Made by a program: the position numbers and the translations under genes. The notes below the pieces were generated by a model. That model saw only the letters and a program-made list of their open reading frames with translations, was not told the DNA's origin and ran no database searches. From the IMG/VR virus record IMGVR_UViG_3300045988_075599, positions 6,354 through 70,353 of that record: a stretch of DNA of 64,000 nt. One strand, given 5' to 3'. This DNA comes from a virus. How positions within the stretch are numbered: position 1 is the first letter of the stretch; every line of letters begins with the position of its first letter. This document shows positions 1-64,000 of the stretch, piece after piece.

Positions 1-394
1 CAAAACTTGCGGCTATAACAAAGTTACAACCGCGGTCTTTCATCCAGAGAATAAGTTCTCTGCCTTCTTCAGTATTCAGTTTGTGGCAGTTGGTGACGAT
101 GTTATATTCTATACTTATACCGTATTCTTCCATCTGGTCGCACAATAGAACTATCTTCTTTATTAAGTCTGGGTGTAAGAGTGGTTCTCCGCCCTCTATT
201 TCCACAGACAAAGAGTCGTCAAGTATTTGCCTATTGTTTAGGATTGCATAAAGGGATTGTAACTGAGAGCCACTTCCGTCCAATCTCTTTGAGATTTCAC
301 TATTTATTTGCGTACAATATCTGCAATGGCAGTCACAATCAAATCCAGTCGCTACCCGAAGACTCTTTATCTTTTTTATTTTATCCTCTTCCAT
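1..394 (-). CDS. radical SAM enzyme, N-terminal part; the gene runs off the left edge of the window
   Basis: My own translation from ATG 394-392 gives MEEDKIKKIKSLRVATGFDCDCHCRYC...VEIEGGEPLLHPDL. It has a CxxxCxxC cluster motif and a GGEP motif. It is absent from the ORF track because it is truncated. Confidence 0.7.
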   Translation of the reverse strand, partial: MEEDKIKKIKSLRVATGFDCDCHCRYCTQINSEISKRLDGSGSQLQSLYAILNNRQILDDSLSVEIEGGEPLLHPDLIKKIVLLCDQMEEYGISIEYNIVTNCHKLNTEEGRELILWMKDRGCNFVIAASF

Positions 395-626
395 GTTTTT
401 CTACCGAAGACATTAGATAACATGCGATATTATCCATTGCCGTTTTACAACTCTCCCGCGTGTACGGGTCTTTAATTTTATCCATGCTATAGTTTGCCAA
501 CTTCAGAAACAAGATTCCAACATTTTCCGTAAGGACTGCGAGGTCTTTTTCTGATTTGATATTTGCTACATCGTCTTTCTCTAGCACAATGTCATTCTTA
601 TCGGTTACACTAATCTTCATTTTCAA
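381..626 (-). CDS. hypothetical 81-aa protein in the radical SAM cassette
   Basis: ORF track. It overlaps the downstream radical SAM start by 14 nt and the upstream ORF by 17 nt, so it looks translationally coupled. No recognisable motif. Confidence 0.4.
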   Translation of the reverse strand: MKMKISVTDKNDIVLEKDDVANIKSEKDLAVLTENVGILFLKLANYSMDKIKDPYTRESCKTAMDNIACYLMSSVEKHGRG

Positions 627-1266
627 TAGCCCTTACCCTTTCTTTGACAGCTTCAACGGCAGCATTAACCTGTTCGGTTTGCGTTAAAAATTCTTCAATA
701 CTAGAACTATCTTCTTCTGAGATAGGTGGCTCAGCATCGTCTTCGTCCAGAGACATCGCAGCAGCCTGATTGTTTCTGTTAATATAATCATTGAGCAGAA
801 TGGATACAATCTTCCGAAGAGATAACAGCTCGTCTCTCACAGATACAGAACCTTCAATAGCGGCATTAGTCGCCCATGCAGCTCTCTTATCGAGAGACGG
901 TTTGTCTTTGTATCTAAACTCAAAGTTCACCCAATCGGCAGTAAAGTCATTGAAGTTTTTCGCAATCCAAGGAATCGTGTACTCTGGAACCCCTTCTTTG
1001 TTAATCGGCATAAACCTAACGGGGAAGCAGTAGCCTTTTGGATATGGTTCTTTGCCCATCCTCTTCAGCCAAGCCTCGTAGTCCTCGTGTGTTTCAAAAA
1101 ACTTACCCCCGTCATACGGGTAAAACACACTAGTGTTATATTTGTATCTGTCAAAAACGTGTGGGTCAGAAGATTCAAAGAAGTAGTCTGTAAATAATCC
1201 AGGAATATCAGTGCCTCTGTTCATTTTATCTTCTTCGTTCTTGACGCTCGCAAATACGTAAATCAA
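610..1266 (-). CDS. hypothetical protein with an acidic C-terminus, in the radical SAM cassette
   Basis: ORF track. The TTG start overlaps the upstream stop (TTGA). An alternative ATG lies at 1224. No recognisable motif. Confidence 0.45.
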   Translation of the reverse strand: MIYVFASVKNEEDKMNRGTDIPGLFTDYFFESSDPHVFDRYKYNTSVFYPYDGGKFFETHEDYEAWLKRMGKEPYPKGYCFPVRFMPINKEGVPEYTIPWIAKNFNDFTADWVNFEFRYKDKPSLDKRAAWATNAAIEGSVSVRDELLSLRKIVSILLNDYINRNNQAAAMSLDEDDAEPPISEEDSSSIEEFLTQTEQVNAAVEAVKERVRAIENED

Positions 1267-2342
1267 AGTTTAACACCTCTCATTCTTTCGTTCCAGTAGT
1301 CATAAGCCTTGTATTCCTGCTCGGTCATAATTTCTTCATTACATCCGTAATCAAACGTACCATTGATGTCATAGTTAGCGGAGTAGCACAGTGGGAGTTT
1401 TGTATTACCCATCTGTTTGTTGATTCTAATCTGTCCTTCTCTAAATTTTCTAAACAATTCTTCATCTACGCCATGGTCAACATCTCCAATAGAGTATTTG
1501 TGGTTTGTACTTGTGGCGAACCTGTGGCAAGGATATAGCTTACCATCCATACCAAGCGTTACCATGAAAGCACCACTACCACAGTAACCGACTTCCATGT
1601 TTAGAGACTCTTCTTTGATTGGACGTGGGCGACCGATTGGTCTTACTTTTGTATATAACTTCCTATGGAAAACAAAGTCAATGACTTTTCTCAGCTGCCT
1701 GTAATATTCTTCTGCATCTTCTTTTGTCCAATGTTCTTCATAGATTGGATTTGCCCACGGCTGAAATCCTAATTGGATTTGGTTAATCAACATATCCCCA
1801 AGCATTGGCAACGTGTCTCTGTTCATCGTTCCTTTTACCAAGACCTGTGCATATCTATGCCTCCACCACTGTAGGTTCTTTAAGATTTCATCATAAGAGC
1901 CTTTGCCATCTGGGTGGACTCTATTCATGTCATGTGCTTTCTTACATCCATCCAAAGACAATCCAACAGTAATACAAGGATAATCTTCAAGAAACTTCTT
2001 TACTTTCGGAATAGAGAATAATGTTCCGTTGGATGTTGTAAAGCACTGGAACCTGTGTTCTGTAATCCATGGATGTTTAAGTCTTGTCCCGACTTCAACA
2101 AACTTATTGATGGCGTGTGCCATCAAGTCCGTTTCCAGTAACGCTTCTCCACCAATAAAATCCAAGATAATGCTATCAAACTTAGAGTACCTTTTATCAG
2201 AATATAAGATATCAATGAACTTATCAATGTTGTCTACAGTATTCTTGTTGTACTGCTTGTTAGCCTCATAGCAATATTTGCACGCAAGGTTACATTTATC
2301 CGTAATAAAAATTGTTGCCGTTAAAGGAATACTTCTTTTCAC
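1263..2342 (-). CDS. radical SAM enzyme with a SPASM/twitch-like C-terminal domain (anSME / peptide-maturase-like)
   Basis: CNLACKYC (CxxxCxxC) at residues 17-24; GGEALL. The C-terminal CGSGAFMVTLGMDGKLYPC fits the C-x12-G-x4-C SPASM signature. The GTG start overlaps the tail-fibre stop. Confidence 0.8.
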   Translation of the reverse strand: MKRSIPLTATIFITDKCNLACKYCYEANKQYNKNTVDNIDKFIDILYSDKRYSKFDSIILDFIGGEALLETDLMAHAINKFVEVGTRLKHPWITEHRFQCFTTSNGTLFSIPKVKKFLEDYPCITVGLSLDGCKKAHDMNRVHPDGKGSYDEILKNLQWWRHRYAQVLVKGTMNRDTLPMLGDMLINQIQLGFQPWANPIYEEHWTKEDAEEYYRQLRKVIDFVFHRKLYTKVRPIGRPRPIKEESLNMEVGYCGSGAFMVTLGMDGKLYPCHRFATSTNHKYSIGDVDHGVDEELFRKFREGQIRINKQMGNTKLPLCYSANYDINGTFDYGCNEEIMTEQEYKAYDYWNERMRGVKL

Positions 2343-4150
2343 TATCTCACCAGCACTTTCACAAACCCATTGTTCTTCTTTTCAATAACAATCCCGACAG
2401 CCTTGTCAGACCAATCTCTTACGGAAATGCCAACACCAGGTTTGCCAGACGGAACTATATATGAACCAAGGCAAGGGTCATCCAAAACTTTAACAGACAC
2501 ACGCCCAACAAGACATACTGGAATAAACCTCTTCATATTATGCTCTACATAGTTTTTTGATGGTTCACCTCCGATTATATGTGCGTAATCACCAGAGACA
2601 ATACCAGCGATTACTTTATCATCAAGCGTAGCTTTTCTGTACCTACCAGTGGTAAGGTCTAATGCAACAATATCGCCAACATCAGCGTCATCGCCTCGCT
2701 CAAACCACTCTGCGTAGTCGTTATATACAGCGTTAAACACCTTAGCTCCGACAACATTGCCACTAGCAGAAATACCACCAGTTACCTGAACATCATTCGC
2801 GGTAAACAAGTTTGAGTCCAGCGTGTTCGTCTCGAACGACCCTGTTGTGATGGAGATTGCATTAACTTCACTTGCTGTAATATTTGTTGCAGAGCACTCT
2901 GACGTATTTACGGAAGTGGAATCGAGCGTACTGGTAGAAACTTTTTCTGTGGAAATGTTACCGTCGATAGTAATCTCATGAGTGGTAATCTTTCTTGCAG
3001 AAAGATTTTGTGTTGACACATCGTTAGATGTAAGAGTTTTAGAGCAAATATTGTTAGCGTGCAAGTCAATACAAGTAGATAGTCCAGAAAATCTATCATT
3101 TACAACAGAGATATTTACGGTATCAGACTGCTTAGATTCGCCAAGTACATCAAAATACTTGAGGTAAACAGAGAGTGTACTATCCGTTGTATAGTATACG
3201 AACTTATCTACAGACGCTCCTACAGAAAACTTCTCTTTGTTGATATAAATATTTGTACCGTTACCGTACTTTGGAGACTTGAACGACAGTTCAACACAAT
3301 ACCTATCATCGTTTTCATTTTTTGTAACTGTGTAAGTTGGAGCTCCTGGTGTAGCTAGTTCTGGGAACGAATATGTAGACGAAGATTCAGAAGAGTATTT
3401 CTTACTAACACCATAGTTCGCCCCGTAAATAGTACCAGTTCTATTCTGTGGTACATACAGGTACGAATAGCCTCTGGACTTAACAATTAAGCCAGAGTCA
3501 GAACCAAAGTTATTGTCATCATCTCTGATTTCAGTATAGATGTAGTATGGACTAGATTGCTGACCCCACTCGATTACAAGTCCATCGGCAGTGGCCGTTG
3601 TTGTCAAATACGCAAGTGGAGTTGTTGCTCTAACTTGAATTGGAATATACATGACATCGAAAGGAGCTTTGCTTTCGTCAGACCTGTTACCATCATCGGT
3701 CACACCAATAACAGAAGCTCTATAAGAATAGCCACTAAGCACATTCTCGATGGTCAAACTAAAAGCGCCGTTGGCAGATTTGTAAATCTTAGAACCAATT
3801 TGGTTCCAGTCTACATTCTGAGAACCTCTAGTTACAGATTGCTGTAAAGTGACAATCGCGTAACTGTATATACGGGAGCCGTTAAACGTACCTTTATCCC
3901 ATGTTAGCACAAGATTATACTGGTCGTTGTCTAGCTCATACCTCATAGAGAAGTTGCCCAACTGGTTACTAATAGTACCAGCAGTTCCTTGAGAGCCGTT
4001 ACCACCACCACCGCTACCTGTGCCAGCGTATGTTGCGATATAGTCAAGGGTTTTTCTCACCGCATCGGAAAACTTACGTCCATCGCCCTGGCTATCTGTA
4101 GGGATAGATGCGACTAGCTGTGCGGCTTGTTTGTTAAAATCTGTAGCCAT
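2342..4150 (-). CDS. tail fibre/spike protein with a Peptidase_G2-like C-terminal (intramolecular chaperone type) domain
   Basis: Gly-rich linker GSGGGGNGSQG, then beta-rich FN3-like repeats. The C-terminal NDYAEWFERGDD...GDIVAL...AGIVSG...VGRVSVKV resembles the DYAExFEW domain of phi29 gp12-type appendages (recognised from memory). Confidence 0.55.
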   Translation of the reverse strand: MATDFNKQAAQLVASIPTDSQGDGRKFSDAVRKTLDYIATYAGTGSGGGGNGSQGTAGTISNQLGNFSMRYELDNDQYNLVLTWDKGTFNGSRIYSYAIVTLQQSVTRGSQNVDWNQIGSKIYKSANGAFSLTIENVLSGYSYRASVIGVTDDGNRSDESKAPFDVMYIPIQVRATTPLAYLTTTATADGLVIEWGQQSSPYYIYTEIRDDDNNFGSDSGLIVKSRGYSYLYVPQNRTGTIYGANYGVSKKYSSESSSTYSFPELATPGAPTYTVTKNENDDRYCVELSFKSPKYGNGTNIYINKEKFSVGASVDKFVYYTTDSTLSVYLKYFDVLGESKQSDTVNISVVNDRFSGLSTCIDLHANNICSKTLTSNDVSTQNLSARKITTHEITIDGNISTEKVSTSTLDSTSVNTSECSATNITASEVNAISITTGSFETNTLDSNLFTANDVQVTGGISASGNVVGAKVFNAVYNDYAEWFERGDDADVGDIVALDLTTGRYRKATLDDKVIAGIVSGDYAHIIGGEPSKNYVEHNMKRFIPVCLVGRVSVKVLDDPCLGSYIVPSGKPGVGISVRDWSDKAVGIVIEKKNNGFVKVLVR

Positions 4151-4158
4151 TTCTCACC

Positions 4159-4665
4159 TCACGTAGGAAGCATCTTACCAATGCTAGTAGCGAAATCCAT
4201 TTCAGAACCCATGTCGAACCCATGGTTTTGCATAGCCAAAGAAATAACAATCTGGGCAAGCAGATTTACTAAGGCAGGTTTCATAAAATGAGAGCCTGGC
4301 AGTAATTCATCGGACAGCTCACCTACTCTTGGTGGCTGCTTCCAATACCTAAAAGTGCATGGCAAATCCCCATAACACACAACCTTATCTCCATCCCTAT
4401 ATACTGGCGGTACACCTGTTGGAGTCCCATAATCTTTTGGAATGTATTCCTCTTTGCTATCCATCGTAAGCCAGCCAGCGGCTTCGTCATAATCTTTTTG
4501 AATCATGACTTGCCATACCATATTGATTGCATCATTGATATAGGCAATCAATTCTTGGTCTGTGTATGCAATTTCAGAGGCATCAGCAATTCTTTCTTTA
4601 ATCGCGAATCTCTGAATAAACTTTTCGACGGTCATGTTCTGAAGATAGTCTGGTTTCTCAGCCAT
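4159..4665 (-). CDS. head-tail adaptor/connector-like protein, paralog 3
   Basis: Position between capsid and tail fibre. Shares the motif YTDQELIAYINDAINMV with the two upstream ORFs. Confidence 0.35.
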   Translation of the reverse strand: MAEKPDYLQNMTVEKFIQRFAIKERIADASEIAYTDQELIAYINDAINMVWQVMIQKDYDEAAGWLTMDSKEEYIPKDYGTPTGVPPVYRDGDKVVCYGDLPCTFRYWKQPPRVGELSDELLPGSHFMKPALVNLLAQIVISLAMQNHGFDMGSEMDFATSIGKMLPT

Positions 4666-5123
4666 TAGCTACCAGCCCCCTGTCCCTGTTGCACTTGCTG
4701 CCCTTGCATGGGGTCTGCCTCAAGGACAGTGGCATCAATAAGGCGTTTAAGCTGCCAATCTCTATAGAACTGAACTTTGTCTGTCAGAAGCTTAATCTTC
4801 GGACGCATAGCGAAATATCGAACAATCATAGGGCATGGATACTCTTGGTCTAACAATTCCATATTTACCGTCTCCCCTTCTTCAGTAAAGGCGATAGGGT
4901 ACTGTCCTACAAACTCAATAAAATCACTTGGGCGCTCCATTGTCTGTCCAGCTTCAATCTGAAACTCTTTAACAAATTCTGGAGTTTTACTATCCGAACA
5001 TTCAAGAGACACCGTATCAATGGCGTTGTTAAGGCAATAGATGAGTTCTTCGTCAGAGTATTTCAACTTAGACATATCGTTAAGTTTCTGACGTACCTTA
5101 ATCAGTAGTTGGTTTACTGTCAT
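4665..5123 (-). CDS. head-tail adaptor/connector-like protein, paralog 2
   Basis: Motif YSDEELIYCLNNAIDTV. TAATG overlap with the next gene. Confidence 0.35.
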   Translation of the reverse strand: MTVNQLLIKVRQKLNDMSKLKYSDEELIYCLNNAIDTVSLECSDSKTPEFVKEFQIEAGQTMERPSDFIEFVGQYPIAFTEEGETVNMELLDQEYPCPMIVRYFAMRPKIKLLTDKVQFYRDWQLKRLIDATVLEADPMQGQQVQQGQGAGS

Positions 5124-5135
5124 TCAATCACCCCT

Positions 5136-5669
5136 TTACAAATAGAATGGAAGTTCTCTTGTGATTTCATAGTCATTGGCTTGGCTATTAGTCTCAGCGG
5201 CAACGGCATTAGCGATGTCATCGTCGGAGATAGAGCCATTGATATAGCCAATACATAATCTAACCAAGAGAAGATAAAAGAAATAAGGAAGTTCAATGAT
5301 TTCATCCAAGTGATGAATCAATGGGACATGTCTAAAATAAATCATAGTGTCATCGGTGTCGGTATAAATCTTTGTACCACGGATGTGCCACTTAATCTTC
5401 TTACGTTCACCTTCCGACAGCTCTTCATCAGACAGCCACCCAGAGAAGTTGATATAATCGTCTGGTAACTCTACGCCATACTTACGTGCTTTAACGGTTA
5501 CTTCCTTTTTAACATACGGAGAGTCAAGCCGAACAAGTTCAAGATTCACATATGTTAGTACATGGTTAATAGCTGTCACAAGTTCTTCATCAGAGTGACT
5601 ACGATTATACAATTCGTTGAGTCCCATCAGGATGTCATTGGACAACCTTCTTGCACGAATGTACTCCAT
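5136..5669 (-). CDS. head-tail adaptor/connector-like protein, paralog 1
   Basis: Motif HSDEELVTAINHVLTYV. SD AAGGAGG upstream. Confidence 0.35.
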   Translation of the reverse strand: MEYIRARRLSNDILMGLNELYNRSHSDEELVTAINHVLTYVNLELVRLDSPYVKKEVTVKARKYGVELPDDYINFSGWLSDEELSEGERKKIKWHIRGTKIYTDTDDTMIYFRHVPLIHHLDEIIELPYFFYLLLVRLCIGYINGSISDDDIANAVAAETNSQANDYEITRELPFYL

Positions 5670-5678
5670 AATTCCTCC

Positions 5679-5991
5679 TTACATGTGGTCAACTGTCATA
5701 AACTCTGGGTTGTCCTTCAGCCACTGTTTGATATATTTGTTGAAGCTCTCGTGGTCGCCACACGCCATAGCTTCTTTAGCACACTGGAGTGTAAGCTCCG
5801 TCGGGTCGTTCCAGCATTCATAAGGGATACGCCCCAGCCTTCGACCACCTTTGTGCTTCCCGAGATACGGGTCTTTCTTTCTATCCTCGTAGCAGGAACG
5901 CATAATATCAGTTGCATCCCAAGTATTAGTCAGTGACCAGTTACCGTGTTTATCGACATCAACGTCTTGTCTTACAATGTTATTACTCATG
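5679..5991 (-). CDS. hypothetical virion-module protein
   Basis: ORF track 5679..6038, trimmed to the ATG at 5991 preceded by AAAGGAGATAAC. The longer N-terminus would cover the capsid terminator. Confidence 0.5.
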
Positions 5992-6010
5992 TTATCTCCT
6001 TTTGATATAA

Positions 6011-6036
6011 GAAAAAAGGGGAGCCATAGGCTCCCC
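6011..6036 (-). terminator. rho-independent terminator after the major capsid gene
   Basis: Minus strand reads GGGGAGCC-tat-GGCTCCCC followed by TTTTTTC, 24 nt after the capsid stop. Confidence 0.75.
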
Positions 6037-6059
6037 AATCTTCTACACGAGAACCTCCG

Positions 6060-7022
6060 TTACGGTGCAACGGTTGGAGTAATAGTCTCCACAACAACTG
6101 GTTTCGGATTAACCTTACCAGTCAGGTTCTTAATACGAGCGTTAGCATTCGGTGCGGTGCATTCGATAGATGCTACGCCAGTGATTACCTTTTCCTTGTA
6201 AGTACCGACTCTCGGCGGTTCTTCAGTATGGAACGGAATAAGGTAGCCAAGTTTCCAATACTGCGGGTCGAGCAGGTCAACCACATCGTCAGAGTACATA
6301 CGATGGGCTTCCAGACGAAGAGAACCAAAGTCAGTCTCGATGATTTCGAGAGAGGTGGTAATACTCTTGTCACCTGCCTGACGAATCGGCAGTGCACCCT
6401 GAGTGAAATCAGCGCATCCGCGTTTGTTACGTGCGGACATAATAGCGACGGTCGGGTCGCCACCACGCTGCCAAGTCAGCTGCATTGCATCGTTCAGAAG
6501 GTCGAACGTAAGGTTGCCCTTAGCGACATCCTTTGCTGCATCAATGCAGTTCTGGAAGGTGAGGGAAGTCATCGCACTCTCTTCAACCTTACCTTCACCA
6601 GAGGAGACACCATGACCATTCGCGTCATACTTGACGGAGTTCATAGCACCTTCTGGACTATCGTACAGGTAGAACGTATTAGCGTCCTTAACTGCTACGT
6701 AGTAGGCAACGTTTTCTTTACATTCGGTACCACCACGAACAATGAGGGCATCGCCGTTTACAAAGCCGTGGTCGTTCAGAGTGAACACACCAGCAGCTAC
6801 GGAAGCACCTTTCAGTTCATCTTCAAGGAAGTACGGGATACCACCGAAAGTACCAGCAACGTTTTCAGACATCGGGGTTGCAGTGGTGTTGTTGACGATA
6901 GCGTATTCAAGGTCTCCTGCGATTTCCTTACCAGCCTTAACGAACTGGTACGCTACTTCATCACGAACGCCGTACTTCTTGATAGCCTGAGTGATATCAG
7001 AGATGTTATCATTTGTGTTAGC
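6060..7022 (-). CDS. major capsid protein, exon 2 (5' boundary approximate)
   Basis: The 270-aa ORF stays open 50 codons upstream of its first Met (ANTNDNISDITQAIKKYGVRDEVAYQFVKAGKEIAGDLEYAIVNN...) with no start codon or SD. HK97-fold capsid-like sequence. Lies between the scaffold gene and a terminator. Confidence 0.7.
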   Translation of the reverse strand, partial: ANTNDNISDITQAIKKYGVRDEVAYQFVKAGKEIAGDLEYAIVNNTTATPMSENVAGTFGGIPYFLEDELKGASVAAGVFTLNDHGFVNGDALIVRGGTECKENVAYYVAVKDANTFYLYDSPEGAMNSVKYDANGHGVSSGEGKVEESAMTSLTFQNCIDAAKDVAKGNLTFDLLNDAMQLTWQRGGDPTVAIMSARNKRGCADFTQGALPIRQAGDKSITTSLEIIETDFGSLRLEAHRMYSDDVVDLLDPQYWKLGYLIPFHTEEPPRVGTYKEKVITGVASIECTAPNANARIKNLTGKVNPKPVVVETITPTVAP

Positions 7023-7778
7023 TCATACTTTCATATGAGATCAGACTATATTATACTTAATCGGTGTTATCGTATAGTCGTTGGGATTTCATACGCTTTT
7101 CACGGTAATTATTTAACCTTTTCTGTTTGCGAACAATATTAAACTTTAGACCAGATTCTATAAATGACTTTAGGTTCATAGTGAAACTCAGTTGTACTTT
7201 GTTTTTGGTTTGTATTTCTCTTGTCTTTCCACACGACACACCAAAGGACTGTAGCATCCTTTTTATGTCATATGTCCAAGAGTATGTAGTTCCGTACCCC
7301 ATCATCCAATTTGTATTACCATTTGGATTGGAACGTTGCGAGACCCAACCATCAGAATCAAGTACGCCTTCTAAGAACTCTTTCTTTAACTCCTTGCTCC
7401 ATTGATACACATAATCTGGGATGTATCTACATCCAGCAGTGTCGTCAACGAATACCTTAAATTCTTTAGAACATACTTGAAGGTAGTATTTATTAGTCCC
7501 TGCTCTTTGGTGGACTCTCACATCTCTATTGATAAAACATGATAGGTAATCAGCAACTTTATCAATAAACTCTTTATCAATACATTCAAATGAGTATGCG
7601 TAGGTGCTTCCTCTTTTGAAAACACTAGCATCTCCAAAGTAACAACCAAGTAAATAAGCGTATGTCTTATCTGCGGGTTTCCTATTCATAATACATATCC
7701 TTTCTATTTTTACACTTTGGTAAGAAAGACTTTAAGGGTTTCCTGCATATGGATAACTTTGAGACGGGCAAACATTTA
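7023..7778 (-). mobile_element. intervening sequence (probable group I intron) in the major capsid gene; boundaries accurate to about 20 nt
   Basis: It separates two capsid ORF fragments in different frames and carries its own SD-led homing endonuclease ORF. Confidence 0.6.
7057..7689 (-). CDS. LAGLIDADG homing endonuclease (two-motif, monomeric type)
   Basis: Motifs YLLGCYFGDAS and EFLEGVLDSDGW about 100 aa apart. Own start with AGAAAGGA upstream. Confidence 0.85.
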   Translation of the reverse strand: MNRKPADKTYAYLLGCYFGDASVFKRGSTYAYSFECIDKEFIDKVADYLSCFINRDVRVHQRAGTNKYYLQVCSKEFKVFVDDTAGCRYIPDYVYQWSKELKKEFLEGVLDSDGWVSQRSNPNGNTNWMMGYGTTYSWTYDIKRMLQSFGVSCGKTREIQTKNKVQLSFTMNLKSFIESGLKFNIVRKQKRLNNYREKRMKSQRLYDNTD

Positions 7779-8084
7779 CCCGTGCATGAACTGCTGAACG
7801 GTATTGTACATCCAACGTCTCGGCACGGTTTCCGTGGTATCGAAGTTGATAACTTCAGGATGTTTGTTTACCATTGCCGGACGGAGGGAGTCTCTCAGCC
7901 ATTCATGTTTGGTGGATACTACAGACGTTTTACCAAACATCTGAGTAAGTTTAGTTTTATCTGGGTCGAGGTTGGTAATGAAATCGGACATATCTCTAAC
8001 AGTACCAACGACGTTATAAGAGCGAAGGGCAGAACCTTTATTATGCGGGGCTGCTGCACCTGTAGCTGGCATACCTACTGCCAT
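7779..8084 (-). CDS. major capsid protein, exon 1 (3' boundary approximate)
   Basis: MAVGMPATG...FITNLDPDKTKLTQMFGKTSVVSTKHEWLRDSL...RRWMYNTVQQF resembles the N-terminus of SU10/P22-type capsid proteins (xxHEWxxDxL). The frame ends at a TAA at 7776. Confidence 0.7.
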
Positions 8085-8107
8085 TGAGTTATTACCTCTC
8101 TTTCAAT

Positions 8108-9188
8108 TTATACGCCAAGCTCTTTCGCAAACCTAGATACGTATGCCGCCTGTTGGTCATTAGTCATCTGACCAAGCGCAGCGTAGTCCATTGTTTTCTG
8201 TGCCTGTGGCATTGCACCACGGTTATTTGTCGGTTCGACATACGGTGGACGTACCTGCGGCTGGACAGGCCGAGGCATAGGCTGCGGAGCTTGCTGTGGC
8301 TGGTTGCCACGATGATAATACATATTCGATACGGCCTGCATATAATTGTCAAGCACTTCCGCGTTACCAGTCTTGAGAGCGTCCTGTACTTCCACGTACA
8401 TTTTGTACGGGAGATTCTGGAGGCTACTTAGAGCAAGCTGGTTAATTGTGTCGAAGTTGGGGTCTTGTCTATACTTAGCAGTAACCGATGCAATTCTCTG
8501 AGAAGCAGCTGCCTTTTCAGCTTCCTGCTGCTTCATCTCATTAACCCTCTGGAGGGTGGCTGCTTTGACATTACCAACTTCGTTGACATATGCTGCCATA
8601 TGTTTACTGTTGTACTCGTCAAAATCTTCACCAAAGAGCTGTTTAACTCGGTCTTTGCAATACGTATCAACCTGGTCGAGGTATGCTCTCTGGTCAGCCA
8701 TAGCGCGCTGCTGTACTTCTTCTGGGGACATCTGCGGCTGCTGGGGCTGAACATTCTGGGGTTGAGGGTTGTTCGCAAACTGCTGCATCATCATCTGTCG
8801 CTGCTGTTCGAGAGCCTGACGCTGAGCTGCGAGTTCCTGTGTCTTCCTAGTATAATCAGCCTGTCGCATATAACCATTACGCATTTCATCCATAGAAACC
8901 TGTACGTCCTGTCCATCTACGCGGACAGTCTGCAGTTCTGGCTGTGGTACATTCTGCGGCGGTTCTGGGACGGGTTCTGGTTCATCATCATAATCGCCCA
9001 TTGGCTCTCCAAAGAAAGCATCAGCGAAAGTGATGTCACCATTATCGTCAATACCAAATGCAGGTTCGTCAGCGTCATCGCCCTGTGGTGCAGTCTGCAC
9101 GTCTGGATTATCTACTGGTGCAGGTGTTGCAGGAATAGGTTCCTGAGCTGGTTCTGGCATTGGTATTCCGTTCTGCATATCTTCCATA
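8108..9188 (-). CDS. scaffolding protein (Q/P/E-rich, helical)
   Basis: ORF trimmed to the ATG at 9188 (AAAAGGAGGACTTT upstream). Low-complexity Q/P/E-rich sequence directly upstream of the capsid gene. Confidence 0.55.
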
Positions 9189-9303
9189 AAGTCCTCCTTT
9201 TGCACTCCGTAAAGGTTGGTGCAATAAAATATATATACGTCAATAGCCATGCAAAATTTGTTCGTTAAATAACGAGGTTTTGCACGGTTTTGACGAAAAC
9301 TAA

Positions 9304-9380
9304 CTGGCACGGGTTGCTGGAATCGAACCAGCGTATTGTAGGGTCAAAGCCTACCGCCTTCACCGCTTGGCTAAACCCGT
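9304..9380 (-). tRNA. tRNA-Gln (anticodon UUG), CCA encoded
   Basis: Hand-folded cloverleaf. Acceptor ACGGGTT/AACCCGT; D arm GCC/GGC; anticodon stem GTAGG/CCTAC with loop CTTTGAC; T arm GCTGG-TTCGATT-CCAGC; discriminator G then CCA. Confidence 0.85.
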
Positions 9381-9401
9381 ATCACTATTTGTATAAGAAA
9401 A

Positions 9402-10247
9402 CTAACGCCTACGCAAAGACTCCTCGTATGCACGCACACGGTCTCTCAAAGAGTTAATATAAGCAGTAGCTTCGTCACTAGCCTTTCCATAATATGGTTG
9501 CGGAGCGTCGTTATAACCCTGACTATCGAGCTGATAATAATCAGCAGCACTAGGCTGCGCAGAGGAATAGTCCATAGAGTAATAATCTGCAACGGATGGG
9601 CCAGTCATATCGAAGCCACCAGTAGAACCAGAGTCGTCAGGTACACCAAGTGCCGTAGCATCCTGAGCAGCTGCTTGACCATAGTTCTGTCGCATAGCCA
9701 TTTCATACTCCATCTGCTTACGACGTTTTTCCCTTTCATACGCTTCATACTCTGCCTGTGTATGGTCAATACCACCGTTGTCACTAAGGTATTTATGGAA
9801 ACCCCAGTTCACTCCTGTATTATCGCGGTTAGCAATTTGTTCATCTGTCCACCCTGCATCTTTCATGAGCTGGATGCCTTTATCGTTGATAGTATCACCA
9901 GTGTTGGCATACGTCAGCGGTGCATTAGGAGTTTCAGACGGCAGAGTACGTGTAGCAAATTCATAAGAACCTGCTGCTGGTGTCGGCTTCAGTTGCTGGC
10001 CAGAGTCGATAGCTGCCCTGCCACGGTTAGCAGACTGTACCCAAGCGTTGCTATCATCGTGAAGCGGAGCTGAGAACTTATTACGAAGCCGTTCTCGTTC
10101 CTTGTCATATTCAGACATAGGGGCATCCGACTGTGCGTCTGGCTGTCTGCCAGCTGCGATGTTATAAGAATTGGCGAGAGCTGTAGCCGCCTGATCTCTC
10201 TGGACGTTATCTTGTCGAGGAATACGCCTCGTGTAATTGATTGCCAT
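9402..10247 (-). CDS. hypothetical head-module protein
   Basis: ORF track. The start overlaps the portal stop (TAATG). No motif recognised. Confidence 0.45.
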   Translation of the reverse strand: MAINYTRRIPRQDNVQRDQAATALANSYNIAAGRQPDAQSDAPMSEYDKERERLRNKFSAPLHDDSNAWVQSANRGRAAIDSGQQLKPTPAAGSYEFATRTLPSETPNAPLTYANTGDTINDKGIQLMKDAGWTDEQIANRDNTGVNWGFHKYLSDNGGIDHTQAEYEAYEREKRRKQMEYEMAMRQNYGQAAAQDATALGVPDDSGSTGGFDMTGPSVADYYSMDYSSAQPSAADYYQLDSQGYNDAPQPYYGKASDEATAYINSLRDRVRAYEESLRRR

Positions 10248-12271
10248 TAGTAACCTCCTACTCCATTAGTCGGTTCAGCAGGAGCCCCGTTGGGAACCCT
10301 GTTATCCGCGGGCTGCTGACCAATTTGTTTATCTGGAGAGAGGGCATCACTGCCTTGTCGCACAGTGGAAGTAACTGCCCCTCCTGCTCCTTGTGGTGCA
10401 GATGCGTTCTGCATAGGCACTGCACTCTGACCAGTGTTGTTAGTATTTGTCGGTAACGTGTGATTCAAGAATACTACCTGCACATAGGGGGGAAGTGAGT
10501 AGAGAATCTGAATCGGTAACGAGCCATACTGGAAGTAGTAAGCCACAACATCAGGGGGGAGAGTCTGAAGTGTAGTCTGAATAACCTGCGCTTCGAGCAT
10601 AGCACGCTGCTGTGTAACAACAGGGTCAGTAATGTAGTCACCTGTATTTTTCATACCCATGTTTTCCATCCAACGCTTAACGATGTTGTAGATGTTATGG
10701 GGAGTTGCAACTGCAACACCTGCGGCGTTCACCTGCATAATGGCGGTCATGAGAGTCTGAAGCTGGGTATTCATAGCTTCCTTACTCTGAATGGAGAGAC
10801 CAGCGTTTACAACCAAATCGAAAGAGCCAGACAAGTCATCTGGTTTGATTTCCATTGGTTCCCCTGTTAATCGGATAACAGTATTTTGGTCAATAAACTT
10901 TTGGTTCAAAGATATAAGAAAACGATATAGTTCATATACACCCGTTTCAGCAAACATACGAGCAATAAGTTCCAGTCGCTGATTAGATGCGTTCATGATG
11001 GCGTTGATACCGCTTGCGGTTTTGTTCAAGCTGGAAGCATCAAGACCTTGGTTATATCGCGTGACGCCTGTACGCTGTTCCTTCTGCCCTTCAGTCCATT
11101 CAAGGAAGTTGAATGTGTAAGGGGCAATCTGGTTGACAGGCATAGACATCGCAACGTCATTCATCTGATATCCTGGTTTCTTACGAATGACGGCACGACC
11201 TTTGTTGAAGTCATCAACATTAATTGCGTCTGGTGCCAGAATCATCTTAGGGTCATTCGTCAGCGCTAGGTTGTGGATAATCTGACGAATCAGTGCCACC
11301 TTCAGATTCTGGATTTCGCCTACGAGTTCGGCATAAGAACGTTTAGACCAAATACGGTGTGGGTCTTGTGTCGGGGAAATCGCGAAGAATGGATGTCTAC
11401 CCATGTAGTTCGGTTCGCAACGCAGGATATGGTCTTGACACAGTGTGATAATCATATCCTCAAGAATGCCATCACCGTTGATATCAATCTTCGTGTAGCA
11501 CTCGTATAGAGTTACCTCTTCACGAGCTTCTTCGGCGGCGGAGTGGAAACCGTAATACTGGTCGCCAAGCACTTCTTCCATTTCAGTATCGGCTTCATCA
11601 AGTCCATACTTGGAGTGCCAATGCTCTGGCTTCACCTCTTCGACATTAGCATATACACCCTGTTGCTCCATCTTTCTGAGGTAAGACATAGTAACCCGTT
11701 TCTTGTGGGCAACAAAGTTTGCTTCGTCAAGAGTCTTTGCATCTGGCGAGTATAAGAAATCAGAAATAAGAATGTTCTCAATCTTTGGAGCATTCTTCAA
11801 ATAAAAAGTGGAGTCGTAAACAACAGTATAATCGCCATACTTATCGGGGGCAGAGATAGATTCGACCTTTACACCAGTGTTAATCAGGGCTTGTAAGCTC
11901 TGAAAGTTGAGAACACACTGTACAGGTTCATAGCCCTCCTCTCTGTCCCAGTAACATTTAACAACACCAAGACCAGTGATAAGGGCATCTTTCATCCAGT
12001 TATACAGAATCGGGAAGAAATGATTCTGCCTCTGCAACTGGAAAGAAATAAGGTCTTGCATAATCTCTGCGTTATGGTCATCTTGTGCATCTACGCCAGA
12101 GATACTGATTACATCATCGCCGCCAGTGAATACCTTCATGAGGGATGGCAGTGCCCATTCGATAGTATCTGTTACATCGGTAGATACTACGGAAGATGTT
12201 TTACTGAGCTTTGGGAACATTCTCTTGTAATATTCCTTATCGGCAAAGTAAATCTGGTATCGCTCCTTCAT
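10247..12271 (-). CDS. portal protein (true start probably upstream, near 12386)
   Basis: TDTIEWALPSLMKVF and the overall layout are typical of podovirus-type portals. It lies downstream of the terminase. The ATG at 12271 has no SD, and the frame is open 38 codons upstream to a strong SD. Confidence 0.75.
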   Translation of the reverse strand: MKERYQIYFADKEYYKRMFPKLSKTSSVVSTDVTDTIEWALPSLMKVFTGGDDVISISGVDAQDDHNAEIMQDLISFQLQRQNHFFPILYNWMKDALITGLGVVKCYWDREEGYEPVQCVLNFQSLQALINTGVKVESISAPDKYGDYTVVYDSTFYLKNAPKIENILISDFLYSPDAKTLDEANFVAHKKRVTMSYLRKMEQQGVYANVEEVKPEHWHSKYGLDEADTEMEEVLGDQYYGFHSAAEEAREEVTLYECYTKIDINGDGILEDMIITLCQDHILRCEPNYMGRHPFFAISPTQDPHRIWSKRSYAELVGEIQNLKVALIRQIIHNLALTNDPKMILAPDAINVDDFNKGRAVIRKKPGYQMNDVAMSMPVNQIAPYTFNFLEWTEGQKEQRTGVTRYNQGLDASSLNKTASGINAIMNASNQRLELIARMFAETGVYELYRFLISLNQKFIDQNTVIRLTGEPMEIKPDDLSGSFDLVVNAGLSIQSKEAMNTQLQTLMTAIMQVNAAGVAVATPHNIYNIVKRWMENMGMKNTGDYITDPVVTQQRAMLEAQVIQTTLQTLPPDVVAYYFQYGSLPIQILYSLPPYVQVVFLNHTLPTNTNNTGQSAVPMQNASAPQGAGGAVTSTVRQGSDALSPDKQIGQQPADNRVPNGAPAEPTNGVGGY

Positions 12272-12424
12272 GGTAGGAATGATGACGGCATTCTGGTAAT
12301 CTTCTGCTTCTTTGATATCAGATTTGACGATTTCAATAATGTTATCGTTCAGGTCAGTGATATCAGTAATCTGTTCAGGGTCTATTTATATTACCTCCTT
12401 TCGTGACTCCTAGACATATAAGAA

Positions 12425-13876
12425 TTACAAACCACCTGCAAGCTCGATGTCGTCATCTGCTACATTCTCCCAAGCAGAGAGTGGAGCTGTTGCAATCTGG
12501 TCTACATATGCCAAGGCATCTGGGATATCATCGTGTAACCCTTTCGGGAATGTCAGAAGTTCTTCCTGCAACTTAGTAACCCAGTCCATACCAACAGGGA
12601 ACCAGATAGAACCCTGTGAGAATCTTGGCTGTAGTGCAGACTGGATACGAAGTTCCTTCTTTTCTTTCGCGGCAAGGTTCTCGATATAGAACCAGATATT
12701 ACGTCTAGGCATTTCCTTCTCTACGAAGTGCTTCATCGCCGCCTGAAATGCAACTTGTTCGATACCCACCGATACAGGGTGATACTTGGATACGTAATCA
12801 AACAGAACATTGATAGACTCAGAAGGATCCATGCGTTCAGCAGTACAATCAATAAGGAACCACTGATTAGCAGAATTGACAGCAGTAACCAGTACAACAG
12901 TATCATCGGCAGTCTCCTTTTTACTAACAGCTAAGTCCATCGTGATGTAGATATTACAGTTATGCCAGTCAAACTTAGACAGGTCGAAGTAACGGAAGTA
13001 TTTCTTTTTGAAGATAGCCATCTCTGGAGACAATGCAATACACATCTTCTCTCGTTCCCAGATGTCCAGCTTACCAAGTTTAGTAAAGTTATCACGCTCA
13101 TTGGCGATATCGTTTACTGGAAACATCTCTGGCCAGTTACTTTCTCCTGCTTCATTAAGAATAGGCACACGCATAAACGTAAAGTTCAGTTCATCAGGCT
13201 GTAATGCTACACGTTCGATGATACATTTAGCACCAAGGTTATTGCCAATCATAAAGATACGGCAATCTTTACCAAGGGAGAAGATATCAGACAGAAACCA
13301 ATCCCAGTCTTTATCCTGTACGGTATCAGACATAGAGTCTTCCAAGTCCTGTGGGTCGTCGATAACTACAATAGAAGGTCGAAGGTCATGCCAGTTAAGA
13401 CCACGGACAGAAGAACCTTTACCATATGCTTCCATATGGATAGTCATTGTCTGTTTTACCCCGTCAATCTCTTCACCAGTGTAGACTTCTACTTCAAATA
13501 CATCCTGACTTTGCTGATTAACCTTACGAAGGTTCAGATTCAGTAGGGAATTGTGCAGATATTCGTCTGCGATTTCTTTTAGTCGTGCGTTAGCACCCCT
13601 CTGTGTACTTTTAATAAGAACTACATACTGTCTTTTCTTGTTTGGGAATACAAGACAGTAGAGTGGGAACGCTCTGAGTACGATAGAAGACTTTGCTGAC
13701 TGTCGAAATCCTTCTACAGCGTAGTTGGAATCACCATCTAGCAGGATTTCACTCCATTTATAGTGATACCAAGGGGATTTTACGTCATCATCCAGCGGTA
13801 GGAACAGTCTTCTGAAGGCAACTAGGTTATTTTTCGCTGCTTCGTACGCTTTTTGCAGCTCTTCTAGCTGGCTCAT
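12425..13876 (-). CDS. terL: terminase large subunit
   Basis: ATPase motifs (EGFRQSAKSS Walker A-like, IVVIDDPQD Walker B) and a C-terminal nuclease-like region (TMDLAVS...DDIPDAL). Confidence 0.85.
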   Translation of the reverse strand: MSQLEELQKAYEAAKNNLVAFRRLFLPLDDDVKSPWYHYKWSEILLDGDSNYAVEGFRQSAKSSIVLRAFPLYCLVFPNKKRQYVVLIKSTQRGANARLKEIADEYLHNSLLNLNLRKVNQQSQDVFEVEVYTGEEIDGVKQTMTIHMEAYGKGSSVRGLNWHDLRPSIVVIDDPQDLEDSMSDTVQDKDWDWFLSDIFSLGKDCRIFMIGNNLGAKCIIERVALQPDELNFTFMRVPILNEAGESNWPEMFPVNDIANERDNFTKLGKLDIWEREKMCIALSPEMAIFKKKYFRYFDLSKFDWHNCNIYITMDLAVSKKETADDTVVLVTAVNSANQWFLIDCTAERMDPSESINVLFDYVSKYHPVSVGIEQVAFQAAMKHFVEKEMPRRNIWFYIENLAAKEKKELRIQSALQPRFSQGSIWFPVGMDWVTKLQEELLTFPKGLHDDIPDALAYVDQIATAPLSAWENVADDDIELAGGL

Positions 13877-13883
13877 GGTAGTT

Positions 13884-14135
13884 TTACACCCCTTTCTTTA
13901 AGGTTTCTAGGATAAAACGGGCGAATTGATCCATGCAACTTGTGTTTCTTGTCCCACATTTGTGCCCCAGAAACATAATTGCGGTAGTTTTGGCGTCTTT
14001 GCCGTCTAAAAGTTTAGCGATGGCAGACAAATTTCCCTGACAACCGCCGACAAAAGAGATATTTTTGAGTTTACCGCCCTCGATATCAAAGGAAATTTCT
14101 TTGCTACACACACTATTAGGTTTATAAGTATACAT
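13884..14135 (-). CDS. stand-alone TSCPD-domain protein (TIGR03905-like)
   Basis: MYTYKPNSVCSKEISFDIEGGKLKNISFVGGCQGN...CGTRNTSCMDQ matches the conserved layout of the small TSCPD family. SD AGGAGGT upstream. Confidence 0.65.
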   Translation of the reverse strand: MYTYKPNSVCSKEISFDIEGGKLKNISFVGGCQGNLSAIAKLLDGKDAKTTAIMFLGHKCGTRNTSCMDQFARFILETLKKGV

Positions 14136-14343
14136 TTTGCACCTCCTAAGTGATATAAGAAGAGAGAGAAAGAGAGAGATATGGAGATTCCTTTAGTATG
14201 GTAAAGGAATATGTAGATAGGGGCTTATATTTTTCTTGAGACTTGCATCTACGCGGTCGCGAGCGAGCGTGGGCATGCCAGACTGAAGCCCCACCCCCGT
14301 GGGGGGATGGGTATGGGGTGGCATGGAGGGCTGCACGCCCATG

Positions 14344-14382
14344 TTGTGCACTTGAATATATAAAATGATACAGAAGGAAGGA
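14344..14382 (+). promoter_or_regulatory. conserved 39-nt element, copy A (promoter-like, contains TATATAAAAT)
   Basis: TTGTGCACTTGAATATATAAAATGATACAGAAGGAAGGA is 36/39 identical to 14920..14958. In both copies it lies about 60 nt upstream of a plus-strand ORF. Confidence 0.5.
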
Positions 14383-14443
14383 ACAAATCAATCCCTTCCA
14401 AAAGTAGTCGTCACAAGAGTGACGGGAAAGAATAGGTGCTATT

Positions 14444-14878
14444 ATGGAAAAATCAACAGGATTCATGGGGAACATTGAGAGAGTCATCTCTCTCTCAAAA
14501 TGGGCTGAAATCGCCCACCTTACGGCGGAAAAGCCGCACAAGGTAGCGGAACACGACGGCGCAACCTTGTTTACCGCTAAAGTAGGGATTTTTGTTGATA
14601 CAAAATTTCCCACTAAGGCGGGGAATGTAACTACAACCGCCGTACTTGTTCCCCTTGACGGTGGCAAGGCGTTTGAGTGTGACGGTATCACACTCAAGTT
14701 TGACGGTATCCCGCCATTTATCTATGGCGGGCGCGGTGCAAGTCAGGTATTTACCGTTACGGATAGTAACGGCGATACCGTCAAAAGGACGGGCGGGCGT
14801 AAGTCCGCACAAGCGGAAATAGACGCCATGCGCAAACAACTTGACGCCATTATGGCGTTGTTGGCACAGAAACAGTAA
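14444..14878 (+). CDS. hypothetical 144-aa protein in a GC-rich cassette
   Basis: ORF track. Bracketed by conserved element A and a terminator. No motif recognised. Confidence 0.55.
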   Translation: MEKSTGFMGNIERVISLSKWAEIAHLTAEKPHKVAEHDGATLFTAKVGIFVDTKFPTKAGNVTTTAVLVPLDGGKAFECDGITLKFDGIPPFIYGGRGASQVFTVTDSNGDTVKRTGGRKSAQAEIDAMRKQLDAIMALLAQKQ

Positions 14879-14887
14879 AGCTAGCAA

Positions 14888-14917
14888 GAGAGAGGGGCGT
14901 AAGCCCCTTTTCTCTTT
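14888..14917 (+). terminator. rho-independent terminator of cassette A
   Basis: AGAGAGGGGC-gtaa-GCCCCTTTTCTCT. Confidence 0.7.
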
Positions 14918-14919
14918 AT

Positions 14920-14958
14920 CTATTCCCTTTTGTACACTTGAGTATATAAAATAATACA
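14920..14958 (+). promoter_or_regulatory. conserved 39-nt element, copy B
   Basis: TTGTACACTTGAGTATATAAAATAATACAGAAGGAAGGA. It starts 3 nt after terminator A. Confidence 0.5.
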
Positions 14959-15018
14959 GAAGGAAGGATGAAATACCTTCCAATGTGTTAGCCCGCAAGG
15001 GCGGAAAGGTAGGCTACT

Positions 15019-15150
15019 ATGAAGGTTATGGTAGAAGTGTACGAGCAGGTACATGGGCAAATCAACGTTGCCCGTACGCCAATGGAAATGCTGTTCATGG
15101 ACGTTTCCATCGCCGTCAAGGCGTTCGATAGGGTATTCCCTACGGAATGA
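15019..15150 (+). CDS. hypothetical 43-aa protein (cassette B)
   Basis: My translation gives MKVMVEVYEQVHGQINVARTPMEMLFMDVSIAVKAFDRVFPTE. GAAAGGTAGG upstream and a terminator 3 nt downstream. Too short for the ORF track. Confidence 0.35.
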   Translation: MKVMVEVYEQVHGQINVARTPMEMLFMDVSIAVKAFDRVFPTE

Positions 15151-15152
15151 CG

Positions 15153-15175
15153 GCAAGCAAGAGGGGGCGGAAACG
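15153..15175 (+). terminator. rho-independent terminator of cassette B
   Basis: GGGGGCG-gaaa-CGCCCC followed by TTTTTT. Confidence 0.75.
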
Positions 15176-15344
15176 CCCCTTTTTTCATGTCTATAAAAAA
15201 TAAAATTTTTCTTCTGTGCTCAGCCATTCTTCTACCAATTTTTCCCGCTGACTATAACGCGCGACGCGCCTCGTGCGTAGGGCAAGCTCTTAGGCTAGGG
15301 ATAGACATGAGGCAACCTACACCTGCCACGCAGGGTGAGGAAGG

Positions 15345-15556
15345 TATATAGGAGAAGAAGGGATAGGAATAGGATTTTCATAGGATTTTAGGGTATTTTA
15401 TAGGTTTTTTGGATTCAGAATCGGCAATCACATAATCGTAGAGGAAAACCACAACATAATCATAATATAATAAATAATTGAATATGGCTAACTAATTACA
15501 ATCACAACTTCCTACTCCTATACCGCTATACTACTATATACTACTACTCCCTATAT
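15345..15556. repeat. origin-like element: ATAGG iterons, an AT-rich spacer, then inverted CCTAT iterons
   Basis: ATAGG occurs at 15348, 15363, 15369, 15380 and 15400, with TAGGG at 15389, roughly helically phased. The AT-rich 15420-15510 contains ATAATCATAATATAATAAATAATTGAATATGG. CCTAC/CCTAT/GCTAT occur at 15511, 15517, 15525 and 15550. Confidence 0.4.
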
Positions 15557-15559
15557 ACT

Positions 15560-16170
15560 AATACTTAAAAGGTGGGCTAATAAATAATCTTTCGCCGTTT
15601 TACATTAGGATTTCTGCCAGCTTTCACTCACGAATTAAATTCGATTTCCCACGAAGAAACATGGACTTTTTGCCCTTATATCTAGCTTTCTATTCGAGCG
15701 GTTTATCCTCACTAGTGCATTAGTGCAGGTACGTGGAATGATAGGGAAAACTGGGAGGTTGACAATCCACCGATGGGGGCTTTTGTGCACTTAACCTGAC
15801 ATGATGATTTGCCAAGGTTGAAAGGCAGTCAACCAACGGCAGACAACTGAATATCCCGAACTGTATAAGCCTTGAGAGCTGATATTATGTTCGGGTAAGA
15901 ATTTGAGGTAGACCAGCACTTGGTGCATAAAAGCCTGGTAAACGCCAACAGAATCAATTAGCAGTGCCCAAAAGGTAGAAGTGAAGCGTACTCTTCAAAT
16001 CTACTTACGGATAAGCTGCTAATAATCCCTGGTTGCTCTGGGTGAGTGAGCAACAGTGAGTGTACACCTAAACCAATACTTGGTAGTGTATTCAGTTTTT
16101 CTAGTGGGTGTTTTCCTAATAAAAGCCCACTTCCATTTGTTTAATTTCAGTTGTTTTATTAAAGGGGGTC
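15560..16170 (+). ncRNA. ORF-free, hairpin-rich region: candidate large structured RNA or long leader (strand assumed)
   Basis: No ORF of 60 aa or more. Nested helices include CCCGAAC(15855)/GTTCGGG(15889), ATTAGCAG(15957)/CTGCTAAT(16016) enclosing GTAGA/TCTAC, GTTGCTC(16032)/GAGCAAC(16048) and AGTGGG/CCCACT. Confidence 0.3.
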
Positions 16171-16175
16171 ATCGT

Positions 16176-16370
16176 ATGACACTTAGAGAAATCGCAAGGG
16201 TATCTTGCACAAACCTGAAAGTTTATGTGGGGCACACATGTGTTTATTCCCCATTCAAAGGTGAACTGAAACCTTTCATGGATAGAAAGGTAACTTGGCT
16301 CGATTCAGAGGACGACGTTCTCGCAGTAGGGGTTAGCGAAAAAGAAGGTGAACGCAATGAAGAAGAATAA
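16176..16370 (+). CDS. small hypothetical protein (MxLxE-leader family)
   Basis: ORF trimmed to the ATG at 16176 after AAAGGGGGTCATCGT. Confidence 0.5.
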   Translation: MTLREIARVSCTNLKVYVGHTCVYSPFKGELKPFMDRKVTWLDSEDDVLAVGVSEKEGERNEEE

Positions 16371-16479
16371 AATCAGTCTCGAAGAGCATAACGATAATTT
16401 TATGCTCATGTTCGCTGGTATGCTTATGGGCGCGAGCATTTGTGCTATTGCCCATCTGTTTGTTAGCCTGATTAAATAA
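16357..16479 (+). CDS. hypothetical 40-aa single-pass membrane peptide
   Basis: My translation gives MKKNKISLEEHNDNFMLMFAGMLMGASICAIAHLFVSLIK. It overlaps the previous stop. Confidence 0.35.
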   Translation: MKKNKISLEEHNDNFMLMFAGMLMGASICAIAHLFVSLIK

Positions 16480-16499
16480 GGCTGTGAAAGGAGAAAATC

Positions 16500-16982
16500 A
16501 TGCAAATCAAAAAGGCAAATTACAGTATCAACGGTTATCCAAATAGCCACTTTTTTATTAGCGAAACTGGTCTCACTACGACCACTCTTACTCAGATGAG
16601 TAAATTCACACAGGGCGAAGTAATCGAAATCAATGCCCCTGTATGGCAGCTTTGCGATTCTCGTCATGAGAACCCCATTGCTAATATGGGGGGCATTTTC
16701 CCTAAATGCCTTGCTAATCCACTGGATATGCGAGGTATGAAATCGGACATTCTCGATAAAATCAGAGGGAAATATGGATTCGGTGACACGCTCTTTTGTG
16801 TAGTCACTGGTATGTCCTCAGCGTTGATTTCGTTAGTCAATGCTTGTTCAGCATTAGATGTAAGGCTGCGTCTATTGCACTATGATGTTGTCCATGATTG
16901 TTATAAGATGCAGCTCGTGGATAACTATTACCTCGAGGAGAAGATAACGCTCATTAAAAAAGTAATGAGCCGAAAGGTATAG
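16500..16982 (+). CDS. hypothetical protein
   Basis: ORF track. SD GAAAGGAGAAAATC. Confidence 0.55.
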   Translation: MQIKKANYSINGYPNSHFFISETGLTTTTLTQMSKFTQGEVIEINAPVWQLCDSRHENPIANMGGIFPKCLANPLDMRGMKSDILDKIRGKYGFGDTLFCVVTGMSSALISLVNACSALDVRLRLLHYDVVHDCYKMQLVDNYYLEEKITLIKKVMSRKV

Positions 16983-17086
16983 CAAAAAGGCTTCTAAAGG
17001 GTTGTGCCATAAACAGCCCTATTCCATGGGGAGCTTCCCCCAAAAAAAATATGTTTTGCCCATTGGGGCAGAAAGGAGCCATTATC

Positions 17087-17440
17087 ATGGCAAATGCAAA
17101 GATTGAAAAACGTGATGGAAAGTTGTTCCTCGTCGCAGAATTGACGAAAGAGACCAGACAGTACGCAAGAGACGGCAGAGGACACTCTGCTGGCGATACG
17201 TATGAAGCGTTCATCGCTCATACCAGCGGTCTTGAATATGAGGGAAAGGTCTACAGATTCGACCTCTCTATGCCGATGAAGGCATGGAAGTCCGCTGATG
17301 ATGCAGCTAAGAAAAAGCTCCTCGCTACGCTGAAAAAGCTCAGCGCAGATAAAGCGGCTGAAATGAAAGACGCTTCCGTTGAGGAAATCACAGAAGCCAT
17401 TAAAGAGCATGTGGTAAGCATGCTCGCTGGTATCCAGTAA
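17087..17440 (+). CDS. hypothetical Lys/Ala-rich protein
   Basis: ORF trimmed to the ATG after GAAAGGAGCC. Confidence 0.5.
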   Translation: MANAKIEKRDGKLFLVAELTKETRQYARDGRGHSAGDTYEAFIAHTSGLEYEGKVYRFDLSMPMKAWKSADDAAKKKLLATLKKLSADKAAEMKDASVEEITEAIKEHVVSMLAGIQ

Positions 17441-17456
17441 TAGAGGGGGTATTTCT

Positions 17457-17723
17457 ATGAAATACTCCAAAATGGCTTTCGTTAAGGCTATTCTGCACGG
17501 TTGTGCAGATAGCTACTTCATTGATAGCAAAGGTAAGGTTCGCACCAGAACCGCGACCGTTGCATACAACAGAGTAATTGTACGAGATGGCTTGTCTCGT
17601 ACAAAATACTCTATTCCTGGCTTCATGTACATGTTAGCTAGGACTATGGGCGTACCGCCCACTTATGATAGCGTAGTTCGTGGTCTTGGCACTTACGCTA
17701 ATGTTTTGGCAGAAGGGAGATAA
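17457..17723 (+). CDS. hypothetical protein
   Basis: ORF track. SD AGAGGGGG. Confidence 0.5.
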   Translation: MKYSKMAFVKAILHGCADSYFIDSKGKVRTRTATVAYNRVIVRDGLSRTKYSIPGFMYMLARTMGVPPTYDSVVRGLGTYANVLAEGR

Positions 17724-17727
17724 AACC

Positions 17728-18657
17728 ATGCCAGCAACAACTGACCTTTTATTCGCTAATTTCTCCAATAAACTTGGGAGAATTATTACAGGGAGAAACT
17801 GCTCCCTTTTGGATGATGGTCGTCAGAGACGCCATTTCGGTGTCGAAATTGAGGCGTGCGATTACGCCCGTGACTCCTACGTGGATGACGAGACTGCGAG
17901 CGATGCTACCTATGAGCTTTTCTCGCCATTTCCTGGTTGCGAAGAGTTGTCTGAAATCAAAGACGATTGTTCTTTGGTTGGAAATCATTTCGAGATGGTA
18001 ACATCTCCAATGACAATTACCCTGCTTAGAAGCCTTAATTGGGAAGACTTTTTCAGGGTACTTCGGAATGCCGATTATAAGCAGACTGACTTCAATGAGT
18101 ACGATAAGGCTGGCATTCACGTACATGTGAATCGCAGGTCACTTCATCATCCATTTGAGGCGGCTGTAAACGCACTGGCGTTTATCACAGAGAACGATGA
18201 CACTATTCGTCGATTTGCACGTCGTTCTCAGAGCCAGTGGAATGATTGGTGTGGAACTCCATATCGGTTGTACAATGACATCGACGAATACCTTGACGAG
18301 ATTAAAAACGGCGACTATGACGCCTTTGGATGGGAATATACATCCAATATTCGGGTTGATGATACTAGATACCAGGCTGTCAATTTCTGCTCTTCAAGAA
18401 CATGGGAATTGAGAATTTTCAATTCTACGCTGGAAGCTGAGGATATGCGTAATATTCTGGATTTTGCCGACGCCTTATGGACATTGGCTGATACAGACCA
18501 TTACGATATGAGCCTCGAGTCTATGCATAATAAGCTGCTGGAGCTTGGTAATCCAATCGCAGCCAACCAGATGTATGAGCCGCCGAAAGATACTCATGCA
18601 TCCGATAACTACGATTATCGCGATGACGATGAATATGATGAAGATGGCGATTGGTAA
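17728..18657 (+). CDS. amidoligase (carboxylate-amine ligase, GS/GCS2-like, Amidoligase_2-type)
   Basis: HFGVEIEACD, DDCSLVGNHFEMVTSP, AGIHVHVN and WELRIFNST occur in the order typical of the family. ATG after AGAAGGGAGATAAAACC. Confidence 0.65.
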   Translation: MPATTDLLFANFSNKLGRIITGRNCSLLDDGRQRRHFGVEIEACDYARDSYVDDETASDATYELFSPFPGCEELSEIKDDCSLVGNHFEMVTSPMTITLLRSLNWEDFFRVLRNADYKQTDFNEYDKAGIHVHVNRRSLHHPFEAAVNALAFITENDDTIRRFARRSQSQWNDWCGTPYRLYNDIDEYLDEIKNGDYDAFGWEYTSNIRVDDTRYQAVNFCSSRTWELRIFNSTLEAEDMRNILDFADALWTLADTDHYDMSLESMHNKLLELGNPIAANQMYEPPKDTHASDNYDYRDDDEYDEDGDW

Positions 18658-18775
18658 ATGATATACGCTAGGGATTTCCCTAGCAATCGAAACAAGGGGG
18701 TTATCCCCTTGTCTAGTGGAACCAGCCCACCACTACTGATGAGATAGGCTGTTGTTATGAAAGTAGGTGATTGGC

Positions 18776-19363
18776 ATGGAACAAATTAATAACCTCAGCG
18801 TAGGTGATTTGGTATACGTTCCAGAATATGGTATGGGTATTGTATGGCGACATCATGACCATTTGGAAGACATTTTCGACGTAGCCTTTAGTGGCGAATC
18901 AATCATGTACACCAAAACAGGCGACGAAGCAACATTCGACAAGGTGTCGCAAACATATACCTCAACATATGACGAGGAGTTATCTGTTAAGCGATTTGCT
19001 CCGATTGTAGGACGCAGATTGACTAAAGGGATGCAAGTTTATAATGTGGTCTATGGTATTGGTATTGTGATTATTGCGTCTCCCCCAGATGACGAACGGC
19101 TATACGGTAGAGCGGTCTCGTATTTCGCCAGCGGTGACATAAACAAAGAAACATGCTATAATGGGCAATTTTTGCATGATTACGGTGTCAATTTGTCTAA
19201 TGACGTATTTCCTATGTATAACTTTAGACCGTTTGCTCACTCTAAGCAAGATATAGAACGAGCTGTATGTGAAGCGTCATTAAAAGATTTGTCAGAACGA
19301 TATGTTGAACTCCTTGAACGCTATAAAAAACTTGGTGGAGACGATAGTGATTATAGGATATAG
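18776..19363 (+). CDS. hypothetical protein with two SH3/Tudor-like GDxV...GxGxV repeats
   Basis: VGDLVYVPEYGMGIVW and KGMQVYNVVYGIGIVI. The same repeat type occurs in 41037..41672. Confidence 0.4.
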   Translation: MEQINNLSVGDLVYVPEYGMGIVWRHHDHLEDIFDVAFSGESIMYTKTGDEATFDKVSQTYTSTYDEELSVKRFAPIVGRRLTKGMQVYNVVYGIGIVIIASPPDDERLYGRAVSYFASGDINKETCYNGQFLHDYGVNLSNDVFPMYNFRPFAHSKQDIERAVCEASLKDLSERYVELLERYKKLGGDDSDYRI

Positions 19364-19471
19364 TTAATGAGCCTATTGAGTGTGGATAAAGCAATTTATC
19401 CATACTAATAGCCCCATTAACTTAGTAGGGGTAGTATTTAGTGGCTACAGAAGTAGCAGAAAGAGGTGCTT

Positions 19472-20548
19472 ATGTGCGTTATCGCTTTTTATCCGAAGGG
19501 CTTGCCGTTTAACAATGGCGAATTGAAAAACTGCTTCAAGAATAATCCCGATGGAGCAGGTGTAATGTGGCAGGATGGTGGTAAAGTCCATATCAAGAAG
19601 GGTTTCATGAAGCAGAAAGCCTTTTTTAAGTTCCTGAAAACTCTTCCTACAGACGTTGATAGAGTGCTTCATTTCAGAATCGCTACGTCTGGCAAGGTAA
19701 GCGGTGCATGCTGCCATCCATTCCCAGTCGCAAACGATTTCAAGACAATGATGCAGACTGAGATTGAAGTTCCAGTCGCTTACGCCCATAACGGTGTGCT
19801 GACTGATTACACACCTAAAGAAGGGATGAAATCTCCGTTCTCTGATACGATGGTCTTTGGTAAAGAAGTTCTCGACCATTTGGTTCGGAAACATGTTGAC
19901 CTTTTCGACCCAGTTATCGACGTGATGATTGAATCGACTATTGATGGCGACAGAATGGCTATCATGAATGGCCATGAGGTCGTTACAATGGGGAAATTCA
20001 TCACGAGTACAGTCAGTGGCGCTCAGTATTCTAACGGCTCTTACTCTTACGATAGAAGTCTGTGGAAATCGTATACCTACGGTGGTGGGTATTACGATAC
20101 TTGCGGATACTATCACGTCTGCTCTAACGCGAATACAACCGCACCCAAGAGAGAATCGAGAAGGAAAGACACAAAAGATTCCAAAAGCACCACTATTGTG
20201 AAGGAAGCTGACTACGGATTCTCTTGTGTCAGTTTCATGGCAAAGATTACGTTTAATCCATCAGACCATGGACTTGCTGGTTACACCCGTAACGACTATG
20301 AACAGTTTGTTTTGGACAATCTGGAAGCGTATAACGTCTATGGTCTCGACCTCAATATCTCGGCTATAGGAGAACACTCTATGACATTCACAGTCGAATG
20401 TATGATGTATGCAGATGACGCTCTCGCACAGTTCTACAATGTCTACGAAGGGAAAACCTTCAGTGACGTATGGGAAAGCAACGATTCGTTACATAGTGTC
20501 AGTGTAGACATCGCAATATCGGATGTTAATTTTGACACCATTGCGTAA
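19472..20548 (+). CDS. class II (Ntn) glutamine amidotransferase with an unknown ~170-aa C-terminal extension
   Basis: Starts Met-Cys (MCVIAFYPKG), then NPDGAGVMW, HFRIATSG, HPFPV and AHNGVL. SD AAGAGGTG. Confidence 0.7.
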   Translation: MCVIAFYPKGLPFNNGELKNCFKNNPDGAGVMWQDGGKVHIKKGFMKQKAFFKFLKTLPTDVDRVLHFRIATSGKVSGACCHPFPVANDFKTMMQTEIEVPVAYAHNGVLTDYTPKEGMKSPFSDTMVFGKEVLDHLVRKHVDLFDPVIDVMIESTIDGDRMAIMNGHEVVTMGKFITSTVSGAQYSNGSYSYDRSLWKSYTYGGGYYDTCGYYHVCSNANTTAPKRESRRKDTKDSKSTTIVKEADYGFSCVSFMAKITFNPSDHGLAGYTRNDYEQFVLDNLEAYNVYGLDLNISAIGEHSMTFTVECMMYADDALAQFYNVYEGKTFSDVWESNDSLHSVSVDIAISDVNFDTIA

Positions 20549-20567
20549 TTAGAAAGGAGACTAATAC

Positions 20568-23057
20568 ATGCCTAGATATTGTCAATTCACAGAGAATGTC
20601 CGATTCCATCGCTCCTTGGCTAGTATGCCACACGAACATGGGATTGTAGGAGTCGGACTTGTTAGTTCTCGTAGTCGTTCATTGAGCCATAACGTCAGAA
20701 CTGTTTTGCGTGATGTACAGGATTGTGTTGACCAGCACCAGTTCCTGCCAGATAACTTTATTTGGTGTACTCACGAAGAATATGAACATAACTGGCCGTA
20801 TTTGGCGAACGAGTTACTGAGAACACGCCCGACTACGACGGATACTAGCCCGATTGTCCCTGCATTAGATATGCCAAAGTTTTCGATAGGTATTACGAAG
20901 AATTTGGATATTATTACAAGAGACTCGAATGGTCGTTGGATTTATCTTGAGAAAACTGGTAACACTGTTGAGGTAGTTCTCTCTGATGTTGCACCTGATT
21001 GTCTCGTTGTTTATCGCACTGGGAATAGCGATGCATCAAGACACCTCTCGGAGAACAGGTATTGGGTAACTGTTCGTGGCGGTAATTATGTAATCGTAAG
21101 ACCGCCAATTAACTGTCCAAATGATATCCATGTCCCATACGGTTCATTTTTGAACTCGCGATTCGTATTCCATGGTGACAATAGCTACGTCATGGAGTCG
21201 GTGCTTTCAATCCACGTGTTCCTTGTTGGAAACGAAGAAATCACGACGTTTTCGTATCCACGGAGCGGGGTGTACGGACAGCTTGTCCTTCATGAGAATG
21301 GCACCAAAGTATACATGACACTTACGCCAGTTTACCCAGATATTTTCGGTTGCAAACTTACACGTAAGTACAAAGTCCCTATTATGTCTGCCTTTGATGT
21401 GTCACCCTCTGCGCTTTGTGGCAGATTGTCTGATACATACAACATCAATACGGTTGATGATGAGTACGTAGACTGCTTGAACGGTGACACTCTCACGTAT
21501 GGCTCGCACCCTACACTGTGCCACGGAATACCGACAAGAGAGGCAGCATTCAGAAACAATTTTGTGACTGAAGATGGCGTTCATCGTTCTGTGTGGCTTC
21601 GTTCAATGTCTGTTGACGAAGATGGCAATAAGGTGTACAGGAACTTCGATGACGGATTCATGATGAACATGCTGAGAAACGTTCCGTTTAACGCAATACG
21701 AAATTGTCTTATGGAGTACGAAGGGGAAAGCTATCGGTGGGACGGCAGAAACTCCGCGTGGATTCGTGCGGATGATGCCGTATATATTCCACCAAGAGCT
21801 TCACGAAGCGCACTCGATATCTTTACACATAGTCGGTTCGTCCGGTGCGTAGAATGCCCGTTGTGTCATTCAAAGACTATGGTAGGCGGTAGGTATACGT
21901 TCTCCTATTTCATTGATGGGAAGAAGTATTCTAAACCGATGTGCGACCGCTGCGTTTCTATCCTTTTCGATGGTAATCCGCTGGATATTCCGATTGAAGA
22001 TGGCAGTGTATTGCACGTAAATAGCTGTGACGTATGCGGCTACAATGGAGAATATACGTTGTCAAAGTGGTGGGTACGTGTATCTGGTGAAGAAGAAGGT
22101 TTCATCGACGAGTATGCAGTATGGAATCACGATACACAGCAGTGGAAACTGGTAGATGATGAAGATGGTACGCTGTATCTTGCTTTCACATCCAGAGGAT
22201 ATATTCTCACCGAAAGATACTGCACTCACATCAACGGGTATTTCTACAAGCCAGAACCTATATTCTTCAAGGGTAATAACGAGAACACGCACAAGTTCTT
22301 CGGTATTGAACTTGAAGTTATGGATGGCGGTGAAAGTTCTGACAATGCAAAAGAAGTATGCAGTAACCATGAGGAACTGTATGCAAAACATGATGGTTCG
22401 TTGACGAACGGTATGGAATTGGTATCACATCCATGTACTGTTAGTTGGCACTTAACTCACCTGTGGACTGATGTTTTAACAAGGCTCCGCACGTTGCGTT
22501 ATCATGCTCGTAACGGCAGTGGTATTCATGTACATGTATCGAGAAAGTATTGGGAAAACAATGGTGGAGCTTGTCACATTGCAAACTTGATTACGTTTTG
22601 CGATACGAACAGGGAAGCACTGAGGCTTTATGCGAATAGAGAGAAAGAAACGTTCGACCACTGGACACATAGCTACATGTCTCCATCTGCTACAAAGAAA
22701 ACCGTCTCTACAACGTTAGGAACGTTAGGTGATACCGAAGAAGCAATGCAGGATATGTACGAAAGATACAGTGGAACTACAGACCATTATTCTGTAGTCA
22801 ATCTGAGCAATGCTTCAACGGTAGAGATTCGAGCATTTGCAAGTACGCTGAGTATAACTCGTATGCATAGTATCATCCAGTTCGTTGACGTATTGACGGA
22901 GCTGTCTACCGAAGCAACGTTAGGCAATCCGATTACGTTCGGACTTATCCAGACAAGAGCACAGGATAAAGGATATACCGCCCTGTTACAAGACCCGAAG
23001 TTCGCCGAAGCTATCGAGGAAACTAACCGTCATGTAGATACTCGTATTTGCTCCTAG
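20568..23057 (+). CDS. 829-aa protein: unknown N-terminal region with Zn-ribbon-like Cys pairs, plus a C-terminal amidoligase domain
   Basis: FFGIELEVMDGG, HDGSLTNGMELVSHP, SGIHVHVS and STVEIRAFAST in the C-terminal ~260 aa. CVECPLC..CDRC..CDVC upstream. Confidence 0.65.
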   Translation: MPRYCQFTENVRFHRSLASMPHEHGIVGVGLVSSRSRSLSHNVRTVLRDVQDCVDQHQFLPDNFIWCTHEEYEHNWPYLANELLRTRPTTTDTSPIVPALDMPKFSIGITKNLDIITRDSNGRWIYLEKTGNTVEVVLSDVAPDCLVVYRTGNSDASRHLSENRYWVTVRGGNYVIVRPPINCPNDIHVPYGSFLNSRFVFHGDNSYVMESVLSIHVFLVGNEEITTFSYPRSGVYGQLVLHENGTKVYMTLTPVYPDIFGCKLTRKYKVPIMSAFDVSPSALCGRLSDTYNINTVDDEYVDCLNGDTLTYGSHPTLCHGIPTREAAFRNNFVTEDGVHRSVWLRSMSVDEDGNKVYRNFDDGFMMNMLRNVPFNAIRNCLMEYEGESYRWDGRNSAWIRADDAVYIPPRASRSALDIFTHSRFVRCVECPLCHSKTMVGGRYTFSYFIDGKKYSKPMCDRCVSILFDGNPLDIPIEDGSVLHVNSCDVCGYNGEYTLSKWWVRVSGEEEGFIDEYAVWNHDTQQWKLVDDEDGTLYLAFTSRGYILTERYCTHINGYFYKPEPIFFKGNNENTHKFFGIELEVMDGGESSDNAKEVCSNHEELYAKHDGSLTNGMELVSHPCTVSWHLTHLWTDVLTRLRTLRYHARNGSGIHVHVSRKYWENNGGACHIANLITFCDTNREALRLYANREKETFDHWTHSYMSPSATKKTVSTTLGTLGDTEEAMQDMYERYSGTTDHYSVVNLSNASTVEIRAFASTLSITRMHSIIQFVDVLTELSTEATLGNPITFGLIQTRAQDKGYTALLQDPKFAEAIEETNRHVDTRICS

Positions 23058-24658
23058 AGAAATACCAATTAGATGGCGTTAGTCTTATGAAAAGAAAGGA
23101 CACATTCATACAAGCTGACAGTATGGGTATGGGAAAGACTGCACAAGCAATCGAGTACATGAAACAAACTACCGACTGTCACTTTATTGTAGTGTGTCCT
23201 TCTTCTCTTAAATCTAACTGGTGTCGCGAACTCAATGACTGGTTAGGCATAACAGTTAAACCCGACATCTACACGGGGGATATTATTGTGACTAACTACG
23301 AGAAAGTAGGACGCATGATAGATATGATTGGTGATTATGTGTATAATTTTAAGGGGGTAATATTTGACGAAGCACACATGATTAAAAATGTATACGCTGG
23401 TAGAACGTATGAAGCCAAACGCCTTGTCGATAAGGTTGGTAATCCAATGATGTTGACAGGCACACCAATACTGAATAGGCCTAACGATTTGTTAGGCCTA
23501 TTGTACGTTGGTGGCAAGCTATCAGAGTTCGGTGGCATTGATGCATACACACGGCGATACATCCCCAATGTAGAAAAAGATAATGCCATTTTCTATTGTA
23601 ACTTTGCACATCTCGATGAGCTACACGAAAAGATAGAACCTTTTGTTTGTCGCCGTCGATGGTGTGATATTCGCCGCCCAACCTTCCCGATTAAGAAAAC
23701 GGAAGTGACGCTAGGTAACTTTGCTAACGCTCCATTGTCATCAGTCAACATCACTAACATACAGAAGGTAGAGACTGAGGTAATGAAACGTAAGCTACCT
23801 CTAGTTGTACGCTGGATTCAAAGGGATTACGATACGCATCATGAGCCGTTGGTTGTGTTTGCTAATCATCGGCAAATGATAGACGTATTAAGTGCGGTGT
23901 TTCCTAATAGCACTGTAGTGTATGGTGGTATGACGTACAAAGAAAAGGAACAGAATGTACAGAAGTTCCTGAATGGTGACGCCGATATTATTCTATGCTC
24001 GTTAGCTTGTGCTGCTTGCGGACTTAATTTAGTTCGCTCTCATAGAGTTGTGTTCGCAGAGTTCCCTTGGACTAAAGGGATATACGAACAGGCTATTGCT
24101 AGGTGTGCAAGACGAGGGCAAACTAAGACTACAGAAGTGTTCGCATTGATTATGGAGAACAGTTACGATAGGTATCGACTAGAACAAATGAGATGGAAGT
24201 CTGCAATAGCCGATGATATTATTGACGGAAAGGATAAGAAAGATGGAAGATATTATCTTGGTAATTTACCTCATAGTGTCCTTGCTTGTCTTGAAGATGG
24301 TAGTATAGATACATCACCATACTTCGGCATGGATATTTACTCCGATGAATTTACCATAGCTATCGGAGAGATGTCACGCGATTGGTTGCTTGCCAATACG
24401 CAAGTGAAAGGTGATGAGGATATATACTGGGAGTGTGTGTTCTGCTGTTTCACGCAATATGTATTCGGCATGGCTATTAGTATGTTGTCGCAAGGTTTGT
24501 CATATGATACGTCTAACCTAAGCAACATGAATTTACTAGCGGACATGTCTGGCTATGGTTTGAAAACATTGCAAGCTAGATACACATGGTTCCTTAATCG
24601 GTGTAAGCAGTTAGGATTTGACCAGTCGTGGATATTCCTAGTTCGATTCAATTCGTAA
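23048..24658 (+). CDS. SNF2-family helicase/ATPase
   Basis: YQLDGV...ADSMGMGKT (motif I), FDEAHMIKN (motif II), LTGTP, and a helicase-C region (GGMTYKEKEQNVQKF...GLNL...QAIARCARRGQ). The TTG start overlaps the upstream stop. Confidence 0.8.
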   Translation: MLLEKYQLDGVSLMKRKDTFIQADSMGMGKTAQAIEYMKQTTDCHFIVVCPSSLKSNWCRELNDWLGITVKPDIYTGDIIVTNYEKVGRMIDMIGDYVYNFKGVIFDEAHMIKNVYAGRTYEAKRLVDKVGNPMMLTGTPILNRPNDLLGLLYVGGKLSEFGGIDAYTRRYIPNVEKDNAIFYCNFAHLDELHEKIEPFVCRRRWCDIRRPTFPIKKTEVTLGNFANAPLSSVNITNIQKVETEVMKRKLPLVVRWIQRDYDTHHEPLVVFANHRQMIDVLSAVFPNSTVVYGGMTYKEKEQNVQKFLNGDADIILCSLACAACGLNLVRSHRVVFAEFPWTKGIYEQAIARCARRGQTKTTEVFALIMENSYDRYRLEQMRWKSAIADDIIDGKDKKDGRYYLGNLPHSVLACLEDGSIDTSPYFGMDIYSDEFTIAIGEMSRDWLLANTQVKGDEDIYWECVFCCFTQYVFGMAISMLSQGLSYDTSNLSNMNLLADMSGYGLKTLQARYTWFLNRCKQLGFDQSWIFLVRFNS

Positions 24659-24674
24659 ACACGACATACTAAAA

Positions 24675-24707
24675 GGGCGTAACTCGTATGGGTTACGCCC
24701 TTTTTTT
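24675..24707. terminator. bidirectional terminator between convergent blocks
   Basis: AAAA-GGGCGTAAC-loop-GTTACGCCC-TTTTTTT. Confidence 0.8.
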
Positions 24708-25200
24708 ATTTGTTTTCTATCGTCGTGATACTAGGGTTGTTGCTATCGCCCTCAAGTTCCAGCGTCTTAAAGCGTTGTAACAAGTCGTAAGTAATCTTAC
24801 TATCGGTGGAAATAAATTTATTCTCCGTAACTTCTCTCTTATCAGGTGCTGCAAGTCCAGCTCTATCTAAGATGTCTTTGCTTGCGTTAAACCTAACAAG
24901 TTCAGAACGTGCGTTAAAGGCTAGGTCTTTTAAGTTCTCATAAATCAATGCGCTATCATCAAGGAACTGTTGTCGCATTGCCTCTTGCTTATCCGCGATA
25001 AGTTCTTTCTGTACTTGAGTTAAGCCGCCTGTCTTTCCTATCGAACCTCTTGCCGTCTTAATTGGTACGCCAGCCGATACCTGTTCGACTACCTGAATGT
25101 CATCGTCAGTGACGTAGCGTTGATAGCTTCGTCCTTTTCTACCAGCTTTCCCATCCTTACGATTGAAATGTTTATCTCCGTACTCTTTTAGTGCCGACAA
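24706..25200 (-). CDS. hypothetical protein (last gene of the minus block)
   Basis: ORF track. TTG start after GGGAGGTGA. Confidence 0.45.
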   Translation of the reverse strand: MSALKEYGDKHFNRKDGKAGRKGRSYQRYVTDDDIQVVEQVSAGVPIKTARGSIGKTGGLTQVQKELIADKQEAMRQQFLDDSALIYENLKDLAFNARSELVRFNASKDILDRAGLAAPDKREVTENKFISTDSKITYDLLQRFKTLELEGDSNNPSITTIENK

Positions 25201-25212
25201 TAAATCACCTCC

Positions 25213-26016
25213 CTATATAGTCATGCCAGCATCCATCGCTAACTTTAACTGTTCATTCCACATAGGATTTAAGAATCTATTCTTAGTGTCACCACTCATC
25301 TGACAGATAAAATATCCCATAGGTAACGGGCGACCGCCGCCCTTCTTAATGTAGTCTGGGTACGCCTGAAAGGATGGTTGCTTAATCTCCCATACTGTTC
25401 TAGCTACTGGGCATTTAGCAAATACATTATGCTGAATACTAATCTTTGGTGTAGCTGATGGTGCATGCCTATGTTCTTTCCATACACAATCAGCATTGAA
25501 GTAATCATATGCATCCTGTCTTACTACATGCTTATGAATAATGTAATGCACGTAGCAATTCTTGTTGACATTAAAGTACACAATACCCTGACTACCCTTG
25601 TACAGATTCCTATCACCTAAGAGCGAGGCTACTACACCTTCAACGCTGATATAGGTGTCGCTGTATACTCTGTCTGGATGGTTGCCAGATATAATGCCTA
25701 AGAGTTTGCCACTATCATACAAAGGTTTGATGTCATCAACGAGTGCATAGATTTGTTTATCCCCACTCAGAGTTTCCTCAATGATACTACCCTTGCTGGT
25801 TCTTGTCACCGTGTTAGTTGCATCACCGCCGATTACAACCTTCACGTTATCGGGCAAGCTATTCAAGAACTCAATCTCATTCTTGAAATAGTCTCTATCA
25901 TTTAACCCCTCGTGAATGTCAGATAACACAGCGAGATAACCGAAGTCACCTTCAACTCTGCACTGCATTACGTGTTGCTTTAATGTTTCTTGGATAACTT
26001 TTTCTTGTGTAGCCAT
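25213..26016 (-). CDS. calcineurin-like metallophosphoesterase
   Basis: VLSDIHEG, IGGDATN and SGNHPDR motifs. Confidence 0.7.
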   Translation of the reverse strand: MATQEKVIQETLKQHVMQCRVEGDFGYLAVLSDIHEGLNDRDYFKNEIEFLNSLPDNVKVVIGGDATNTVTRTSKGSIIEETLSGDKQIYALVDDIKPLYDSGKLLGIISGNHPDRVYSDTYISVEGVVASLLGDRNLYKGSQGIVYFNVNKNCYVHYIIHKHVVRQDAYDYFNADCVWKEHRHAPSATPKISIQHNVFAKCPVARTVWEIKQPSFQAYPDYIKKGGGRPLPMGYFICQMSGDTKNRFLNPMWNEQLKLAMDAGMTI

Positions 26017-26429
26017 ACGTCCTCCAAATACTGTCTCATTTCTTTACCATACTTACCATTAAGTAAGTCACACCTAATATCTTTAATCCACTTATCGTAC
26101 TCTTCGGTACATGGTTTACTTAATCGCTCTTGCCAGTCTGGATACCTGTCTTTAATCGTAGAAAGGAACAGGTCTAACATACCCTGCTCCTCCTGTTCGA
26201 CTAAAGTTTCTTCTATGCTAGGGGCACAGGGTTCCTTGCACATGTAGTTCATTGGCATCTTGTTGAACATCTTGAGAGCGATGCGTGTTTCACAATACGC
26301 ACACTGCCGTTCGTTAAGTCTAGTGATTCTCCTGATAGAGGAGCATACCTGCTTGTCGTTTAACTTACCAGCTCGGTACTCGTCTATCATACGGTTCATA
26401 AACTTAACTGTGTTAGGCCCTTTCGCCAC
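25980..26429 (-). CDS. hypothetical Cys-containing protein
   Basis: ORF track. GTG start after GAGGTGA. Confidence 0.45.
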   Translation of the reverse strand: MAKGPNTVKFMNRMIDEYRAGKLNDKQVCSSIRRITRLNERQCAYCETRIALKMFNKMPMNYMCKEPCAPSIEETLVEQEEQGMLDLFLSTIKDRYPDWQERLSKPCTEEYDKWIKDIRCDLLNGKYGKEMRQYLEDVWLHKKKLSKKH

Positions 26430-26441
26430 TCATATCACCTC

Positions 26442-29400
26442 TTACACCGCGCACCCCGACGCACCACAGGAATCACACTGCCAGCAATGACCCGATAACT
26501 TTACGTTCTTGCTATGACATTCTGGGCATTCCATTTCTCTTGGTCTATCCTCGACTTCTACTTCCTGAATAATTGGCTCATGCGAATCAAGAGTATACGC
26601 ATCGTTCAATGTCATACCTACTGCAAACCCTACGCTATCTGCGTTCAGCTTGAATAACTGTTTAATGATAGCATCAATGCTTACACCACACCGCATCGAG
26701 AGTGAGATAAGTCTAGTGATACCATCGACTTCATCCTTGTGGCGTTCACTGTTTACGAAAATCTCAAACAGTTTATCGTCCTTCCAGTTGACTGTGATAT
26801 ACAATTTAGTACCGTCGCCCATCACCTGTGTATAGGTTTTACCAACGAGTGTACCAATATCACCACGGCGTTCTGGTTTAAGACTGTCATGAAGGATGGT
26901 AGGTTTCTCTTCCTTCTTACTCAGCCCAAGGATATTACCTCTCGCGCAGTTGTCTCTGAATACAGTGATACCTTTACACCCTACCTGCCATGCCGCATCA
27001 TAGATAGCGAAGATGTCATCAGGTGTAGCAGACTCTGGCAGATTAACCGTAGAACTGATGGAGTTATCTACGTACTTCTGCATAGTTGCCTGTGTCAGTA
27101 TACGTCGAATCGGTTCAACATCATGAGACTCGATAACGTATGGGAACATCTTCTTAATATCTTCTGCACTCGTATCCATTGGCAGCTCGTTTCGTGCAAG
27201 CAAGTCCTCGATAGAATGTGAGAATACTCTGAACGTCTTACCCTGTTCTTCAAGTTTGTGCGTAGTTCTTTCGTAGTACAGTTTATAGATTGGTTCACAA
27301 CCACCAGTATATCTACCAGCCAGCAAACTAATACTACCAGTTGGAGCAATGCTAATAAGCTGTCCGTTAAGCAAGCCGTGTTCCTTCACACATTTCTTCG
27401 TGTCATCATCAAGGGACTGGAAGAATTTAGAATCAGCCGTCTTGTCGTAGTCATATTCGCCGAACGTATTGAAATAATCCTGACACAGTAAAGCCGACGC
27501 CTTCACTGCTTCATTCGTAAGACAGTGAAACAACTTACGAGTAAACTCCAATGCCTTATCGCTCCCGTATTCCAGTCCAAGTTCCACAAGCATGTCAGCA
27601 TAACCGAACACGCCTAACCCAATCGGTCTCCAGTCGCGGATATACTTACGGTTCTCTTCATATGGCTGCTTATCATACGAGTAATCAAGTGCATCGTTAA
27701 GTGCTCGAACTGCAACATGTACTGTATCAATGAACGAATCCCAGCAGAACTTACCAGTGCGCATGTGTACGAACTTAGCTAAGTTGATACTACCTAAGTT
27801 GCATGAACCCCACGCACCCAGCGGAAGTTCGGCGCAGTTGCCAGTCAGCATACCATTAGCAATGAACGTATGGTTCTTAGGTTCATTCATGCAATATACT
27901 TTATCAGCCATCGGAGCTTCCGAGATAGACACTACGGTAATAAACCTAGATGCATCTCTGTTCGGGTAACATTCGGTGTCAACCCTATGAGTATGAAGTC
28001 CGAGTTTATTCAGCTTGTTCATATACCATGATGCGATGGTCAGTCGGTAACAGTCCTGGCAATGATACTTCTTGTACCCGCCTTTACCATCTGGCATAAG
28101 TCTATCTGCCGCCGCCCTTACACGAGATACTGTCGAATGAATACCAAGCGTAGTGAGCATGAGTCTCAGTCTATCCATAAACGGCTTATTGATGGACGTA
28201 ATACTTACGCTACCATCCTCGGAGTTACGGCTCCCGTCAGTGTCAATCAGTCCAGCTAAGAAATTCAGTCTATCGCTAATGCTAGTATCAGACATTGGGA
28301 TATAAAACTTTTCTTTCAGTACACCCTTCGGCACAAGTACCACATCTCTTCTGTCTTCGTGCTTCACATCTTCACTATCGATATAGTTAATCAGATGTTT
28401 CTTGCCATCATACAATGCGATGCTACGTCTGCCAGTAGTACCATCACCAGCATACACACCCTGTGTATACATCTGGCTACCAGTGCTATCGATACTTGCG
28501 TTATCCTTACCTACTACAGGGAGATGGCACTTAGCTAACTTTGTACCAACCGTCAAGTCTTCTGCTTTAATACGTTCACCATTAGCCAGTACCCATTTGT
28601 GATAATAGGTACAGTCAACAGATGAACCATCTGAAAATTTAACAGTAAGCATAGGCATGTCAGTGCCAGTCAGCTTAGGTGTAGTCAAACTCCACTCCTC
28701 ACCATTCCATACTTCTACTTCTTTATCCGCTAATGTTTCAATAGGCATGTAGCCATACTTGGTAAGGATTAAAGTGTCACCTCTTACACATGGGTTTGTC
28801 GTAAGGATATGGAAGTTATCATATCCAGACAACAGGTTGTAGTCATTGAACTCGTCAATGAATAATGCACCTGGGTCTCCCCAATTCCACTGACATTCGC
28901 AGAACTTCTTAAAGAACTCACGAGCCTTAATTGTTTTCTCGATATGTTCGCCTGTAGACTCCACATCAAACTTCAGTGTGTATGGTTTGTCACAATCTAC
29001 CGCAGTCATAAACTCATCGGTGAATTTAATAGACACGTTCATAGACTGGAGCCTGTCACCTTTCATCTTGGTATCAAGCAACTCTTCGATATCAGGATGA
29101 GAACAATCAATAGATACCATGGTTGCTCCGCGTCTACCATGCTGACTGATAACGTTACCAGTCTCGTTGAACAAATCAAGGAACGATACAGCACCAGTAG
29201 AACTCTTAGCTGCGTTGTTTACTTTAGCATTACGTGGACGGAGAATGGAAATGTCAGTGCCAACTCCACCACCCTTACTAAAGATACGAGCCATGTGTTT
29301 GTTCGCTTCGTAGATTGCTTCGATAGTATCATCTTCGATAGGAACTACATAGCAGTTACTACCTGCCGCATTGATTTCATTCTTGCGTCCTGCAAGGTAC

Positions 29401-29597
29401 ATTGTTCTTCCGCCGAAGAAGAAAGTACCACTAGCTAACAGGCACTCAACCTTATCCCTAATGCTTTCGTCACAGATACTAGCTACCCTCTGACAAAATA
29501 CAGCAGGGGATTCCATGTCATCCTTCGCATACTTAGCACGGAATACGTTGTATGCTACTTCATCTTTTGCCCAAAGCACTTCTTCATTGCACATCAT
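26442..29597 (-). CDS. nrdJ: ribonucleotide reductase, class II (NrdJ-like), interrupted by an intein
   Basis: NCYVVPIEDD, GGGVGTDISILRP, SSTGAVSF, the active-site NPC/AE split by the insert, and a C-terminal Cys-rich tail CPECHSKN..CWQCDSCGASGC. No NrdB-like or glycyl-radical motif in the window. Confidence 0.8.
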   Translation of the reverse strand: MMCNEEVLWAKDEVAYNVFRAKYAKDDMESPAVFCQRVASICDESIRDKVECLLASGTFFFGGRTMYLAGRKNEINAAGSNCYVVPIEDDTIEAIYEANKHMARIFSKGGGVGTDISILRPRNAKVNNAAKSSTGAVSFLDLFNETGNVISQHGRRGATMVSIDCSHPDIEELLDTKMKGDRLQSMNVSIKFTDEFMTAVDCDKPYTLKFDVESTGEHIEKTIKAREFFKKFCECQWNWGDPGALFIDEFNDYNLLSGYDNFHILTTNPCVRGDTLILTKYGYMPIETLADKEVEVWNGEEWSLTTPKLTGTDMPMLTVKFSDGSSVDCTYYHKWVLANGERIKAEDLTVGTKLAKCHLPVVGKDNASIDSTGSQMYTQGVYAGDGTTGRRSIALYDGKKHLINYIDSEDVKHEDRRDVVLVPKGVLKEKFYIPMSDTSISDRLNFLAGLIDTDGSRNSEDGSVSITSINKPFMDRLRLMLTTLGIHSTVSRVRAAADRLMPDGKGGYKKYHCQDCYRLTIASWYMNKLNKLGLHTHRVDTECYPNRDASRFITVVSISEAPMADKVYCMNEPKNHTFIANGMLTGNCAELPLGAWGSCNLGSINLAKFVHMRTGKFCWDSFIDTVHVAVRALNDALDYSYDKQPYEENRKYIRDWRPIGLGVFGYADMLVELGLEYGSDKALEFTRKLFHCLTNEAVKASALLCQDYFNTFGEYDYDKTADSKFFQSLDDDTKKCVKEHGLLNGQLISIAPTGSISLLAGRYTGGCEPIYKLYYERTTHKLEEQGKTFRVFSHSIEDLLARNELPMDTSAEDIKKMFPYVIESHDVEPIRRILTQATMQKYVDNSISSTVNLPESATPDDIFAIYDAAWQVGCKGITVFRDNCARGNILGLSKKEEKPTILHDSLKPERRGDIGTLVGKTYTQVMGDGTKLYITVNWKDDKLFEIFVNSERHKDEVDGITRLISLSMRCGVSIDAIIKQLFKLNADSVGFAVGMTLNDAYTLDSHEPIIQEVEVEDRPREMECPECHSKNVKLSGHCWQCDSCGASGCAV
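27837..28790 (-). mobile_element. 318-aa intein with a LAGLIDADG endonuclease domain, inserted in the RNR NPCxE active-site motif
   Basis: Extein ..HILTTNP | CVRGDTLIL...(TYYH block B)...YTQGVYAGDGT...FLAGLIDTDGS...NHTFIANGMLTGN | CAELPL. Residues 270-587 of the ORF. Confidence 0.8.
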
Positions 29598-29803
29598 AAT
29601 CTATCGCTAATCCCTTTCTTGTACTTAATTACTTTAATAGAATCGTCTGTCTTTGGCAGCGGGTACACATGTACTCGCAGGTCTTTGTTTGTCACGTTAT
29701 CATCTACCAGTTTTTTTACTTCATCCTGGTCGCCAGCTAATCCCACGCATCTGGGCATGCCTCTGGAATCAAAGACAACAACCGCGTATCCGGTAAGTCG
29801 CAT
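29594..29803 (-). CDS. hypothetical small protein
   Basis: ORF track. It overlaps the 3' end of the ThyX-like gene, so the start is uncertain. Confidence 0.3.
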   Translation of the reverse strand: MRLTGYAVVVFDSRGMPRCVGLAGDQDEVKKLVDDNVTNKDLRVHVYPLPKTDDSIKVIKYKKGISDRL

Positions 29804-30402
29804 CCTCTAGCCTCCACTAATTCCTTAAAATATGGTAATCGTTTATACATCCACGCACAGAAGTATCTCCATTCATCTAACTGATGATTGATTCTCTGCG
29901 TGTACATCGTCATAAGCTGTAAGTAATTCGTTGTTACTCTTGCTTCTTCCAACATACCGACTGGCACAGAATAGATTAACTCTTTCTTAATCTTAGGTGG
30001 CAGTGGTACTCCCTTGTACTTATCAAGCAGGTCTTCCCTGTACTTAATAAAGGCATCAATCACTGGGCTCGTTGTACCAAGTGCGCCAACCTCACTCTGT
30101 GCAAAGTCGTATGGTGTCAAGACAAACTTTGGATTGGCGATGTTGTGCATGATGGACTGGCTCATGACAATCTGGAACCAGTGGTATCTCTGTGCCTGTT
30201 GCCACCACTTGACACTAGCAATAATAGAGAACTGAACATTCACACCCGTAAGCATATTAGCTTCACCGCTATTCAGTGGTTTAGATACAAGGCTCTTCAT
30301 TACTGTCATGCCGCGGTCAGCACTCAGTTGTGAACCATACGACAACCCAATAGCCTTCGCCGATTCTTTCAGTCCTGTTACTTTCTCGTCCAGAATAATC
30401 AT
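29737..30402 (-). CDS. ThyX-like (flavin-dependent thymidylate synthase fold) protein with a degenerate signature motif
   Basis: By-eye alignment to ThyX. FSIIASVKWWQQAQRYHWFQIVMSQS aligns with F..I.....R.Q..RHRxxSxxxxSxRY, and TTNYLQLMTMYTQRINHQLDEWR with vNaRsLmnFlnlRadshAQwEI. Confidence 0.55.
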   Translation of the reverse strand: MIILDEKVTGLKESAKAIGLSYGSQLSADRGMTVMKSLVSKPLNSGEANMLTGVNVQFSIIASVKWWQQAQRYHWFQIVMSQSIMHNIANPKFVLTPYDFAQSEVGALGTTSPVIDAFIKYREDLLDKYKGVPLPPKIKKELIYSVPVGMLEEARVTTNYLQLMTMYTQRINHQLDEWRYFCAWMYKRLPYFKELVEARGCDLPDTRLLSLIPEACPDAWD

Positions 30403-30638
30403 TCTGTACCTACCTTCTTTCCTGCTCTATCAACTCTACCCTTATGTCTAGGGTTACGTCCAAATCTGAATGCGTGTAGTGGACAGTTGACATTACCACA
30501 CTGAGCCACTTCATTCCTGTCATAGCATACACAATCAAGGCAGTGTAGCTTAATGGCTTTGAGTGGCGTTAGCTTACCGCTCGCAATCTCCTGTAACATC
30601 TTTGCTCTTCCTGCTTCTTCCTTACTAATCCTAGCCAT
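30399..30638 (-). CDS. small zinc-ribbon-like protein
   Basis: CLDCVCYDRNEVAQCGNVNCPLHAFRFG Cys pattern. Confidence 0.4.
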   Translation of the reverse strand: MARISKEEAGRAKMLQEIASGKLTPLKAIKLHCLDCVCYDRNEVAQCGNVNCPLHAFRFGRNPRHKGRVDRAGKKVGTE

Positions 30639-30647
30639 TCAAATCAC

Positions 30648-31058
30648 CTATTCCTTTTCTGTTTCGTATCTCGGTACGCCACGATTAAACGCTACGTTAT
30701 TCTTCATATCAAAGTACACTCTGTTCAGGAACTTAATAGCTGCTTCAAGCAATCGAATCGCGTACTGTACTTCAGCTACCTTTTCCCAAGCACCCTGACA
30801 TTCTTCATCCGTAAGGGTATGCCTATCACCTACTGCTACTTTGCTACTATATTCCGATGACTTCTCGGCAGTCAGTGCCTTTGCTTTCTGTTCTGTGAGT
30901 GCAAGTTCTTTGTACATCCAAGCCACTCGACTATCGAAAGTTTCCATCAGCGTAGACGCAGTAACCATCAGGCGATACGCACTAGCTGGGTCGTTGTCCT
31001 GTACAGTAGGGTACTTTTCCTTCACAGCGTTATACTGTTTCAGAAGTTCATCTTCCAT
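30648..31058 (-). CDS. hypothetical protein
   Basis: ORF track, co-directional operon. Confidence 0.45.
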   Translation of the reverse strand: MEDELLKQYNAVKEKYPTVQDNDPASAYRLMVTASTLMETFDSRVAWMYKELALTEQKAKALTAEKSSEYSSKVAVGDRHTLTDEECQGAWEKVAEVQYAIRLLEAAIKFLNRVYFDMKNNVAFNRGVPRYETEKE

Positions 31059-31067
31059 ATTGTCACC

Positions 31068-31346
31068 TCAATTATTCCACATGTCAGTGTAGATACTGTC
31101 ATCAATCTCAGCCATCTTTTCAGTAGCCAACTCACCGTCACGAACCTTATCTTTCAGGTAGGATACGAACGCATCCTTTGCTTTGAGAAGATTCCGCCAA
31201 CCCTCAAAGTCCTTCGGGTCACATGACAGGATGTTGGAAATAATAGCCTTGGTATACTGCTCATCGAAGTCGCCCAGTAATTCAAGCATCTTCTGAGCGT
31301 CATGCCCGAGCTGTTCGTTCAAGGCTAACTGCTGTTCCTCAGACAT
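31068..31346 (-). CDS. hypothetical protein
   Basis: ORF track. Confidence 0.45.
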   Translation of the reverse strand: MSEEQQLALNEQLGHDAQKMLELLGDFDEQYTKAIISNILSCDPKDFEGWRNLLKAKDAFVSYLKDKVRDGELATEKMAEIDDSIYTDMWNN

Positions 31347-31575
31347 CGAGCTTGTTAATTTCTACGGCATTCACTTTGGCGGCAAGTTTCATAAGCAGCT
31401 TCTGTGCATCTTCATACGTGTTGACGATAGCCAGAATCTGTCCACGATTGGAACTATCTGGAATACCCATCAGCATATACCCAGTAACCTCATTGTTTTC
31501 CTTGTCTTTCATTGCCTTAATGTACAGGTCTACAACTCTCATCATTTTGTTTTCTTTGTCGGATACTACAAACAT
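31339..31575 (-). CDS. hypothetical protein
   Basis: ORF trimmed to the ATG at 31575 after AAAGGGTG, 1 nt past the upstream stop. Confidence 0.45.
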   Translation of the reverse strand: MFVVSDKENKMMRVVDLYIKAMKDKENNEVTGYMLMGIPDSSNRGQILAIVNTYEDAQKLLMKLAAKVNAVEINKLDV

Positions 31576-31576
31576 A

Positions 31577-32068
31577 TTAAACACCCTTTGCCTTTCTGCA
31601 ATCATAGAAGATATCATACACATCTTCTCTCACACAATAAATGTTATCCCTATAGTTATAACCTAAGACAACTATGTGGCTGTTGTCTTGGTTGAAAAAA
31701 TTATGTAACCACTTGTTGCGCTTGTCCTCTTTCTCTACGATGTTTATCTTACCGCCACACAAGTAAGATAAGAAAGCCTCGTCGCTCATCATGTAACAGA
31801 AACCTTTATAGTGGTAGCAGTCTACGTCGGGTAACTCATTAAAGAGTTTCTCATGCGTAGACATATGCTTACATTCGATAAGGTACTTCTCGTCCTTAAT
31901 CTCTACCTGTAAGTCAGCCGCCAAGCTACTACGTAGGCAAGGGATTAAACCGCTGGACTTGAGTGCGCCACTCATCGGTGTCTTGTAGACAGGCAAACCC
32001 ATGGCAATCATTCGAGCCAGTACCCTACGTTCAAACGTCCTACCACTACGTCGGTTTCGTTTACCCAT
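31577..32068 (-). CDS. PD-(D/E)xK nuclease, Hjc-like Holliday junction resolvase candidate
   Basis: SGRTFERRVLARMIAMG...ADLQVEI...YLIECKH matches the G..fER...D...E.K layout. Start trimmed to the ATG at 32068. Confidence 0.5.
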   Translation of the reverse strand: MGKRNRRSGRTFERRVLARMIAMGLPVYKTPMSGALKSSGLIPCLRSSLAADLQVEIKDEKYLIECKHMSTHEKLFNELPDVDCYHYKGFCYMMSDEAFLSYLCGGKINIVEKEDKRNKWLHNFFNQDNSHIVVLGYNYRDNIYCVREDVYDIFYDCRKAKGV

Positions 32069-32561
32069 TGCGACTCTTAGTGGGTCTTTTCGGCGTGTCA
32101 CATGTACACTCCTCTCCATAATAACTATACACTTCTTTATCCTTGAGCGCATAGAGTGCCATCAAATCGTACACGATGCAGTCGATAAGTTTACCTTCTA
32201 CATCGTAACAGCTAATGCCATTACGGAGAAGAACAAGGTCATTCTTGTCTTTCATAATTAAGATGGTACGCAGTACGTCATCCCTCGTTGGCATTCCTCC
32301 GACACGTCTAGCAGCTGCCTTGTATACGGCGTCGAGGATGTTGCCGTTACCAACATGCTCTTCTGCCTCCATTACAATTCTGTCGAGGATATCATCATAC
32401 AGGTCTGCTACGAAATCGTAGTACGCATACAGGTCATTCGGTACTGACTTATCCTCATCAACTACACCATCGTTCTGCTCGTCCTTAGTCGCGTAAAGAT
32501 TTGCAAGAGCAGGTGCTACAATAGCCATGAGCTTCAGATAGTCAGGCTTATCAATTCGCAT
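32061..32561 (-). CDS. hypothetical protein
   Basis: ORF track. Confidence 0.45.
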   Translation of the reverse strand: MRIDKPDYLKLMAIVAPALANLYATKDEQNDGVVDEDKSVPNDLYAYYDFVADLYDDILDRIVMEAEEHVGNGNILDAVYKAAARRVGGMPTRDDVLRTILIMKDKNDLVLLRNGISCYDVEGKLIDCIVYDLMALYALKDKEVYSYYGEECTCDTPKRPTKSRNG

Positions 32562-32778
32562 TCTCTTTTACCTTTCCTTTCCCAGTGTACTTGTTAAGCA
32601 CTCTTACGACATCAGCTACCTGTTCGTGTTCTTCAATGCCAAGGATTGTCAGAAGTCCACCAAGCAGTACCTTTGCCGCACCATTACCATCCATGTTAGT
32701 GTCAAACACGATGTCAGCACTGCCGTCTTCTACGTCTTTCCACGTTACTGTTACTGTCTTAGTTGATGTGTCCTGCAT
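32551..32778 (-). CDS. hypothetical small protein
   Basis: ORF track. Confidence 0.4.
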   Translation of the reverse strand: MQDTSTKTVTVTWKDVEDGSADIVFDTNMDGNGAAKVLLGGLLTILGIEEHEQVADVVRVLNKYTGKGKVKENAN

Positions 32779-33019
32779 GTTTGTATTTCCTTTCGCTCTT
32801 AAAATCTTCTACCATATCCGCCATCGTTTCAAAGATTTTGGTAGCTTCATCTTCTGTCATTTCGTATGTAGCCATCAGTCCAAGGAACAATGCGGTAGCA
32901 GTCATCGGCGTTTCTACATCAGAGTCTACTTTAATATCTACGCCCTGACTAGAAAGTGTAGCTTTTACTGCAACGTTCATTTCCTTTTTGTCGTTAAGTT
33001 TGTATGTTACGTTATTCAT
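32759..33019 (-). CDS. hypothetical small protein
   Basis: ORF track. SD GAAGGAGA. Confidence 0.4.
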   Translation of the reverse strand: MNNVTYKLNDKKEMNVAVKATLSSQGVDIKVDSDVETPMTATALFLGLMATYEMTEDEATKIFETMADMVEDFKSERKYKHAGHIN

Positions 33020-33020
33020 T

Positions 33021-33932
33021 TTATGTCTCCTTCATGTTTGCATATGGGCATCTATCTTTTACGTTACAGAACCTCTCACATTTCATACCTCCCCAACGCT
33101 CTCTGTAACTACACTGCTTTGGAAGTAACCCTGTCTCCATCGCGTGTACTAAGTTATCTGCTTTCGCTTTCATGTATTTGCTAACCCAGTGGTCGCTAAT
33201 CTTGTTTACTTCTACCAGATAGGCTGGCTGCATAACGCCACGGGATTCAGCCATATAAGTATTACCATCGCGAACAATCATCTCGCATATCATCTTCTTC
33301 GCCGTCTTACCCAGACACTTCTGTAGCTTCATGCGATAATCATTCAGCTGGATTGCGAGGTCAAGTCTACCGCTACCATGTACTCCATCATACGTGAAGT
33401 ACGTTCTGTACTTTGGCTTACCGTTCTTGTATAAACCAACCTGTTCCTTATGCTTTACAGCACCAAGAACCTTAGCCGCTTTATAACTCCCGTAGGTTTT
33501 GTCATCGTACAGGTAGCCAGTGTTCTCCTCATCAGTTGCTTCTTCATCGAAATAATCAAACGCACCAGTAGAAACTCCATCGTCTAACCGTTTCTCCGTC
33601 ATTGCATTTCCTTCTGTGTTATCTTCCAGTGCTTCGTGTACTGTAGTACCATACAATGCGAACACCGACTGCATCGGGTCAATCGTGTATGGCTCTGTCA
33701 GTTTCAAGTATTCTTCCAGCGTACCGTTCAGTAGCTGTGTTGTACTAGGTCTGCCAGTCCATCTACGTTCAGCGGCGATAGCTAACAGTGCTCGCCTAGA
33801 TAAGCATCGACCGCATGGTACGTATGGCATACCAGTTGTAGGGTTCAGCTTACCCTCTAATCGGCAGTGCTTCAAGCATTCATTCACTGGACATTCTCTT
33901 CCATCTGGGCATCTGTAATGTGTAAGTGGCAT
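33021..33932 (-). CDS. Cas4/AddB-like PD-(D/E)xK exonuclease with Cys cluster
   Basis: N-terminal Cys residues, YDDKTYGSYK (D..D.K-type motif), and a C-terminal CERFCNVKDRC cluster. Confidence 0.55.
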   Translation of the reverse strand: MPLTHYRCPDGRECPVNECLKHCRLEGKLNPTTGMPYVPCGRCLSRRALLAIAAERRWTGRPSTTQLLNGTLEEYLKLTEPYTIDPMQSVFALYGTTVHEALEDNTEGNAMTEKRLDDGVSTGAFDYFDEEATDEENTGYLYDDKTYGSYKAAKVLGAVKHKEQVGLYKNGKPKYRTYFTYDGVHGSGRLDLAIQLNDYRMKLQKCLGKTAKKMICEMIVRDGNTYMAESRGVMQPAYLVEVNKISDHWVSKYMKAKADNLVHAMETGLLPKQCSYRERWGGMKCERFCNVKDRCPYANMKET

Positions 33933-35917
33933 TAGTCTTCATCCTCGCAATCTTCCAACATACTCTTGTCTCTGTCCCACTTCATCATGAATCTAGTAGA
34001 ACCTAACTGATAACCTCTGACTTTCGCTAGATTAAATCGTGTAACGCCGTGCCATTTCTGCTCTGCTTCAAGCCCAATGCCTGGTCTCAGGTCTGGTCTC
34101 CACATGAGTAAGCAGATGTCAGCACTCGCCTCGATATCACCAGCTCCTTTCAGTAGGTTCATAGTTGGTTCTTCGTACTGATTACTCTGACGATTAAGCT
34201 GGCTCAACATTACGAAGATTAAGTCTTTGTCTTTCGCGATTCTCTTCATCGCCTTTGCCTGTTGAGCAGCCCCGTCATACTCCTCAGTACCTTTCAGGTA
34301 TTGGAAATAGTCACAGACAACCATGTCTACTGGTCTATCGAACAACCCTTTGGCGTTGATAGCTGAGATAGTTCTATCAATCTCATCCATGGTTACTCCG
34401 TTCTTATCTATAATTATAAGCCTATTTCCAATTTTGTCAAGTTGTTTTTTTATTTCTTCGGAGTTAGCAAAGTGTTCTCGTACCTGATAGAACGGACAGC
34501 CAATCAACTTAGCAAGAATCCATTCAAGTACATTACCCTTACTCATCTCCTGCGAAAAGAATACAACTCGCATGTCATTGTGTAAGATACTCTTTAAGAT
34601 ATAGTCGATAGCGAAAGAAGTTTTACCGCTTCCGCTATACGCTCCCACGACAACCACCTGTCCTTTCATAATACCGCCAACACAGTTATCAATACCAGCG
34701 ATGCCAGTCTTGAATATACCTTTCTCGTACAGTTTGCCAAGGTCTCCTAAGCAATCGTACAAGGTAGCCGCACTGTCGGTTAAAGAATCTACTTCATCGC
34801 CGTCAAGGTCGAACGCATCTTTCAAATCGGTTGCGTCTTTACCCCAACGCTTTGCTAGAATATCAACCAAGTCCGCCTTTACCATCTGGTTCTTTACAGT
34901 TTTCATAAACTCTATAGCGTATGAATACTGGTCTTCGATGGAATTACATTCGTCCAACTTACGGACAAGAACAAACTGGTCGATGTATACTGTCGGTAAT
35001 CCCTTAACGTCTACGCCATTGACTAGCGCATCGTTCATGTCCTTACACCCATCGGGCAACGGGCAAACCCTGACGTTAAAGTTTGTTATACTATTGAACC
35101 TTTCACGAACTCTGTCGATATGTTTCAATCCAGCTTCGTCCATGTCTGGCACCAGTATAATCTGCGTGTTGGGTGGTACGGTCTTATTCAATAACTGAAT
35201 CTGTTCCTTACCAATTTCCGCTCCACAATATCCAGCGGTGGGTAATCCCATTTCAGTACCAGACATTACGTCGAAGTACCCTTCCACCAGATAAAGAATA
35301 CCACCACCAATCTTGCGAGATACGTTCAAGCCATATAGTGTTTCACTCTTGTCAAACACCTCACTGTTCTTTGAGTTCTTGTACTTGTATTTCGCATTGA
35401 AGTATCGCTTAGCGATAGCGACTGGCTGGTCGTTGACATTATAAATCGGAATAACCAAACTACCAGATGCTTGCTTATCTGCACCGAGATGGAATAGCCT
35501 AGCTACCTCTTCTCCGATTCCTCTCTTGCTCAGATAACTCTGAAGCTCTTCGTTCGATTCAAGATTGCGGCTGGCTGTCACCACTCTATGTCTATAGTCC
35601 TGAATCAAATCTCTCTGTCTTACGTATTCCGCATTAGTTGACACATCAATGTTCAACATGTCAGCTAGCTTTTCAGTAGCGGCTTCGTATGTTATGTGCT
35701 CGTATTCGGCAACAAAGTTAATTACATTACCGCAAGCTCCGCACGAGAAACAGTAGAATGTTCCGTGCGGAAACACGGTAAATGCAGAAGCATTCTCTCC
35801 GCCATGGATGGGGCAAGCCCCTCTCCAAGTGTTGCCTGTTCTCTTGAGTGTTGTGTACTGACTAACATAATCTGCCAAATCTACTTTCGCTCTGATAACA
35901 CTTTCGAGATTACTCAC
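33932..35917 (-). CDS. bifunctional primase-helicase (DnaG-type Zn finger/TOPRIM plus DnaB-like helicase)
   Basis: CPIHGGENASAFTVFPHGTFYCFSCGACG zinc finger, a TOPRIM region (LVEGYFD, PDMDEAG), and Walker A GAYSGSGKTS. GTG start. Confidence 0.85.
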   Translation of the reverse strand: MSNLESVIRAKVDLADYVSQYTTLKRTGNTWRGACPIHGGENASAFTVFPHGTFYCFSCGACGNVINFVAEYEHITYEAATEKLADMLNIDVSTNAEYVRQRDLIQDYRHRVVTASRNLESNEELQSYLSKRGIGEEVARLFHLGADKQASGSLVIPIYNVNDQPVAIAKRYFNAKYKYKNSKNSEVFDKSETLYGLNVSRKIGGGILYLVEGYFDVMSGTEMGLPTAGYCGAEIGKEQIQLLNKTVPPNTQIILVPDMDEAGLKHIDRVRERFNSITNFNVRVCPLPDGCKDMNDALVNGVDVKGLPTVYIDQFVLVRKLDECNSIEDQYSYAIEFMKTVKNQMVKADLVDILAKRWGKDATDLKDAFDLDGDEVDSLTDSAATLYDCLGDLGKLYEKGIFKTGIAGIDNCVGGIMKGQVVVVGAYSGSGKTSFAIDYILKSILHNDMRVVFFSQEMSKGNVLEWILAKLIGCPFYQVREHFANSEEIKKQLDKIGNRLIIIDKNGVTMDEIDRTISAINAKGLFDRPVDMVVCDYFQYLKGTEEYDGAAQQAKAMKRIAKDKDLIFVMLSQLNRQSNQYEEPTMNLLKGAGDIEASADICLLMWRPDLRPGIGLEAEQKWHGVTRFNLAKVRGYQLGSTRFMMKWDRDKSMLEDCEDED

Positions 35918-35928
35918 AACATCACTCC

Positions 35929-36705
35929 TTATCCCTGAACCATTACCTGCATCGCTTCTCTAAGTTTCGGGTCTAACCTATTCATGTTACTCAGACACCA
36001 CTGCATATATTCTTTCGGTACTTCACTAAGGTGTTTGCCTTTATGTTTACCGAACGGGAATACCATGTCGCCTACTGTGGAAGCTCCGTTGTCTTCTGTA
36101 AATGGGTTCTCTTCATCAAGCGATGTAACAAAGTCATCGAATGAATTTGTAACCATCGCGTCATCCATAGGTGCATTACTTGTCTCTGGCTCCTGTTGTA
36201 CATATCCTTCTGGCAATGCCCACAGAGGGAGATTCGGTTTACGAATTACATTACCCCAGTTATCAATCGGTGCCCATGTTGTAGGCAGGTCATACAGGTA
36301 TCTGCCAATACCCCACGCTGATGCAGCTCGCTTAAATGCACCAGACAGACCGCCCTTAAATGCTTCAAAGTCTGTGAGGTTTGCACCATCTTCTCTGGTG
36401 TACTTCTCTCCACCACTATAGAGTGTGATTGCACAGATAAAACCCTTGATAGGTTCTTCGGTATCGAACCCACGACGCTGGCGTTTGACTGTACCCATGT
36501 CGATTGGTCTATAGTCTACGCTCCACCCATCAATCATATTACGGTCTACTACTTCGTCAAGTCTATTAGCAATAGCTCGTGCGTCAATGTACGCCATAGC
36601 CATGCCTTTAGTACCGTCCTTACTCTTCTTCTGAATACGCCATTCAACATCCTTTGGGTCAAAAGGTTTCTTTAATTCTTTGAGTACGTCTGCAAATAAT
36701 GCCAT
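35929..36705 (-). CDS. Rad52-family single-strand annealing protein with a C-terminal PFGKHKGK motif domain
   Basis: AYIDARAIANRLDEV...GGLSGAFKRAASAWGIGRYLY, plus the C-terminal FPFGKHKGKHLSEVPKEYMQWCL. Confidence 0.75.
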   Translation of the reverse strand: MALFADVLKELKKPFDPKDVEWRIQKKSKDGTKGMAMAYIDARAIANRLDEVVDRNMIDGWSVDYRPIDMGTVKRQRRGFDTEEPIKGFICAITLYSGGEKYTREDGANLTDFEAFKGGLSGAFKRAASAWGIGRYLYDLPTTWAPIDNWGNVIRKPNLPLWALPEGYVQQEPETSNAPMDDAMVTNSFDDFVTSLDEENPFTEDNGASTVGDMVFPFGKHKGKHLSEVPKEYMQWCLSNMNRLDPKLREAMQVMVQG

Positions 36706-36707
36706 GT

Positions 36708-36794
36708 TTATTCTCCTTTGTCATGTAAAAATGTATGAGAAATCATAATACCAATAATAGCTCCGAGCAGTGAGCCGATAAATGTTCCAATCAT
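36708..36794 (-). CDS. 28-aa hydrophobic peptide
   Basis: My translation gives MIGTFIGSLLGAIIGIMISHTFLHDKGE after GAAGGGGGTGA. Below the ORF-track cutoff. Confidence 0.3.
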   Translation of the reverse strand: MIGTFIGSLLGAIIGIMISHTFLHDKGE

Positions 36795-36869
36795 CTTGTC
36801 ACCCCCTTCACTGTAAACAGTATACCACACTTCAACCAAGTTGTCAAGCAGTTTATTTCTAAACTTTTC

Positions 36870-39770
36870 CTAAACTTTCTTGATGGCTGGAGTGAAATCA
36901 ACAATCATTGTTCCTCTAAGTTTCATAAGATAAGTCCTATCAACTTCCAGTGTGCTGCCTTTGTTATCAAAGATAACTAATTCCTTGACAGTACCGTCAA
37001 CAACGCCAGTAACAAAGTGCATAGGCTTGCCCTGTTTAGTCTTGTGTGCTTTACGTTTAGTTACTGTTACAAGAAAAATACTCTTCCCGTCACACAAATC
37101 AGAAACGTAATCATCAACAGTAGAAAAAGAGTATCCGATAGAGGCAAGCTCCATCTCTCCATTAGACTGGACATCACTCTGATGCATGAACTGGAAAGGC
37201 GGTTTACTCTTTCGAGAATCTTTAACCCAATCAATGTACTGTAACAACTCCTCTCTGTTGCCTTCAACTGCACCAGCTTTAACTATAGACTCAAGTACCC
37301 TGCGATTAGCACTCTTGTTGTCCTCTATCCACTGCTTACCATCATGATTGAATGTCAAAGTATCAAATGCATTTCCTACGTATTTCAACATGTCGAATCC
37401 TAAGACTATGTGATTACTCCTAGGCACATAGGTATGCTTAAAAACGTCGTTATTCAACGGTGTTTCTGAGCATTTTAACGATTTTATACTCGGCGGTTCA
37501 ACCTTAACTTGCAGTAGTAGAGAGTGCGAAATGTACTTGGCTACCTTAGCTCTATCATTTTTGTTGTACTCAAGCAGTGAAGCCATGTAGTACGCTGGAT
37601 AATTAGCTTTAAGATAAGCTGTTCTCCATGATGTTAAGCCGTATGCAACTGCGTGTGACTTATTGAACAGGTAGTTAGCCGACTTACTTATACTATCGGA
37701 CAGGTAGTCGATGACATCCTTTGGAACGCCATGTTTAAGTCCTTCTTCTTTGAACTTCTCCATAGCTGGTTCCATTTCGGAAACAACTTTACGTCCGATA
37801 ATCTTACGCAGGATATCCGCTTCACCAAGTGAATATCCACACAGAGCCTGTGCTATCTGCATTACCTGCTCTTGATATAAGATTACACCATATGTATCTT
37901 TGGTAATCTCATCGTACGCTGGGTACAAACTCTTGACTGGCTTGCGTCCAGTTCTTCTATCAACGTAGTCCTTAGCCATACCACTATCAAGTGGGCCTGG
38001 TCTACACAGTGCCATTACAGGTACTAAGTCTGCCGCACCATGGATAGTAATGGAACGAATGAAACCTTTCATCGCAGCTGACTCAATCTGGAAACAACCT
38101 TCTGTCATACCACTATTCAACAATGCACATGTTGTGTCATCTTTCTCTGGTATGTTATTCCAAAGTTTCTGTACGTCCGTACCCATCATGTCAGCCATTC
38201 TATGTACGATGGATAACTGCATAAGTCCAAGCATGTCCAGCTTCAAACACCCCTGTGCTTCAAGGTCATGATAGTCGGTGGCACAAACAAAGTCATCTCC
38301 CTGTTTCTCTATCGAGCACCACTCAGAAGGGTCTCGAGGGAATACCATAACGGCACTGGCGTGCATGCCATAAGACTGTAAACGTCCAAAGAAATGCCGA
38401 GCCAAAGTTCTGAGTCTCTCATCTTTTACTCCTTCCCATGTTTGAAAATTGGTACTAATCTTGTTCACGTAACTTGACGGTAATCCAAGAGCTTGCCCAG
38501 CCCTTTTGATAGCCGCCTTCTCCTGCATGTAATTCATGGTACGCACATGGTAAACATCACCGTATTTCTGTCGAACATACTCTATAACATCGTCTCTCTT
38601 ATCGCTCTCAAAATCAACGTCTATATCGCAAGGAGTTACGCGCTGTTCGTTACAAAAACGTTCAAAGACGTTATGCCATCTTACAGAATCTACTTGAGTA
38701 ATACCCGCGAGATAAGCTGTGCAGCATCCACCAACAGAGCCGCGACCCAGCCCAGTAAGAATACCATGCCCATTACAGTAACCCATAATATCTTTGATAA
38801 TGCACAGATAATTGAGATAATCGCATCGCCGAAGCACAGGTAACTCGCGTTCAACTCGTACCACATAATCATTCTTATTCGGTCTGGTTCCCATGTGCAG
38901 TTTCTTCCACCCTTCGTTGCACCAATCGCGAACTTGTCTTTCAGGGTTTTCAGTATTGTATTTAGGATAATTGTCACCTCCTTCTGGAATTTCAACGTTA
39001 CACTTGTGAACAATGTTGCTGGCTTCTTGAATCATGGCGCTAACCTGTTCTTCACTGAACCCATCTCCCATCATTCTCTGTGTAACTTCTTCACCGTCCA
39101 TCATGTAAAAATCGTTACTGCTATAGGCATCACCAGTTCCCCTGATGCTTACCCACCTAGCGTGATAAGTAACATCAGCAGGACTGGAATAATGACTATC
39201 GTTAGTAACAAGCACGTTATAACCGTGAGCCACAGCATAATCGTAAACTCGCTTGTTGTATTCTTTCTGCTCCCCAAACTCATGCGGCTGTACCTCCATG
39301 TAGAAATCATCACCGAACAACTTAGCAACATCATCGACAACATCGGGATAACGATTAAAGAACCCAGCTATACATGCGGTAGTACAAATCAATCCTTCAT
39401 GATACATCTCTAAATCTTTGATGCCTATTCTAGGCTTGCGATAGAACTGATGTGCCGCCGCAGTAGACAGTCTATATAAGTTCCTAAGTCCATCAATGTC
39501 CTTAGCTAACAGTATGATGTGAGCATTCTCTCCGCTCTTCATCTCTGGTTCTGGACAAAAGTAACCTTCCATACCGAGGATAGGTTTGATACCAGACTGT
39601 TTGCATTTATGATAAAACGCATACAGCCCAGTCGTTGTACCATGGTCTGTCAACGCTACTGCTTCATACCCAAGCTCTTTACCTCTCTGGATAATCTCGT
39701 CGATAGTACAGTACCCATCTCCTATGGAATAGTCGGAGTGTTGATGTAAGTTTGTAAATGTACTACTCAT
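36870..39770 (-). CDS. dnaE: DNA polymerase III alpha-type replicase (DnaE-like, N-terminal PHP domain)
   Basis: NLHQHSDYSIGDG...ALTDHG PHP motifs, and the palm GRGSVGGCCTAYLAGITQVD...FERFCNEQRVTPCDIDVDF. Confidence 0.9.
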   Translation of the reverse strand: MSSTFTNLHQHSDYSIGDGYCTIDEIIQRGKELGYEAVALTDHGTTTGLYAFYHKCKQSGIKPILGMEGYFCPEPEMKSGENAHIILLAKDIDGLRNLYRLSTAAAHQFYRKPRIGIKDLEMYHEGLICTTACIAGFFNRYPDVVDDVAKLFGDDFYMEVQPHEFGEQKEYNKRVYDYAVAHGYNVLVTNDSHYSSPADVTYHARWVSIRGTGDAYSSNDFYMMDGEEVTQRMMGDGFSEEQVSAMIQEASNIVHKCNVEIPEGGDNYPKYNTENPERQVRDWCNEGWKKLHMGTRPNKNDYVVRVERELPVLRRCDYLNYLCIIKDIMGYCNGHGILTGLGRGSVGGCCTAYLAGITQVDSVRWHNVFERFCNEQRVTPCDIDVDFESDKRDDVIEYVRQKYGDVYHVRTMNYMQEKAAIKRAGQALGLPSSYVNKISTNFQTWEGVKDERLRTLARHFFGRLQSYGMHASAVMVFPRDPSEWCSIEKQGDDFVCATDYHDLEAQGCLKLDMLGLMQLSIVHRMADMMGTDVQKLWNNIPEKDDTTCALLNSGMTEGCFQIESAAMKGFIRSITIHGAADLVPVMALCRPGPLDSGMAKDYVDRRTGRKPVKSLYPAYDEITKDTYGVILYQEQVMQIAQALCGYSLGEADILRKIIGRKVVSEMEPAMEKFKEEGLKHGVPKDVIDYLSDSISKSANYLFNKSHAVAYGLTSWRTAYLKANYPAYYMASLLEYNKNDRAKVAKYISHSLLLQVKVEPPSIKSLKCSETPLNNDVFKHTYVPRSNHIVLGFDMLKYVGNAFDTLTFNHDGKQWIEDNKSANRRVLESIVKAGAVEGNREELLQYIDWVKDSRKSKPPFQFMHQSDVQSNGEMELASIGYSFSTVDDYVSDLCDGKSIFLVTVTKRKAHKTKQGKPMHFVTGVVDGTVKELVIFDNKGSTLEVDRTYLMKLRGTMIVDFTPAIKKV

Positions 39771-40203
39771 CTGACGCTTCCTTTCTTTGTTTCTCTAGTG
39801 TCATCTTCTCCCACTCCTTACGTGCTGACTCTTTTGCTTCTTCCATCTTCTTGAGATACAGACCGTAGTACGTATCACTCTTCTGTTGCATGTAGTTAGA
39901 CACGTAATCTTCTGAGTCAAGACTCTCACGTATTCTGTCATTCTCTTCCGTGTGTTCACCAGTGTACTCTTCAACGAGTACCTCTACTGGATATGCACAC
40001 AAATAGATATGGAATGGGGTTTCTACATAGGACAAACACTCACGACCATTAAGGTTGTTCAATACTTGGTTAGGCATAGGTGCATTTGTTTTACTTGTCA
40101 TACGTCTCATTGTATGTTTCTTTCCTGCACCATATAAACCAAGTACGTCTGCCTTATGTATATATACACCAAAACCAAGATTCATTAACTCTTTATCCTT
40201 CAT
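39763..40203 (-). CDS. hypothetical protein, first gene of the replication operon
   Basis: ORF trimmed to the ATG at 40203 (GGAAAGGGGGTGAGCCAG upstream). The longer version would run through the promoter cluster. Confidence 0.5.
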   Translation of the reverse strand: MKDKELMNLGFGVYIHKADVLGLYGAGKKHTMRRMTSKTNAPMPNQVLNNLNGRECLSYVETPFHIYLCAYPVEVLVEEYTGEHTEENDRIRESLDSEDYVSNYMQQKSDTYYGLYLKKMEEAKESARKEWEKMTLEKQRKEASDE

Positions 40204-40233
40204 CTGGCTCACCCCCTTTCCGACTTCATTTGA

Positions 40234-40262
40234 ATTGTACCATGGTTCCAAAAATTTGTCAA
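40234..40262 (-). promoter_or_regulatory. consensus sigma70/sigmaA promoter for the replication block
   Basis: Minus strand reads TTGACA, a 17-nt spacer ending TGg, then TACAAT, about 30 nt upstream of the ATG at 40203. Confidence 0.75.
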
Positions 40263-40296
40263 GTGATTTTTTGAAAAAATTTTTCGGAAAAAGTTG

Positions 40297-40325
40297 TTGA
40301 CAAAAATCGGTGGCTATGGTATTAT
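40297..40325 (+). promoter_or_regulatory. consensus promoter P1 (early, rightward)
   Basis: TTGACA (40297-40302), a 17-nt spacer ending TGg, then TATTAT (40320-40325). Confidence 0.75.
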
Positions 40326-40365
40326 ATTGTTGCCAGAAATTTTCCAAGAATTTCAAAAGAAAGGC

Positions 40366-40394
40366 TTGACAAAGTTTCTGTTTTGTAGTACAAT
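40366..40394 (+). promoter_or_regulatory. consensus promoter P2 (early, rightward)
   Basis: TTGACA (40366-40371), 17 nt, then TACAAT (40389-40394). Confidence 0.75.
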
Positions 40395-40439
40395 ATTGTT
40401 GTAGAAAAAGTGGACAATTAAATATATTAGTAACCGTTG

Positions 40440-40960
40440 TATTGCGAATACATCTCAGACAATATAACACGGTGTTGTAGATACTATTGTTGACCGAAAC
40501 TCAAACACGTAGAAAGATATGGTTACAGGAAATCAGGGTACTTTATGTATTAGTATCTCAGTGAAGACCAGAAGTTATCCACACTTCATGGGGGTCAGGC
40601 ACAAGTAATATCCGTCATAGGGAGAATTTTTATGGTGGGTTAAAATCCACCCCCACAACATTTAGGCAGGAGGCTCAAGTCGAAAGACGGCGTTGGACAA
40701 CCACTTACCAAGGGTTGAGTGAGGTTTAAGTTCTTCGAGAACTAGGTGTGTTGTCACCTTAAACGACCGAGGCGATGGGGTTCATTCCATTATCTCTGTT
40801 AAGACGCTACGTACTGACCGTGAAGTATGCAACCTTTACGGTTTTGTATGCGGCGTCTACCTCTTCACTCCCTCAGCTCCGAGGTTCATCCCCTCCGCAA
40901 GGGGTGAAGCTCGGAGTTGCTGGGGACTATCCAACAAATTCTAAATAAAATTTACTTTTA
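40440..40960 (+). ncRNA. ORF-free structured transcript or leader downstream of P1/P2
   Basis: No ORF. Helices include GGTGGG/CCACCC (40634-40652), AGTTCT-tcg-AGAACT, and ACCGTGAAG/CTTTACGGT nested in GACGC/GCGTC. A long imperfect hairpin spans 40875-40918 with no U tract after it. Confidence 0.3.
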
Positions 40961-40964
40961 CCTC

Positions 40965-40993
40965 TTGACAAACCTTATTTCCTATGGTATACT
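40965..40993 (+). promoter_or_regulatory. consensus promoter P3, directly upstream of the early genes
   Basis: TTGACA (40965-40970), a 17-nt spacer ending TGg, then TATACT (40988-40993). Confidence 0.75.
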
Positions 40994-41036
40994 ATACATA
41001 GATTAAGGATGAAGTAAATAGAAAGGAGAAAAGGAA

Positions 41037-41672
41037 ATGAAAGAGTCTATTGGATTCAAATTAGGAGATAGGGTATACGCTCCGTATCACGGATACGGTA
41101 CTGTGACGGCAATCCTTTCTAACACTGTATACCCGATTGAGGTAACGTGGGACGTTGGTTGGGGCTTAGGTGCATATACTAGCATGTTTACTTCAGATGG
41201 TCATTTATCAAGGTTCATTGATAAAGATGATACCACTATAAGCGTAGTAAAAGATGGGAAAGGAGTAGAGAATAATATGGAAGAAGAACTTAAAGTTGGC
41301 GACTGGGTATGGTTGGGCCCTAACGAGAAAGGTATTATTACATTCATTTATCCCGATAAAGATAAATGCATTGTCGATTCTGAATTGGACGGGGAGGTTG
41401 AAGTAGTGATGGCTGGTCTTACGAAGGTCGAGTATTCCCCGATTAACCCGTCTCATTATCAGGTGATAGGTATTCCAGAAGCTATTGATATCATGAAACA
41501 TCTCATGACTCAGGAACAGTTTAAGGGATTCCTTTGGGGTAACATCATTAAGTATGCATATCGGTATGGACGTAAGGGAGACGAACACGATACAGCAGGA
41601 AAGATTGAGTGGTATGCGAATAGACTTAAAGAAGTGTGTGCAGAAGAGAAGAAGGAGCAGGAACGAGAATGA
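41037..41672 (+). CDS. early protein: two SH3/Tudor-like repeats plus a DUF3310-like C-terminal domain
   Basis: KLGDRVYAPYHGYGTVTAI and KVGDWVWLGPNEKGIITFI. The C-terminal NPSHYQVIGIPEAIDIM...WGNIIKYAYRYGRKG...KIEWYANRL resembles the DUF3310 pattern (from memory). Confidence 0.5.
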   Translation: MKESIGFKLGDRVYAPYHGYGTVTAILSNTVYPIEVTWDVGWGLGAYTSMFTSDGHLSRFIDKDDTTISVVKDGKGVENNMEEELKVGDWVWLGPNEKGIITFIYPDKDKCIVDSELDGEVEVVMAGLTKVEYSPINPSHYQVIGIPEAIDIMKHLMTQEQFKGFLWGNIIKYAYRYGRKGDEHDTAGKIEWYANRLKEVCAEEKKEQERE

Positions 41673-41956
41673 AACTTAAAAAGTTACTTAAATTGATTCC
41701 AGATGAATATAAGATTGGCATTACAGATTATGCAGAAGAGGTTATGTTCGTCTCATACGGGACGAAAGAAGAGGCTGTTACGAACTTCGCCCAAAAGACA
41801 ACGCTCACAAAAGAAGCGATTGAAGATATGAGGGTAGCTACCGTTAGTCCTTGCGCTAGGGTTTACTGTGTAGACCAACATGTATTTTGCGATACAGAGC
41901 CTCCGCTTAATATTGAGCCGCAGCTCTATATCGAAGTCCATATGACGAAGGAGTGA
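41669..41956 (+). CDS. small early protein, MKLxxLL family
   Basis: ATGA overlap with the upstream stop. N-terminus MKLKKLLKLIPDEYKIGI. Confidence 0.5.
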   Translation: MKLKKLLKLIPDEYKIGITDYAEEVMFVSYGTKEEAVTNFAQKTTLTKEAIEDMRVATVSPCARVYCVDQHVFCDTEPPLNIEPQLYIEVHMTKE

Positions 41957-41962
41957 TGTACA

Positions 41963-42244
41963 ATGAAACTAGCAGAATTGTTACCACTTATTACCGAGCA
42001 GACTATGATTGAGTTGTCATATCTAAGTGGCTCTGATACTAGGGTGGCGTGCCGCTGCTGTGACACACACTCCGTTATTGATTATATCCGAGAAGAAGGG
42101 CAGAATATAGCGGAGCTAATTGTTGTTTCCGTAGACCCTGATGTCTATTACTTCGATGATTACGATTGGTACGCTTACGACCCACCAAAGCCAGAGTTAC
42201 TTATTACCGTAGATGGATGGGAGGAAACAGTAGCTCATTGGTGA
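41963..42244 (+). CDS. small early protein, MKLxxLL family
   Basis: N-terminus MKLAELLPLITEQTMIEL. SD GAAGGAGTG. Confidence 0.5.
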   Translation: MKLAELLPLITEQTMIELSYLSGSDTRVACRCCDTHSVIDYIREEGQNIAELIVVSVDPDVYYFDDYDWYAYDPPKPELLITVDGWEETVAHW

Positions 42245-42258
42245 ACTGGAGGTACAAT

Positions 42259-42345
42259 ATGGATTACTTTGGAGTGTTTATTCTAGCCCTGTATTTTCTT
42301 GTATATATATGGGCAATTGTTATGACTGTATATTACGGCTGGTAG
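42259..42345 (+). CDS. 28-aa hydrophobic peptide
   Basis: My translation gives MDYFGVFILALYFLVYIWAIVMTVYYGW after CTGGAGGTACAAT. Confidence 0.3.
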   Translation: MDYFGVFILALYFLVYIWAIVMTVYYGW

Positions 42346-42360
42346 ATTGGAGGTTATATT

Positions 42361-42573
42361 ATGTTTGATTGGAAAGGTTATATTGCTAACGTAGCGCGTA
42401 ATGTTGTATCTGTATCCTCGTTCATTGGTGCGGTGGCTGCACTTCTGGACGGTTGTGTGATAGCTGGTGTAGCATTTATTCTCATCTATGCGATTGTCGC
42501 TACTGATGAGGATTGGTATTGTGCTCTTGATGATGACAACGATAGTGATAACGACACAGAAAAGAAGGAGTAG
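42361..42573 (+). CDS. small membrane protein with an acidic tail
   Basis: ORF track. Hydrophobic stretches VSSFIGAVAALLDGCVIAGVAFILIYAIV. SD TGGAGGT. Confidence 0.5.
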   Translation: MFDWKGYIANVARNVVSVSSFIGAVAALLDGCVIAGVAFILIYAIVATDEDWYCALDDDNDSDNDTEKKE

Positions 42574-42578
42574 TTTCT

Positions 42579-42899
42579 ATGAAACTAAAAGAATACTTGT
42601 ATTACTTAATTGCTAGTGAACCTGTGACCATCGCAGATGCGGAAGTAGTTGAACAGCTTAATCGACGTTGGTTCGATGGGGTCACTACATTTGCGGATAA
42701 GACGCTAATCCCTAAAGAGGTTCTGGATTTAGAAGTGCGGAAGTTTGGCGGTGACACTTACTTTCCTGGCAACTTCTGTTCAGAAGAAGAGGAATGGTTG
42801 TATGATAGTTATGAGGATTGGTATGGATGCGTTGAATTTTACGTTGAGGGTTATCAGAAAGTAAAAGAAAGACTAAAACTTAAAGAGATTGTTAAGTAA
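42579..42899 (+). CDS. small early protein, MKLxxLL family
   Basis: N-terminus MKLKEYLYYLIASEPVTI. SD GAAGGAG. Confidence 0.5.
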   Translation: MKLKEYLYYLIASEPVTIADAEVVEQLNRRWFDGVTTFADKTLIPKEVLDLEVRKFGGDTYFPGNFCSEEEEWLYDSYEDWYGCVEFYVEGYQKVKERLKLKEIVK

Positions 42900-42907
42900 A
42901 TTAAAAA

Positions 42908-42933
42908 GGGAGGCTTTCGCCTCCCTATTTTTA
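42908..42933. terminator. bidirectional terminator between the early block and the giant gene
   Basis: AAAAA-GGGAGGC-tttc-GCCTCCC-TATTTTTA. Confidence 0.8.
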
Positions 42934-42937
42934 TTGC

Positions 42938-45900
42938 TTAACTCAGCAAGTTACCAAGTGCTCTTACGTCAGAACGTACAATCTCAGCTTCTTCACTCTT
43001 CGATTTAGTTACCATCTTCTCTGCCTGTTCAGCTGTAATCTTTGGCTTGATGTATTTGTCTACTGTCTTGTGTGCCTGTTCTGGTGTCTTGCCATAGTCT
43101 TGCAGTTTCTTGAGATTAGCTTCCGTCGGGTTATTGACGTAAGCAATCATAGCATCCTTAGCCTTGTTAGAGTATTCCTGATTCTCATCGGTGATAAATC
43201 TATTGATATCTGTGTCGAGTTTATTCTCGATTGGGTTAAAGCCCATGAAGTTCTTAGCCCTGTCTGCGTTACTCATAGACTGGTATTCCGTCTTAGGCAT
43301 TAACTTACTGTAAGAATAATACTGACCTCTAGCCGCCTGTAACCATCTCGATGCCGCTGGTACTGCTTTCAACCAAGCGAACATTAACTGGTCTGTCGTG
43401 TACTTGTCGTACAGGATAGCGTCATAGCTTGCACCGACCGCAGAACTGAAATCAATAGCTGTCCCTAACGACGGGCCACCAAGGTTACGTAAGTCTGTCG
43501 GGTCTTTCATGATATCGGAAAGACCTACCTTCTTACTGATATCTACACCTAGCACTGGAGCTGCGATACCATAACACAGTGCTTCGCCGATAGCCTGTGG
43601 TACTGGGCCTCTTTTACCTACTGCTTTCAGGATAAAAGATTTTATCCAGTCCTCTGGGTTCGTACCAGTGATTGCCTGAGACATGCCAGAAATCATAGTC
43701 ATCATCGGGATACCAGAGATAACACCAGAGAACAACATCATTGTTCCAAGGAATCTCTTGAGCTCTGTACTCTTCTTATTCTTGAGCATCCAACTCATAA
43801 AGTCGAAAGTCTGGAACCCGTAAGATGCAAACTGGAACACACACTTAGCAAGCTGTCCGCCTTTAGCCAAAAGCAGTGGGTCTGTTGCTCTGTTGAAGTT
43901 GAAGTTTGTGCGATATACGAAGTCTCTAATCATAAGCATACGCTGCATGTTGTACTCTTCTTCACCAAGCTCCGATTTGCTTTCACGGAACTTCTTGTAC
44001 TTAGGGCTGGTGTCAAGCAGGTGCTGTGCTACCAGTGCCGCAAACAATCTACACGAGAGGTCTGCACCTCTGAATCCACCCATGCCTAAGTTAAGAATAT
44101 TCTTACCAGTCTTTGGCAAGAGGTCGATAACACTATCCCCCTCGTACGCGCTACCAGCGTTACCTAACTGAGCAGCCATATCATTGATTGCTATCTCACT
44201 GTCTTTACCTGTTAATGTTCCGTACATCTCATCGAATGCTTGTAATTCAATAGCAGATTTATCTCCTCGTTTCAGCGCCTCTTGGAATGCGTTCTCCCCT
44301 TCCTGCTCGAACAGACTCTTACCTTGTTTGGTAAGATACAGGTCAGCCATTACCTGCTGAATCTCTTTACCGTATGCGCTTACATCAAACTCGTTTTTCA
44401 AGATGTCAGACGGCTTATGCGCCTTAGCTAAGATACCTGGCATTTTCTTCATCGCATAAGCAAACGCGCTTTCTCCCCCTAGTGCATACACGTTAGCTAA
44501 CTGTGCATACTGTGCGAGTGCTGTACTTACATTGAACATACCGAGTTTCAGATAGACGTTGACTGCGATACTGTTGTGAAGCAATGCAGGAAGCCACATG
44601 TCTGGCAGGTATACACCACATGCGTTCAGGATATTGCGCATACCAGGAACTGCATAGATAGCGTCAACCACCATGACACTGAGTCTTCTCATGAATCCGT
44701 CTACTGGCTTATCTCTACCGTTCATATTATCTACAAGTTCGCACATAATATTGTATGGCGAGTAATAAGAATCTCTCTTAGTTCTATCGTAGTTTCTTCC
44801 TGTGTACTTGTAGATAGTTTGTGTCATATCTCTATAGAACGGAGTCAGTGCCTCAACACTATTTACGGTATGTAAGTAATGCTTCAACGAACCGATAACG
44901 TCATGGGAATACAGTCCATTATCAGATGTACGTTCACGTGAATAGTTGGCTGCTAAATACTGTGCACCACTTGCTTTTAAGGCATCGCTAACTTGCCTAA
45001 ATGTTTGAACTTTGTTTTTGCTTACGCGAATCATCTTAGCTGTGCGAATCAAACGTGGCTTATATTTACCGAACTCTTCTTCGTCTTGCTCGTCCATATT
45101 ACGAAGAGCGTCAATAATTTTCTCAATACTATCTTCGCCTTCCCATTTCTCACTGGCATTGAATTTCTTACGAATGAACTGCGCCAGTCTATCTGGGATG
45201 TCATCAGTAGCGCGATTTTTCCCTTTCTCAATATCTTCATCTGTGAGTGCCCCTATTGATGGGTCAACGTTGCCAACAATATCTGTACGACCACCGCCCT
45301 GTTCTTGCAACCATTCGTCACGTGTCTTTTCTACATACCGTTCGTTTTTCCCGATAGGATGTTCATTTCTGTATTTAGCTCTATCACGTTTACTTTCAAA
45401 AGAACCAATACTGTACGTAATAACCTGATAATACTTACCATCTTTCTGGATGATGAAACCTGCCTTGACAGATTTTGGATTAACCTGCTCTTCATCAATT
45501 TCGTTCCATACTTCTTTCTGAAGGATGTATCTGGAATAATATCTCGGTGCATATGCATGTAAGAACCCAGTCTCGGTACGATTGATGATGTCGTCGTTCT
45601 GCATAGCTCTCTTCTGTTCTCTTGAGTAGGCATTCATCAGTAATGCACGGTACAATGCTTGGCTTGCGATAAATCTATCAATGATAGGCTGAGCATAACC
45701 AGCGTCCTTCATGGCTTTGCGTCTGAAGCGTTCGCACTCTTTCAATACCTGCTTCTGTAATCTAACTTTCATATTGGCTCGACCCTTCACCCCAGTGCCA
45801 TCTTCGTTAGATGGGTGTGCAATGAACAGGTTTTTGAACTTACCATCCTTCATACGTGTATCTGGACATGCATAGAATACTAGCGTACCAGTATCTTCTC

Positions 45901-48900
45901 TGTACCAGAAGGCTTGGTTCTTGTAGAAATTCCTGCCTTTCTTTTTGTAGTATGCTTTCATCTTGTCAATCTTGTCACTCATTGTAGCCATTGCCGTAGC
46001 TTTATCTGGCTGACTATGGAGAACAAAGAATACGTCATCGGCGTATACTTTAAGCATAGCGTTCTTACCAGAAGCAGAACGATTCTTACATCTTTCATCT
46101 TTCCCAGCCTCATACGGAAGGTCAAACAGTTCAACAAGGTCTCTACCTCTATCACTGTTGACATTGATTTCAGTATCAAAATACTGTCTCAGCGCTTTAG
46201 TCTGAAGTTTGTCTCCATCAATCGTAAGAAGCTGCTTCAACTGTTTAATGTAAGCGTCACTCTTCGCGTTGAGTTCCTGCTGCCAAGCAATAGCCCTCTG
46301 TGATTCATCAAAGAGACGGTCAGCGTCTGGCTTTTTGATAAGGTCTTCTAACCATCGCATGCCTGGTTTCCATGCGAGCTTGATATCCTTAGCGTGGTTA
46401 AGTTTACTTGGCGATGTCTGAGTAAACGTTTTGTTGCGTTTGTTCGCGATAGTATACAGTAACTGCATAAACCAACCCTGTGGAGAGCCAGCATCCTGAG
46501 ACACATCACGTACAGTGGTGATAGCCCCTTTGCCAGTGCCAACGCTTGTTTTCTTTGCGCTTTTCTTCTTCTGTTCAACTGTAGCGTGTTGGTTCTTCTG
46601 TGTCTCGAAGTGGTGAGTAATGGTTGTATTATCCATAGCAGTAAGCTCTTGAATAGAATCACGTGCCGCATTGAACAGTTCGTTTCTCATTCTAGCTTTG
46701 TCTTTGTTTCTAATCTTGAACGCTGGGTCTCTACTCTGTAATGCGTGGAGAAGGTTAGTAGATTCATACAACCAAGAAGCCATGAAATTAGATGTCTCAC
46801 TCTCCGCGATATTACCGCCGTTAGTTAGCTCTTCTGGCACGGTATCCAGATGGCTGTACGTTTCCGTGACGAGCTGTTTAATCTGAAAGAGTAACGGAAG
46901 CTTATGGTCGATAACCTTAGCACCAAAGATAATGCTAGGAAGCATCATGTTCATGACCAATGCTTCGTAGTCTCCCTTATCGGAGCTATCGTAGAACAGA
47001 CCAAGGGACTTAGCACCAAGTTTGAGGGTGTATCTATCTCTACCTGTCTTCGTTTCATCATAGCCTACCAAGTTTGATTGCGCCCAAATCTTTGCTGTGG
47101 TCGGGATGAGCTTGGATACATCTACGAGGTCTGTTATTGCCAGTATCTGTCTTGCTAACAGACTATCACTCTTGTTCAAAGTTTCAAAAGCAGAAGTAAG
47201 TTCATTGCTAATTGCATCACGAATAACTTTCTCAGCAACGCCACGTTCTTTGCGAGGGACATCTGGAACATCTTCACTTACACGGAGACCGCCGAAACTA
47301 TCGTAATCTCTATAGGTATCAGACTTCGTTGCCAGTTTATACCTACCTTCTGCTACATCCACTGCTACCGCTTGGTCGGTGAATGCGTGCATCAGTTCGT
47401 GGTACACAGTAGAGCGCTGGGCAAGAGACATCAATCTACCAGTGGAGTCGGTGTACCCACTGTTATCAGATAACTTATTGCTAATGTATGGGATTACACC
47501 AAGTACCTTACTTGCAACATTGACAAACAGCTGATGAGCAAACACGTTGTCTGGTTCACCTTTCAGCGGTGTTGCAAACTCAGTACCTAAGAACGCTTTG
47601 TTCTCTTTGCTAATCTTAAACTCGATTCCTGGTGATATCTCCAGATTCTGAGACTGTACGTTTGCGAGTTCTTCTATGCTACGTGGCTGTAACTTGTGCA
47701 GCTGTGTTCCGACATAGTTCTGAGAATGATAGCGCATTCTAAATGCTACTCTCTTGTTAGTCTGAACAGACTCGAATACTTCTGGTGCCGTATGTACACC
47801 ATGGAGTGCACGATTTAACTGGTCAGCGAAAGTACGAATCTTGTCGAACCCATTCAGCCTCTGTGATGCAATGGTTATCAACGAGCACAGGTTAGCAATA
47901 TCGTTATACGTCAGCGTGTCTTTCTGTGCAAGTCTATAGCTAAACGTGTGTAACGAGGTAATTAAACCACCACTACCCATTAACTTATCGTTATGTGCCA
48001 TCATCAAGTAGTTGTAGTGTGGGTCTTCCATGAGGTCGTCAATAGTAAACGAAATGTCCTTACCGTACTCTTCTTTCAAATCTTTCTTATCGATAGAACC
48101 TAAGAACCGTAGCAGGTTAGCGATAGGATTCTCTGTGATATTCACTTCGTCTTTCGTTGTCCACTTCGTAGAACCAGTGTTGTGAATATCGATGCTGTCA
48201 GCTTTGACCTTCTTAATCGGAGAGTTATCTGTAATCGTCAGAGGTTTTACTCTGTATCCATCTTCTTGGAAATCCATCAGGCCGATGGCACCAAATACTG
48301 CTTTTCTGAGGTCGTTATATACCCAAGAGTTTATATATTTGCTCTCTTCAATCTGCTTATCGCCGTAATTTAATTTCGGAGCGCTACGTACATATACAAA
48401 CTTGCCCTTTTGGTTTTTAACGCCTAACGAAATCTTGTTGATGGTATCACGTAAAGCACTCGGGCCTTCCTTTAAGCCTTTGTTTTTCAGTTTCTTCTGA
48501 ACTTCGTTTCTGCTCTGCGCCGCAATCTCCAACTGTTCCTGCGTCATGAACTTATTAACAGCAGCTTCAATCTTATCCATTATCTGTTTACGGATAATTG
48601 CCTGTTTCTTCTTCCTCTTTTTGGCTACCTGCTTGATGTATTCCTCGATACCATTGTTCATGATAGCTTCTTTCGGAAGCCCAGTATCAAGAACCATCAG
48701 TGCTTTTACGATAACGTTATTAGGGATACCAGAGGCATCCTTTTTGAAGTAGTCATCAGCCAGCGTATCAATAGCACCAACTACGGTACCAGAAGAAACC
48801 AAGTAAGTTACACCATTCTTACCTGTGTTAGTGGAGTATGTTGGATTGTTGACATCAGAACCCTGCTTGATAGCATATGGGTCTGTACGCCTAGAGTTCA

Positions 48901-51900
48901 TAACGTTCGGGTCTGCCAGTGCGTCAACTGTCGTTGCTTCACGTGGAGCAATAGATACCATGTTCTCTGGCTGACAGAACTGGTCAAGCTTATCAGCATC
49001 TTCCTTGAACTGTTTATATTGCTCTGGTGTGAGTACATATCGACGGCCATCGTAGGACACAACACGTTCATCTTTGAGTTCAGCTGCAATCTTGCCTCTC
49101 TTCTCCCCGTTGATGTACTTGTAGATTAACGGGTTGATTCTCGTAGACCTATGCTCCTGTACAGCTCTTTCCGTATACACGTTATGCTCCGTTGCCATCT
49201 TGTTAGCGATGGACTTAATCTTAGCTTCGAGTGCTTTAGAGAACAGTACCGCGTCAACCTTAGTAACCTTACGGTCAAGAGCGAAGCCAAGTCTAAGTGC
49301 GGCATCACTATCAGTCGGATAGGAGTGACCAGTACCTGCCATAGCCGCAGCCAGCACATTGCGTCTAGCTTTGTTAATGGCGTTACCCCATCTGTTAGTG
49401 AACTCGTACTTCGCGGTATCATACTTCTCTTGAGTTACTTCACCTCTCTTGAGTTTTGCCAGAAGTTTTTCACTGCATTTTTCCCAAAGGTTGTTAATCC
49501 ATTTATCCGTGAACTGATTCAATCCTTCTGCTACGTGTTCATCGTAACCTAATGCTTTCATGTTGTGAGCGAAGGTCTCTGTGCTTACCTGTTTACGTTT
49601 ATTATCTCTGCTTACGATAGGCAACATATCACTAATGCTAATCTCATCAAAGTTAAACTTGTTGTCGTTAATAAACTGAGCAACAAATTTACTCTTGTCA
49701 AAGATTTCTGCTGGCATCATCTCGGTAGTAGTCTTAGTGTTGAGCCATGGGAATTTAGAAGTACGTCTAGTAACGAGCTTATTAACTTCCTGACCTTCCA
49801 CACGCATCTTACTGATAATATTCTTACTATAGCTTAACCCGAAGAGTTTCTTACCGATAGGATTGCTCTGAACTTCCTGACAAATCTTATCAAGGCTAGC
49901 GTTAAAGTTTTTCATATTAACGTCCCAGAACTCCTGCCCTGCTAATTTTGTCTTCGCTGTCGGGAAGATACGGTTAATCTTCTGAATCAGAGATTGAGCA
50001 TATGCACGAACTTCATCAGCGTCAGAATCTTTCTTATGCTGAGCAAATTCAGATTCTGCTACATCACCATAGTTATCCAGTACGGTCTTAGTGATGAATG
50101 CAATCATAAGGTTTGCTTTCTCTGTAGAGGAGATGAACGCTCCATCCTGATTCTTCTGCTTTAACATCCGCTTATCGTAACTGTTGTTTAATTCGTTACA
50201 CAGCTGAAGCTCAAACGAAATGATAGACAGATAACGAGCGGCTACTGCTGCTTGGAAGTAGTCAACACTTCTTTCGTTCTGAAGGTTAATGTTGTTGCCG
50301 AAGTCGTAGTTAATCGATGCGGCAGTCTTACGCTGCTCAGTAAGTCCACCACCAGTCATATCACGGCTATGGTCGCCAAAGTCGTTCTCGTCATCACCTT
50401 CGAGCACATCTTTCTTAGCTTTCTGCTCCTGTCTATACTTGAGTTTTGCGGCACGTTCTTTCTCCGCTTTTTCTTTCTCTGCGTCTGTTGTCGGTTTAAT
50501 GTGCTTATCCTTGGCGACTTCTGCCAACTCAAGAGCCTGAAGTAAGATATTAGCTTTAGAAATTGCAACTGCTTTACCCTCTTTGGTCAAGGAGGTATTA
50601 TTGCGAATCATATCCTCGAGTTTATTCATCGTGGCTTTAATGTATTCATCAACCTCAATATCTCTTAATCGAATAGTATGACCAGTGATATCTTTCTGGG
50701 ATTCAAACGCCATCTTCGTAATGAAGGTCTTACCATATTCGTTTGCTTTCTCTTTAATCTCTGGAGATACTTTGCTTACTGCATCAAGGATAATCTTCTG
50801 TTCTGCACTATCAAGATGTTGCATGGTCTGGTAAGTATCAAGCGCCGCTCTACCTTCCGGTGTATTGACAACAGAGAGGAACGCAGTCTTAAATGCTTCC
50901 ATAAATGTACGGCCATACTCACCAATGTAGTCACCAGTTTTTTCAGCCTCTGGTAACAACTCTCTAAGTTTATCTGCGTATGGCCCGCGAACCATTGCAT
51001 TATTGATAGCAAGTACAAGTTCCATACGACCAGTAGTCTTTATGCCAAGCTGCGGTGCACGATTGTCTGGTAACAGCCAAGATAGTACGTCATCAAGTGT
51101 ATTGATACCATATTCACGAAGTTCCTTTGGTGTATGGAGCAACCCCATCCACTGAATAGCATCCAATGCCGCGCGTCTTTCTTCTCTTGTCTTTGCATTA
51201 GCACCAGGGAGTAAGTCACCAACTACAGAATACAGCTGCTTAGAATCAAACTTTGGTAGGATAAGACCGCTATCGGCACGGTGTCTAATGTACTGCTGGT
51301 AGTTGTGTTCAAGAACATAGTAGAACCAAGTGTTGAGGCTGGCAACGCTTTGCGCTTTACCATTCTTAGCGCTGTTTTCCATACTCTTACGAACACCGTC
51401 ATATGTGGCAATGGCTGTATGGATAGCACCAGGGATGATATCAAGCAAATCGGCATAACCCTGTGCAAACGATTCTTGATTATCGAAGTCAACAATACCA
51501 TTACGATTAGCGCCAGTAGCTACAGACATACGGTTACGCAGTACGTTAATACCAAAGGACGCAAGGGAACCGAAGAGTGCAGTGTAATGCATCTTAGCAC
51601 GGAACTCTTCTTTTTTTTTTTTAATGATACGGCGACCACCGAGATAGCTAATGTACGTTCTTGCGTCTGGTAACATGCTAATAAGGTTAGCAAAAGACAT
51701 CTTGTTCATGGTGGCGTAATACTTACTTACGAAGCTCTGCATATCGCGTTTAAGTTTACCATTGCGGTATGTGTTGAACTTCTTGTTAGCCTTTTCGTCC
51801 TTAGATTCCTGACTAATGAAGTGGTGCGTGAGGGTTCCATTGTCATTGTTATCTGTCTCTACTGCCTGTGTTTCTGCCTTGTTATGATTCCGAAGCATTT

Positions 51901-54900
51901 TAGAAAGAGCAGCCATAGATGTATGTAACTCTTCAAGACCAGACTCAATATCATTATCGTAATTAACAATCTCGTTCTGCGTATCCTCATCCTCGTTACC
52001 ACCATCATCTTTGTACAGCGGGCTTTCCTCTTCTTCTTTTGTTTTCTTTTCTTTCGACTGAAGCTTACGAGGTTTAGCTTCTTCTTTATTATCTTTCCTC
52101 TTCTCCTCCTGCTTTACTTCCTTCGAGACAGTTTGTTCTGCACGGGCTTCGGAACCTTCTGCTTCGCTGCTCGTCCCATTGTCGTTGAGCCGCCCCTGCT
52201 GATGTGTGTTCCCCCCAGTTTCTGTCCTGGTTTCTGTCTGGTTGTCTGTACTACCTTCGGTGTTTTCGGATGTTTGAGTGTCTTCATTTTTTCCTCCTGT
52301 TGAAATATTCGTAACTGGTGTATTTACCTTATCCTTTTGCGTGATAGTAACTGCACCTTTATTATCAGCAACGCTAATAGTATCCTTAGTGCCGTCTTCT
52401 TTGTCAATGTCAACAACTCTATTGTAATCGTCATCAGAGACCTTCTTCAAAATGCTCACAGCCATGGACTTTGCGGTGTCTTCATTTGCTCTCTTAAAAA
52501 GTTCCCAAGCATTTTTTGACAGATTTACGTAGCCAGCTTTATTGAGCTGACCGATAATCTCACGAGCGTGACTTAATCCATTTGGCTTGTTAATATTCGC
52601 GATAACATTAGCTTTAGAATTTTCGTTAGTATCTACACTCTCTGTTGCTGGCTGGGTAGTTTTACCTACTCCCTGAGACACCTTCATTTCTGCTGTTGAA
52701 TAACTTTGATTTGCAGCATTTTGAGTATTCTGTGCTGCTTGCGTCGGAGTTACCTGCGCTTCCTGTGGTCTTGCCATACCACTAAGAGGAGATGCATTAT
52801 TTCCTTCTGTCGGTGCAGGTGTCTGTGGCTGTTCTGCTTCTTTCTGTGGAACGGCTTCCTGTTTTACCTCAACAGGTTTCTGTACTTTCTGCTGAGCTTC
52901 CTCTACGACTGGCTGTTCTACTGGTACATCAGCAACATCCTCAACAGGCTTCTGTTCCTGTTTATTCTTAGCCACCATATATGCGTTCGGGTCAACGGCT
53001 CTAAGCACATCTCGAATAGCTTTAGTGTCGCCATTGTTTGCTCTATCAAGAAGCGGTTGATTAACTTTCAGGAATCTGCTCTTGGTTTTATCTGCCAGCT
53101 CTTCAGCCTTACCGTTCGGAGCCAGAGAATGAATAATGTCCTGTGCTTTCTGGACAGCTTCTGTGTCAGCATCTTCCTTACCAACACCCTTAATGACATT
53201 TTTAATATCATCTTTTGTTGCATCTAATTCCTGCTTTGCCTGTTTAGCCTGAGCTTTTCTTTCGTTATTACGTTCCCTGATAGCCTGTACTACGTTCTTT
53301 CTATCAAGGTTGGACAGAATATAATAAGCAGCGTTGGTGTCACCCTGCACCGCTTTATTTAACAGTTCGGGAGAGAGCTTTGTATCTCCCTCTGGAATAT
53401 TCTTATTGATTGCATCAATGTCAGCATTGTTGTACGCTCTAGTGAGGATATCTGGCAAATCTGCCATCTTAGCTCTAGTAGAGTCAACAACCGCAGACAT
53501 CGGGTCTTCCAGTGGAGCTGTCCGCGTATCTATATTCATGTCCCTATTCTTATCTATATTCGGTGCGGGGGATATAACTTTAAGCTGCTGTGGTGGTTCA
53601 AGTGCTTCAGGTTCTTTTGGTAAGAACGGAATAGCATCTTCAACCTGTTGTTCAGAACCACTTGTATACTCTGGATTAACAAGATAGCCCGCAAGAGACA
53701 TAGAATTGTCTGTAACTGGCTCCTGCACAGGAGGCAGTGCTTCTGGTGTAATGTAATGTCCAATATAGTCAGACAGGTCTGTGCTATCTGCAAGAGCGTT
53801 AGCAATACCCGTTGTCTGCATCAGGTCATTGTAGTCGCGTTTAGCTTCTACCGTCGGGCCAAGAGAATCAATGTTGTTATACAGATAACGCCCTACATTA
53901 CGTGCACCAGCTACACCAACACCAGATACAAGGGTCGGTAAGAATGCAGAGTTGAACGAATTGATTTCGTCGTCAGTGAAGTTATTCCAATCACCATTTG
54001 AGATATCGCGGAAGAAACTACCAGCGTCAGCACGGTCGTCATCAAACTTATTAGCCATGGCATCCTGTACACGCTGCTGCCATGCTTCCTGAAAGCCTTC
54101 ACCAAATGCGTTTGCAACTCTATTACCAATGAAGTCGATAGGTTTACTAGCCGTAGACAGGCCATATGCAGCTCGTCCAAGTAAGGTGTCTGCACGCGCA
54201 GTATCACCCAGTACCGCACCAGCTACCTTACCACCATTAGATGCAAGAGCGTCAGCAATACCAGCTTTTGCAAGACCTTTGCCAGCAAGGGAGAACAGAC
54301 CACCAGTAGCACCAGTAGCTACATCAAGAGCAGTGTCCATAAAGGAAGAACCAATAAGTTCTGCGTTCTTGTATGGGTCGCCAGTAAAGCTATCCCATGC
54401 TGCTTGGTCAATATCTCCGTCGTATACAGTACCAGTCGGTCTCTGCCCTGCTTTAATCTGTGCTTCGATATTGTCTCTCTTCGCGTCCATGTAACTCTGT
54501 CCGAAGTTAGCACCAACTTCAAGACCAGCACTACCTAAGACGGCAAGAGCAGGAAGAACCGCACCACCGCCAGCGGCTAATGCGGCACCTGCCAACATAC
54601 CAGGAGCAGACGAACCAAGCATAGTGCCAGCGTCACTGTAAAGACCGTGTGGGTCAAGGAAGTATCCAAGAGACCAACGAGACTTATCTGGGTTGTTGTC
54701 ATAGTCGTTAGCCCAGTCAGAGTATCTTGCCGCCTGTCTTGTCAGGTCGCCACCGACTCCCGCTAACCACGGACTATCCGATACTACTCCAACAGCAGTT
54801 AAAGCCCCACCGAGTGTAGACTCGGCAGAGCTTGTAAGACTGTCCCAAAAACTACCAAAGATATTCTGGTCTGGGTCACGTTCAGACGGAACCCAACCAA

Positions 54901-54991
54901 GAGCCAGCTTATCTTGGTATTGTCTGTCTGCCTGGTCTAACGCAGCAGCGAGCTGTGCCCCTGGCTGATAATTATTAAACCTTACTGCCAT
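42938..54991 (-). CDS. giant 4017-aa virion-associated (ejection/polyvalent-type) protein with an HExxH motif
   Basis: A single uninterrupted ORF with SD GAAGGAGGT. It has a Gly/Ala-rich hydrophobic N-terminus, an E/K/Q/T low-complexity region, YHELMHAF (H2531-H2535, nt 47387-47401) and hydrophobic C-terminal segments. It lies next to the lytic transglycosylase gene. Confidence 0.6.
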   Translation of the reverse strand: MAVRFNNYQPGAQLAAALDQADRQYQDKLALGWVPSERDPDQNIFGSFWDSLTSSAESTLGGALTAVGVVSDSPWLAGVGGDLTRQAARYSDWANDYDNNPDKSRWSLGYFLDPHGLYSDAGTMLGSSAPGMLAGAALAAGGGAVLPALAVLGSAGLEVGANFGQSYMDAKRDNIEAQIKAGQRPTGTVYDGDIDQAAWDSFTGDPYKNAELIGSSFMDTALDVATGATGGLFSLAGKGLAKAGIADALASNGGKVAGAVLGDTARADTLLGRAAYGLSTASKPIDFIGNRVANAFGEGFQEAWQQRVQDAMANKFDDDRADAGSFFRDISNGDWNNFTDDEINSFNSAFLPTLVSGVGVAGARNVGRYLYNNIDSLGPTVEAKRDYNDLMQTTGIANALADSTDLSDYIGHYITPEALPPVQEPVTDNSMSLAGYLVNPEYTSGSEQQVEDAIPFLPKEPEALEPPQQLKVISPAPNIDKNRDMNIDTRTAPLEDPMSAVVDSTRAKMADLPDILTRAYNNADIDAINKNIPEGDTKLSPELLNKAVQGDTNAAYYILSNLDRKNVVQAIRERNNERKAQAKQAKQELDATKDDIKNVIKGVGKEDADTEAVQKAQDIIHSLAPNGKAEELADKTKSRFLKVNQPLLDRANNGDTKAIRDVLRAVDPNAYMVAKNKQEQKPVEDVADVPVEQPVVEEAQQKVQKPVEVKQEAVPQKEAEQPQTPAPTEGNNASPLSGMARPQEAQVTPTQAAQNTQNAANQSYSTAEMKVSQGVGKTTQPATESVDTNENSKANVIANINKPNGLSHAREIIGQLNKAGYVNLSKNAWELFKRANEDTAKSMAVSILKKVSDDDYNRVVDIDKEDGTKDTISVADNKGAVTITQKDKVNTPVTNISTGGKNEDTQTSENTEGSTDNQTETRTETGGNTHQQGRLNDNGTSSEAEGSEARAEQTVSKEVKQEEKRKDNKEEAKPRKLQSKEKKTKEEEESPLYKDDGGNEDEDTQNEIVNYDNDIESGLEELHTSMAALSKMLRNHNKAETQAVETDNNDNGTLTHHFISQESKDEKANKKFNTYRNGKLKRDMQSFVSKYYATMNKMSFANLISMLPDARTYISYLGGRRIIKKKKEEFRAKMHYTALFGSLASFGINVLRNRMSVATGANRNGIVDFDNQESFAQGYADLLDIIPGAIHTAIATYDGVRKSMENSAKNGKAQSVASLNTWFYYVLEHNYQQYIRHRADSGLILPKFDSKQLYSVVGDLLPGANAKTREERRAALDAIQWMGLLHTPKELREYGINTLDDVLSWLLPDNRAPQLGIKTTGRMELVLAINNAMVRGPYADKLRELLPEAEKTGDYIGEYGRTFMEAFKTAFLSVVNTPEGRAALDTYQTMQHLDSAEQKIILDAVSKVSPEIKEKANEYGKTFITKMAFESQKDITGHTIRLRDIEVDEYIKATMNKLEDMIRNNTSLTKEGKAVAISKANILLQALELAEVAKDKHIKPTTDAEKEKAEKERAAKLKYRQEQKAKKDVLEGDDENDFGDHSRDMTGGGLTEQRKTAASINYDFGNNINLQNERSVDYFQAAVAARYLSIISFELQLCNELNNSYDKRMLKQKNQDGAFISSTEKANLMIAFITKTVLDNYGDVAESEFAQHKKDSDADEVRAYAQSLIQKINRIFPTAKTKLAGQEFWDVNMKNFNASLDKICQEVQSNPIGKKLFGLSYSKNIISKMRVEGQEVNKLVTRRTSKFPWLNTKTTTEMMPAEIFDKSKFVAQFINDNKFNFDEISISDMLPIVSRDNKRKQVSTETFAHNMKALGYDEHVAEGLNQFTDKWINNLWEKCSEKLLAKLKRGEVTQEKYDTAKYEFTNRWGNAINKARRNVLAAAMAGTGHSYPTDSDAALRLGFALDRKVTKVDAVLFSKALEAKIKSIANKMATEHNVYTERAVQEHRSTRINPLIYKYINGEKRGKIAAELKDERVVSYDGRRYVLTPEQYKQFKEDADKLDQFCQPENMVSIAPREATTVDALADPNVMNSRRTDPYAIKQGSDVNNPTYSTNTGKNGVTYLVSSGTVVGAIDTLADDYFKKDASGIPNNVIVKALMVLDTGLPKEAIMNNGIEEYIKQVAKKRKKKQAIIRKQIMDKIEAAVNKFMTQEQLEIAAQSRNEVQKKLKNKGLKEGPSALRDTINKISLGVKNQKGKFVYVRSAPKLNYGDKQIEESKYINSWVYNDLRKAVFGAIGLMDFQEDGYRVKPLTITDNSPIKKVKADSIDIHNTGSTKWTTKDEVNITENPIANLLRFLGSIDKKDLKEEYGKDISFTIDDLMEDPHYNYLMMAHNDKLMGSGGLITSLHTFSYRLAQKDTLTYNDIANLCSLITIASQRLNGFDKIRTFADQLNRALHGVHTAPEVFESVQTNKRVAFRMRYHSQNYVGTQLHKLQPRSIEELANVQSQNLEISPGIEFKISKENKAFLGTEFATPLKGEPDNVFAHQLFVNVASKVLGVIPYISNKLSDNSGYTDSTGRLMSLAQRSTVYHELMHAFTDQAVAVDVAEGRYKLATKSDTYRDYDSFGGLRVSEDVPDVPRKERGVAEKVIRDAISNELTSAFETLNKSDSLLARQILAITDLVDVSKLIPTTAKIWAQSNLVGYDETKTGRDRYTLKLGAKSLGLFYDSSDKGDYEALVMNMMLPSIIFGAKVIDHKLPLLFQIKQLVTETYSHLDTVPEELTNGGNIAESETSNFMASWLYESTNLLHALQSRDPAFKIRNKDKARMRNELFNAARDSIQELTAMDNTTITHHFETQKNQHATVEQKKKSAKKTSVGTGKGAITTVRDVSQDAGSPQGWFMQLLYTIANKRNKTFTQTSPSKLNHAKDIKLAWKPGMRWLEDLIKKPDADRLFDESQRAIAWQQELNAKSDAYIKQLKQLLTIDGDKLQTKALRQYFDTEINVNSDRGRDLVELFDLPYEAGKDERCKNRSASGKNAMLKVYADDVFFVLHSQPDKATAMATMSDKIDKMKAYYKKKGRNFYKNQAFWYREDTGTLVFYACPDTRMKDGKFKNLFIAHPSNEDGTGVKGRANMKVRLQKQVLKECERFRRKAMKDAGYAQPIIDRFIASQALYRALLMNAYSREQKRAMQNDDIINRTETGFLHAYAPRYYSRYILQKEVWNEIDEEQVNPKSVKAGFIIQKDGKYYQVITYSIGSFESKRDRAKYRNEHPIGKNERYVEKTRDEWLQEQGGGRTDIVGNVDPSIGALTDEDIEKGKNRATDDIPDRLAQFIRKKFNASEKWEGEDSIEKIIDALRNMDEQDEEEFGKYKPRLIRTAKMIRVSKNKVQTFRQVSDALKASGAQYLAANYSRERTSDNGLYSHDVIGSLKHYLHTVNSVEALTPFYRDMTQTIYKYTGRNYDRTKRDSYYSPYNIMCELVDNMNGRDKPVDGFMRRLSVMVVDAIYAVPGMRNILNACGVYLPDMWLPALLHNSIAVNVYLKLGMFNVSTALAQYAQLANVYALGGESAFAYAMKKMPGILAKAHKPSDILKNEFDVSAYGKEIQQVMADLYLTKQGKSLFEQEGENAFQEALKRGDKSAIELQAFDEMYGTLTGKDSEIAINDMAAQLGNAGSAYEGDSVIDLLPKTGKNILNLGMGGFRGADLSCRLFAALVAQHLLDTSPKYKKFRESKSELGEEEYNMQRMLMIRDFVYRTNFNFNRATDPLLLAKGGQLAKCVFQFASYGFQTFDFMSWMLKNKKSTELKRFLGTMMLFSGVISGIPMMTMISGMSQAITGTNPEDWIKSFILKAVGKRGPVPQAIGEALCYGIAAPVLGVDISKKVGLSDIMKDPTDLRNLGGPSLGTAIDFSSAVGASYDAILYDKYTTDQLMFAWLKAVPAASRWLQAARGQYYSYSKLMPKTEYQSMSNADRAKNFMGFNPIENKLDTDINRFITDENQEYSNKAKDAMIAYVNNPTEANLKKLQDYGKTPEQAHKTVDKYIKPKITAEQAEKMVTKSKSEEAEIVRSDVRALGNLLS

Positions 54992-55008
54992 GTAACCTCC
55001 TTCATATA

Positions 55009-56484
55009 TTAAAAGAATCTATTTACAATTTGTCCTTGTGATACCATGTTTTCTGTTGCGTTCATGGAATTTTGTACATCTCCTAATGTCACGGGTTTTC
55101 CATCCGCAGTAGTACCAACGATTGTGTTAGTGAATGTATCAAGCAACCCTTGATTTACATTGTTCTGTGCGTCTTGGTCTGCTGGGTTTGTGCCAGCTGG
55201 ATGTGACATCTCCTGAGACTGAGAAATAATCGACGCGGCAATGTTGTCGATCAGTTCATTAGCTGTACCTCTTCTACCAGTCTGCTCCATCATCATACCG
55301 TAGTCCGCTATCTTCTTTAATGCGGACTGTGTGGCAAGGTTACGAGCCTCAGTAGTAGAGCTTGGGTCCCAGATAATATTCTGAGCTTGTTTGAACTCTG
55401 GGCTATTGATTAACTTATCAACATTGTTTTTAATACTATCCTCATCTTCCACTACATATCCAAGAGGAGAACCGCTACTACCAGCAGAAGAAGCAGTACC
55501 ACCTTTTCCTTTACTATAAGAACCGCCATTGATAATAGCTGCGACTCTTGCTTTTTGCAATTCAAATTCTCTATCCTTATTTGCTTGTTCCTGTGCTGCT
55601 TTATACGCATTATTATTAAGTGTCATCTGTTGTCCAATCATTGCACCAAGGTCTGCCAGCTTCTTACTATTCGGGTCAAACTGTACACCAGTAAGAGCTG
55701 CACCAAGTTTGGCAAGAATGGCAATATTAGCGGTGTTATTACTCTTTGCAATTTGGTCAGCGAACTGCGCGGCCATTGTTTTCTGCATGTTCTTGTTGTC
55801 GATGGTGGCACCAGTGTGAGTAGCATCGGCAGACATCTTGTTAATCAAATCGAAGAAACGCTGGTTGCGATTGTGAGCGCCCATAGCTGCCGCTGTAATT
55901 TCTGGGGCTTGTCTCTGTAAATAGTCATTGAGGATTCTACGTTCTGGATTGATAGTCGGCTGGTTCACCATCTTGTTGATGAAATCCATTGGCAGTTGTT
56001 CATTCGGGTCGTTGAACTTACCGCCAGATTTGATGTAAGCGCCAATCAGATTTGTCTGATAAGGTGAGCCATTACTAGAAATAGAGTTTGGATTTGCACC
56101 AAGCATACCCATTACGTCCGATGTGTATTTGTCAATAGATGTCCCATTGCCATCAGTAAAGTCTCCATTACCAATGTTGCCTTCACCGCCAAGCCATGCT
56201 TGTACAGCACCCTTGACGCCATGTTTGTCAATCAAATCTGCCATGTATGCATGTGCTACTGCCTCTTGATTTGATGGCGACCAGTCCGTGCCATCAAGAC
56301 CGTGTTGTTCCGCGGCTCCTTCAAACGTTGAAGGCATAAACTGGTACTTACCACGAGCACCAGAGTCAGCAATAACGTTATATGGGTCTTCCTCGCCACC
56401 AGATTCTCTCTGGGCAATAGCTTGAAGTACCGAGTCAACAACGTTGTACTGCTGTCCTTCATTAAAGAAATCTGTAGCTGCCAT
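55009..56484 (-). CDS. virion-associated lytic transglycosylase (SLT domain) protein
   Basis: AIAQRESGGEEDPYNVIADSGARGKYQFMPSTF, an SLT catalytic Glu-Ser motif, at the N-terminus. Confidence 0.75.
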   Translation of the reverse strand: MAATDFFNEGQQYNVVDSVLQAIAQRESGGEEDPYNVIADSGARGKYQFMPSTFEGAAEQHGLDGTDWSPSNQEAVAHAYMADLIDKHGVKGAVQAWLGGEGNIGNGDFTDGNGTSIDKYTSDVMGMLGANPNSISSNGSPYQTNLIGAYIKSGGKFNDPNEQLPMDFINKMVNQPTINPERRILNDYLQRQAPEITAAAMGAHNRNQRFFDLINKMSADATHTGATIDNKNMQKTMAAQFADQIAKSNNTANIAILAKLGAALTGVQFDPNSKKLADLGAMIGQQMTLNNNAYKAAQEQANKDREFELQKARVAAIINGGSYSKGKGGTASSAGSSGSPLGYVVEDEDSIKNNVDKLINSPEFKQAQNIIWDPSSTTEARNLATQSALKKIADYGMMMEQTGRRGTANELIDNIAASIISQSQEMSHPAGTNPADQDAQNNVNQGLLDTFTNTIVGTTADGKPVTLGDVQNSMNATENMVSQGQIVNRFF

Positions 56485-57599
56485 TAGAACAATCCTCCAT
56501 ACCCATTATTACGAGCGAAAGACCTAGTGTAATCACCGACACGATATCCCATAGGCTGTGTCAAAGAATAGTTCTGCCAATTATCCATCGGGTTCTGTAC
56601 CATAGTCTGTGTACCTTGTGCATCAGCCGCACCGTTTCCTTTCGTTGCGTCATGGATACCCTGATACGCACCGTACAGTTGTCCCAGTCCACCGAGCTGA
56701 CCAAGACCATAGTTCTTAGCACCATTCAAAGCACCAGCCCAACCAGAACCACCAGTAGCAAGACCCACGACAGCACCTTTAAGCATAGAGCCAAGGAGTC
56801 CTGGGCCTTTGTTAGCAGCTTCCATCCCTTTATTTACGGCATCCTGCGTAGCTTTCTGTCCTTCCTCCTGAGACGCTTTGCTCAGTGTGCTATCTCTAGT
56901 CGGAAGGTTGGTCTGGTCTACCTGTGTAGCACTCTGCATCAGTTGACCTGCATCTGGTGTTGCGACATTGTTAGTGAGTGGCTGACCAGTAAACGGATTA
57001 GTCATGGAGTAATCGCCCACAGTAGGGAACAATCCTGGAGCAGGGTCGCCAATAGTCGGCGTAGACAGTGTACTCTGGTTTGGATTAGGGTAAAATTTAT
57101 TTGGGTTATAACCCTCATATGGGTTTTGATTATATTCCTTCAGTGTATGCTGCTGTGCATAGCCCATGTTAGCATGTTCTCCGAATCTATCTTTCCAAGA
57201 GTTCGAGTTAGTCATGATGTATGCGAGTCTATCATTGTCAACGTTTGTAATACCGTAGTCGGCAAGCAGTCCCATAACATGTGGGTCAGCTTTCAATTTA
57301 TCAACATCATACGTACCATCGTCGTTACGGTACTGTCCAACACCATTGATGATGTCGTTTGCCTGTTTAAGTCCAGCAGTAACATTGGTATCGTAGCGAA
57401 TCTTAGCGTCATCGCGGTTGTGTCTTCCCTGTGCGAACAGGCCAATCAGCCCACTCTTTCCGTCGCCACCATTGGCTGCGTTAAGAGCGTTAGCGACCTG
57501 CGTGAGGAAACCGTCTCCACTACCAGAAAGCAACCCACCAAGTCCACCCAGCGGCCCGTGAGATACTTCCCAGTTGTGAGTAACAGGAGCAACAATCAT
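56484..57599 (-). CDS. Gly-rich internal virion/ejection protein candidate
   Basis: ORF track. GGLGGLLSGSGDG and GLATGGSGWAG stretches. TAATG coupling to the SLT gene. Confidence 0.35.
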   Translation of the reverse strand: MIVAPVTHNWEVSHGPLGGLGGLLSGSGDGFLTQVANALNAANGGDGKSGLIGLFAQGRHNRDDAKIRYDTNVTAGLKQANDIINGVGQYRNDDGTYDVDKLKADPHVMGLLADYGITNVDNDRLAYIMTNSNSWKDRFGEHANMGYAQQHTLKEYNQNPYEGYNPNKFYPNPNQSTLSTPTIGDPAPGLFPTVGDYSMTNPFTGQPLTNNVATPDAGQLMQSATQVDQTNLPTRDSTLSKASQEEGQKATQDAVNKGMEAANKGPGLLGSMLKGAVVGLATGGSGWAGALNGAKNYGLGQLGGLGQLYGAYQGIHDATKGNGAADAQGTQTMVQNPMDNWQNYSLTQPMGYRVGDYTRSFARNNGYGGLF

Positions 57600-57615
57600 T
57601 TATATATCACCTCTC

Positions 57616-58347
57616 TTAGAATAATCCAGTCTTAGACCGAGTGTTTGTATTAGTCGCAATGTACGATGCGTTATTGTATACGTTACCAACGGAGTTAAGC
57701 GTATTGTTGCCAGAAGTATTCACGCCACTAGCAAGAGCCAGCCACTGTGCAGGTAAGTACATACTATTCGCCTGAGTAGAAGAGTTAAGATTATACTTAT
57801 CGTTAGCGTTCTGAACCTGCGAGTTAATGAGGTTAAGGTTCTGACCAAGCGTGTTGTTGGTAAGGTTAGCAGCCTGATTAAGATTATTAGCGTAATCCTG
57901 TGCCATCTGGTTAGACAGGTTCTTCTGAATCTGGTTGGTAGCGTTATTCAGTGCGGAAGAATTGATTACGCCACGACTAGCAAGGTCATTAAGTCCTGCA
58001 CCCATGCTGGTTTTGTACATGTTATTGTACACCGTCTGCATATTCTGCAGATACTGTTGCGGTAATTGACCATTGCTAATTTGGTCTAACTGGCTGGTGT
58101 ATCTATTCAGTCCCTGAATCTGGCTGCTAGCATTGTTCAGAGTGTTTGCCATGTCGTTATGAACTTTATTCCAGTCTGGCTGATATACGTTACCGATCGA
58201 ACTATTAGATTTGTTGATAAGTTTATCAACAGCCGGTTGAATACTTTGCATATACCTAGTCTGGGCTGCAATAAGATCCTTTTCTTCCTGCGATAGTTCT
58301 CTTTGTTTTACTTCCTGAGAGGAAGAAGACTTGGAGTGTCCCCCCAT
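57616..58347 (-). CDS. Asn/Gln-rich internal virion protein candidate
   Basis: ORF track. Strongly N/Q-biased helical-looking sequence. Confidence 0.35.
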   Translation of the reverse strand: MGGHSKSSSSQEVKQRELSQEEKDLIAAQTRYMQSIQPAVDKLINKSNSSIGNVYQPDWNKVHNDMANTLNNASSQIQGLNRYTSQLDQISNGQLPQQYLQNMQTVYNNMYKTSMGAGLNDLASRGVINSSALNNATNQIQKNLSNQMAQDYANNLNQAANLTNNTLGQNLNLINSQVQNANDKYNLNSSTQANSMYLPAQWLALASGVNTSGNNTLNSVGNVYNNASYIATNTNTRSKTGLF

Positions 58348-58757
58348 CAGTTCACGTCCTTTCTGATAATAGCGTATCCGTCTTGCATAGAAATAAACTT
58401 ACTATGTGTTAATCGTGTATACGCTTTGTAGTTCCTATTTGTAAATGTATAGCACGTTTTGATATTTAAGATACGACAGATAGTACAAACATATTCCCAG
58501 ATTGCTTGCCACTTACAATTAGATGGCCCAATCTGTAAATACTTGTCGTAAATATTAAACAAGAAGAAACTACCGTCGTCCCAAAACTTAACGTACTTAA
58601 ACCCCTTACATTCTTCGCTTAATGTTTCTCCAGTCTTTTCTTCGTACCGTTTAATTTTAGCTGGTAGTTTCTTCTTGTCAAAATCAACGGGAGTTAATTG
58701 CGTCAGCGAGAGAAGTCCACTGTCCTGTGTTTCCATTGTTTCTAGCCCCACTTCCAT
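58347..58757 (-). CDS. hypothetical protein
   Basis: ORF track. It overlaps the upstream gene by about 70 nt, so the start is uncertain. Confidence 0.35.
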   Translation of the reverse strand: MEVGLETMETQDSGLLSLTQLTPVDFDKKKLPAKIKRYEEKTGETLSEECKGFKYVKFWDDGSFFLFNIYDKYLQIGPSNCKWQAIWEYVCTICRILNIKTCYTFTNRNYKAYTRLTHSKFISMQDGYAIIRKDVN

Positions 58758-60228
58758 CTGTACTTGTAATCACGGTTGCTGATAAATGTTCCAAATCAAT
58801 TCTAGCTTTAGTAGAAACCTCATATTGTAATGTTTCTGCTCTAATCTGTGTACGAATATGGTGCGGTTCAGAGTCGTTCGTTGTGCAAACAACATTACCA
58901 TTACATGTAAAATACACATCTTTCATATCATTCGTTGGTCTACTGACTTTAATATTATTTACAAAAGAACACAGGTTATCATAATCGTGTAACTTTCTGC
59001 TTGTGTACCTCTGTTCGATTTCTACGCCGCCATAATCATTACTAAGCTCATCATTAAAGTAGCTAAGATATCCACTCCCGTTTCGTTCCCACGCAACAAG
59101 GACACCGTTCTGCGTCTCTACCATGTCGTGAATAATCGTGTCAGTACCAAAAGACCACTTGGTGAAAGCACCTTTATCGTAGTGGAACACGAACAGGCTA
59201 CTGTGATAATTCTTAGCGATTACCATTTGTCTTCTATCGCGAAGGTCTGCAACCCATGGAGTAGATACGCCATCCATGATTTCAGGATTGCATTTCTGCC
59301 CGAACTCTTCAGTGCTATAGTTACCATAGGTAGCAGAGTTCGTTAGCTTTCTAAGACCCTGCGTAGAAACAAAAGCAATGTCGTTAGCAAAAGACATGAT
59401 TCCATCCTGACTAATGGCGTCAGAGTTAATACCAACCAGAGAGATGTACCAGTTAGGAACTTCACCAGCTACAGTATAAACATTGCCAGAAGTTTTGAAT
59501 ACTACGATATCTGTAGACATCGGGATGATAGCCAAGAATTTACCTGCGTCATCAGCACCAACGTTATTAATGTATTTAGCAGAAGATTCGTCATCTGGGT
59601 CATCGTACTCAATCCCGATAGCCTTTTCGCTTAACGCATCGCCTACTGCTGAATAGTAGATGGTATCATCACCAGAGGCAGCACAAACAAGTCTACCAGA
59701 TTTATAATAAAGCATGTCTACATTAGGACTGTTGTTTAGTGAACCGCTAGAAATAGATGAGCCATCAAGGGTTACAAACTTATTCCTTTGAGACACTAGC
59801 CATGTTGGTGGAGTTACCAAATACGCCTGTAGCTTTCTTCCGCTGGCAACAAAAATATTACCACCGAAGTTAAGGCAGTTTGGTCTATCGGAAGTACCAG
59901 ATAGCTGTCCAATATCAGAGATGACGCCAGTACCAGACAAAGACTTCATCATTTTCTTTTGTCCTGTTCTTCCAGTAAAGTAGTAAATCATTTTGGTAGA
60001 ATTGTCGTACCAGAGCTTTGTAATTGGGTCTGGCTCAGTAGCGACTGGTTCGCCCAACGCTGGTCTGGTACACAGCTTACCCGTGTAGAAGTTGAACTGG
60101 AAGTTGGTGGCATCAACACATTCATTGTCGGCGATTTTATCTGGCTCTCTGGAGATGTTAATGCCACCCGTATTATCGCTAAACTCAAGCTGCTGTTTAG
60201 CTTCATGTTTACGTACTTGATATGCCAT
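58684..60228 (-). CDS. tail structural protein candidate (beta-rich)
   Basis: ORF track. Positioned between the lysis cassette and the ejection proteins. No diagnostic motif. Confidence 0.3.
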   Translation of the reverse strand: MAYQVRKHEAKQQLEFSDNTGGINISREPDKIADNECVDATNFQFNFYTGKLCTRPALGEPVATEPDPITKLWYDNSTKMIYYFTGRTGQKKMMKSLSGTGVISDIGQLSGTSDRPNCLNFGGNIFVASGRKLQAYLVTPPTWLVSQRNKFVTLDGSSISSGSLNNSPNVDMLYYKSGRLVCAASGDDTIYYSAVGDALSEKAIGIEYDDPDDESSAKYINNVGADDAGKFLAIIPMSTDIVVFKTSGNVYTVAGEVPNWYISLVGINSDAISQDGIMSFANDIAFVSTQGLRKLTNSATYGNYSTEEFGQKCNPEIMDGVSTPWVADLRDRRQMVIAKNYHSSLFVFHYDKGAFTKWSFGTDTIIHDMVETQNGVLVAWERNGSGYLSYFNDELSNDYGGVEIEQRYTSRKLHDYDNLCSFVNNIKVSRPTNDMKDVYFTCNGNVVCTTNDSEPHHIRTQIRAETLQYEVSTKARIDLEHLSATVITSTDGSGARNNGNTGQWTSLADAINSR

Positions 60229-60235
60229 ATATCAC

Positions 60236-60667
60236 CTACAGTAATTTGTAAAACAATCCGATGAAGTCTTTGTTGCCAACAACACTGACATCGTGGTATT
60301 CAATATCAATAGCTGGCTTGACTTTATCATCCAAGTACACCAAGCCGATACTAGCGTTTACCGTTTTCGGCTTCAACCTTTTCAATTCTTTCTTCGATTC
60401 GGTCAAGGATTTCTGAAGTTGATTGTTCGATTCTTCGGCTTTCGTCAACGCCACTCTCGATTCGTCCAGTTGTTTCTTTAGCGTTGTCAACTCCTGCTTC
60501 TGCTTTTCCAATGTTGCCAGCTGTTTCTTGTTGTTGCTCCTCAGCTGCGTCAAGTCTTGTTTGAAGTCTGTCCAATCTTTCTGACTGATAGTCATATCCG
60601 CAGCTGAAGCCACTGATGAAGCAGACAAGAGCAAGCACGAAGATAACAATAGCACGTTTAATTTCAT
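60236..60667 (-). CDS. secreted/lipobox-like coiled-coil protein candidate, frame B (overlaps frame A over about 320 nt)
   Basis: MKLNVLLLSSCLLLSASSVASAAD, then heptad-like QLATLEKQKQELTTLKKQLDESRVALTKAEE. It starts 7 nt downstream of the frame A start. Confidence 0.4.
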   Translation of the reverse strand: MKLNVLLLSSCLLLSASSVASAADMTISQKDWTDFKQDLTQLRSNNKKQLATLEKQKQELTTLKKQLDESRVALTKAEESNNQLQKSLTESKKELKRLKPKTVNASIGLVYLDDKVKPAIDIEYHDVSVVGNKDFIGLFYKLL

Positions 60668-60674
60668 TAGTCAT
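60351..60674 (-). CDS. spanin-like protein candidate, frame A (N-terminal TM plus charged helical region)
   Basis: MTNEIKRAIVIFVLALVCFISGFSCG, then ERLDRLQTRLDAAEEQQQE... Its ATG overlaps the endolysin stop region. Confidence 0.35.
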   Translation of the reverse strand: MTNEIKRAIVIFVLALVCFISGFSCGYDYQSERLDRLQTRLDAAEEQQQETAGNIGKAEAGVDNAKETTGRIESGVDESRRIEQSTSEILDRIEERIEKVEAENGKR

Positions 60675-61251
60675 ACCATTCCTCTACGTCATAATAATCA
60701 TTGCCAATTTTATAAGAATCCGAATACTGCCACATCTTAGCTGGACGTTCTGGATGTTCGTCGTTCCAGTAATTAGTGTTACTATAGTTAGCTACCCACA
60801 GCTGTACATAATCTGGCAGTGCACCAACATCAATGTCATCAGTCAGTCCATAGTATCCAGAATATACACCAACTGGAACATCGTGAGTATACTCCGTAAT
60901 TACATTCAGAAAAGCCATGACAATCTCCGCTCTCTCGAAAGGAGTTCCATCTGGCATATTAGATTCTTCCATATCGAACCAGATGCCAAGAGACAGGTCA
61001 GCTCCTTCGTATTCGTCCAGCTTGTCAACAAGTGCCATAGCTTCCTGCTCCGCACGGAGTTTATTTCGTGCATGAGTAAAGCAGTATACACCGACTGGTA
61101 CGCCTTGGTCGAGCGCGTTGTTCATGTGTCTATCGAAGTCCTCATCAATGTCAGTGCCTTCACTAATCTTGACGATTACTCCCTTGATTGGGTCTGGAGC
61201 CTCCTCGAGGTTTGGATTCTCCCTCCACCCATTCACGTCGATTACTTTCAT
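60667..61251 (-). CDS. endolysin, glycoside hydrolase family 25 muramidase
   Basis: VIDVNGW...GVIVKISEGTDIDEDF...GVPVGVYCFTHA...GIWFDMEE...MWQYS pattern. SD TGGAGGGT. Confidence 0.8.
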   Translation of the reverse strand: MKVIDVNGWRENPNLEEAPDPIKGVIVKISEGTDIDEDFDRHMNNALDQGVPVGVYCFTHARNKLRAEQEAMALVDKLDEYEGADLSLGIWFDMEESNMPDGTPFERAEIVMAFLNVITEYTHDVPVGVYSGYYGLTDDIDVGALPDYVQLWVANYSNTNYWNDEHPERPAKMWQYSDSYKIGNDYYDVEEWYD

Positions 61252-61546
61252 TTTTACCCTCCAAAAAATCTGGTATTTTATTACCGTCGTTATCAGTTTT
61301 AATTTTCAAGAACATCAGTAATGCAGCCATCGCAGCTGGTGAACACATGAGTGTGCCTAGTGCAATTAAATCGGACAGCACTACTTTCCCCAACACAAAC
61401 CACATCCATAGCCAAGCCACGTTATATACCACGAAGAGATACGCATAAGCCCACAGGATTACGTTTACCCACCGATAGTTCTTAGGCGTCTTGCCAATGT
61501 CAATGGTGTGTTTGATTGCTTTCCTTAGCGTATTCAGAATGTTCAT
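61163..61546 (-). CDS. holin candidate (2-3 TM segments)
   Basis: WVNVILWAYAYLFVVYNVAWLWMWFVLG and LIALGTLMCSPAAMAALLMFL. It lies directly upstream of the endolysin and overlaps it by 89 nt. Confidence 0.5.
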   Translation of the reverse strand: MNILNTLRKAIKHTIDIGKTPKNYRWVNVILWAYAYLFVVYNVAWLWMWFVLGKVVLSDLIALGTLMCSPAAMAALLMFLKIKTDNDGNKIPDFLEGKNESNRREWVEGESKPRGGSRPNQGSNRQD

Positions 61547-61812
61547 TGTCGTCCCTCTAGTTTGTGAACCTCTGCCTCAATAGCATCAAGGCGAGTCTTG
61601 TTAATAGAGTGTGCCTCTTCCAATCTAGCAATACGCTTATCCAAGCCGCGTCTATCCACAGCACTGCGTTCAAGTTCCTTGCGAAGTTCTTCCAGCAAGT
61701 TATTATTCTGTGCAATAGCCGTCTTCAGTGGGCTAAGTACAACAAAATTAAATGCTCCGCTGACGAATGTAGCAATAGAGAGCACAGCTAAAATATCGTC
61801 CCAAATAAGCAT
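61543..61812 (-). CDS. membrane-anchored coiled-coil protein (lysis-cassette accessory)
   Basis: N-terminal TM ILAVLSIATFVSGAFNFVVL followed by a charged helix. SD AAGGAGG. Confidence 0.4.
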   Translation of the reverse strand: MLIWDDILAVLSIATFVSGAFNFVVLSPLKTAIAQNNNLLEELRKELERSAVDRRGLDKRIARLEEAHSINKTRLDAIEAEVHKLEGRQ

Positions 61813-61820
61813 AGTCCTCC

Positions 61821-62177
61821 TTACGTTCCATCTGTCTTAGATACATACAGACCGTCGGCAGTAGAACGAGTAATATATCCAGAATCGTTAGTTAATTGAG
61901 ATACCTTTGTTGGTACAGCAGGTACTGTTGGAATATCAGACTTCTTAGCATACTTTGTGAGCATGCCGTTCAGTGCATCAATCGTTACGTACTGTGCCTC
62001 TGACGCTGGTGCCGTCTCATAGTTAATGATAGCAGACACGTACCTAGAATCGCCGATAGTTACTGGATATACATTCATAATCCTATATCCAGAACCAACC
62101 AGCGTAGCAATTCTGTCGTTGATTGCCTGAGTCATCATATCTGTTTTCTGTGCTGTTACACAGTCTACCTTGTACAT
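61821..62177 (-). CDS. hypothetical protein with a tail-fibre-type C-terminal motif
   Basis: C-terminal KVSQLTNDSGYIT...DGLYVSK resembles the widespread xLxNDxGY fibre motif. Confidence 0.3.
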   Translation of the reverse strand: MYKVDCVTAQKTDMMTQAINDRIATLVGSGYRIMNVYPVTIGDSRYVSAIINYETAPASEAQYVTIDALNGMLTKYAKKSDIPTVPAVPTKVSQLTNDSGYITRSTADGLYVSKTDGT

Positions 62178-62194
62178 ATTATCTCCTTTAATGT

Positions 62195-62222
62195 AAATAA
62201 AAAAGGGGGCGTTGCCGCCCCC
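62195..62222 (-). terminator. rho-independent terminator
   Basis: Minus strand reads GGGGGCG-gcaa-CGCCCCC followed by TTTTTTATTT. Confidence 0.75.
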
Positions 62223-62233
62223 TAGGTTATGTG

Positions 62234-62825
62234 TTATGCCGTAGCAGTTGGAGTCGCATACGGATTAGCTACCGTATACGCTGGCTGAGGAAATGGTCTC
62301 AGCTGATTAACAATCATGGCAGTCTGTGCACACTGCCCGACATTAAACTGAGCCGCCTGCAGTTCTCTATCCTTTTCTGCCAGTTTATCACGAAGTTCCT
62401 GCATCGTGTTTGCAGTAATCAGAGCACGAGTCTTCTCCGCTTCTTCGTGAATAGCATTTGTAATCTTGCAGGTGTTCTGATAGTTCTCTGTCTTGACGGA
62501 GGTCGTAGTTACCCTGCATGATAGTCTTTTCCAGTCCAGCGCGAGTGTTCAAAATAGAGTTATTAAGAGCAAACGTAGAATCAGAAAGCCCATAAGTAAC
62601 ACCGCGAATCTGTCCCATTTCGTCTTGATGATTAAACCCTGCTTGCATCTCTGCCTGAGTAAGACCGCTGCCACGGTTCCCCCAACCGAAGCCACCGCCA
62701 CCCATAAGAGCAAAGATAGCAATCATCCACATGAACCACATACCACCGCCATTACAGCCAAAACCGTCTCCGTATCCGCCATTGACAGGCATTACGGGCG
62801 TAATCCCAGTACCTTCCATAAGCAT
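62234..62825 (-). CDS. Gly-rich membrane protein apparently split by a +1 frame change (frame A 62388..62825, frame B open 62234..62548)
   Basis: The frame A tail looks unnatural (YKCYSRRSGEDSCSDYCKHDAGTS). Frame B reads NAIHEEAEKTRALITANTMQELRDKLAEKDRELQAAQFNV...NPYATPTATA and ends just before the terminator. Confidence 0.4.
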
Positions 62826-62871
62826 ACATCCTAGAAGTAGAACAAAGGTTGGAATTTTATATAAACCCTAG

Positions 62872-63054
62872 CTAGAGGTTTAAGCCATACTGCGACAAAA
62901 ACTGATTAAGCTGTTCCTTACTCATCCCAGCACTATTACCTAGGTTCTGTGCAATGCCAGCAAGTTCTTCAGGAGACTTGCCTTGGCACATATCGAATAC
63001 ACGTTTGGCGATTGGGTCAGACTGTACCCGACTCATGAACTGGTTGTACATCAC
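62872..63054 (-). CDS. hypothetical small protein
   Basis: ORF track. Confidence 0.35.
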   Translation of the reverse strand: MMYNQFMSRVQSDPIAKRVFDMCQGKSPEELAGIAQNLGNSAGMSKEQLNQFLSQYGLNL

Positions 63055-63376
63055 CTACTGGGGATTCATTGGCTGCTGTTGATACATTTACATCCGCTCC
63101 TTTCATCTGAGCAACAATACTTTCAAGGTTCGCAATCCGTTCCTCGATTGTTTTGTTATTAGATGGTGTTTCCTGCAGAACGTATTTGCGAATCACAGCC
63201 TTGCCATTCATATCAATAAACTTAGTGCAAATAGCACTATTATCATTCAGCACGAAATACGATACACGTCCGTCCAGTGGAACACGGCAAGCAGAAACCG
63301 CGTCTACATTCGGGACACGCTGGATGACCTCATAACCATAATTAGCGTTTGGATAGACATAACTATCAAGGTACAT
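63017..63376 (-). CDS. hypothetical protein
   Basis: ORF track. SD GAAAGGAGTGG. Confidence 0.45.
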   Translation of the reverse strand: MYLDSYVYPNANYGYEVIQRVPNVDAVSACRVPLDGRVSYFVLNDNSAICTKFIDMNGKAVIRKYVLQETPSNNKTIEERIANLESIVAQMKGADVNVSTAANESPVGDVQPVHESGTV

Positions 63377-63417
63377 ATTACCACTCCTTTCTTATACCCT
63401 CTCTATTGATATAAGAA

Positions 63418-63864
63418 TTAGATTGTGGCTACGTACTGTTTGAACAATTTACCCTCTGGCATATCGGGGTCATCCCAATAGAGGGCTTTAGCTACTGCGA
63501 TATACTTTTCAGGGTCTTTGCCCAAGACGTTAGAGAGGTCACTATAGAGCATGTTAATCGCGTAATACAAATCTGCAGGATGGTCAATGTTGCGTTTATT
63601 AGCTTCCTCTTCCACTTCTGCAAATGTCCAGTGCGGGCCAGTAGTACCGTCAACGTTTTCCGTGTGAGCTACCGCCTTGATAGCAATGTCGGTATCAAAG
63701 TACGGGCCGCAATCCAGCTCGTGTAGTTTAAGCAGTAGATGTTTTGCTTTCGGGTCTGCAGTTTCCAAAGTAAGACTATCCAAATATTCACAAATAGCAT
63801 TATGCAATTCGCGAGTCTTCTCATTGTCTGAAGACATATCAAGATATTCCCTAGCAGTAAGCAT
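63418..63864 (-). CDS. hypothetical protein
   Basis: ORF track. SD TAGGGGG. Confidence 0.45.
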   Translation of the reverse strand: MLTAREYLDMSSDNEKTRELHNAICEYLDSLTLETADPKAKHLLLKLHELDCGPYFDTDIAIKAVAHTENVDGTTGPHWTFAEVEEEANKRNIDHPADLYYAINMLYSDLSNVLGKDPEKYIAVAKALYWDDPDMPEGKLFKQYVATI

Positions 63865-63898
63865 ATTAACCCCCTATAGTAAAATCAAATTACAATCC

Positions 63899-64000
63899 TT
63901 AATAATCGGTAACGTCTGGCTTCTGCATATTGATTTCAGGAGACCAGTCTACATCAAAAACTAGACTTGGTTCTTGGTCTTCGTATTCAGTTGTTAATAC
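63899..64000 (-). CDS. 3' end of a gene that starts beyond the window
   Basis: My translation gives ...VLTTEYEDQEPSLVFDVDWSPEINMQKPDVTDY, ending at a stop at 63899-63901. Confidence 0.4.
   Translation of the reverse strand, partial: VLTTEYEDQEPSLVFDVDWSPEINMQKPDVTDY

Follow-up and report, generated by a model that had tools for sequence, protein, structure and literature searches.

Two amidoligases, a glutamine amidotransferase-like protein and an SNF2 ATPase in one operon of a gut phage: a candidate covalent-modification cassette

The operon and its phage

What lies at this locus? The window, that is, the whole 64-kb stretch of DNA analysed here, belongs to the ~70-kb genome of an uncultured gut phage, ~6 kb of which lie outside it. 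All four ORFs named in the initial annotation were confirmed, each on the plus strand: amidoligase-1 (17728..18657), a class-II glutamine amidotransferase (GATase)-like protein (19472..20548), a second, much larger ligase (20568..23057; hereafter the big ligase) and an SNF2 ATPase (23048..24658). Together they form a single plus-strand operon bounded by a strong, bidirectional intrinsic terminator at 24671..24704, which starts 13 nt past the SNF2 stop and consists of a 15-bp stem, seven of its pairs being GC, with T tracts flanking it on either side. The operon is an early, accessory one, adjoined by the replication module.

A fifth gene had been overlooked, namely a plus-strand ORF of ~195 aa between amidoligase-1 and the GATase gene (18767/18776-19363). 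Its ATG at 18776 is preceded by AGGTGA, and this sequence context leads us to prefer it over the alternative GTG at 18767. Family-profile searches with the product (18776..19363) gave no match, and the gene, present in the family loci L002 and L003 and absent from their relative L004, is dispensable. Upstream, an 88-aa ORF (17457..17723, plus strand) stops 4 nt short of amidoligase-1 and is a possible, doubtful member of the cassette. It is 66–88% identical across L002 to L004, ends in ...ANVLAE(GR), matches no Pfam or PHROG profile and has homologues in the close family only, with none in distant amidoligase-GATase loci. Because of this confinement, its role as a conserved Pup/LysW-like carrier or substrate, which we had considered, is unsupported.

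As for the phage itself, portal and capsid match Pfam models named for SU10, and the polymerase is of the DnaE type; SU10 and phiEco32 are both kuraviruses. Searched at the nucleotide level, 50,697 phage records gave no match to the cassette, and the phage has no close relative among them. Membership in Ca. Heliusvirales, suggested by the annotation of one GATase match, was rejected: members of that group are temperate siphoviruses and carry other marker genes, which is at odds with the SU10-type portal and capsid and the DnaE polymerase found here.

Domain architecture of the four proteins

The two ligases are paralogous, glutamine synthetase (GS)-like proteins with intact-looking catalytic residues, predicted to act as ATP-dependent carboxylate-amine ligases. 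Amidoligase-1 (309 aa) is a stand-alone Amidoligase_2 protein (PF12224; E=5.7e-12, 46.5 bits, cutoff 22) with catalytic motifs that are invariant within its family and an acidic C-terminal tail (...DDDEYDEDGDW). In the big ligase, the catalytic Amidoligase_2 domain spans residues ~555–829 (22230..23057, plus strand), of which 598–774 match the same Pfam model (E=5.8e-5, 23.5 bits, cutoff 22), and the protein also matches the PHROG family phrog_16683 (E=1e-31). Aligned to each other, the two sequences share 25% identity (E=4e-15) and keep their motifs in register, and ExE, DGSL, ELVSxP, GxHVHV and ExR are invariant in both paralogues, in keeping with the two paralogous amidoligase domains noticed at the outset. 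Foldseek related the catalytic domain of the big ligase, a region modelled at pLDDT ~50–70 only, to YbdK (1.5e-3), glutamine synthetase and Dop/PafA; phage amidoligases were matched in BFVD (best 5.7e-11), and hhalign aligned the domain to amidoligases of the wider clade with E=9e-47.

The N-terminal region of the big ligase (residues 1–550; 20568..22217, plus strand) is β-rich and family-restricted. Although it was modelled with pLDDT mostly of 75–93, no fold match for these 550 residues was found in the PDB, and both a BFVD fold search and a profile search of 1.84 billion representatives returned same-family proteins (in the latter also fragments). The lone outside match, P0154 (5,841 aa), was discarded as a repeat artefact made of summed ~0-bit matches, and hhalign gave no alignment between this region and the N-termini of amidoligases from the wider clade (probability 0.5%), to which it is not homologous. 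Of the paired Cys motifs flagged in the initial annotation, CVECPLC(H) and CDRC are invariant in the family alignment and make up a Cys4/His zinc ribbon at residues ~425–470 (nt ~21840–21980, plus strand; C430, C433, H434, C459, C462), whereas CDVC is not conserved. In the most distant family pair, identity is 38–39% over the N-terminal region as opposed to 63% over the catalytic domain, the former evolving faster.

The GATase-like protein (358 aa, plus strand) begins with Met-Cys, its ATG at 19472 being preceded by the Shine-Dalgarno (SD) sequence AGAGGTG. Pfam GATase_4, 6 and 7 gave no match above the gathering threshold, the score for GATase_4 (17.5 bits) falling under the cutoff of 23; among 57 relatives, 16 do match GATase_4 (best E=5.9e-5). 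Across the alignment of these 57 sequences, M1, C2, R69, T72, H106-N107-G108 and S124-D125 are invariant, and HFRIATSG and AHNGV align to HTRWATHG and VHNGI of GlmS. Compared with the PDB, the AlphaFold2 model (pLDDT 83.7) most resembles the glutaminase domain of GlmS (E=1.8e-5) and, next, PurF (4e-4), both at probability 1.0. The model and the invariant residues show a class-II N-terminal nucleophile (Ntn) fold with a complete glutamine (γ-glutamyl) binding pocket of Cys1, Arg, Asn-Gly and Asp, so that the class assignment made initially holds, albeit with a sub-threshold Pfam score. The C-terminal extension, previously unassigned, proved composite: residues 198–239, behind the glutaminase domain (1–195), are a disordered linker, and only the last ~110 aa (250–358) fold, as a ferredoxin/ACT-like domain with a weak match to the NikR C-domain (E~0.03).

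The operon ends with the SNF2 ATPase (536 aa, plus strand), an assignment borne out by above-threshold matches to SNF2-rel_dom (E=1.3e-21, 77.5 bits) and Helicase_C (E=1.9e-13, 51.1 bits) and by fold matches in the PDB to Rad54-like proteins and ISWI. Its invariant residues (D24, G27, G29-K30-T31, D107-E108-H110) fall in a Walker A motif (DSMGMGKT) and a DEAH box. A core of residues 1–400 is followed by a family-specific C-terminal extension of ~135 aa, and homologues of 339–397 aa lack this extension. As noted before, translation of SNF2 starts at a TTG that has no SD sequence and runs into the amidoligase stop, here with an overlap of 10 nt. All examined members of the family share this design: in 10/10 family loci the TTG lies inside ATTTGCTCCTAG or directly after TAA, an arrangement kept down to 47% protein identity. 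Small SNF2 genes annotated as 'DNA helicase' are common in phages without the ligase-GATase pair, hundreds of phages being so annotated.

Distribution of the pair and of its SNF2 companion

The amidoligase and the GATase constitute a nearly universal two-gene unit. In ~55 of 63 genome loci, drawn from Firmicutes, Actinobacteria, Bacteroidota, Ignavibacteria, Planctomycetota and other genomes, an amidoligase ORF lies immediately upstream of the GATase gene on the same strand. The same order recurs in every IMG/VR locus with enough flank, in gp105-gp106 of Marvin and in an environmental podovirus. The cassette genes themselves form a conserved, co-transcribed group. In one metagenome-assembled genome (MAG), both proteins occupy one apparent ORF (L108), which may be a real fusion or an artefact of high-GC read-through or sequencing. 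The pair is also widespread, with ~1,190 protein clusters and 496 IMG/VR loci; prophage-like loci occur in isolate genomes of Collinsella, Adlercreutzia and Veillonella, and further copies sit in contigs binned to many phyla, including (with unreliable binning) a Thaumarchaeota MAG, Patescibacteria and diderm and monoderm hosts.

The SNF2 gene is distributed differently. In all IMG/VR loci of the clade whose downstream flank exceeds ~2 kb, it follows the pair on the same strand at a distance of 0.9–4.3 kb, and this linkage persists although varied insertions separate the genes. Among the 63 diverse genome loci, in contrast, an SNF2 gene occurs within 6 kb of the pair in four, of which two are operon-like (L095, of the window's own family, and L096, an element of Veillonella sp. 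VA139) and two have it ~5 kb off, where it is possibly unrelated; the loci L008 and L014 exemplify a pair without it. The association is hence limited to one large clade of ~65–70-kb gut phages. SNF2 is thus unneeded for the core chemistry, and since all SNF2-linked loci fall into one broad phage clade, shared descent inflates the co-occurrence.

Candidate functions and relation to known systems

What could be the role of such a cassette? Most likely, it is a glutamine-dependent amide-forming module that acts on a macromolecule. With about even confidence, we regard it as a lineage-specific elaboration of a widespread phage and prophage pair, consisting of an Amidoligase_2 protein (with zinc ribbon) followed by a stand-alone class-II GATase. 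In this scheme, a ligase would turn a substrate carboxylate into an acyl-phosphate, which would be attacked by the glutamine nitrogen that the GATase frees (or by another amine) to yield an amide, and the second ligase paralogue would carry out a further ligation or amidation step. Target selection would fall to the N-terminal region of the big ligase with its zinc ribbon and to the GATase C-terminal domain, which is variable. Fast-evolving, variable targeting regions point away from a universal metabolite and towards a macromolecule. In the present clade, SNF2 would be translated by termination-reinitiation from the big-ligase message, from which it follows that the two proteins probably form a complex; this, in turn, modestly favours DNA or a DNA-bound protein, and a DNA-linked target is plausible.

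Supplying ammonia is one of two readings of the GATase-like protein, given that its Cys/Arg/Asn-Gly/Asp pocket accepts any γ-glutamyl amide and equally suits a γ-glutamyl-amide hydrolase. Such an enzyme might remove or edit the group installed by the ligase, in a reversible γ-glutamyl tagging cycle analogous to the ligase/hydrolase couples EgtA/EgtC of ergothioneine synthesis and PuuA/PuuD of putrescine catabolism. The best Pfam match, GATase_4, a YafJ/EgtC-type family, speaks for this, as does the text of the PF12224 entry, which calls the neighbour a 'glutamine amidotransferase-like thiol peptidase' that alternates with Aig2/GGCT; GGCT indeed sits in the same cluster in Xanthomonas phage DES1 and LUZ24-like phages. 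However, all experimentally characterised fold matches (GlmS, PurF) are true amidotransferases, and strict adjacency to the ligase, like the possible L108 fusion, is equally consistent with channelling. We hold a hydrolase to be somewhat unlikely and keep amide formation with glutamine nitrogen as the preferred reading.

A peptide or cell-wall precursor as the substrate was predicted by Iyer et al. (2009) for the phiEco32-/LUZ24-like pair, as relayed in PMC10580990, PMC11945000 and PMC11318856. The ligases would then build or amidate γ-glutamyl-type peptide bonds, either in a peptide or in peptidoglycan precursors, for instance to block superinfection, and SNF2 would be unrelated. Portal and capsid matches to the SU10-named models and the lack of SNF2 beside the pair in most lineages fit this proposal. 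Yet the partners that motivated it, ATP-grasp, GGCT/AIG2 and COOH-NH2_lig (PF14395), are absent from the plus-strand operon ORFs that were scanned (every named ORF between 14444 and 24658, together with 16056-16370), the pair occurs across hosts with very different walls, as far as the unreliable binning of the Thaumarchaeota MAG, Patescibacteria, diderms and monoderms can be trusted, and the SNF2 coupling is conserved and translational. All in all, we consider this proposal rather unlikely.

Improbable, in our estimate, is a small-molecule role, with a nucleotide, cofactor or polyamine being amidated or γ-glutamylated, e.g. to counter a metabolite-depleting defence, and again an unrelated SNF2. 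Metabolism is the classical setting of GS-like ligases and of class-II GATases, the genes sit in an early accessory operon, and papers have counted the pair among auxiliary metabolic genes; a universal small substrate, however, would not lead one to expect zinc-ribbon arrays or ligase N-termini that are large, fast-evolving and family-specific, and the ligase duplication and the SNF2 coupling would be left unexplained. Still far less credible is tRNA-dependent amidation, i.e. a GatCAB analogue converting Glu-tRNA(Gln) to Gln-tRNA(Gln) for a phage tRNA-Gln. The chemistry would be identical (γ-glutamyl phosphate plus glutamine-derived ammonia), the window encodes a tRNA-Gln(UUG), and the SD sequences that precede most genes of the phage suggest a Firmicute host; many Firmicutes lack GlnRS. 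But no RNA-binding domain was recognised, and hosts that have GlnRS carry phages with the pair (Pseudomonas LUZ24-like phages and, according to PMC10580990, phiEco32).

How firmly, then, can the preferred macromolecular target be tied to DNA? The initial annotation leaned towards nucleic acid on account of the SNF2 linkage and of RNR and ThyX-like genes. The latter are ordinary phage nucleotide metabolism with no bearing on the cassette, which leaves this leaning to an SNF2 gene tied to one phage clade. Since most lineages have the pair without it, SNF2 could be a helper of replication that has nothing to do with the pair and merely occupies the last position of the early operon, beside the replication module. 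Among ~45 window ORFs compared with Pfam, PHROGs or NCBIfam, we found none of the enzymes that mark thymidine hypermodification clusters (Lee et al. 2018/2021), i.e. no 5-HMU DNA kinase, aGPT-pyrophosphorylase, dUMP hydroxymethylase or TET/JBP; likewise, the 7-deazaguanine modification genes DpdA/TGT, QueC/D/E and Gat-QueC were not recognised in the 64-kb window, whose sole radical-SAM protein is of the SPASM peptide-maturase type and not QueE. No window enzyme was found that would place a carboxylate or amine handle on DNA. Quite improbable to us is a DNA-tracking amidation machine formed by ligase, GATase and SNF2, in which SNF2, held by the big-ligase N-terminus, would travel on replicated phage DNA or host nucleoprotein while amide adducts are installed or converted. 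If true, it would represent a new route of post-replicative DNA hypermodification or a host-takeover modification of DNA-bound proteins.

Among phage enzyme systems to which experiments have yet to assign a function, the pair ranks with the more widespread: it is annotated in LUZ24-like phages and Marvin and, per secondary citations (PMC10580990), in phiEco32, and the literature found, in which Iyer et al. (2009) is represented by secondary sources, reports no experimental function, in agreement with what had initially been stated. Near-universal pairing, quick-evolving targeting regions against a steady catalytic core, and SNF2 coupling in an abundant gut-phage clade restrict the field of hypotheses to targets that are macromolecular and possibly associated with DNA. 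Cultivable carriers exist in the Veillonella sp. VA139 element, kuraviruses, LUZ24-like phages and Marvin. Should DNA, or a host protein bound to it, turn out to be the target, the cassette would represent a new class of covalent modification by phages.

Compared to known systems, the cassette shares protein families and the order of ligase followed by Met-Cys GATase with the pairs of LUZ24-like/tf/UFV-P2 phages, phiEco32, Marvin and OM43 phages (big ligase vs Marvin gp105, E=4e-23; GATase vs gp106, E=2e-13), as well as a zinc ribbon ahead of the ligase domain; unlike the clusters of UFV-P2 and DES1, it lacks ATP-grasp, GGCT/AIG2 and COOH-NH2_lig partners. The proposed logic of a glutaminase feeding ammonia to an ATP-dependent carboxylate activator is that of MurT-GatD, asparagine synthetase B, GlmS and PurF. 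The last three also match the cassette GATase in class-II Ntn fold and pocket residues, whereas GatD is a class-I GATase, and the GS/GCS2-like ligase fold differs from the Mur-ligase or PP-loop side of MurT-GatD and asparagine synthetase B. MurT/GatD accounts for iso-Glu amidation of peptidoglycan (PMC3267633). EgtA-EgtC and PuuA-PuuD likewise combine a GS-like ligase with a Cys-nucleophile γ-glutamyl amidohydrolase, and Dop/PafA, which with YbdK are among the fold matches, represent two paralogous GS-like enzymes per system; these likenesses are at the fold level only, and no Pup-like tag was identified here. The SNF2 core scores on the profiles of DpdE (2.4e-23), DISARM DrmD (1e-19) and ZorD (3.8e-20), yet at ≤100 bits against family cutoffs of 500–1500; no other Dpd, DISARM or Zorya components are present beside it, and PADLOC models left the ligases, the GATase and the ~195-aa ORF unmatched, with a generic SNF2 match only. 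This SNF2 is of the minimal phage kind that goes by the annotation 'DNA helicase' in other phages. In contrast to the pairs of the type described by Iyer et al. (2009), the cassette combines a duplicated ligase and a folded GATase C-terminal domain with three features specific to this lineage: the accompanying SNF2, its translational coupling through an SD-less TTG, and a family-restricted 550-aa N-terminus for which no outside relatives were detected.

Operon layout and genomic surroundings

The cassette occupies a single compact plus-strand gene block (about 16.0-24.7 kb of the window), in which amidoligase-1 (17728-18657), the GATase (19472-20548), the large ligase (20568-23057) and the SNF2 ATPase (23048-24658) follow one another. 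It is flanked by a minus-strand packaging and structural module, with terminase (12425-13876), SU10-type portal (10247-12271) and SU10-type capsid protein, and by a minus-strand replication module holding an intein-containing RNR, a ThyX-like gene, a DnaG-DnaB fusion, Rad52 and a DnaE-type Pol III alpha. A bidirectional terminator with a 15-bp stem (24671-24704), 13 nt past the SNF2 stop, closes the block. Strong Shine-Dalgarno (SD) sequences precede most genes of the window, so the host is a bacterium that uses them. The closest contig in the genome collection, a whole, phage-sized contig of ~70 kb, was binned to a Lachnospiraceae MAG, a weak indication of host identity.

Upstream of the operon, ~1.6 kb (~14900-16500) lack convincing ORFs, with a terminator-like hairpin (14886-14916) at the border; relatives have a comparable gene-free gap of 1.0-1.3 kb. 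A search of the gap for Rfam families and notable repeats returned none, and it may represent a regulatory or origin region. Just ahead of amidoligase-1, an 88-aa ORF (17457-17723, +) that is strongly conserved within the family stops 4 nt before the ligase gene. Its C-terminus reads ...ANVLAE(GR), and the version in one family member (L004) stops exactly at the Glu. This ORF was considered as a carrier or substrate protein and set aside, distant amidoligase-GATase loci being devoid of homologues.

Several other genes of the window deserve mention. The tail genes include one for a 359-aa radical SAM/SPASM peptide-maturase-like protein (1263-2342, -), which neighbours a tail-spike-like ORF matching Peptidase_G2. 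Its best models (rSAM_Cxxx_rpt, E=6.6e-59; PapB ranthipeptide maturase, 4.5e-47) both score under their cutoffs; the enzyme might act by cross-linking a protein of the virion or by maturing a peptide that the phage encodes. A single 4,017-aa ORF with a strong SD (42938-54991, -), directly downstream of an SLT transglycosylase gene (55009-56484), found no match in Pfam and may encode a giant injected virion protein, perhaps similar to the N4 virion RNA polymerase. The ThyX-like protein (29737-30402, -) matches Pfam Thy1 only weakly (25.4 bits), whereas its hit to PHROG 6721, a family of unknown function, reaches 9e-32. No PDB sequence matched it, the canonical RHRxxS motif of ThyX was not seen, and thymidylate synthase may be the wrong name for it. 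The RNR large subunit (26442-29597, -) carries a LAGLIDADG intein, and its homologue in a related phage (L003) is an intein-free protein of 733 aa. Beside the terminase, a gene of its own (13884-14135, -) specifies an 83-aa TSCPD-domain protein. Finally, the listed ORF 8108-9310 shares its 5' end with a tRNA-Gln(UUG) (9305-9380, -) that overlaps it, and its true start is therefore probably farther downstream.

Catalytic domains and the N-terminal region of the large ligase

The initial annotation read the four genes as two amidoligases, a class-II glutamine amidotransferase and an SNF2 ATPase, an assignment that family matches, fold matches and conserved residues bear out. Amidoligase-1 matches Pfam Amidoligase_2 (E=5.7e-12), as do residues 598-774 of the 829-aa large ligase, with a score barely over threshold, and the cassette thereby belongs with Amidoligase_2. 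The large ligase additionally matches PHROG amidoligase families at 1e-31. Its AlphaFold2 model (pLDDT 72.8) retrieves YbdK, glutamine synthetases and Dop/PafA from the PDB, and dozens of phage 'amidoligase' models from BFVD. Amidoligase-1 and the C-terminus of the large ligase are paralogues: they align at 25% identity (E=4e-15), and the motifs ExE, D(G/C)SL, E(L/M)V(S/T)xP, GIHVHV and E(I/L)R line up between them. A conserved acidic tail (...DDDEYDEDGDW; 18600-18657, +) ends amidoligase-1 and is reminiscent of single-strand-binding proteins, whose acidic, aromatic-terminated tails dock onto partner proteins.

The 358-aa GATase scores under the Pfam GATase_4 threshold, but its fold and residues fit a class-II enzyme. 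In an alignment of 57 sequences, drawn from a family of about 1,190 relatives, M1, C2, R69, T72, H106-N107-G108 and S124-D125 are invariant. Their counterparts in GlmS and PurF are Cys1, Arg73, Thr76, Asn98-Gly99 and Asp123, which provide the nucleophile and the oxyanion hole and bind glutamine through its alpha-carboxylate and alpha-amino groups. In a profile alignment, HFRIATSG falls on HTRWATHG of GlmS and AHNGV on VHNGI. The structural model (pLDDT 83.7) matches the glutaminase domains of GlmS (E=1.8e-5) and PurF (E=4e-4). Residues 198-239 are disordered, and residues 250-358 form a ferredoxin/ACT-like domain that differs from relative to relative and finds weak matches only (NikR C-domain, E~0.03).

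Beta-rich and confidently modelled by AlphaFold2, the first 550 residues of the large ligase contain an invariant zinc ribbon (CxxCH...CxxC, residues 430-462). A PDB fold search with this region gave no match. Against 1.84 billion representative proteins, its profile recovered only four full-length members of its own family, two fragments and a single outside match, rejected as a repeat artefact. It could not be aligned with the N-termini of wider-clade amidoligases either, and it diverges more quickly than the catalytic domain: the two most distant sequences share 38-39% identity here and 63% there. Zinc ribbons also precede the ligase domain in Marvin gp105 and at an Atopobiaceae locus, where there are four. 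At that locus (L108, 4513-6759, from an Atopobiaceae MAG), no stop interrupts the frame from the four-ribbon amidoligase to the GATase, and an Arg/Pro-rich linker that ends in ...EPS-MCIIVYK connects them. The single frame is either a genuine fusion, which would have to process itself before Cys1 is exposed, or an artefact of high GC content or of assembly.

An obligate pair and a clade-specific SNF2 gene

The entire cassette is syntenic across a family of ~65-71-kb metagenomic phages (47-94% identity in the large ligase), in which amidoligase-1 and the GATase are separated by a dispensable ORF of ~195 aa. In IMG/VR, we scanned 80 of the 496 loci found by the GATase profile (36-95% identity) with self-built HMMs for three families. 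In every adequately flanked locus among them, an amidoligase ORF adjoins the GATase, lying directly upstream of it outside the window's own family, and an SNF2 ORF of the same orientation follows 0.9-4.3 kb downstream. The spacing between these genes takes more than 20 distinct values; there have therefore been repeated insertions, yet the triad was never lost. A second sample comprised 63 loci from a species-representative genome collection covering many phyla. Here, about 55 loci again have the amidoligase as the gene immediately before the GATase, whereas SNF2 occurs within 6 kb of the pair in only four. Two of these have the operon arrangement, one from the window's family (L095) and one from Veillonella sp. 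VA139; in the other two, the SNF2 genes are ~5 kb distant and may be unrelated. Given these counts, the ligase-GATase pair is the obligate unit and SNF2 a clade-specific addition. The Veillonella triad, in the wider-clade arrangement on a 247-kb contig of a cultured isolate (NZ_RQVL01000001.1), offers a possible experimental handle.

The SNF2 protein is a standard member of its family, with a C-terminal extension of ~135 aa that more distant homologues lack. Its TTG start and missing SD, first noticed in the window together with the overlap with the amidoligase stop, are conserved: throughout the family the TTG lies either within the terminal Cys codon plus stop of the ligase (ATTTGCTCCTAG) or straight after a TAA. 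Residues 1-13 hold a conserved Q-motif, with which homologues begin too. The arrangement reads as classic termination-reinitiation coupling with the large ligase, which argues for matched expression of the two proteins.

Proposed function and relation to known systems

The protein families suggest the chemistry: a glutamine synthetase-like ligase would activate a carboxylate with ATP and couple ammonia or an amine to it, while the class-II Ntn enzyme would either provide glutamine-derived ammonia or hydrolyse gamma-glutamyl amides. Our preferred reading is that a macromolecule undergoes glutamine-dependent amidation or ligation, since the ligase has zinc ribbons and large, fast-evolving, lineage-specific targeting regions, whereas its catalytic core is nearly frozen. 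The initial proposal of a covalent-modification cassette is reasonable; its tilt toward a nucleic-acid target is unproven. As SNF2 is translationally coupled in this clade, our best guess would be a DNA-associated target here, DNA itself or a DNA-bound protein. Against this, the pair works without SNF2 in most lineages, and small SNF2 'helicases' are common in phage replication modules. The gene content of the window also speaks against it, as no recognisable enzyme is present that would equip DNA with a carboxylate or amine handle.

Comparative genomics described this same pair in 2009. Annotations of LUZ24-like phages, Marvin and OM43 phages routinely include it, and PMC10580990 places it in phiEco32. 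What is usually cited is the prediction that it modifies the cell wall or a peptide and would thereby block superinfection. Lee et al. 2021 noted that clusters for thymidine hypermodification contain amidoligase and amidotransferase genes whose role is unknown. In the searchable literature we found neither an experimental function for the pair nor a paper linking it to SNF2. The question of what phage amidoligase/GATase pairs do is real and widespread, and the SNF2-coupled form provides a useful new angle on it. By its gene content, the cassette stands apart from known DNA-hypermodification pathways and from known defence systems. It also differs from the extended system of the LUZ24 type, for which ATP-grasp, GGCT and COOH-NH2_lig genes are required.

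Follow-up and report, generated by a model that had tools for sequence, protein, structure and literature searches.

Genomic context of the giant gene

The window analyzed here, i.e., the whole stretch of 64,000 nucleotides, carries on its minus strand a 12-kb open reading frame (P0001, 42938..54991) that encodes 4017 amino acids in a single uninterrupted frame and closes the late block, as the preliminary description of this DNA had reported. The ORF is a real gene. Intact homologues of 3598-4247 aa are known from many contigs of 64-72 kb, and more than 100 near-complete phage contigs of ~70 kb carry the ORF intact. One relative has a database entry of its own, a metagenome-assembled genome named 'Caudoviricetes sp.', and all close relatives are metagenomic; residues 1101-4017 had no match by megablast or tblastn among 50,697 phage records.

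A strong RBS (GAAGGAGG) lies 6 nt upstream of the ATG of the giant gene, which is the final gene of the late operon and starts 17 nt past the gene of a lytic transglycosylase. The latter (55009..56484, minus strand) is found upstream of every homologue examined. Its product of 491 aa has an SLT domain at the N-terminus (PF01464, E 1e-8) and is likely the partner ejection protein of the giant. The transglycosylase gene is preceded by a Gly-rich ORF of 371 aa (15% G) and an N/Q-rich ORF of 243 aa (28% N+Q), so that the three neighbors named in the preliminary description were all recovered. Sister phages whose giant proteins are only 24-38% identical have kept the same arrangement of genes, namely GH25, ~513 aa, ~130 aa, 243 aa, ~390 aa, SLT, giant. 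The giant gene comes after the lysis genes, outside the block of head and tail genes. The portal is ~30% identical to those of LUZ24/tf podoviruses. Between the giant stop codon and the convergent plus-strand genes there is a bidirectional hairpin resembling an intrinsic terminator (42907..42926), with an 8-bp stem including 6 G-C pairs and T runs on both strands. The neighboring plus-strand operon is headed by a near-consensus sigma-70 promoter (11/12, with TG), hence the phage can use the host RNA polymerase.

Two conserved modules around a replaced middle

The giant protein consists of a conserved N-terminal module (aa 1-400), a middle of ~1700 aa, and a conserved C-terminal module (aa 2817-4017); all features described below lie on the minus strand. 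The N-terminal module (53792..54991) is 73-98% identical among relatives and contains an invariant EGFQEAWQQRVQDA block. It matches the syntenic sister proteins P0123 and P0124 with an E-value of 1e-103, although their middles are unrelated. Its Gly/Ala-rich character, noted early on by eye, amounts to 33-36% Gly+Ala over residues 100-300. It matches no Pfam or NCBIfam family and, when used alone as a query, retrieved only fragments of the same protein. An uncharged hydrophobic stretch of 37 residues (aa 121-157; 54521..54631) is the sole segment of the protein above a Kyte-Doolittle value of 1.6, the classical threshold for transmembrane hydrophobicity. There follows a low-complexity linker rich in E/K/Q/T/P (aa ~430-1050; 51842..53704), which is variable in length and aligns at 17-60% identity with many gaps. 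This region had also been described before, and E/K/Q/T/D/N indeed make up 46-66% of residues 500-1100.

The central part (aa 1060-2788; 46628..51814) is mostly helical and evolves fast: its identity drops to 21-55% while the two ends hold 75-97%. In the syntenic sister phages the N- and C-terminal modules are kept and the middle is replaced beyond recognition, since no similarity could be detected between the middle of P0001 and those of P0123, P0124, and P0125. An HExxH motif is its only recognizable domain-type feature. In agreement with the initial reading of a center without a recognized family, the middle gave no match in Pfam, PHROG, NCBIfam, PDB, Foldseek, or BFVD. Scans of the whole protein (Pfam, PHROGs, NCBIfam, PDB sequences) were equally empty, and the tail-700 match described in the next section was found only by a windowed NCBIfam scan. 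The AF2 models of two 1200-aa segments had mean pLDDT values of 56-58, were mainly helical in both cases according to DSSP, and found no PDB match with Foldseek (for aa 1617-2816, pLDDT 56 and best E 0.7). Fast evolution and wholesale swapping between sister phages would be expected of a part that faces variable host targets or defences.

One might ask if this middle hides a virion RNA polymerase like that of coliphage N4, or another nucleic-acid enzyme. N4 is a ~70-kb podovirus in which the giant gene, gp50 (3500 aa), is the last of the late operon after smaller ejection proteins, as here. The two proteins also share a layout: the N-terminal domain is hydrophobic, cargo occupies the middle, and an HExxH subdomain is followed by a large region, helical and of unknown fold, with ~1.3-1.5 thousand residues after the HExxH. 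The N4 polymerase has an N-terminal domain that associates with membranes, and its C-terminal domain bears the HExxH (PMC13434306). In spite of this likeness, the idea was already disfavored and we regard it as highly improbable. Unlike N4 gp50, P0001 has no RNA polymerase domain; a search of the giant protein for RNA polymerase, NTPase, helicase, and methylase motifs found none, and PHROG, Pfam, and PDB gave no match. Foldseek was negative for the model covering aa 1617-2816, and hhalign to N4 gp50 gave a probability below 1%. The sigma-70 promoter mentioned above, which makes the host polymerase usable, also speaks against a polymerase of the phage's own.

The C-terminal module and the PLxRFG / tail-700 family

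The C-terminal module (42941..46543) is 52-97% identical in closer relatives and matches P0123 and P0124 with E-values of 1e-219 to 1e-229. Its AF2 model is confident only for aa ~2877-3350, with a pLDDT below 50 in the tail domain. A Foldseek search with the module in BFVD retrieved the C-terminal parts of further giant proteins from phages (E 1.6e-7, probability 1.0). The preliminary description had suggested, with low confidence, a resemblance to PLxRFG-domain giant proteins, and a remote match to the PLxRFG / tail-700 family (NF032893) was indeed found at aa 3688-3966 (43094..43930), over profile positions 342-641 of 681. It scored 44 bits with E 1.8e-13 (per genome), and 42.9 bits with E 2.3e-11, i.e., less than half of the curated cut-off of 100 bits over a model of ~681 positions, about half of which is covered. 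For comparison, gp60 of Pseudomonas phage H66 and gp62 of Vibrio phage douglas 12A4 reach ~800 bits (675-802 when SopranoGao is included).

The match lies at the extreme C-terminus, stopping 51 residues short of the stop codon. Stretches homologous to the last ~320 residues were found in 138 cluster representatives of 200-4838 aa, in every case at the extreme C-terminus. In alignment A2, the family site aPxxFRrG / PLxRFG is occupied by DPLLLAKGG (aa 3704-3712; 43856..43882), a degenerate version of the signature in which P and G are kept while R and F are lost. Residues D3704, P3705, and G3712 are invariant in alignments A1 and A3. The segment NRATDPLLLAKGG...QF..Y aligns with the core block of the family, NFDY..DaPn.FRrG...QFKKY, and further blocks are kept around the signature (NFNFNR, QF..YG, GIP, YG...P..G.DIS, GP, GF.P). 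An uncharged hydrophobic stretch of 25 residues, FLGTMMLFSGVISGIPMMTMISGMS (aa 3747-3771; 43679..43753; Kyte-Doolittle 1.48), aligns with the family block FW..y.LlaGl.GIP. Together with a weaker stretch at aa 3800-3818 it is what remains of the 'several' hydrophobic segments initially assigned to the C-terminal region, both being under the 1.6 threshold. Comparing the clade tails (A3) with those of H66, douglas, and SopranoGao, hhalign gave a probability of 64% (E 6e-5, 256 columns), and 19% against SopranoGao alone. A profile made of three full NF032893 members matches 77 of the 138 tail representatives, but not P0001 at E <= 1e-3.

A tail homology to the C-terminus of N4 gp50 was tried and rejected. 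N4 has no NF032893 match, and three profile comparisons were non-significant (probabilities of 0.2-0.7%), the last of them opposing 129 family tails to 7 Schitoviridae tails. The same motif region of N4 (LPGRFRG...WFYNFKIRS...GNVGLP, aa 3407-3473) was aligned repeatedly, a motif-level resemblance that we keep as a lead only.

With a probability of roughly 0.7, we consider that P0001 serves an uncultured podovirus of ~70 kb as its giant internal virion (ejection) protein and is a divergent member of the PLxRFG-tail class. Hardies et al. (2016) placed this class in the extended T7 gp16 (IVP-D) family, through joins that required stepwise HMM-HMM merging (PMC4819975). Among the IVP-D homologues that carry domains destined for the cytoplasm are H66 gp60, F116 p60, douglas gp62, epsilon15 gp17, and N4 gp50 with its C-terminal domain (PMC4819975). 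The link of P0001 to IVP-D runs only through the F116-group tail (NF032893), and neither the T7 gp16 entries nor any other PDB chain has detectable sequence similarity to the giant protein. The gene occupies a slot of the IVP-D type, with a conserved SLT gene adjoining upstream and a mainly helical product by AF2 and DSSP. Membership in the PLxRFG-tail / IVP-D class is supported as a remote one, by homology and synteny only, and to that extent so is the preliminary reading as an ejection protein. We infer from the same data that the protein is packaged in the virion.

Very unlikely, in comparison, is a function outside of the virion interior, as an intracellular late scaffold, shell, or anti-defence factor, or as an external component of the tail or fibers. 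It would suit a giant gene that sits behind the lysis genes instead of among those for head and tail. Yet the giant genes of SopranoGao and H66 likewise adjoin the lysis cassette, and H66 gp60 (3787 aa), to which the tail domain of P0001 is remotely similar, has a GenBank note according to which mass spectrometry verified it as a virion component. The conserved pairing with the SLT gene and a predicted structure that is mainly helical, without beta-rich fiber or Ig repeats, also argue against it. Homology of the whole protein to a tape-measure family, which would have contradicted the ejection reading, was searched for; tape-measure matches appeared only at E > 0.05, and a tape-measure or tail-fiber homologue was rejected.

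A conserved HExxH motif at a fixed distance from the C-terminus

The HELMH found by the first reading at residues 2531-2535 (nt 47387-47401) is the sole HExxH of the giant protein, for an expectation of 0.044 from its composition. It is followed by an acidic residue, D2545, in an HExxH-x9-[DE] arrangement (47357..47401). In alignment A1, H2531, E2532, H2535, and D2545 do not vary even where identity is as low as 24%, which answers the question of conservation raised with the motif; YHELMH is present in all relatives read, and relative L016 has E in place of D2545. Lying downstream of the HExxH, D2545 may be the third, acidic metal ligand.

The position of the motif is shared with other giants. 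Among 56 giant phage proteins, HExxH occurs 1.18 times per protein versus 0.059 expected, and 50 of the 56 have it 940-2003 residues (median 1264) before the C-terminus. The distance is 1486 residues in P0001, 1490 and 1294 in H66 (~1300-1500 in its group), 1272 in N4 gp50, and 1083 in SopranoGao gp6. No zincin or peptidase family model of Pfam or NCBIfam matches the giant protein, the AF2 pLDDT near HELMH is ~50 or less, and a clade HMM of the HExxH region matched its training sequences only, not the HExxH region of any other lineage among the giants.

The preliminary description had proposed a metallopeptidase-like effector. Following this idea, the HExxH domain would be injected and would cleave host proteins, e.g., components of defence or of the envelope. 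The invariance of the catalytic-type residues and their location within the fast-evolving middle are compatible with it, but the distance to the C-terminus is fixed in spite of unrelated cargo, H66 gp60 and N4 gp50 included, as for a chassis part, and among the toxin and effector peptidase families of Pfam and NCBIfam none is similar. We find an effector unlikely, and this part of the early proposal is not supported in its original form. Because its distance to the C-terminus is fixed across the class, including the C-terminal domain of N4 gp50, the HExxH is more suggestive of the chassis, for delivery or processing, than of cargo. Most likely, HExxH-x9-D is a putative zincin-type chassis module for processing or packaging, and probably not a toxin aimed at the host. 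In phage polyvalent proteins no domain is more frequent than zincin-like peptidases, which have been proposed to process these proteins (PMC5512222).

Paired junction motifs at the borders of the middle

Two similar motifs flank the middle, each after an acidic or polar linker and before a Lys-rich stretch. S1 (TLTHHFIS, aa 1052-1059; 51815..51838) pairs better with S2 than any other 8-mer of the protein does, with a score of 38. S2 (TITHHFET, aa 2789-2796; 46604..46627) stands directly ahead of the conserved C-terminal module. The tetrapeptide THHF thus occurs twice, at residues 1055 and 2792, as first described. Its reading as a general junction or processing site did not hold, since it is limited to one sub-clade: it is missing from L007, L008, and clades B-E, and THHF was rejected as a conserved motif. 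Repeated tetrapeptides are not enriched overall in the protein (117 observed versus 109 +/- 9 in shuffles).

The pairing of the two sites extends somewhat further than the tetrapeptide. In a sister clade both sites have changed together (NGTLTHHFISQ / NTTITHHFETQ versus DDEDLTDKLVIQ / DKEELTDRLEIK). The 8-mer matching S2 best is no more than 5 residues away from S1 in clades A, A2, and B, with scores of 38, 38, and 29 for a background of 23-28, and the two are mutual best matches only in clades A and B. Clades C, D, and E, as well as L014, L016, P0123, P0124, and P0125, show no likeness of the two sites beyond the background, and the S1-S2 diagonal sum comes only 4th among 120 permutations. 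A recent gene conversion is unlikely to explain it, because only 9 nt are identical between S1 and S2 in the DNA.

These sites could point to a self-processing polyprotein, in which the HExxH peptidase would cut at S1 (~1055) and S2 (~2792) and free a center of ~1740 aa in the capsid or after ejection. The location of the sites with their linkers and Lys-rich stretches, the position of the best partner of S2 in the three clades, the joint change of a motif that differs by clade, and the short DNA identity all fit such a scheme, and it has been proposed that peptidase modules of this type autoprocess polyvalent proteins, P1 DdrB being the precedent (PMC5512222). The lack of signal in the other clades and the modest rank of the diagonal sum tell against it, as does the fact that AF2 and Foldseek did not confirm a peptidase fold for the HExxH region. 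Moreover, the N4 virion RNA polymerase, whose HExxH is placed in the same way, is packaged without processing (PMC5512222). We give self-processing a minor but real chance; it refines the explanation as an ejection protein and does not exclude it. A bolder version is doubtful: the middle would be a new kind of injected cargo, exchanged as a cassette among presumed gut phages that are otherwise syntenic, and the embedded peptidase would excise it from the chassis used for delivery at the two junction motifs, co-evolving with the cassette. If true, this lineage would amount to a programmable 'protein-injection vector' made by nature, with payloads that excise themselves. S1 and S2 provide a pair of candidate processing sites.

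Proposed delivery model and comparison with known giant proteins

If P0001 is an ejection protein, a few copies would be packed in the capsid via the C-terminal module, i.e., the HExxH region and the ~1500 residues ending in tail-700. At infection, the largely helical and loosely folded chain would be ejected through the tail, after or with the separate SLT protein that opens the peptidoglycan. The hydrophobic stretches at aa 121-157 and 3747-3771 might then insert in the cytoplasmic membrane and complete the DNA conduit, the ~1700-residue middle would arrive in the cytoplasm, and the HExxH-x9-D zincin-type module would act in processing or packaging.

The closest known counterparts are H66 gp60, F116 p59/p60, and douglas gp62, which are giant proteins encoded, like P0001, by the last gene of the virion operon, adjoining the lysis genes. 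They share the C-terminal tail-700 and the mainly helical structure. P0001 differs from them by its 43 bits over half the model, by an N-terminal module that has no similarity in the H66 group, and by the lack of a recognizable cargo domain where H66 has a SAM-methylase-like site. The presence of H66 gp60 in virions is on record, whereas the P0001 lineage is known from sequence only. Gp6 of Klebsiella phage SopranoGao (like other Lastavirus giants a 495-kDa 'PLxRFG protein' or DarB-like polyvalent protein) has 4369 aa, takes 19% of a podovirus genome of ~62 kb, and is found at the end of the structural operon. Its tail-700 scores 675 bits, and its single chain comprises an SLT domain (46-141), an Eco57I-type methylase, a ResIII/SNF2 helicase, and LPD39. 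In contrast, the P0001 lineage has the SLT as a separate gene and lacks methylase, helicase, and LPD39.

P0001 also resembles the polyvalent proteins of Iyer et al. (2017) by its late-gene context, the zincin-type HExxH hub module, the mosaic internal replacement, and the predicted packaging and injection (PMC5512222). That class is defined by at least two recognizable disparate domains per chain; P0001 has the HExxH motif only, and none of the Pfam LPD and MPTase-PolyVal models matches it. The protein is most likely an enzyme-poor variant within a known class of giant proteins, which enter the particle and are injected into the host together with the DNA, and knowledge of the class itself is unchanged by the finding. 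Giant PLxRFG-tail or polyvalent proteins represent 15-22% of the coding capacity in many podoviruses. This lineage displays a bare chassis, with two conserved ends and a fixed-distance HExxH around a fully replaced middle, so that 'delivery' and 'payload' sequence are separated more cleanly than in the enzyme-laden relatives.

Burkholderia phage JC1 gp69, considered as a relative verified by mass spectrometry, was dropped to an analogue only, having no NF032893 match at E <= 1 and no similarity to the tail alignment. The DarB-like giants of its type in Lessievirus (JC1 gp69, Bcep22 gp75) have been verified in virions by mass spectrometry (PMC9144972). They have 4515-4602 aa, take 22% of the genome, bear methylase-helicase cargo, unlike P0001, and have their HExxH 1050 residues from the C-terminus.

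The giant protein is a probable remote member of a family of ejection proteins

The giant open reading frame is real: it encodes 4017 aa on the minus strand (42938-54991), and a ribosome-binding site (GAAGGAGG) lies 6 nt ahead of its start. A scan of the whole protein against NCBIfam gave no match. Both a genome search and a windowed scan matched aa 3688-3966 to positions 342-641 of the 681 of NF032893 (tail-700, PLxRFG domain-containing protein), with 43-44 bits (E 2e-11 to 2e-13) against a curated cut-off of 100 bits. An exhaustive search with aa 2818-4017 retrieved 138 cluster representatives of 200 to 4838 aa. The tail match is always at their extreme C-terminus and, in all but four, is confined to the last ~320 residues. 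When the protein was aligned with short members, the stretch whose resemblance to PLxRFG had been suspected in the preliminary description (NRATDPLLLAKGG..QF..Y) fell on the core block of the family. The signature is degenerate, with P and G retained and R and F gone.

Full members of NF032893 include gp6 of Klebsiella phage SopranoGao (4369 aa, 675 bits), gp60 of Pseudomonas phage H66 (3787 aa, 802 bits), and gp62 of Vibrio phage douglas 12A4 (794 bits). A profile of these three tails matches 77 of the representatives retrieved by the tail of the giant protein, and hhalign aligns the latter's clade with them over 256 columns (Prob 64%, E 6e-5). AF2 modelled only part of aa 2818-4017 with confidence (mean pLDDT 58, below 50 in the tail domain). 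The model has no PDB match; its BFVD matches are to the C-terminal parts of other giants encoded by phages (E 1.6e-7 at probability 1.0, and E 8e-4). Tape-measure proteins appeared in BFVD only at E > 0.05, and we rejected homology to them. We conclude that the giant protein belongs to the tail-700 family remotely, scoring below its threshold.

The GenBank note of H66 gp60 reads "verified by mass spectrometry as part of the virion". Hardies et al. 2016 (PMC4819975) assign H66 gp60, F116 p60, douglas gp62, and BcepMigl gp69, as well as epsilon15 gp17 and the N4 gp50 C-terminal domain, to the internal virion proteins of an extended T7 gp16 (IVP-D) family. JC1 gp69, of the Bcep22 group, was also verified in virions by mass spectrometry (PMC9144972), but is only an analogue because it has no NF032893 match. 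The portal of our phage is ~30% identical to LUZ24/tf podovirus portals, and a podovirus needs ejection proteins. The initial interpretation is supported in part: remote homology and synteny favor the proposed ejection class, and we infer that the protein may be packaged, ejected, inserted in membranes, and involved in proteolysis. SopranoGao gp6 represents the enzyme-rich form of these giants, with SLT (lytic transglycosylase), Eco57I-type methylase, ResIII/SNF2 helicase, HExxH, and LPD39 ahead of the tail; Iyer et al. 2017 (PMC5512222) call such giants polyvalent proteins. The giant protein is an enzyme-poor variant of this known class, and the variant is what is new.

The composition profile agrees with the earlier one. 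Of the C-terminus described as membrane-like, what stands is aa 3747-3771 (Kyte-Doolittle 1.48) and aa 3800-3818, and the sole segment above the classical hydrophobicity threshold is aa 121-157 (Kyte-Doolittle 1.83).

Conserved ends surround an exchangeable middle

A word-indexed search returned 191 homologues. The best 120 of these are 3829-4084 aa long, apart from one 2489-aa fragment, are 69-100% identical, and mostly lie on contigs of 60-72 kb. One homologue is labelled in nr "MAG TPA: PLxRFG domain protein [Caudoviricetes sp.]". Three sources provided full-length relatives at a greater distance: IMG/VR and ENA assemblies (L014, 42% identical, and L016, 28%), the 50%-cluster library (P0122-P0125, 53-32% identical across the C-terminal 1200 aa), and a search seeded with P0123.

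Identity varies strongly from one part of the protein to another: the relative at L007 is 70-87% identical at aa 1-400 and 2900-4017, and 24-67% at aa 400-2900. P0123, P0124, and P0125 share with the giant protein both the N-module (aa 1-400, best E 1e-104) and the C-module (aa 2817-4017, best E 1e-229), and phmmer found no similarity to it in the ~1500 residues between. Despite these unrelated middles, their genomes retain the gene order: GH25, ORFs of 104, ~513, 129, 243, and ~391-399 aa, SLT, the giant gene, small genes on the opposite strand, and DnaE. The SLT-giant pair is also present in L016. Among close relatives, identities in the N-module, middle, and C-module are discordant (91/97/85% in L017, 97/55/87% in L010, with L023 likewise compared), which suggests that recombination, breaking the gene close to the two linkers, has reassorted the modules. 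Given the conserved ends, the replaced middle, and these discordant identities, the giant protein is a two-ended conserved chassis around an exchangeable middle.

Motifs of the Walker, DEAD, methylase, and RNAP types are absent from the middle (aa 1060-2788), which matches no family, no PDB entry, and, in the model of aa 1617-2816, no Foldseek target. P0123 and P0124 have no entry in the precomputed Pfam field, and a scan of P0125 found nothing. The rate of change and the wholesale replacement of the middle suggest that it may engage variable host factors.

In the sister phage with P0123, gene calling splits the DnaE-type polymerase in two (L034:21636-24744; 390 aa and 579+ aa, ~350 nt apart), which may reflect an intervening element or a frameshift. 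It is a single ~960-aa gene in the window and in L035.

The HExxH motif is common among giant proteins

HELMH is found at aa 2531, as first described, and YHELMH is retained in every relative that we read. Conservation in homologues is borne out by a five-protein alignment reaching down to 24% identity, where H2531, E2532, H2535, and D2545 are invariant in a region otherwise barely alignable; L016 has E in place of D2545. We took a census of 56 giants of more than 2000 aa: 53 representatives, SopranoGao gp6 (L031:3115-16224), N4 gp50 (L032:9524-20026), and JC1 gp69 (L037:3124-16671), with H66 gp60 (L045:17646-29009) considered separately. HExxH is present in 50 of the 56, at 1.18 per protein versus 0.059 expected from composition. 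In these 50, 940-2003 residues (median 1264) separate the last HExxH from the C-terminus, and this spacing also holds in giants without any NF032893 match. The distance is 1486 in the giant protein, 1272 in N4 gp50, and 1490 and 1294 in H66. The C-terminal domain of N4 gp50 has been divided into an HExxH subdomain, C1, and C2, which is helical, ~110 kDa in size, and of unknown fold (PMC13434306). Given this layout and the similar distances across giants, the HExxH looks like part of a shared delivery or processing chassis rather than a lineage-specific effector. The effector peptidase initially proposed is not established. Attempts to confirm a zincin fold gave no support: the HExxH region matched no peptidase model, its AF2 confidence is ~50 or less, Foldseek returned nothing, and a clade HMM of the region found no other lineage.

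We compared the C-module, 20 short tails, and 129 family tails with N4 gp50 or a seven-member alignment of Schitoviridae tails, and hhalign gave Prob 0.2-0.7% throughout. Both family-tail profiles align the same stretch at the extreme C-terminus of N4 gp50 (aa 3407-3473, L032), LPGRFRG...WFYNFKIRSIKV...FGNVGLP, always without significance (Prob < 1%). There, LPGRFRG...WFYNFKIRS...GNVGLP of N4 pairs with PxxFRrG...QFKKYpIK...aGl.GIP of the tail-700 core block, a possible likeness that we treat as a lead only.

Two possibly related sites flank the middle

THHF occurs twice, at aa 1055 (S1) and 2792 (S2), matching the first description, and the two sites flank the exchangeable middle. THHF is missing in L007 and L008 as well as in clades B-E, and repeated tetrapeptides are not enriched in the giant protein, which rules out THHF as a family motif. 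When a best 8-mer partner for the S2 window was sought across the entire protein, it fell no more than 5 residues from S1 in clades A, A2, and B, with scores of 38, 38, and 29 over a background of 23-28. The motif changes between clades at both sites together, from NGTLTHHFISQ / NTTITHHFETQ in clade A to DDEDLTDKLVIQ / DKEELTDRLEIK in clade B, and the DNA of the two sites is identical over 9 nt only. Judged by these likenesses, S1 and S2 are not independent of each other. The likeness is marginal in clade C and was not found in lineages other than A, A2, B, and C; the S1-S2 diagonal sum comes 4th among 120 permutations. This weak, lineage-restricted similarity does not establish the sites as processing sites; it fits a shared recognition, e.g., by the embedded candidate peptidase.

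Operon and genome context

On the circular map, the giant gene is the last of a long minus-strand late operon. The operon starts with terminase, portal, scaffold, and capsid, continues with tail fibres with radical-SAM genes and the GH25 endolysin, then has ORFs of 514, 136, 243 (N/Q-rich), and 371 (Gly-rich) aa, and ends with the 491-aa SLT protein and the giant gene. Adjoining the endolysin, a 143-aa Leu/Lys-rich protein (60236-60667) matches DUF2570 weakly (E 4e-5, short of the cut-off). It may be spanin-like or an accessory to lysis, a role that would suggest a host with a Gram-negative-type envelope. The terminator-like hairpin at 42907-42926, 11 nt beyond the end of the giant frame and before the convergent plus-strand genes, has a perfect, G+C-rich 8-bp stem and T runs on both strands. 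It is likely a bidirectional terminator closing both operons. The convergent operon is headed by a near-consensus sigma-70 promoter at 40965-40993 (TTGACA, 17 nt, TATACT, with a TG extension). The virus record is 70,353 bp long and classed complete. Its "direct terminal repeat" is an exact 55-bp overlap (genome 1-55 and 70299-70353). It is less likely to be a physical repeat at the termini than a k-mer overlap left by the assembler on a genome that is circular or permuted.
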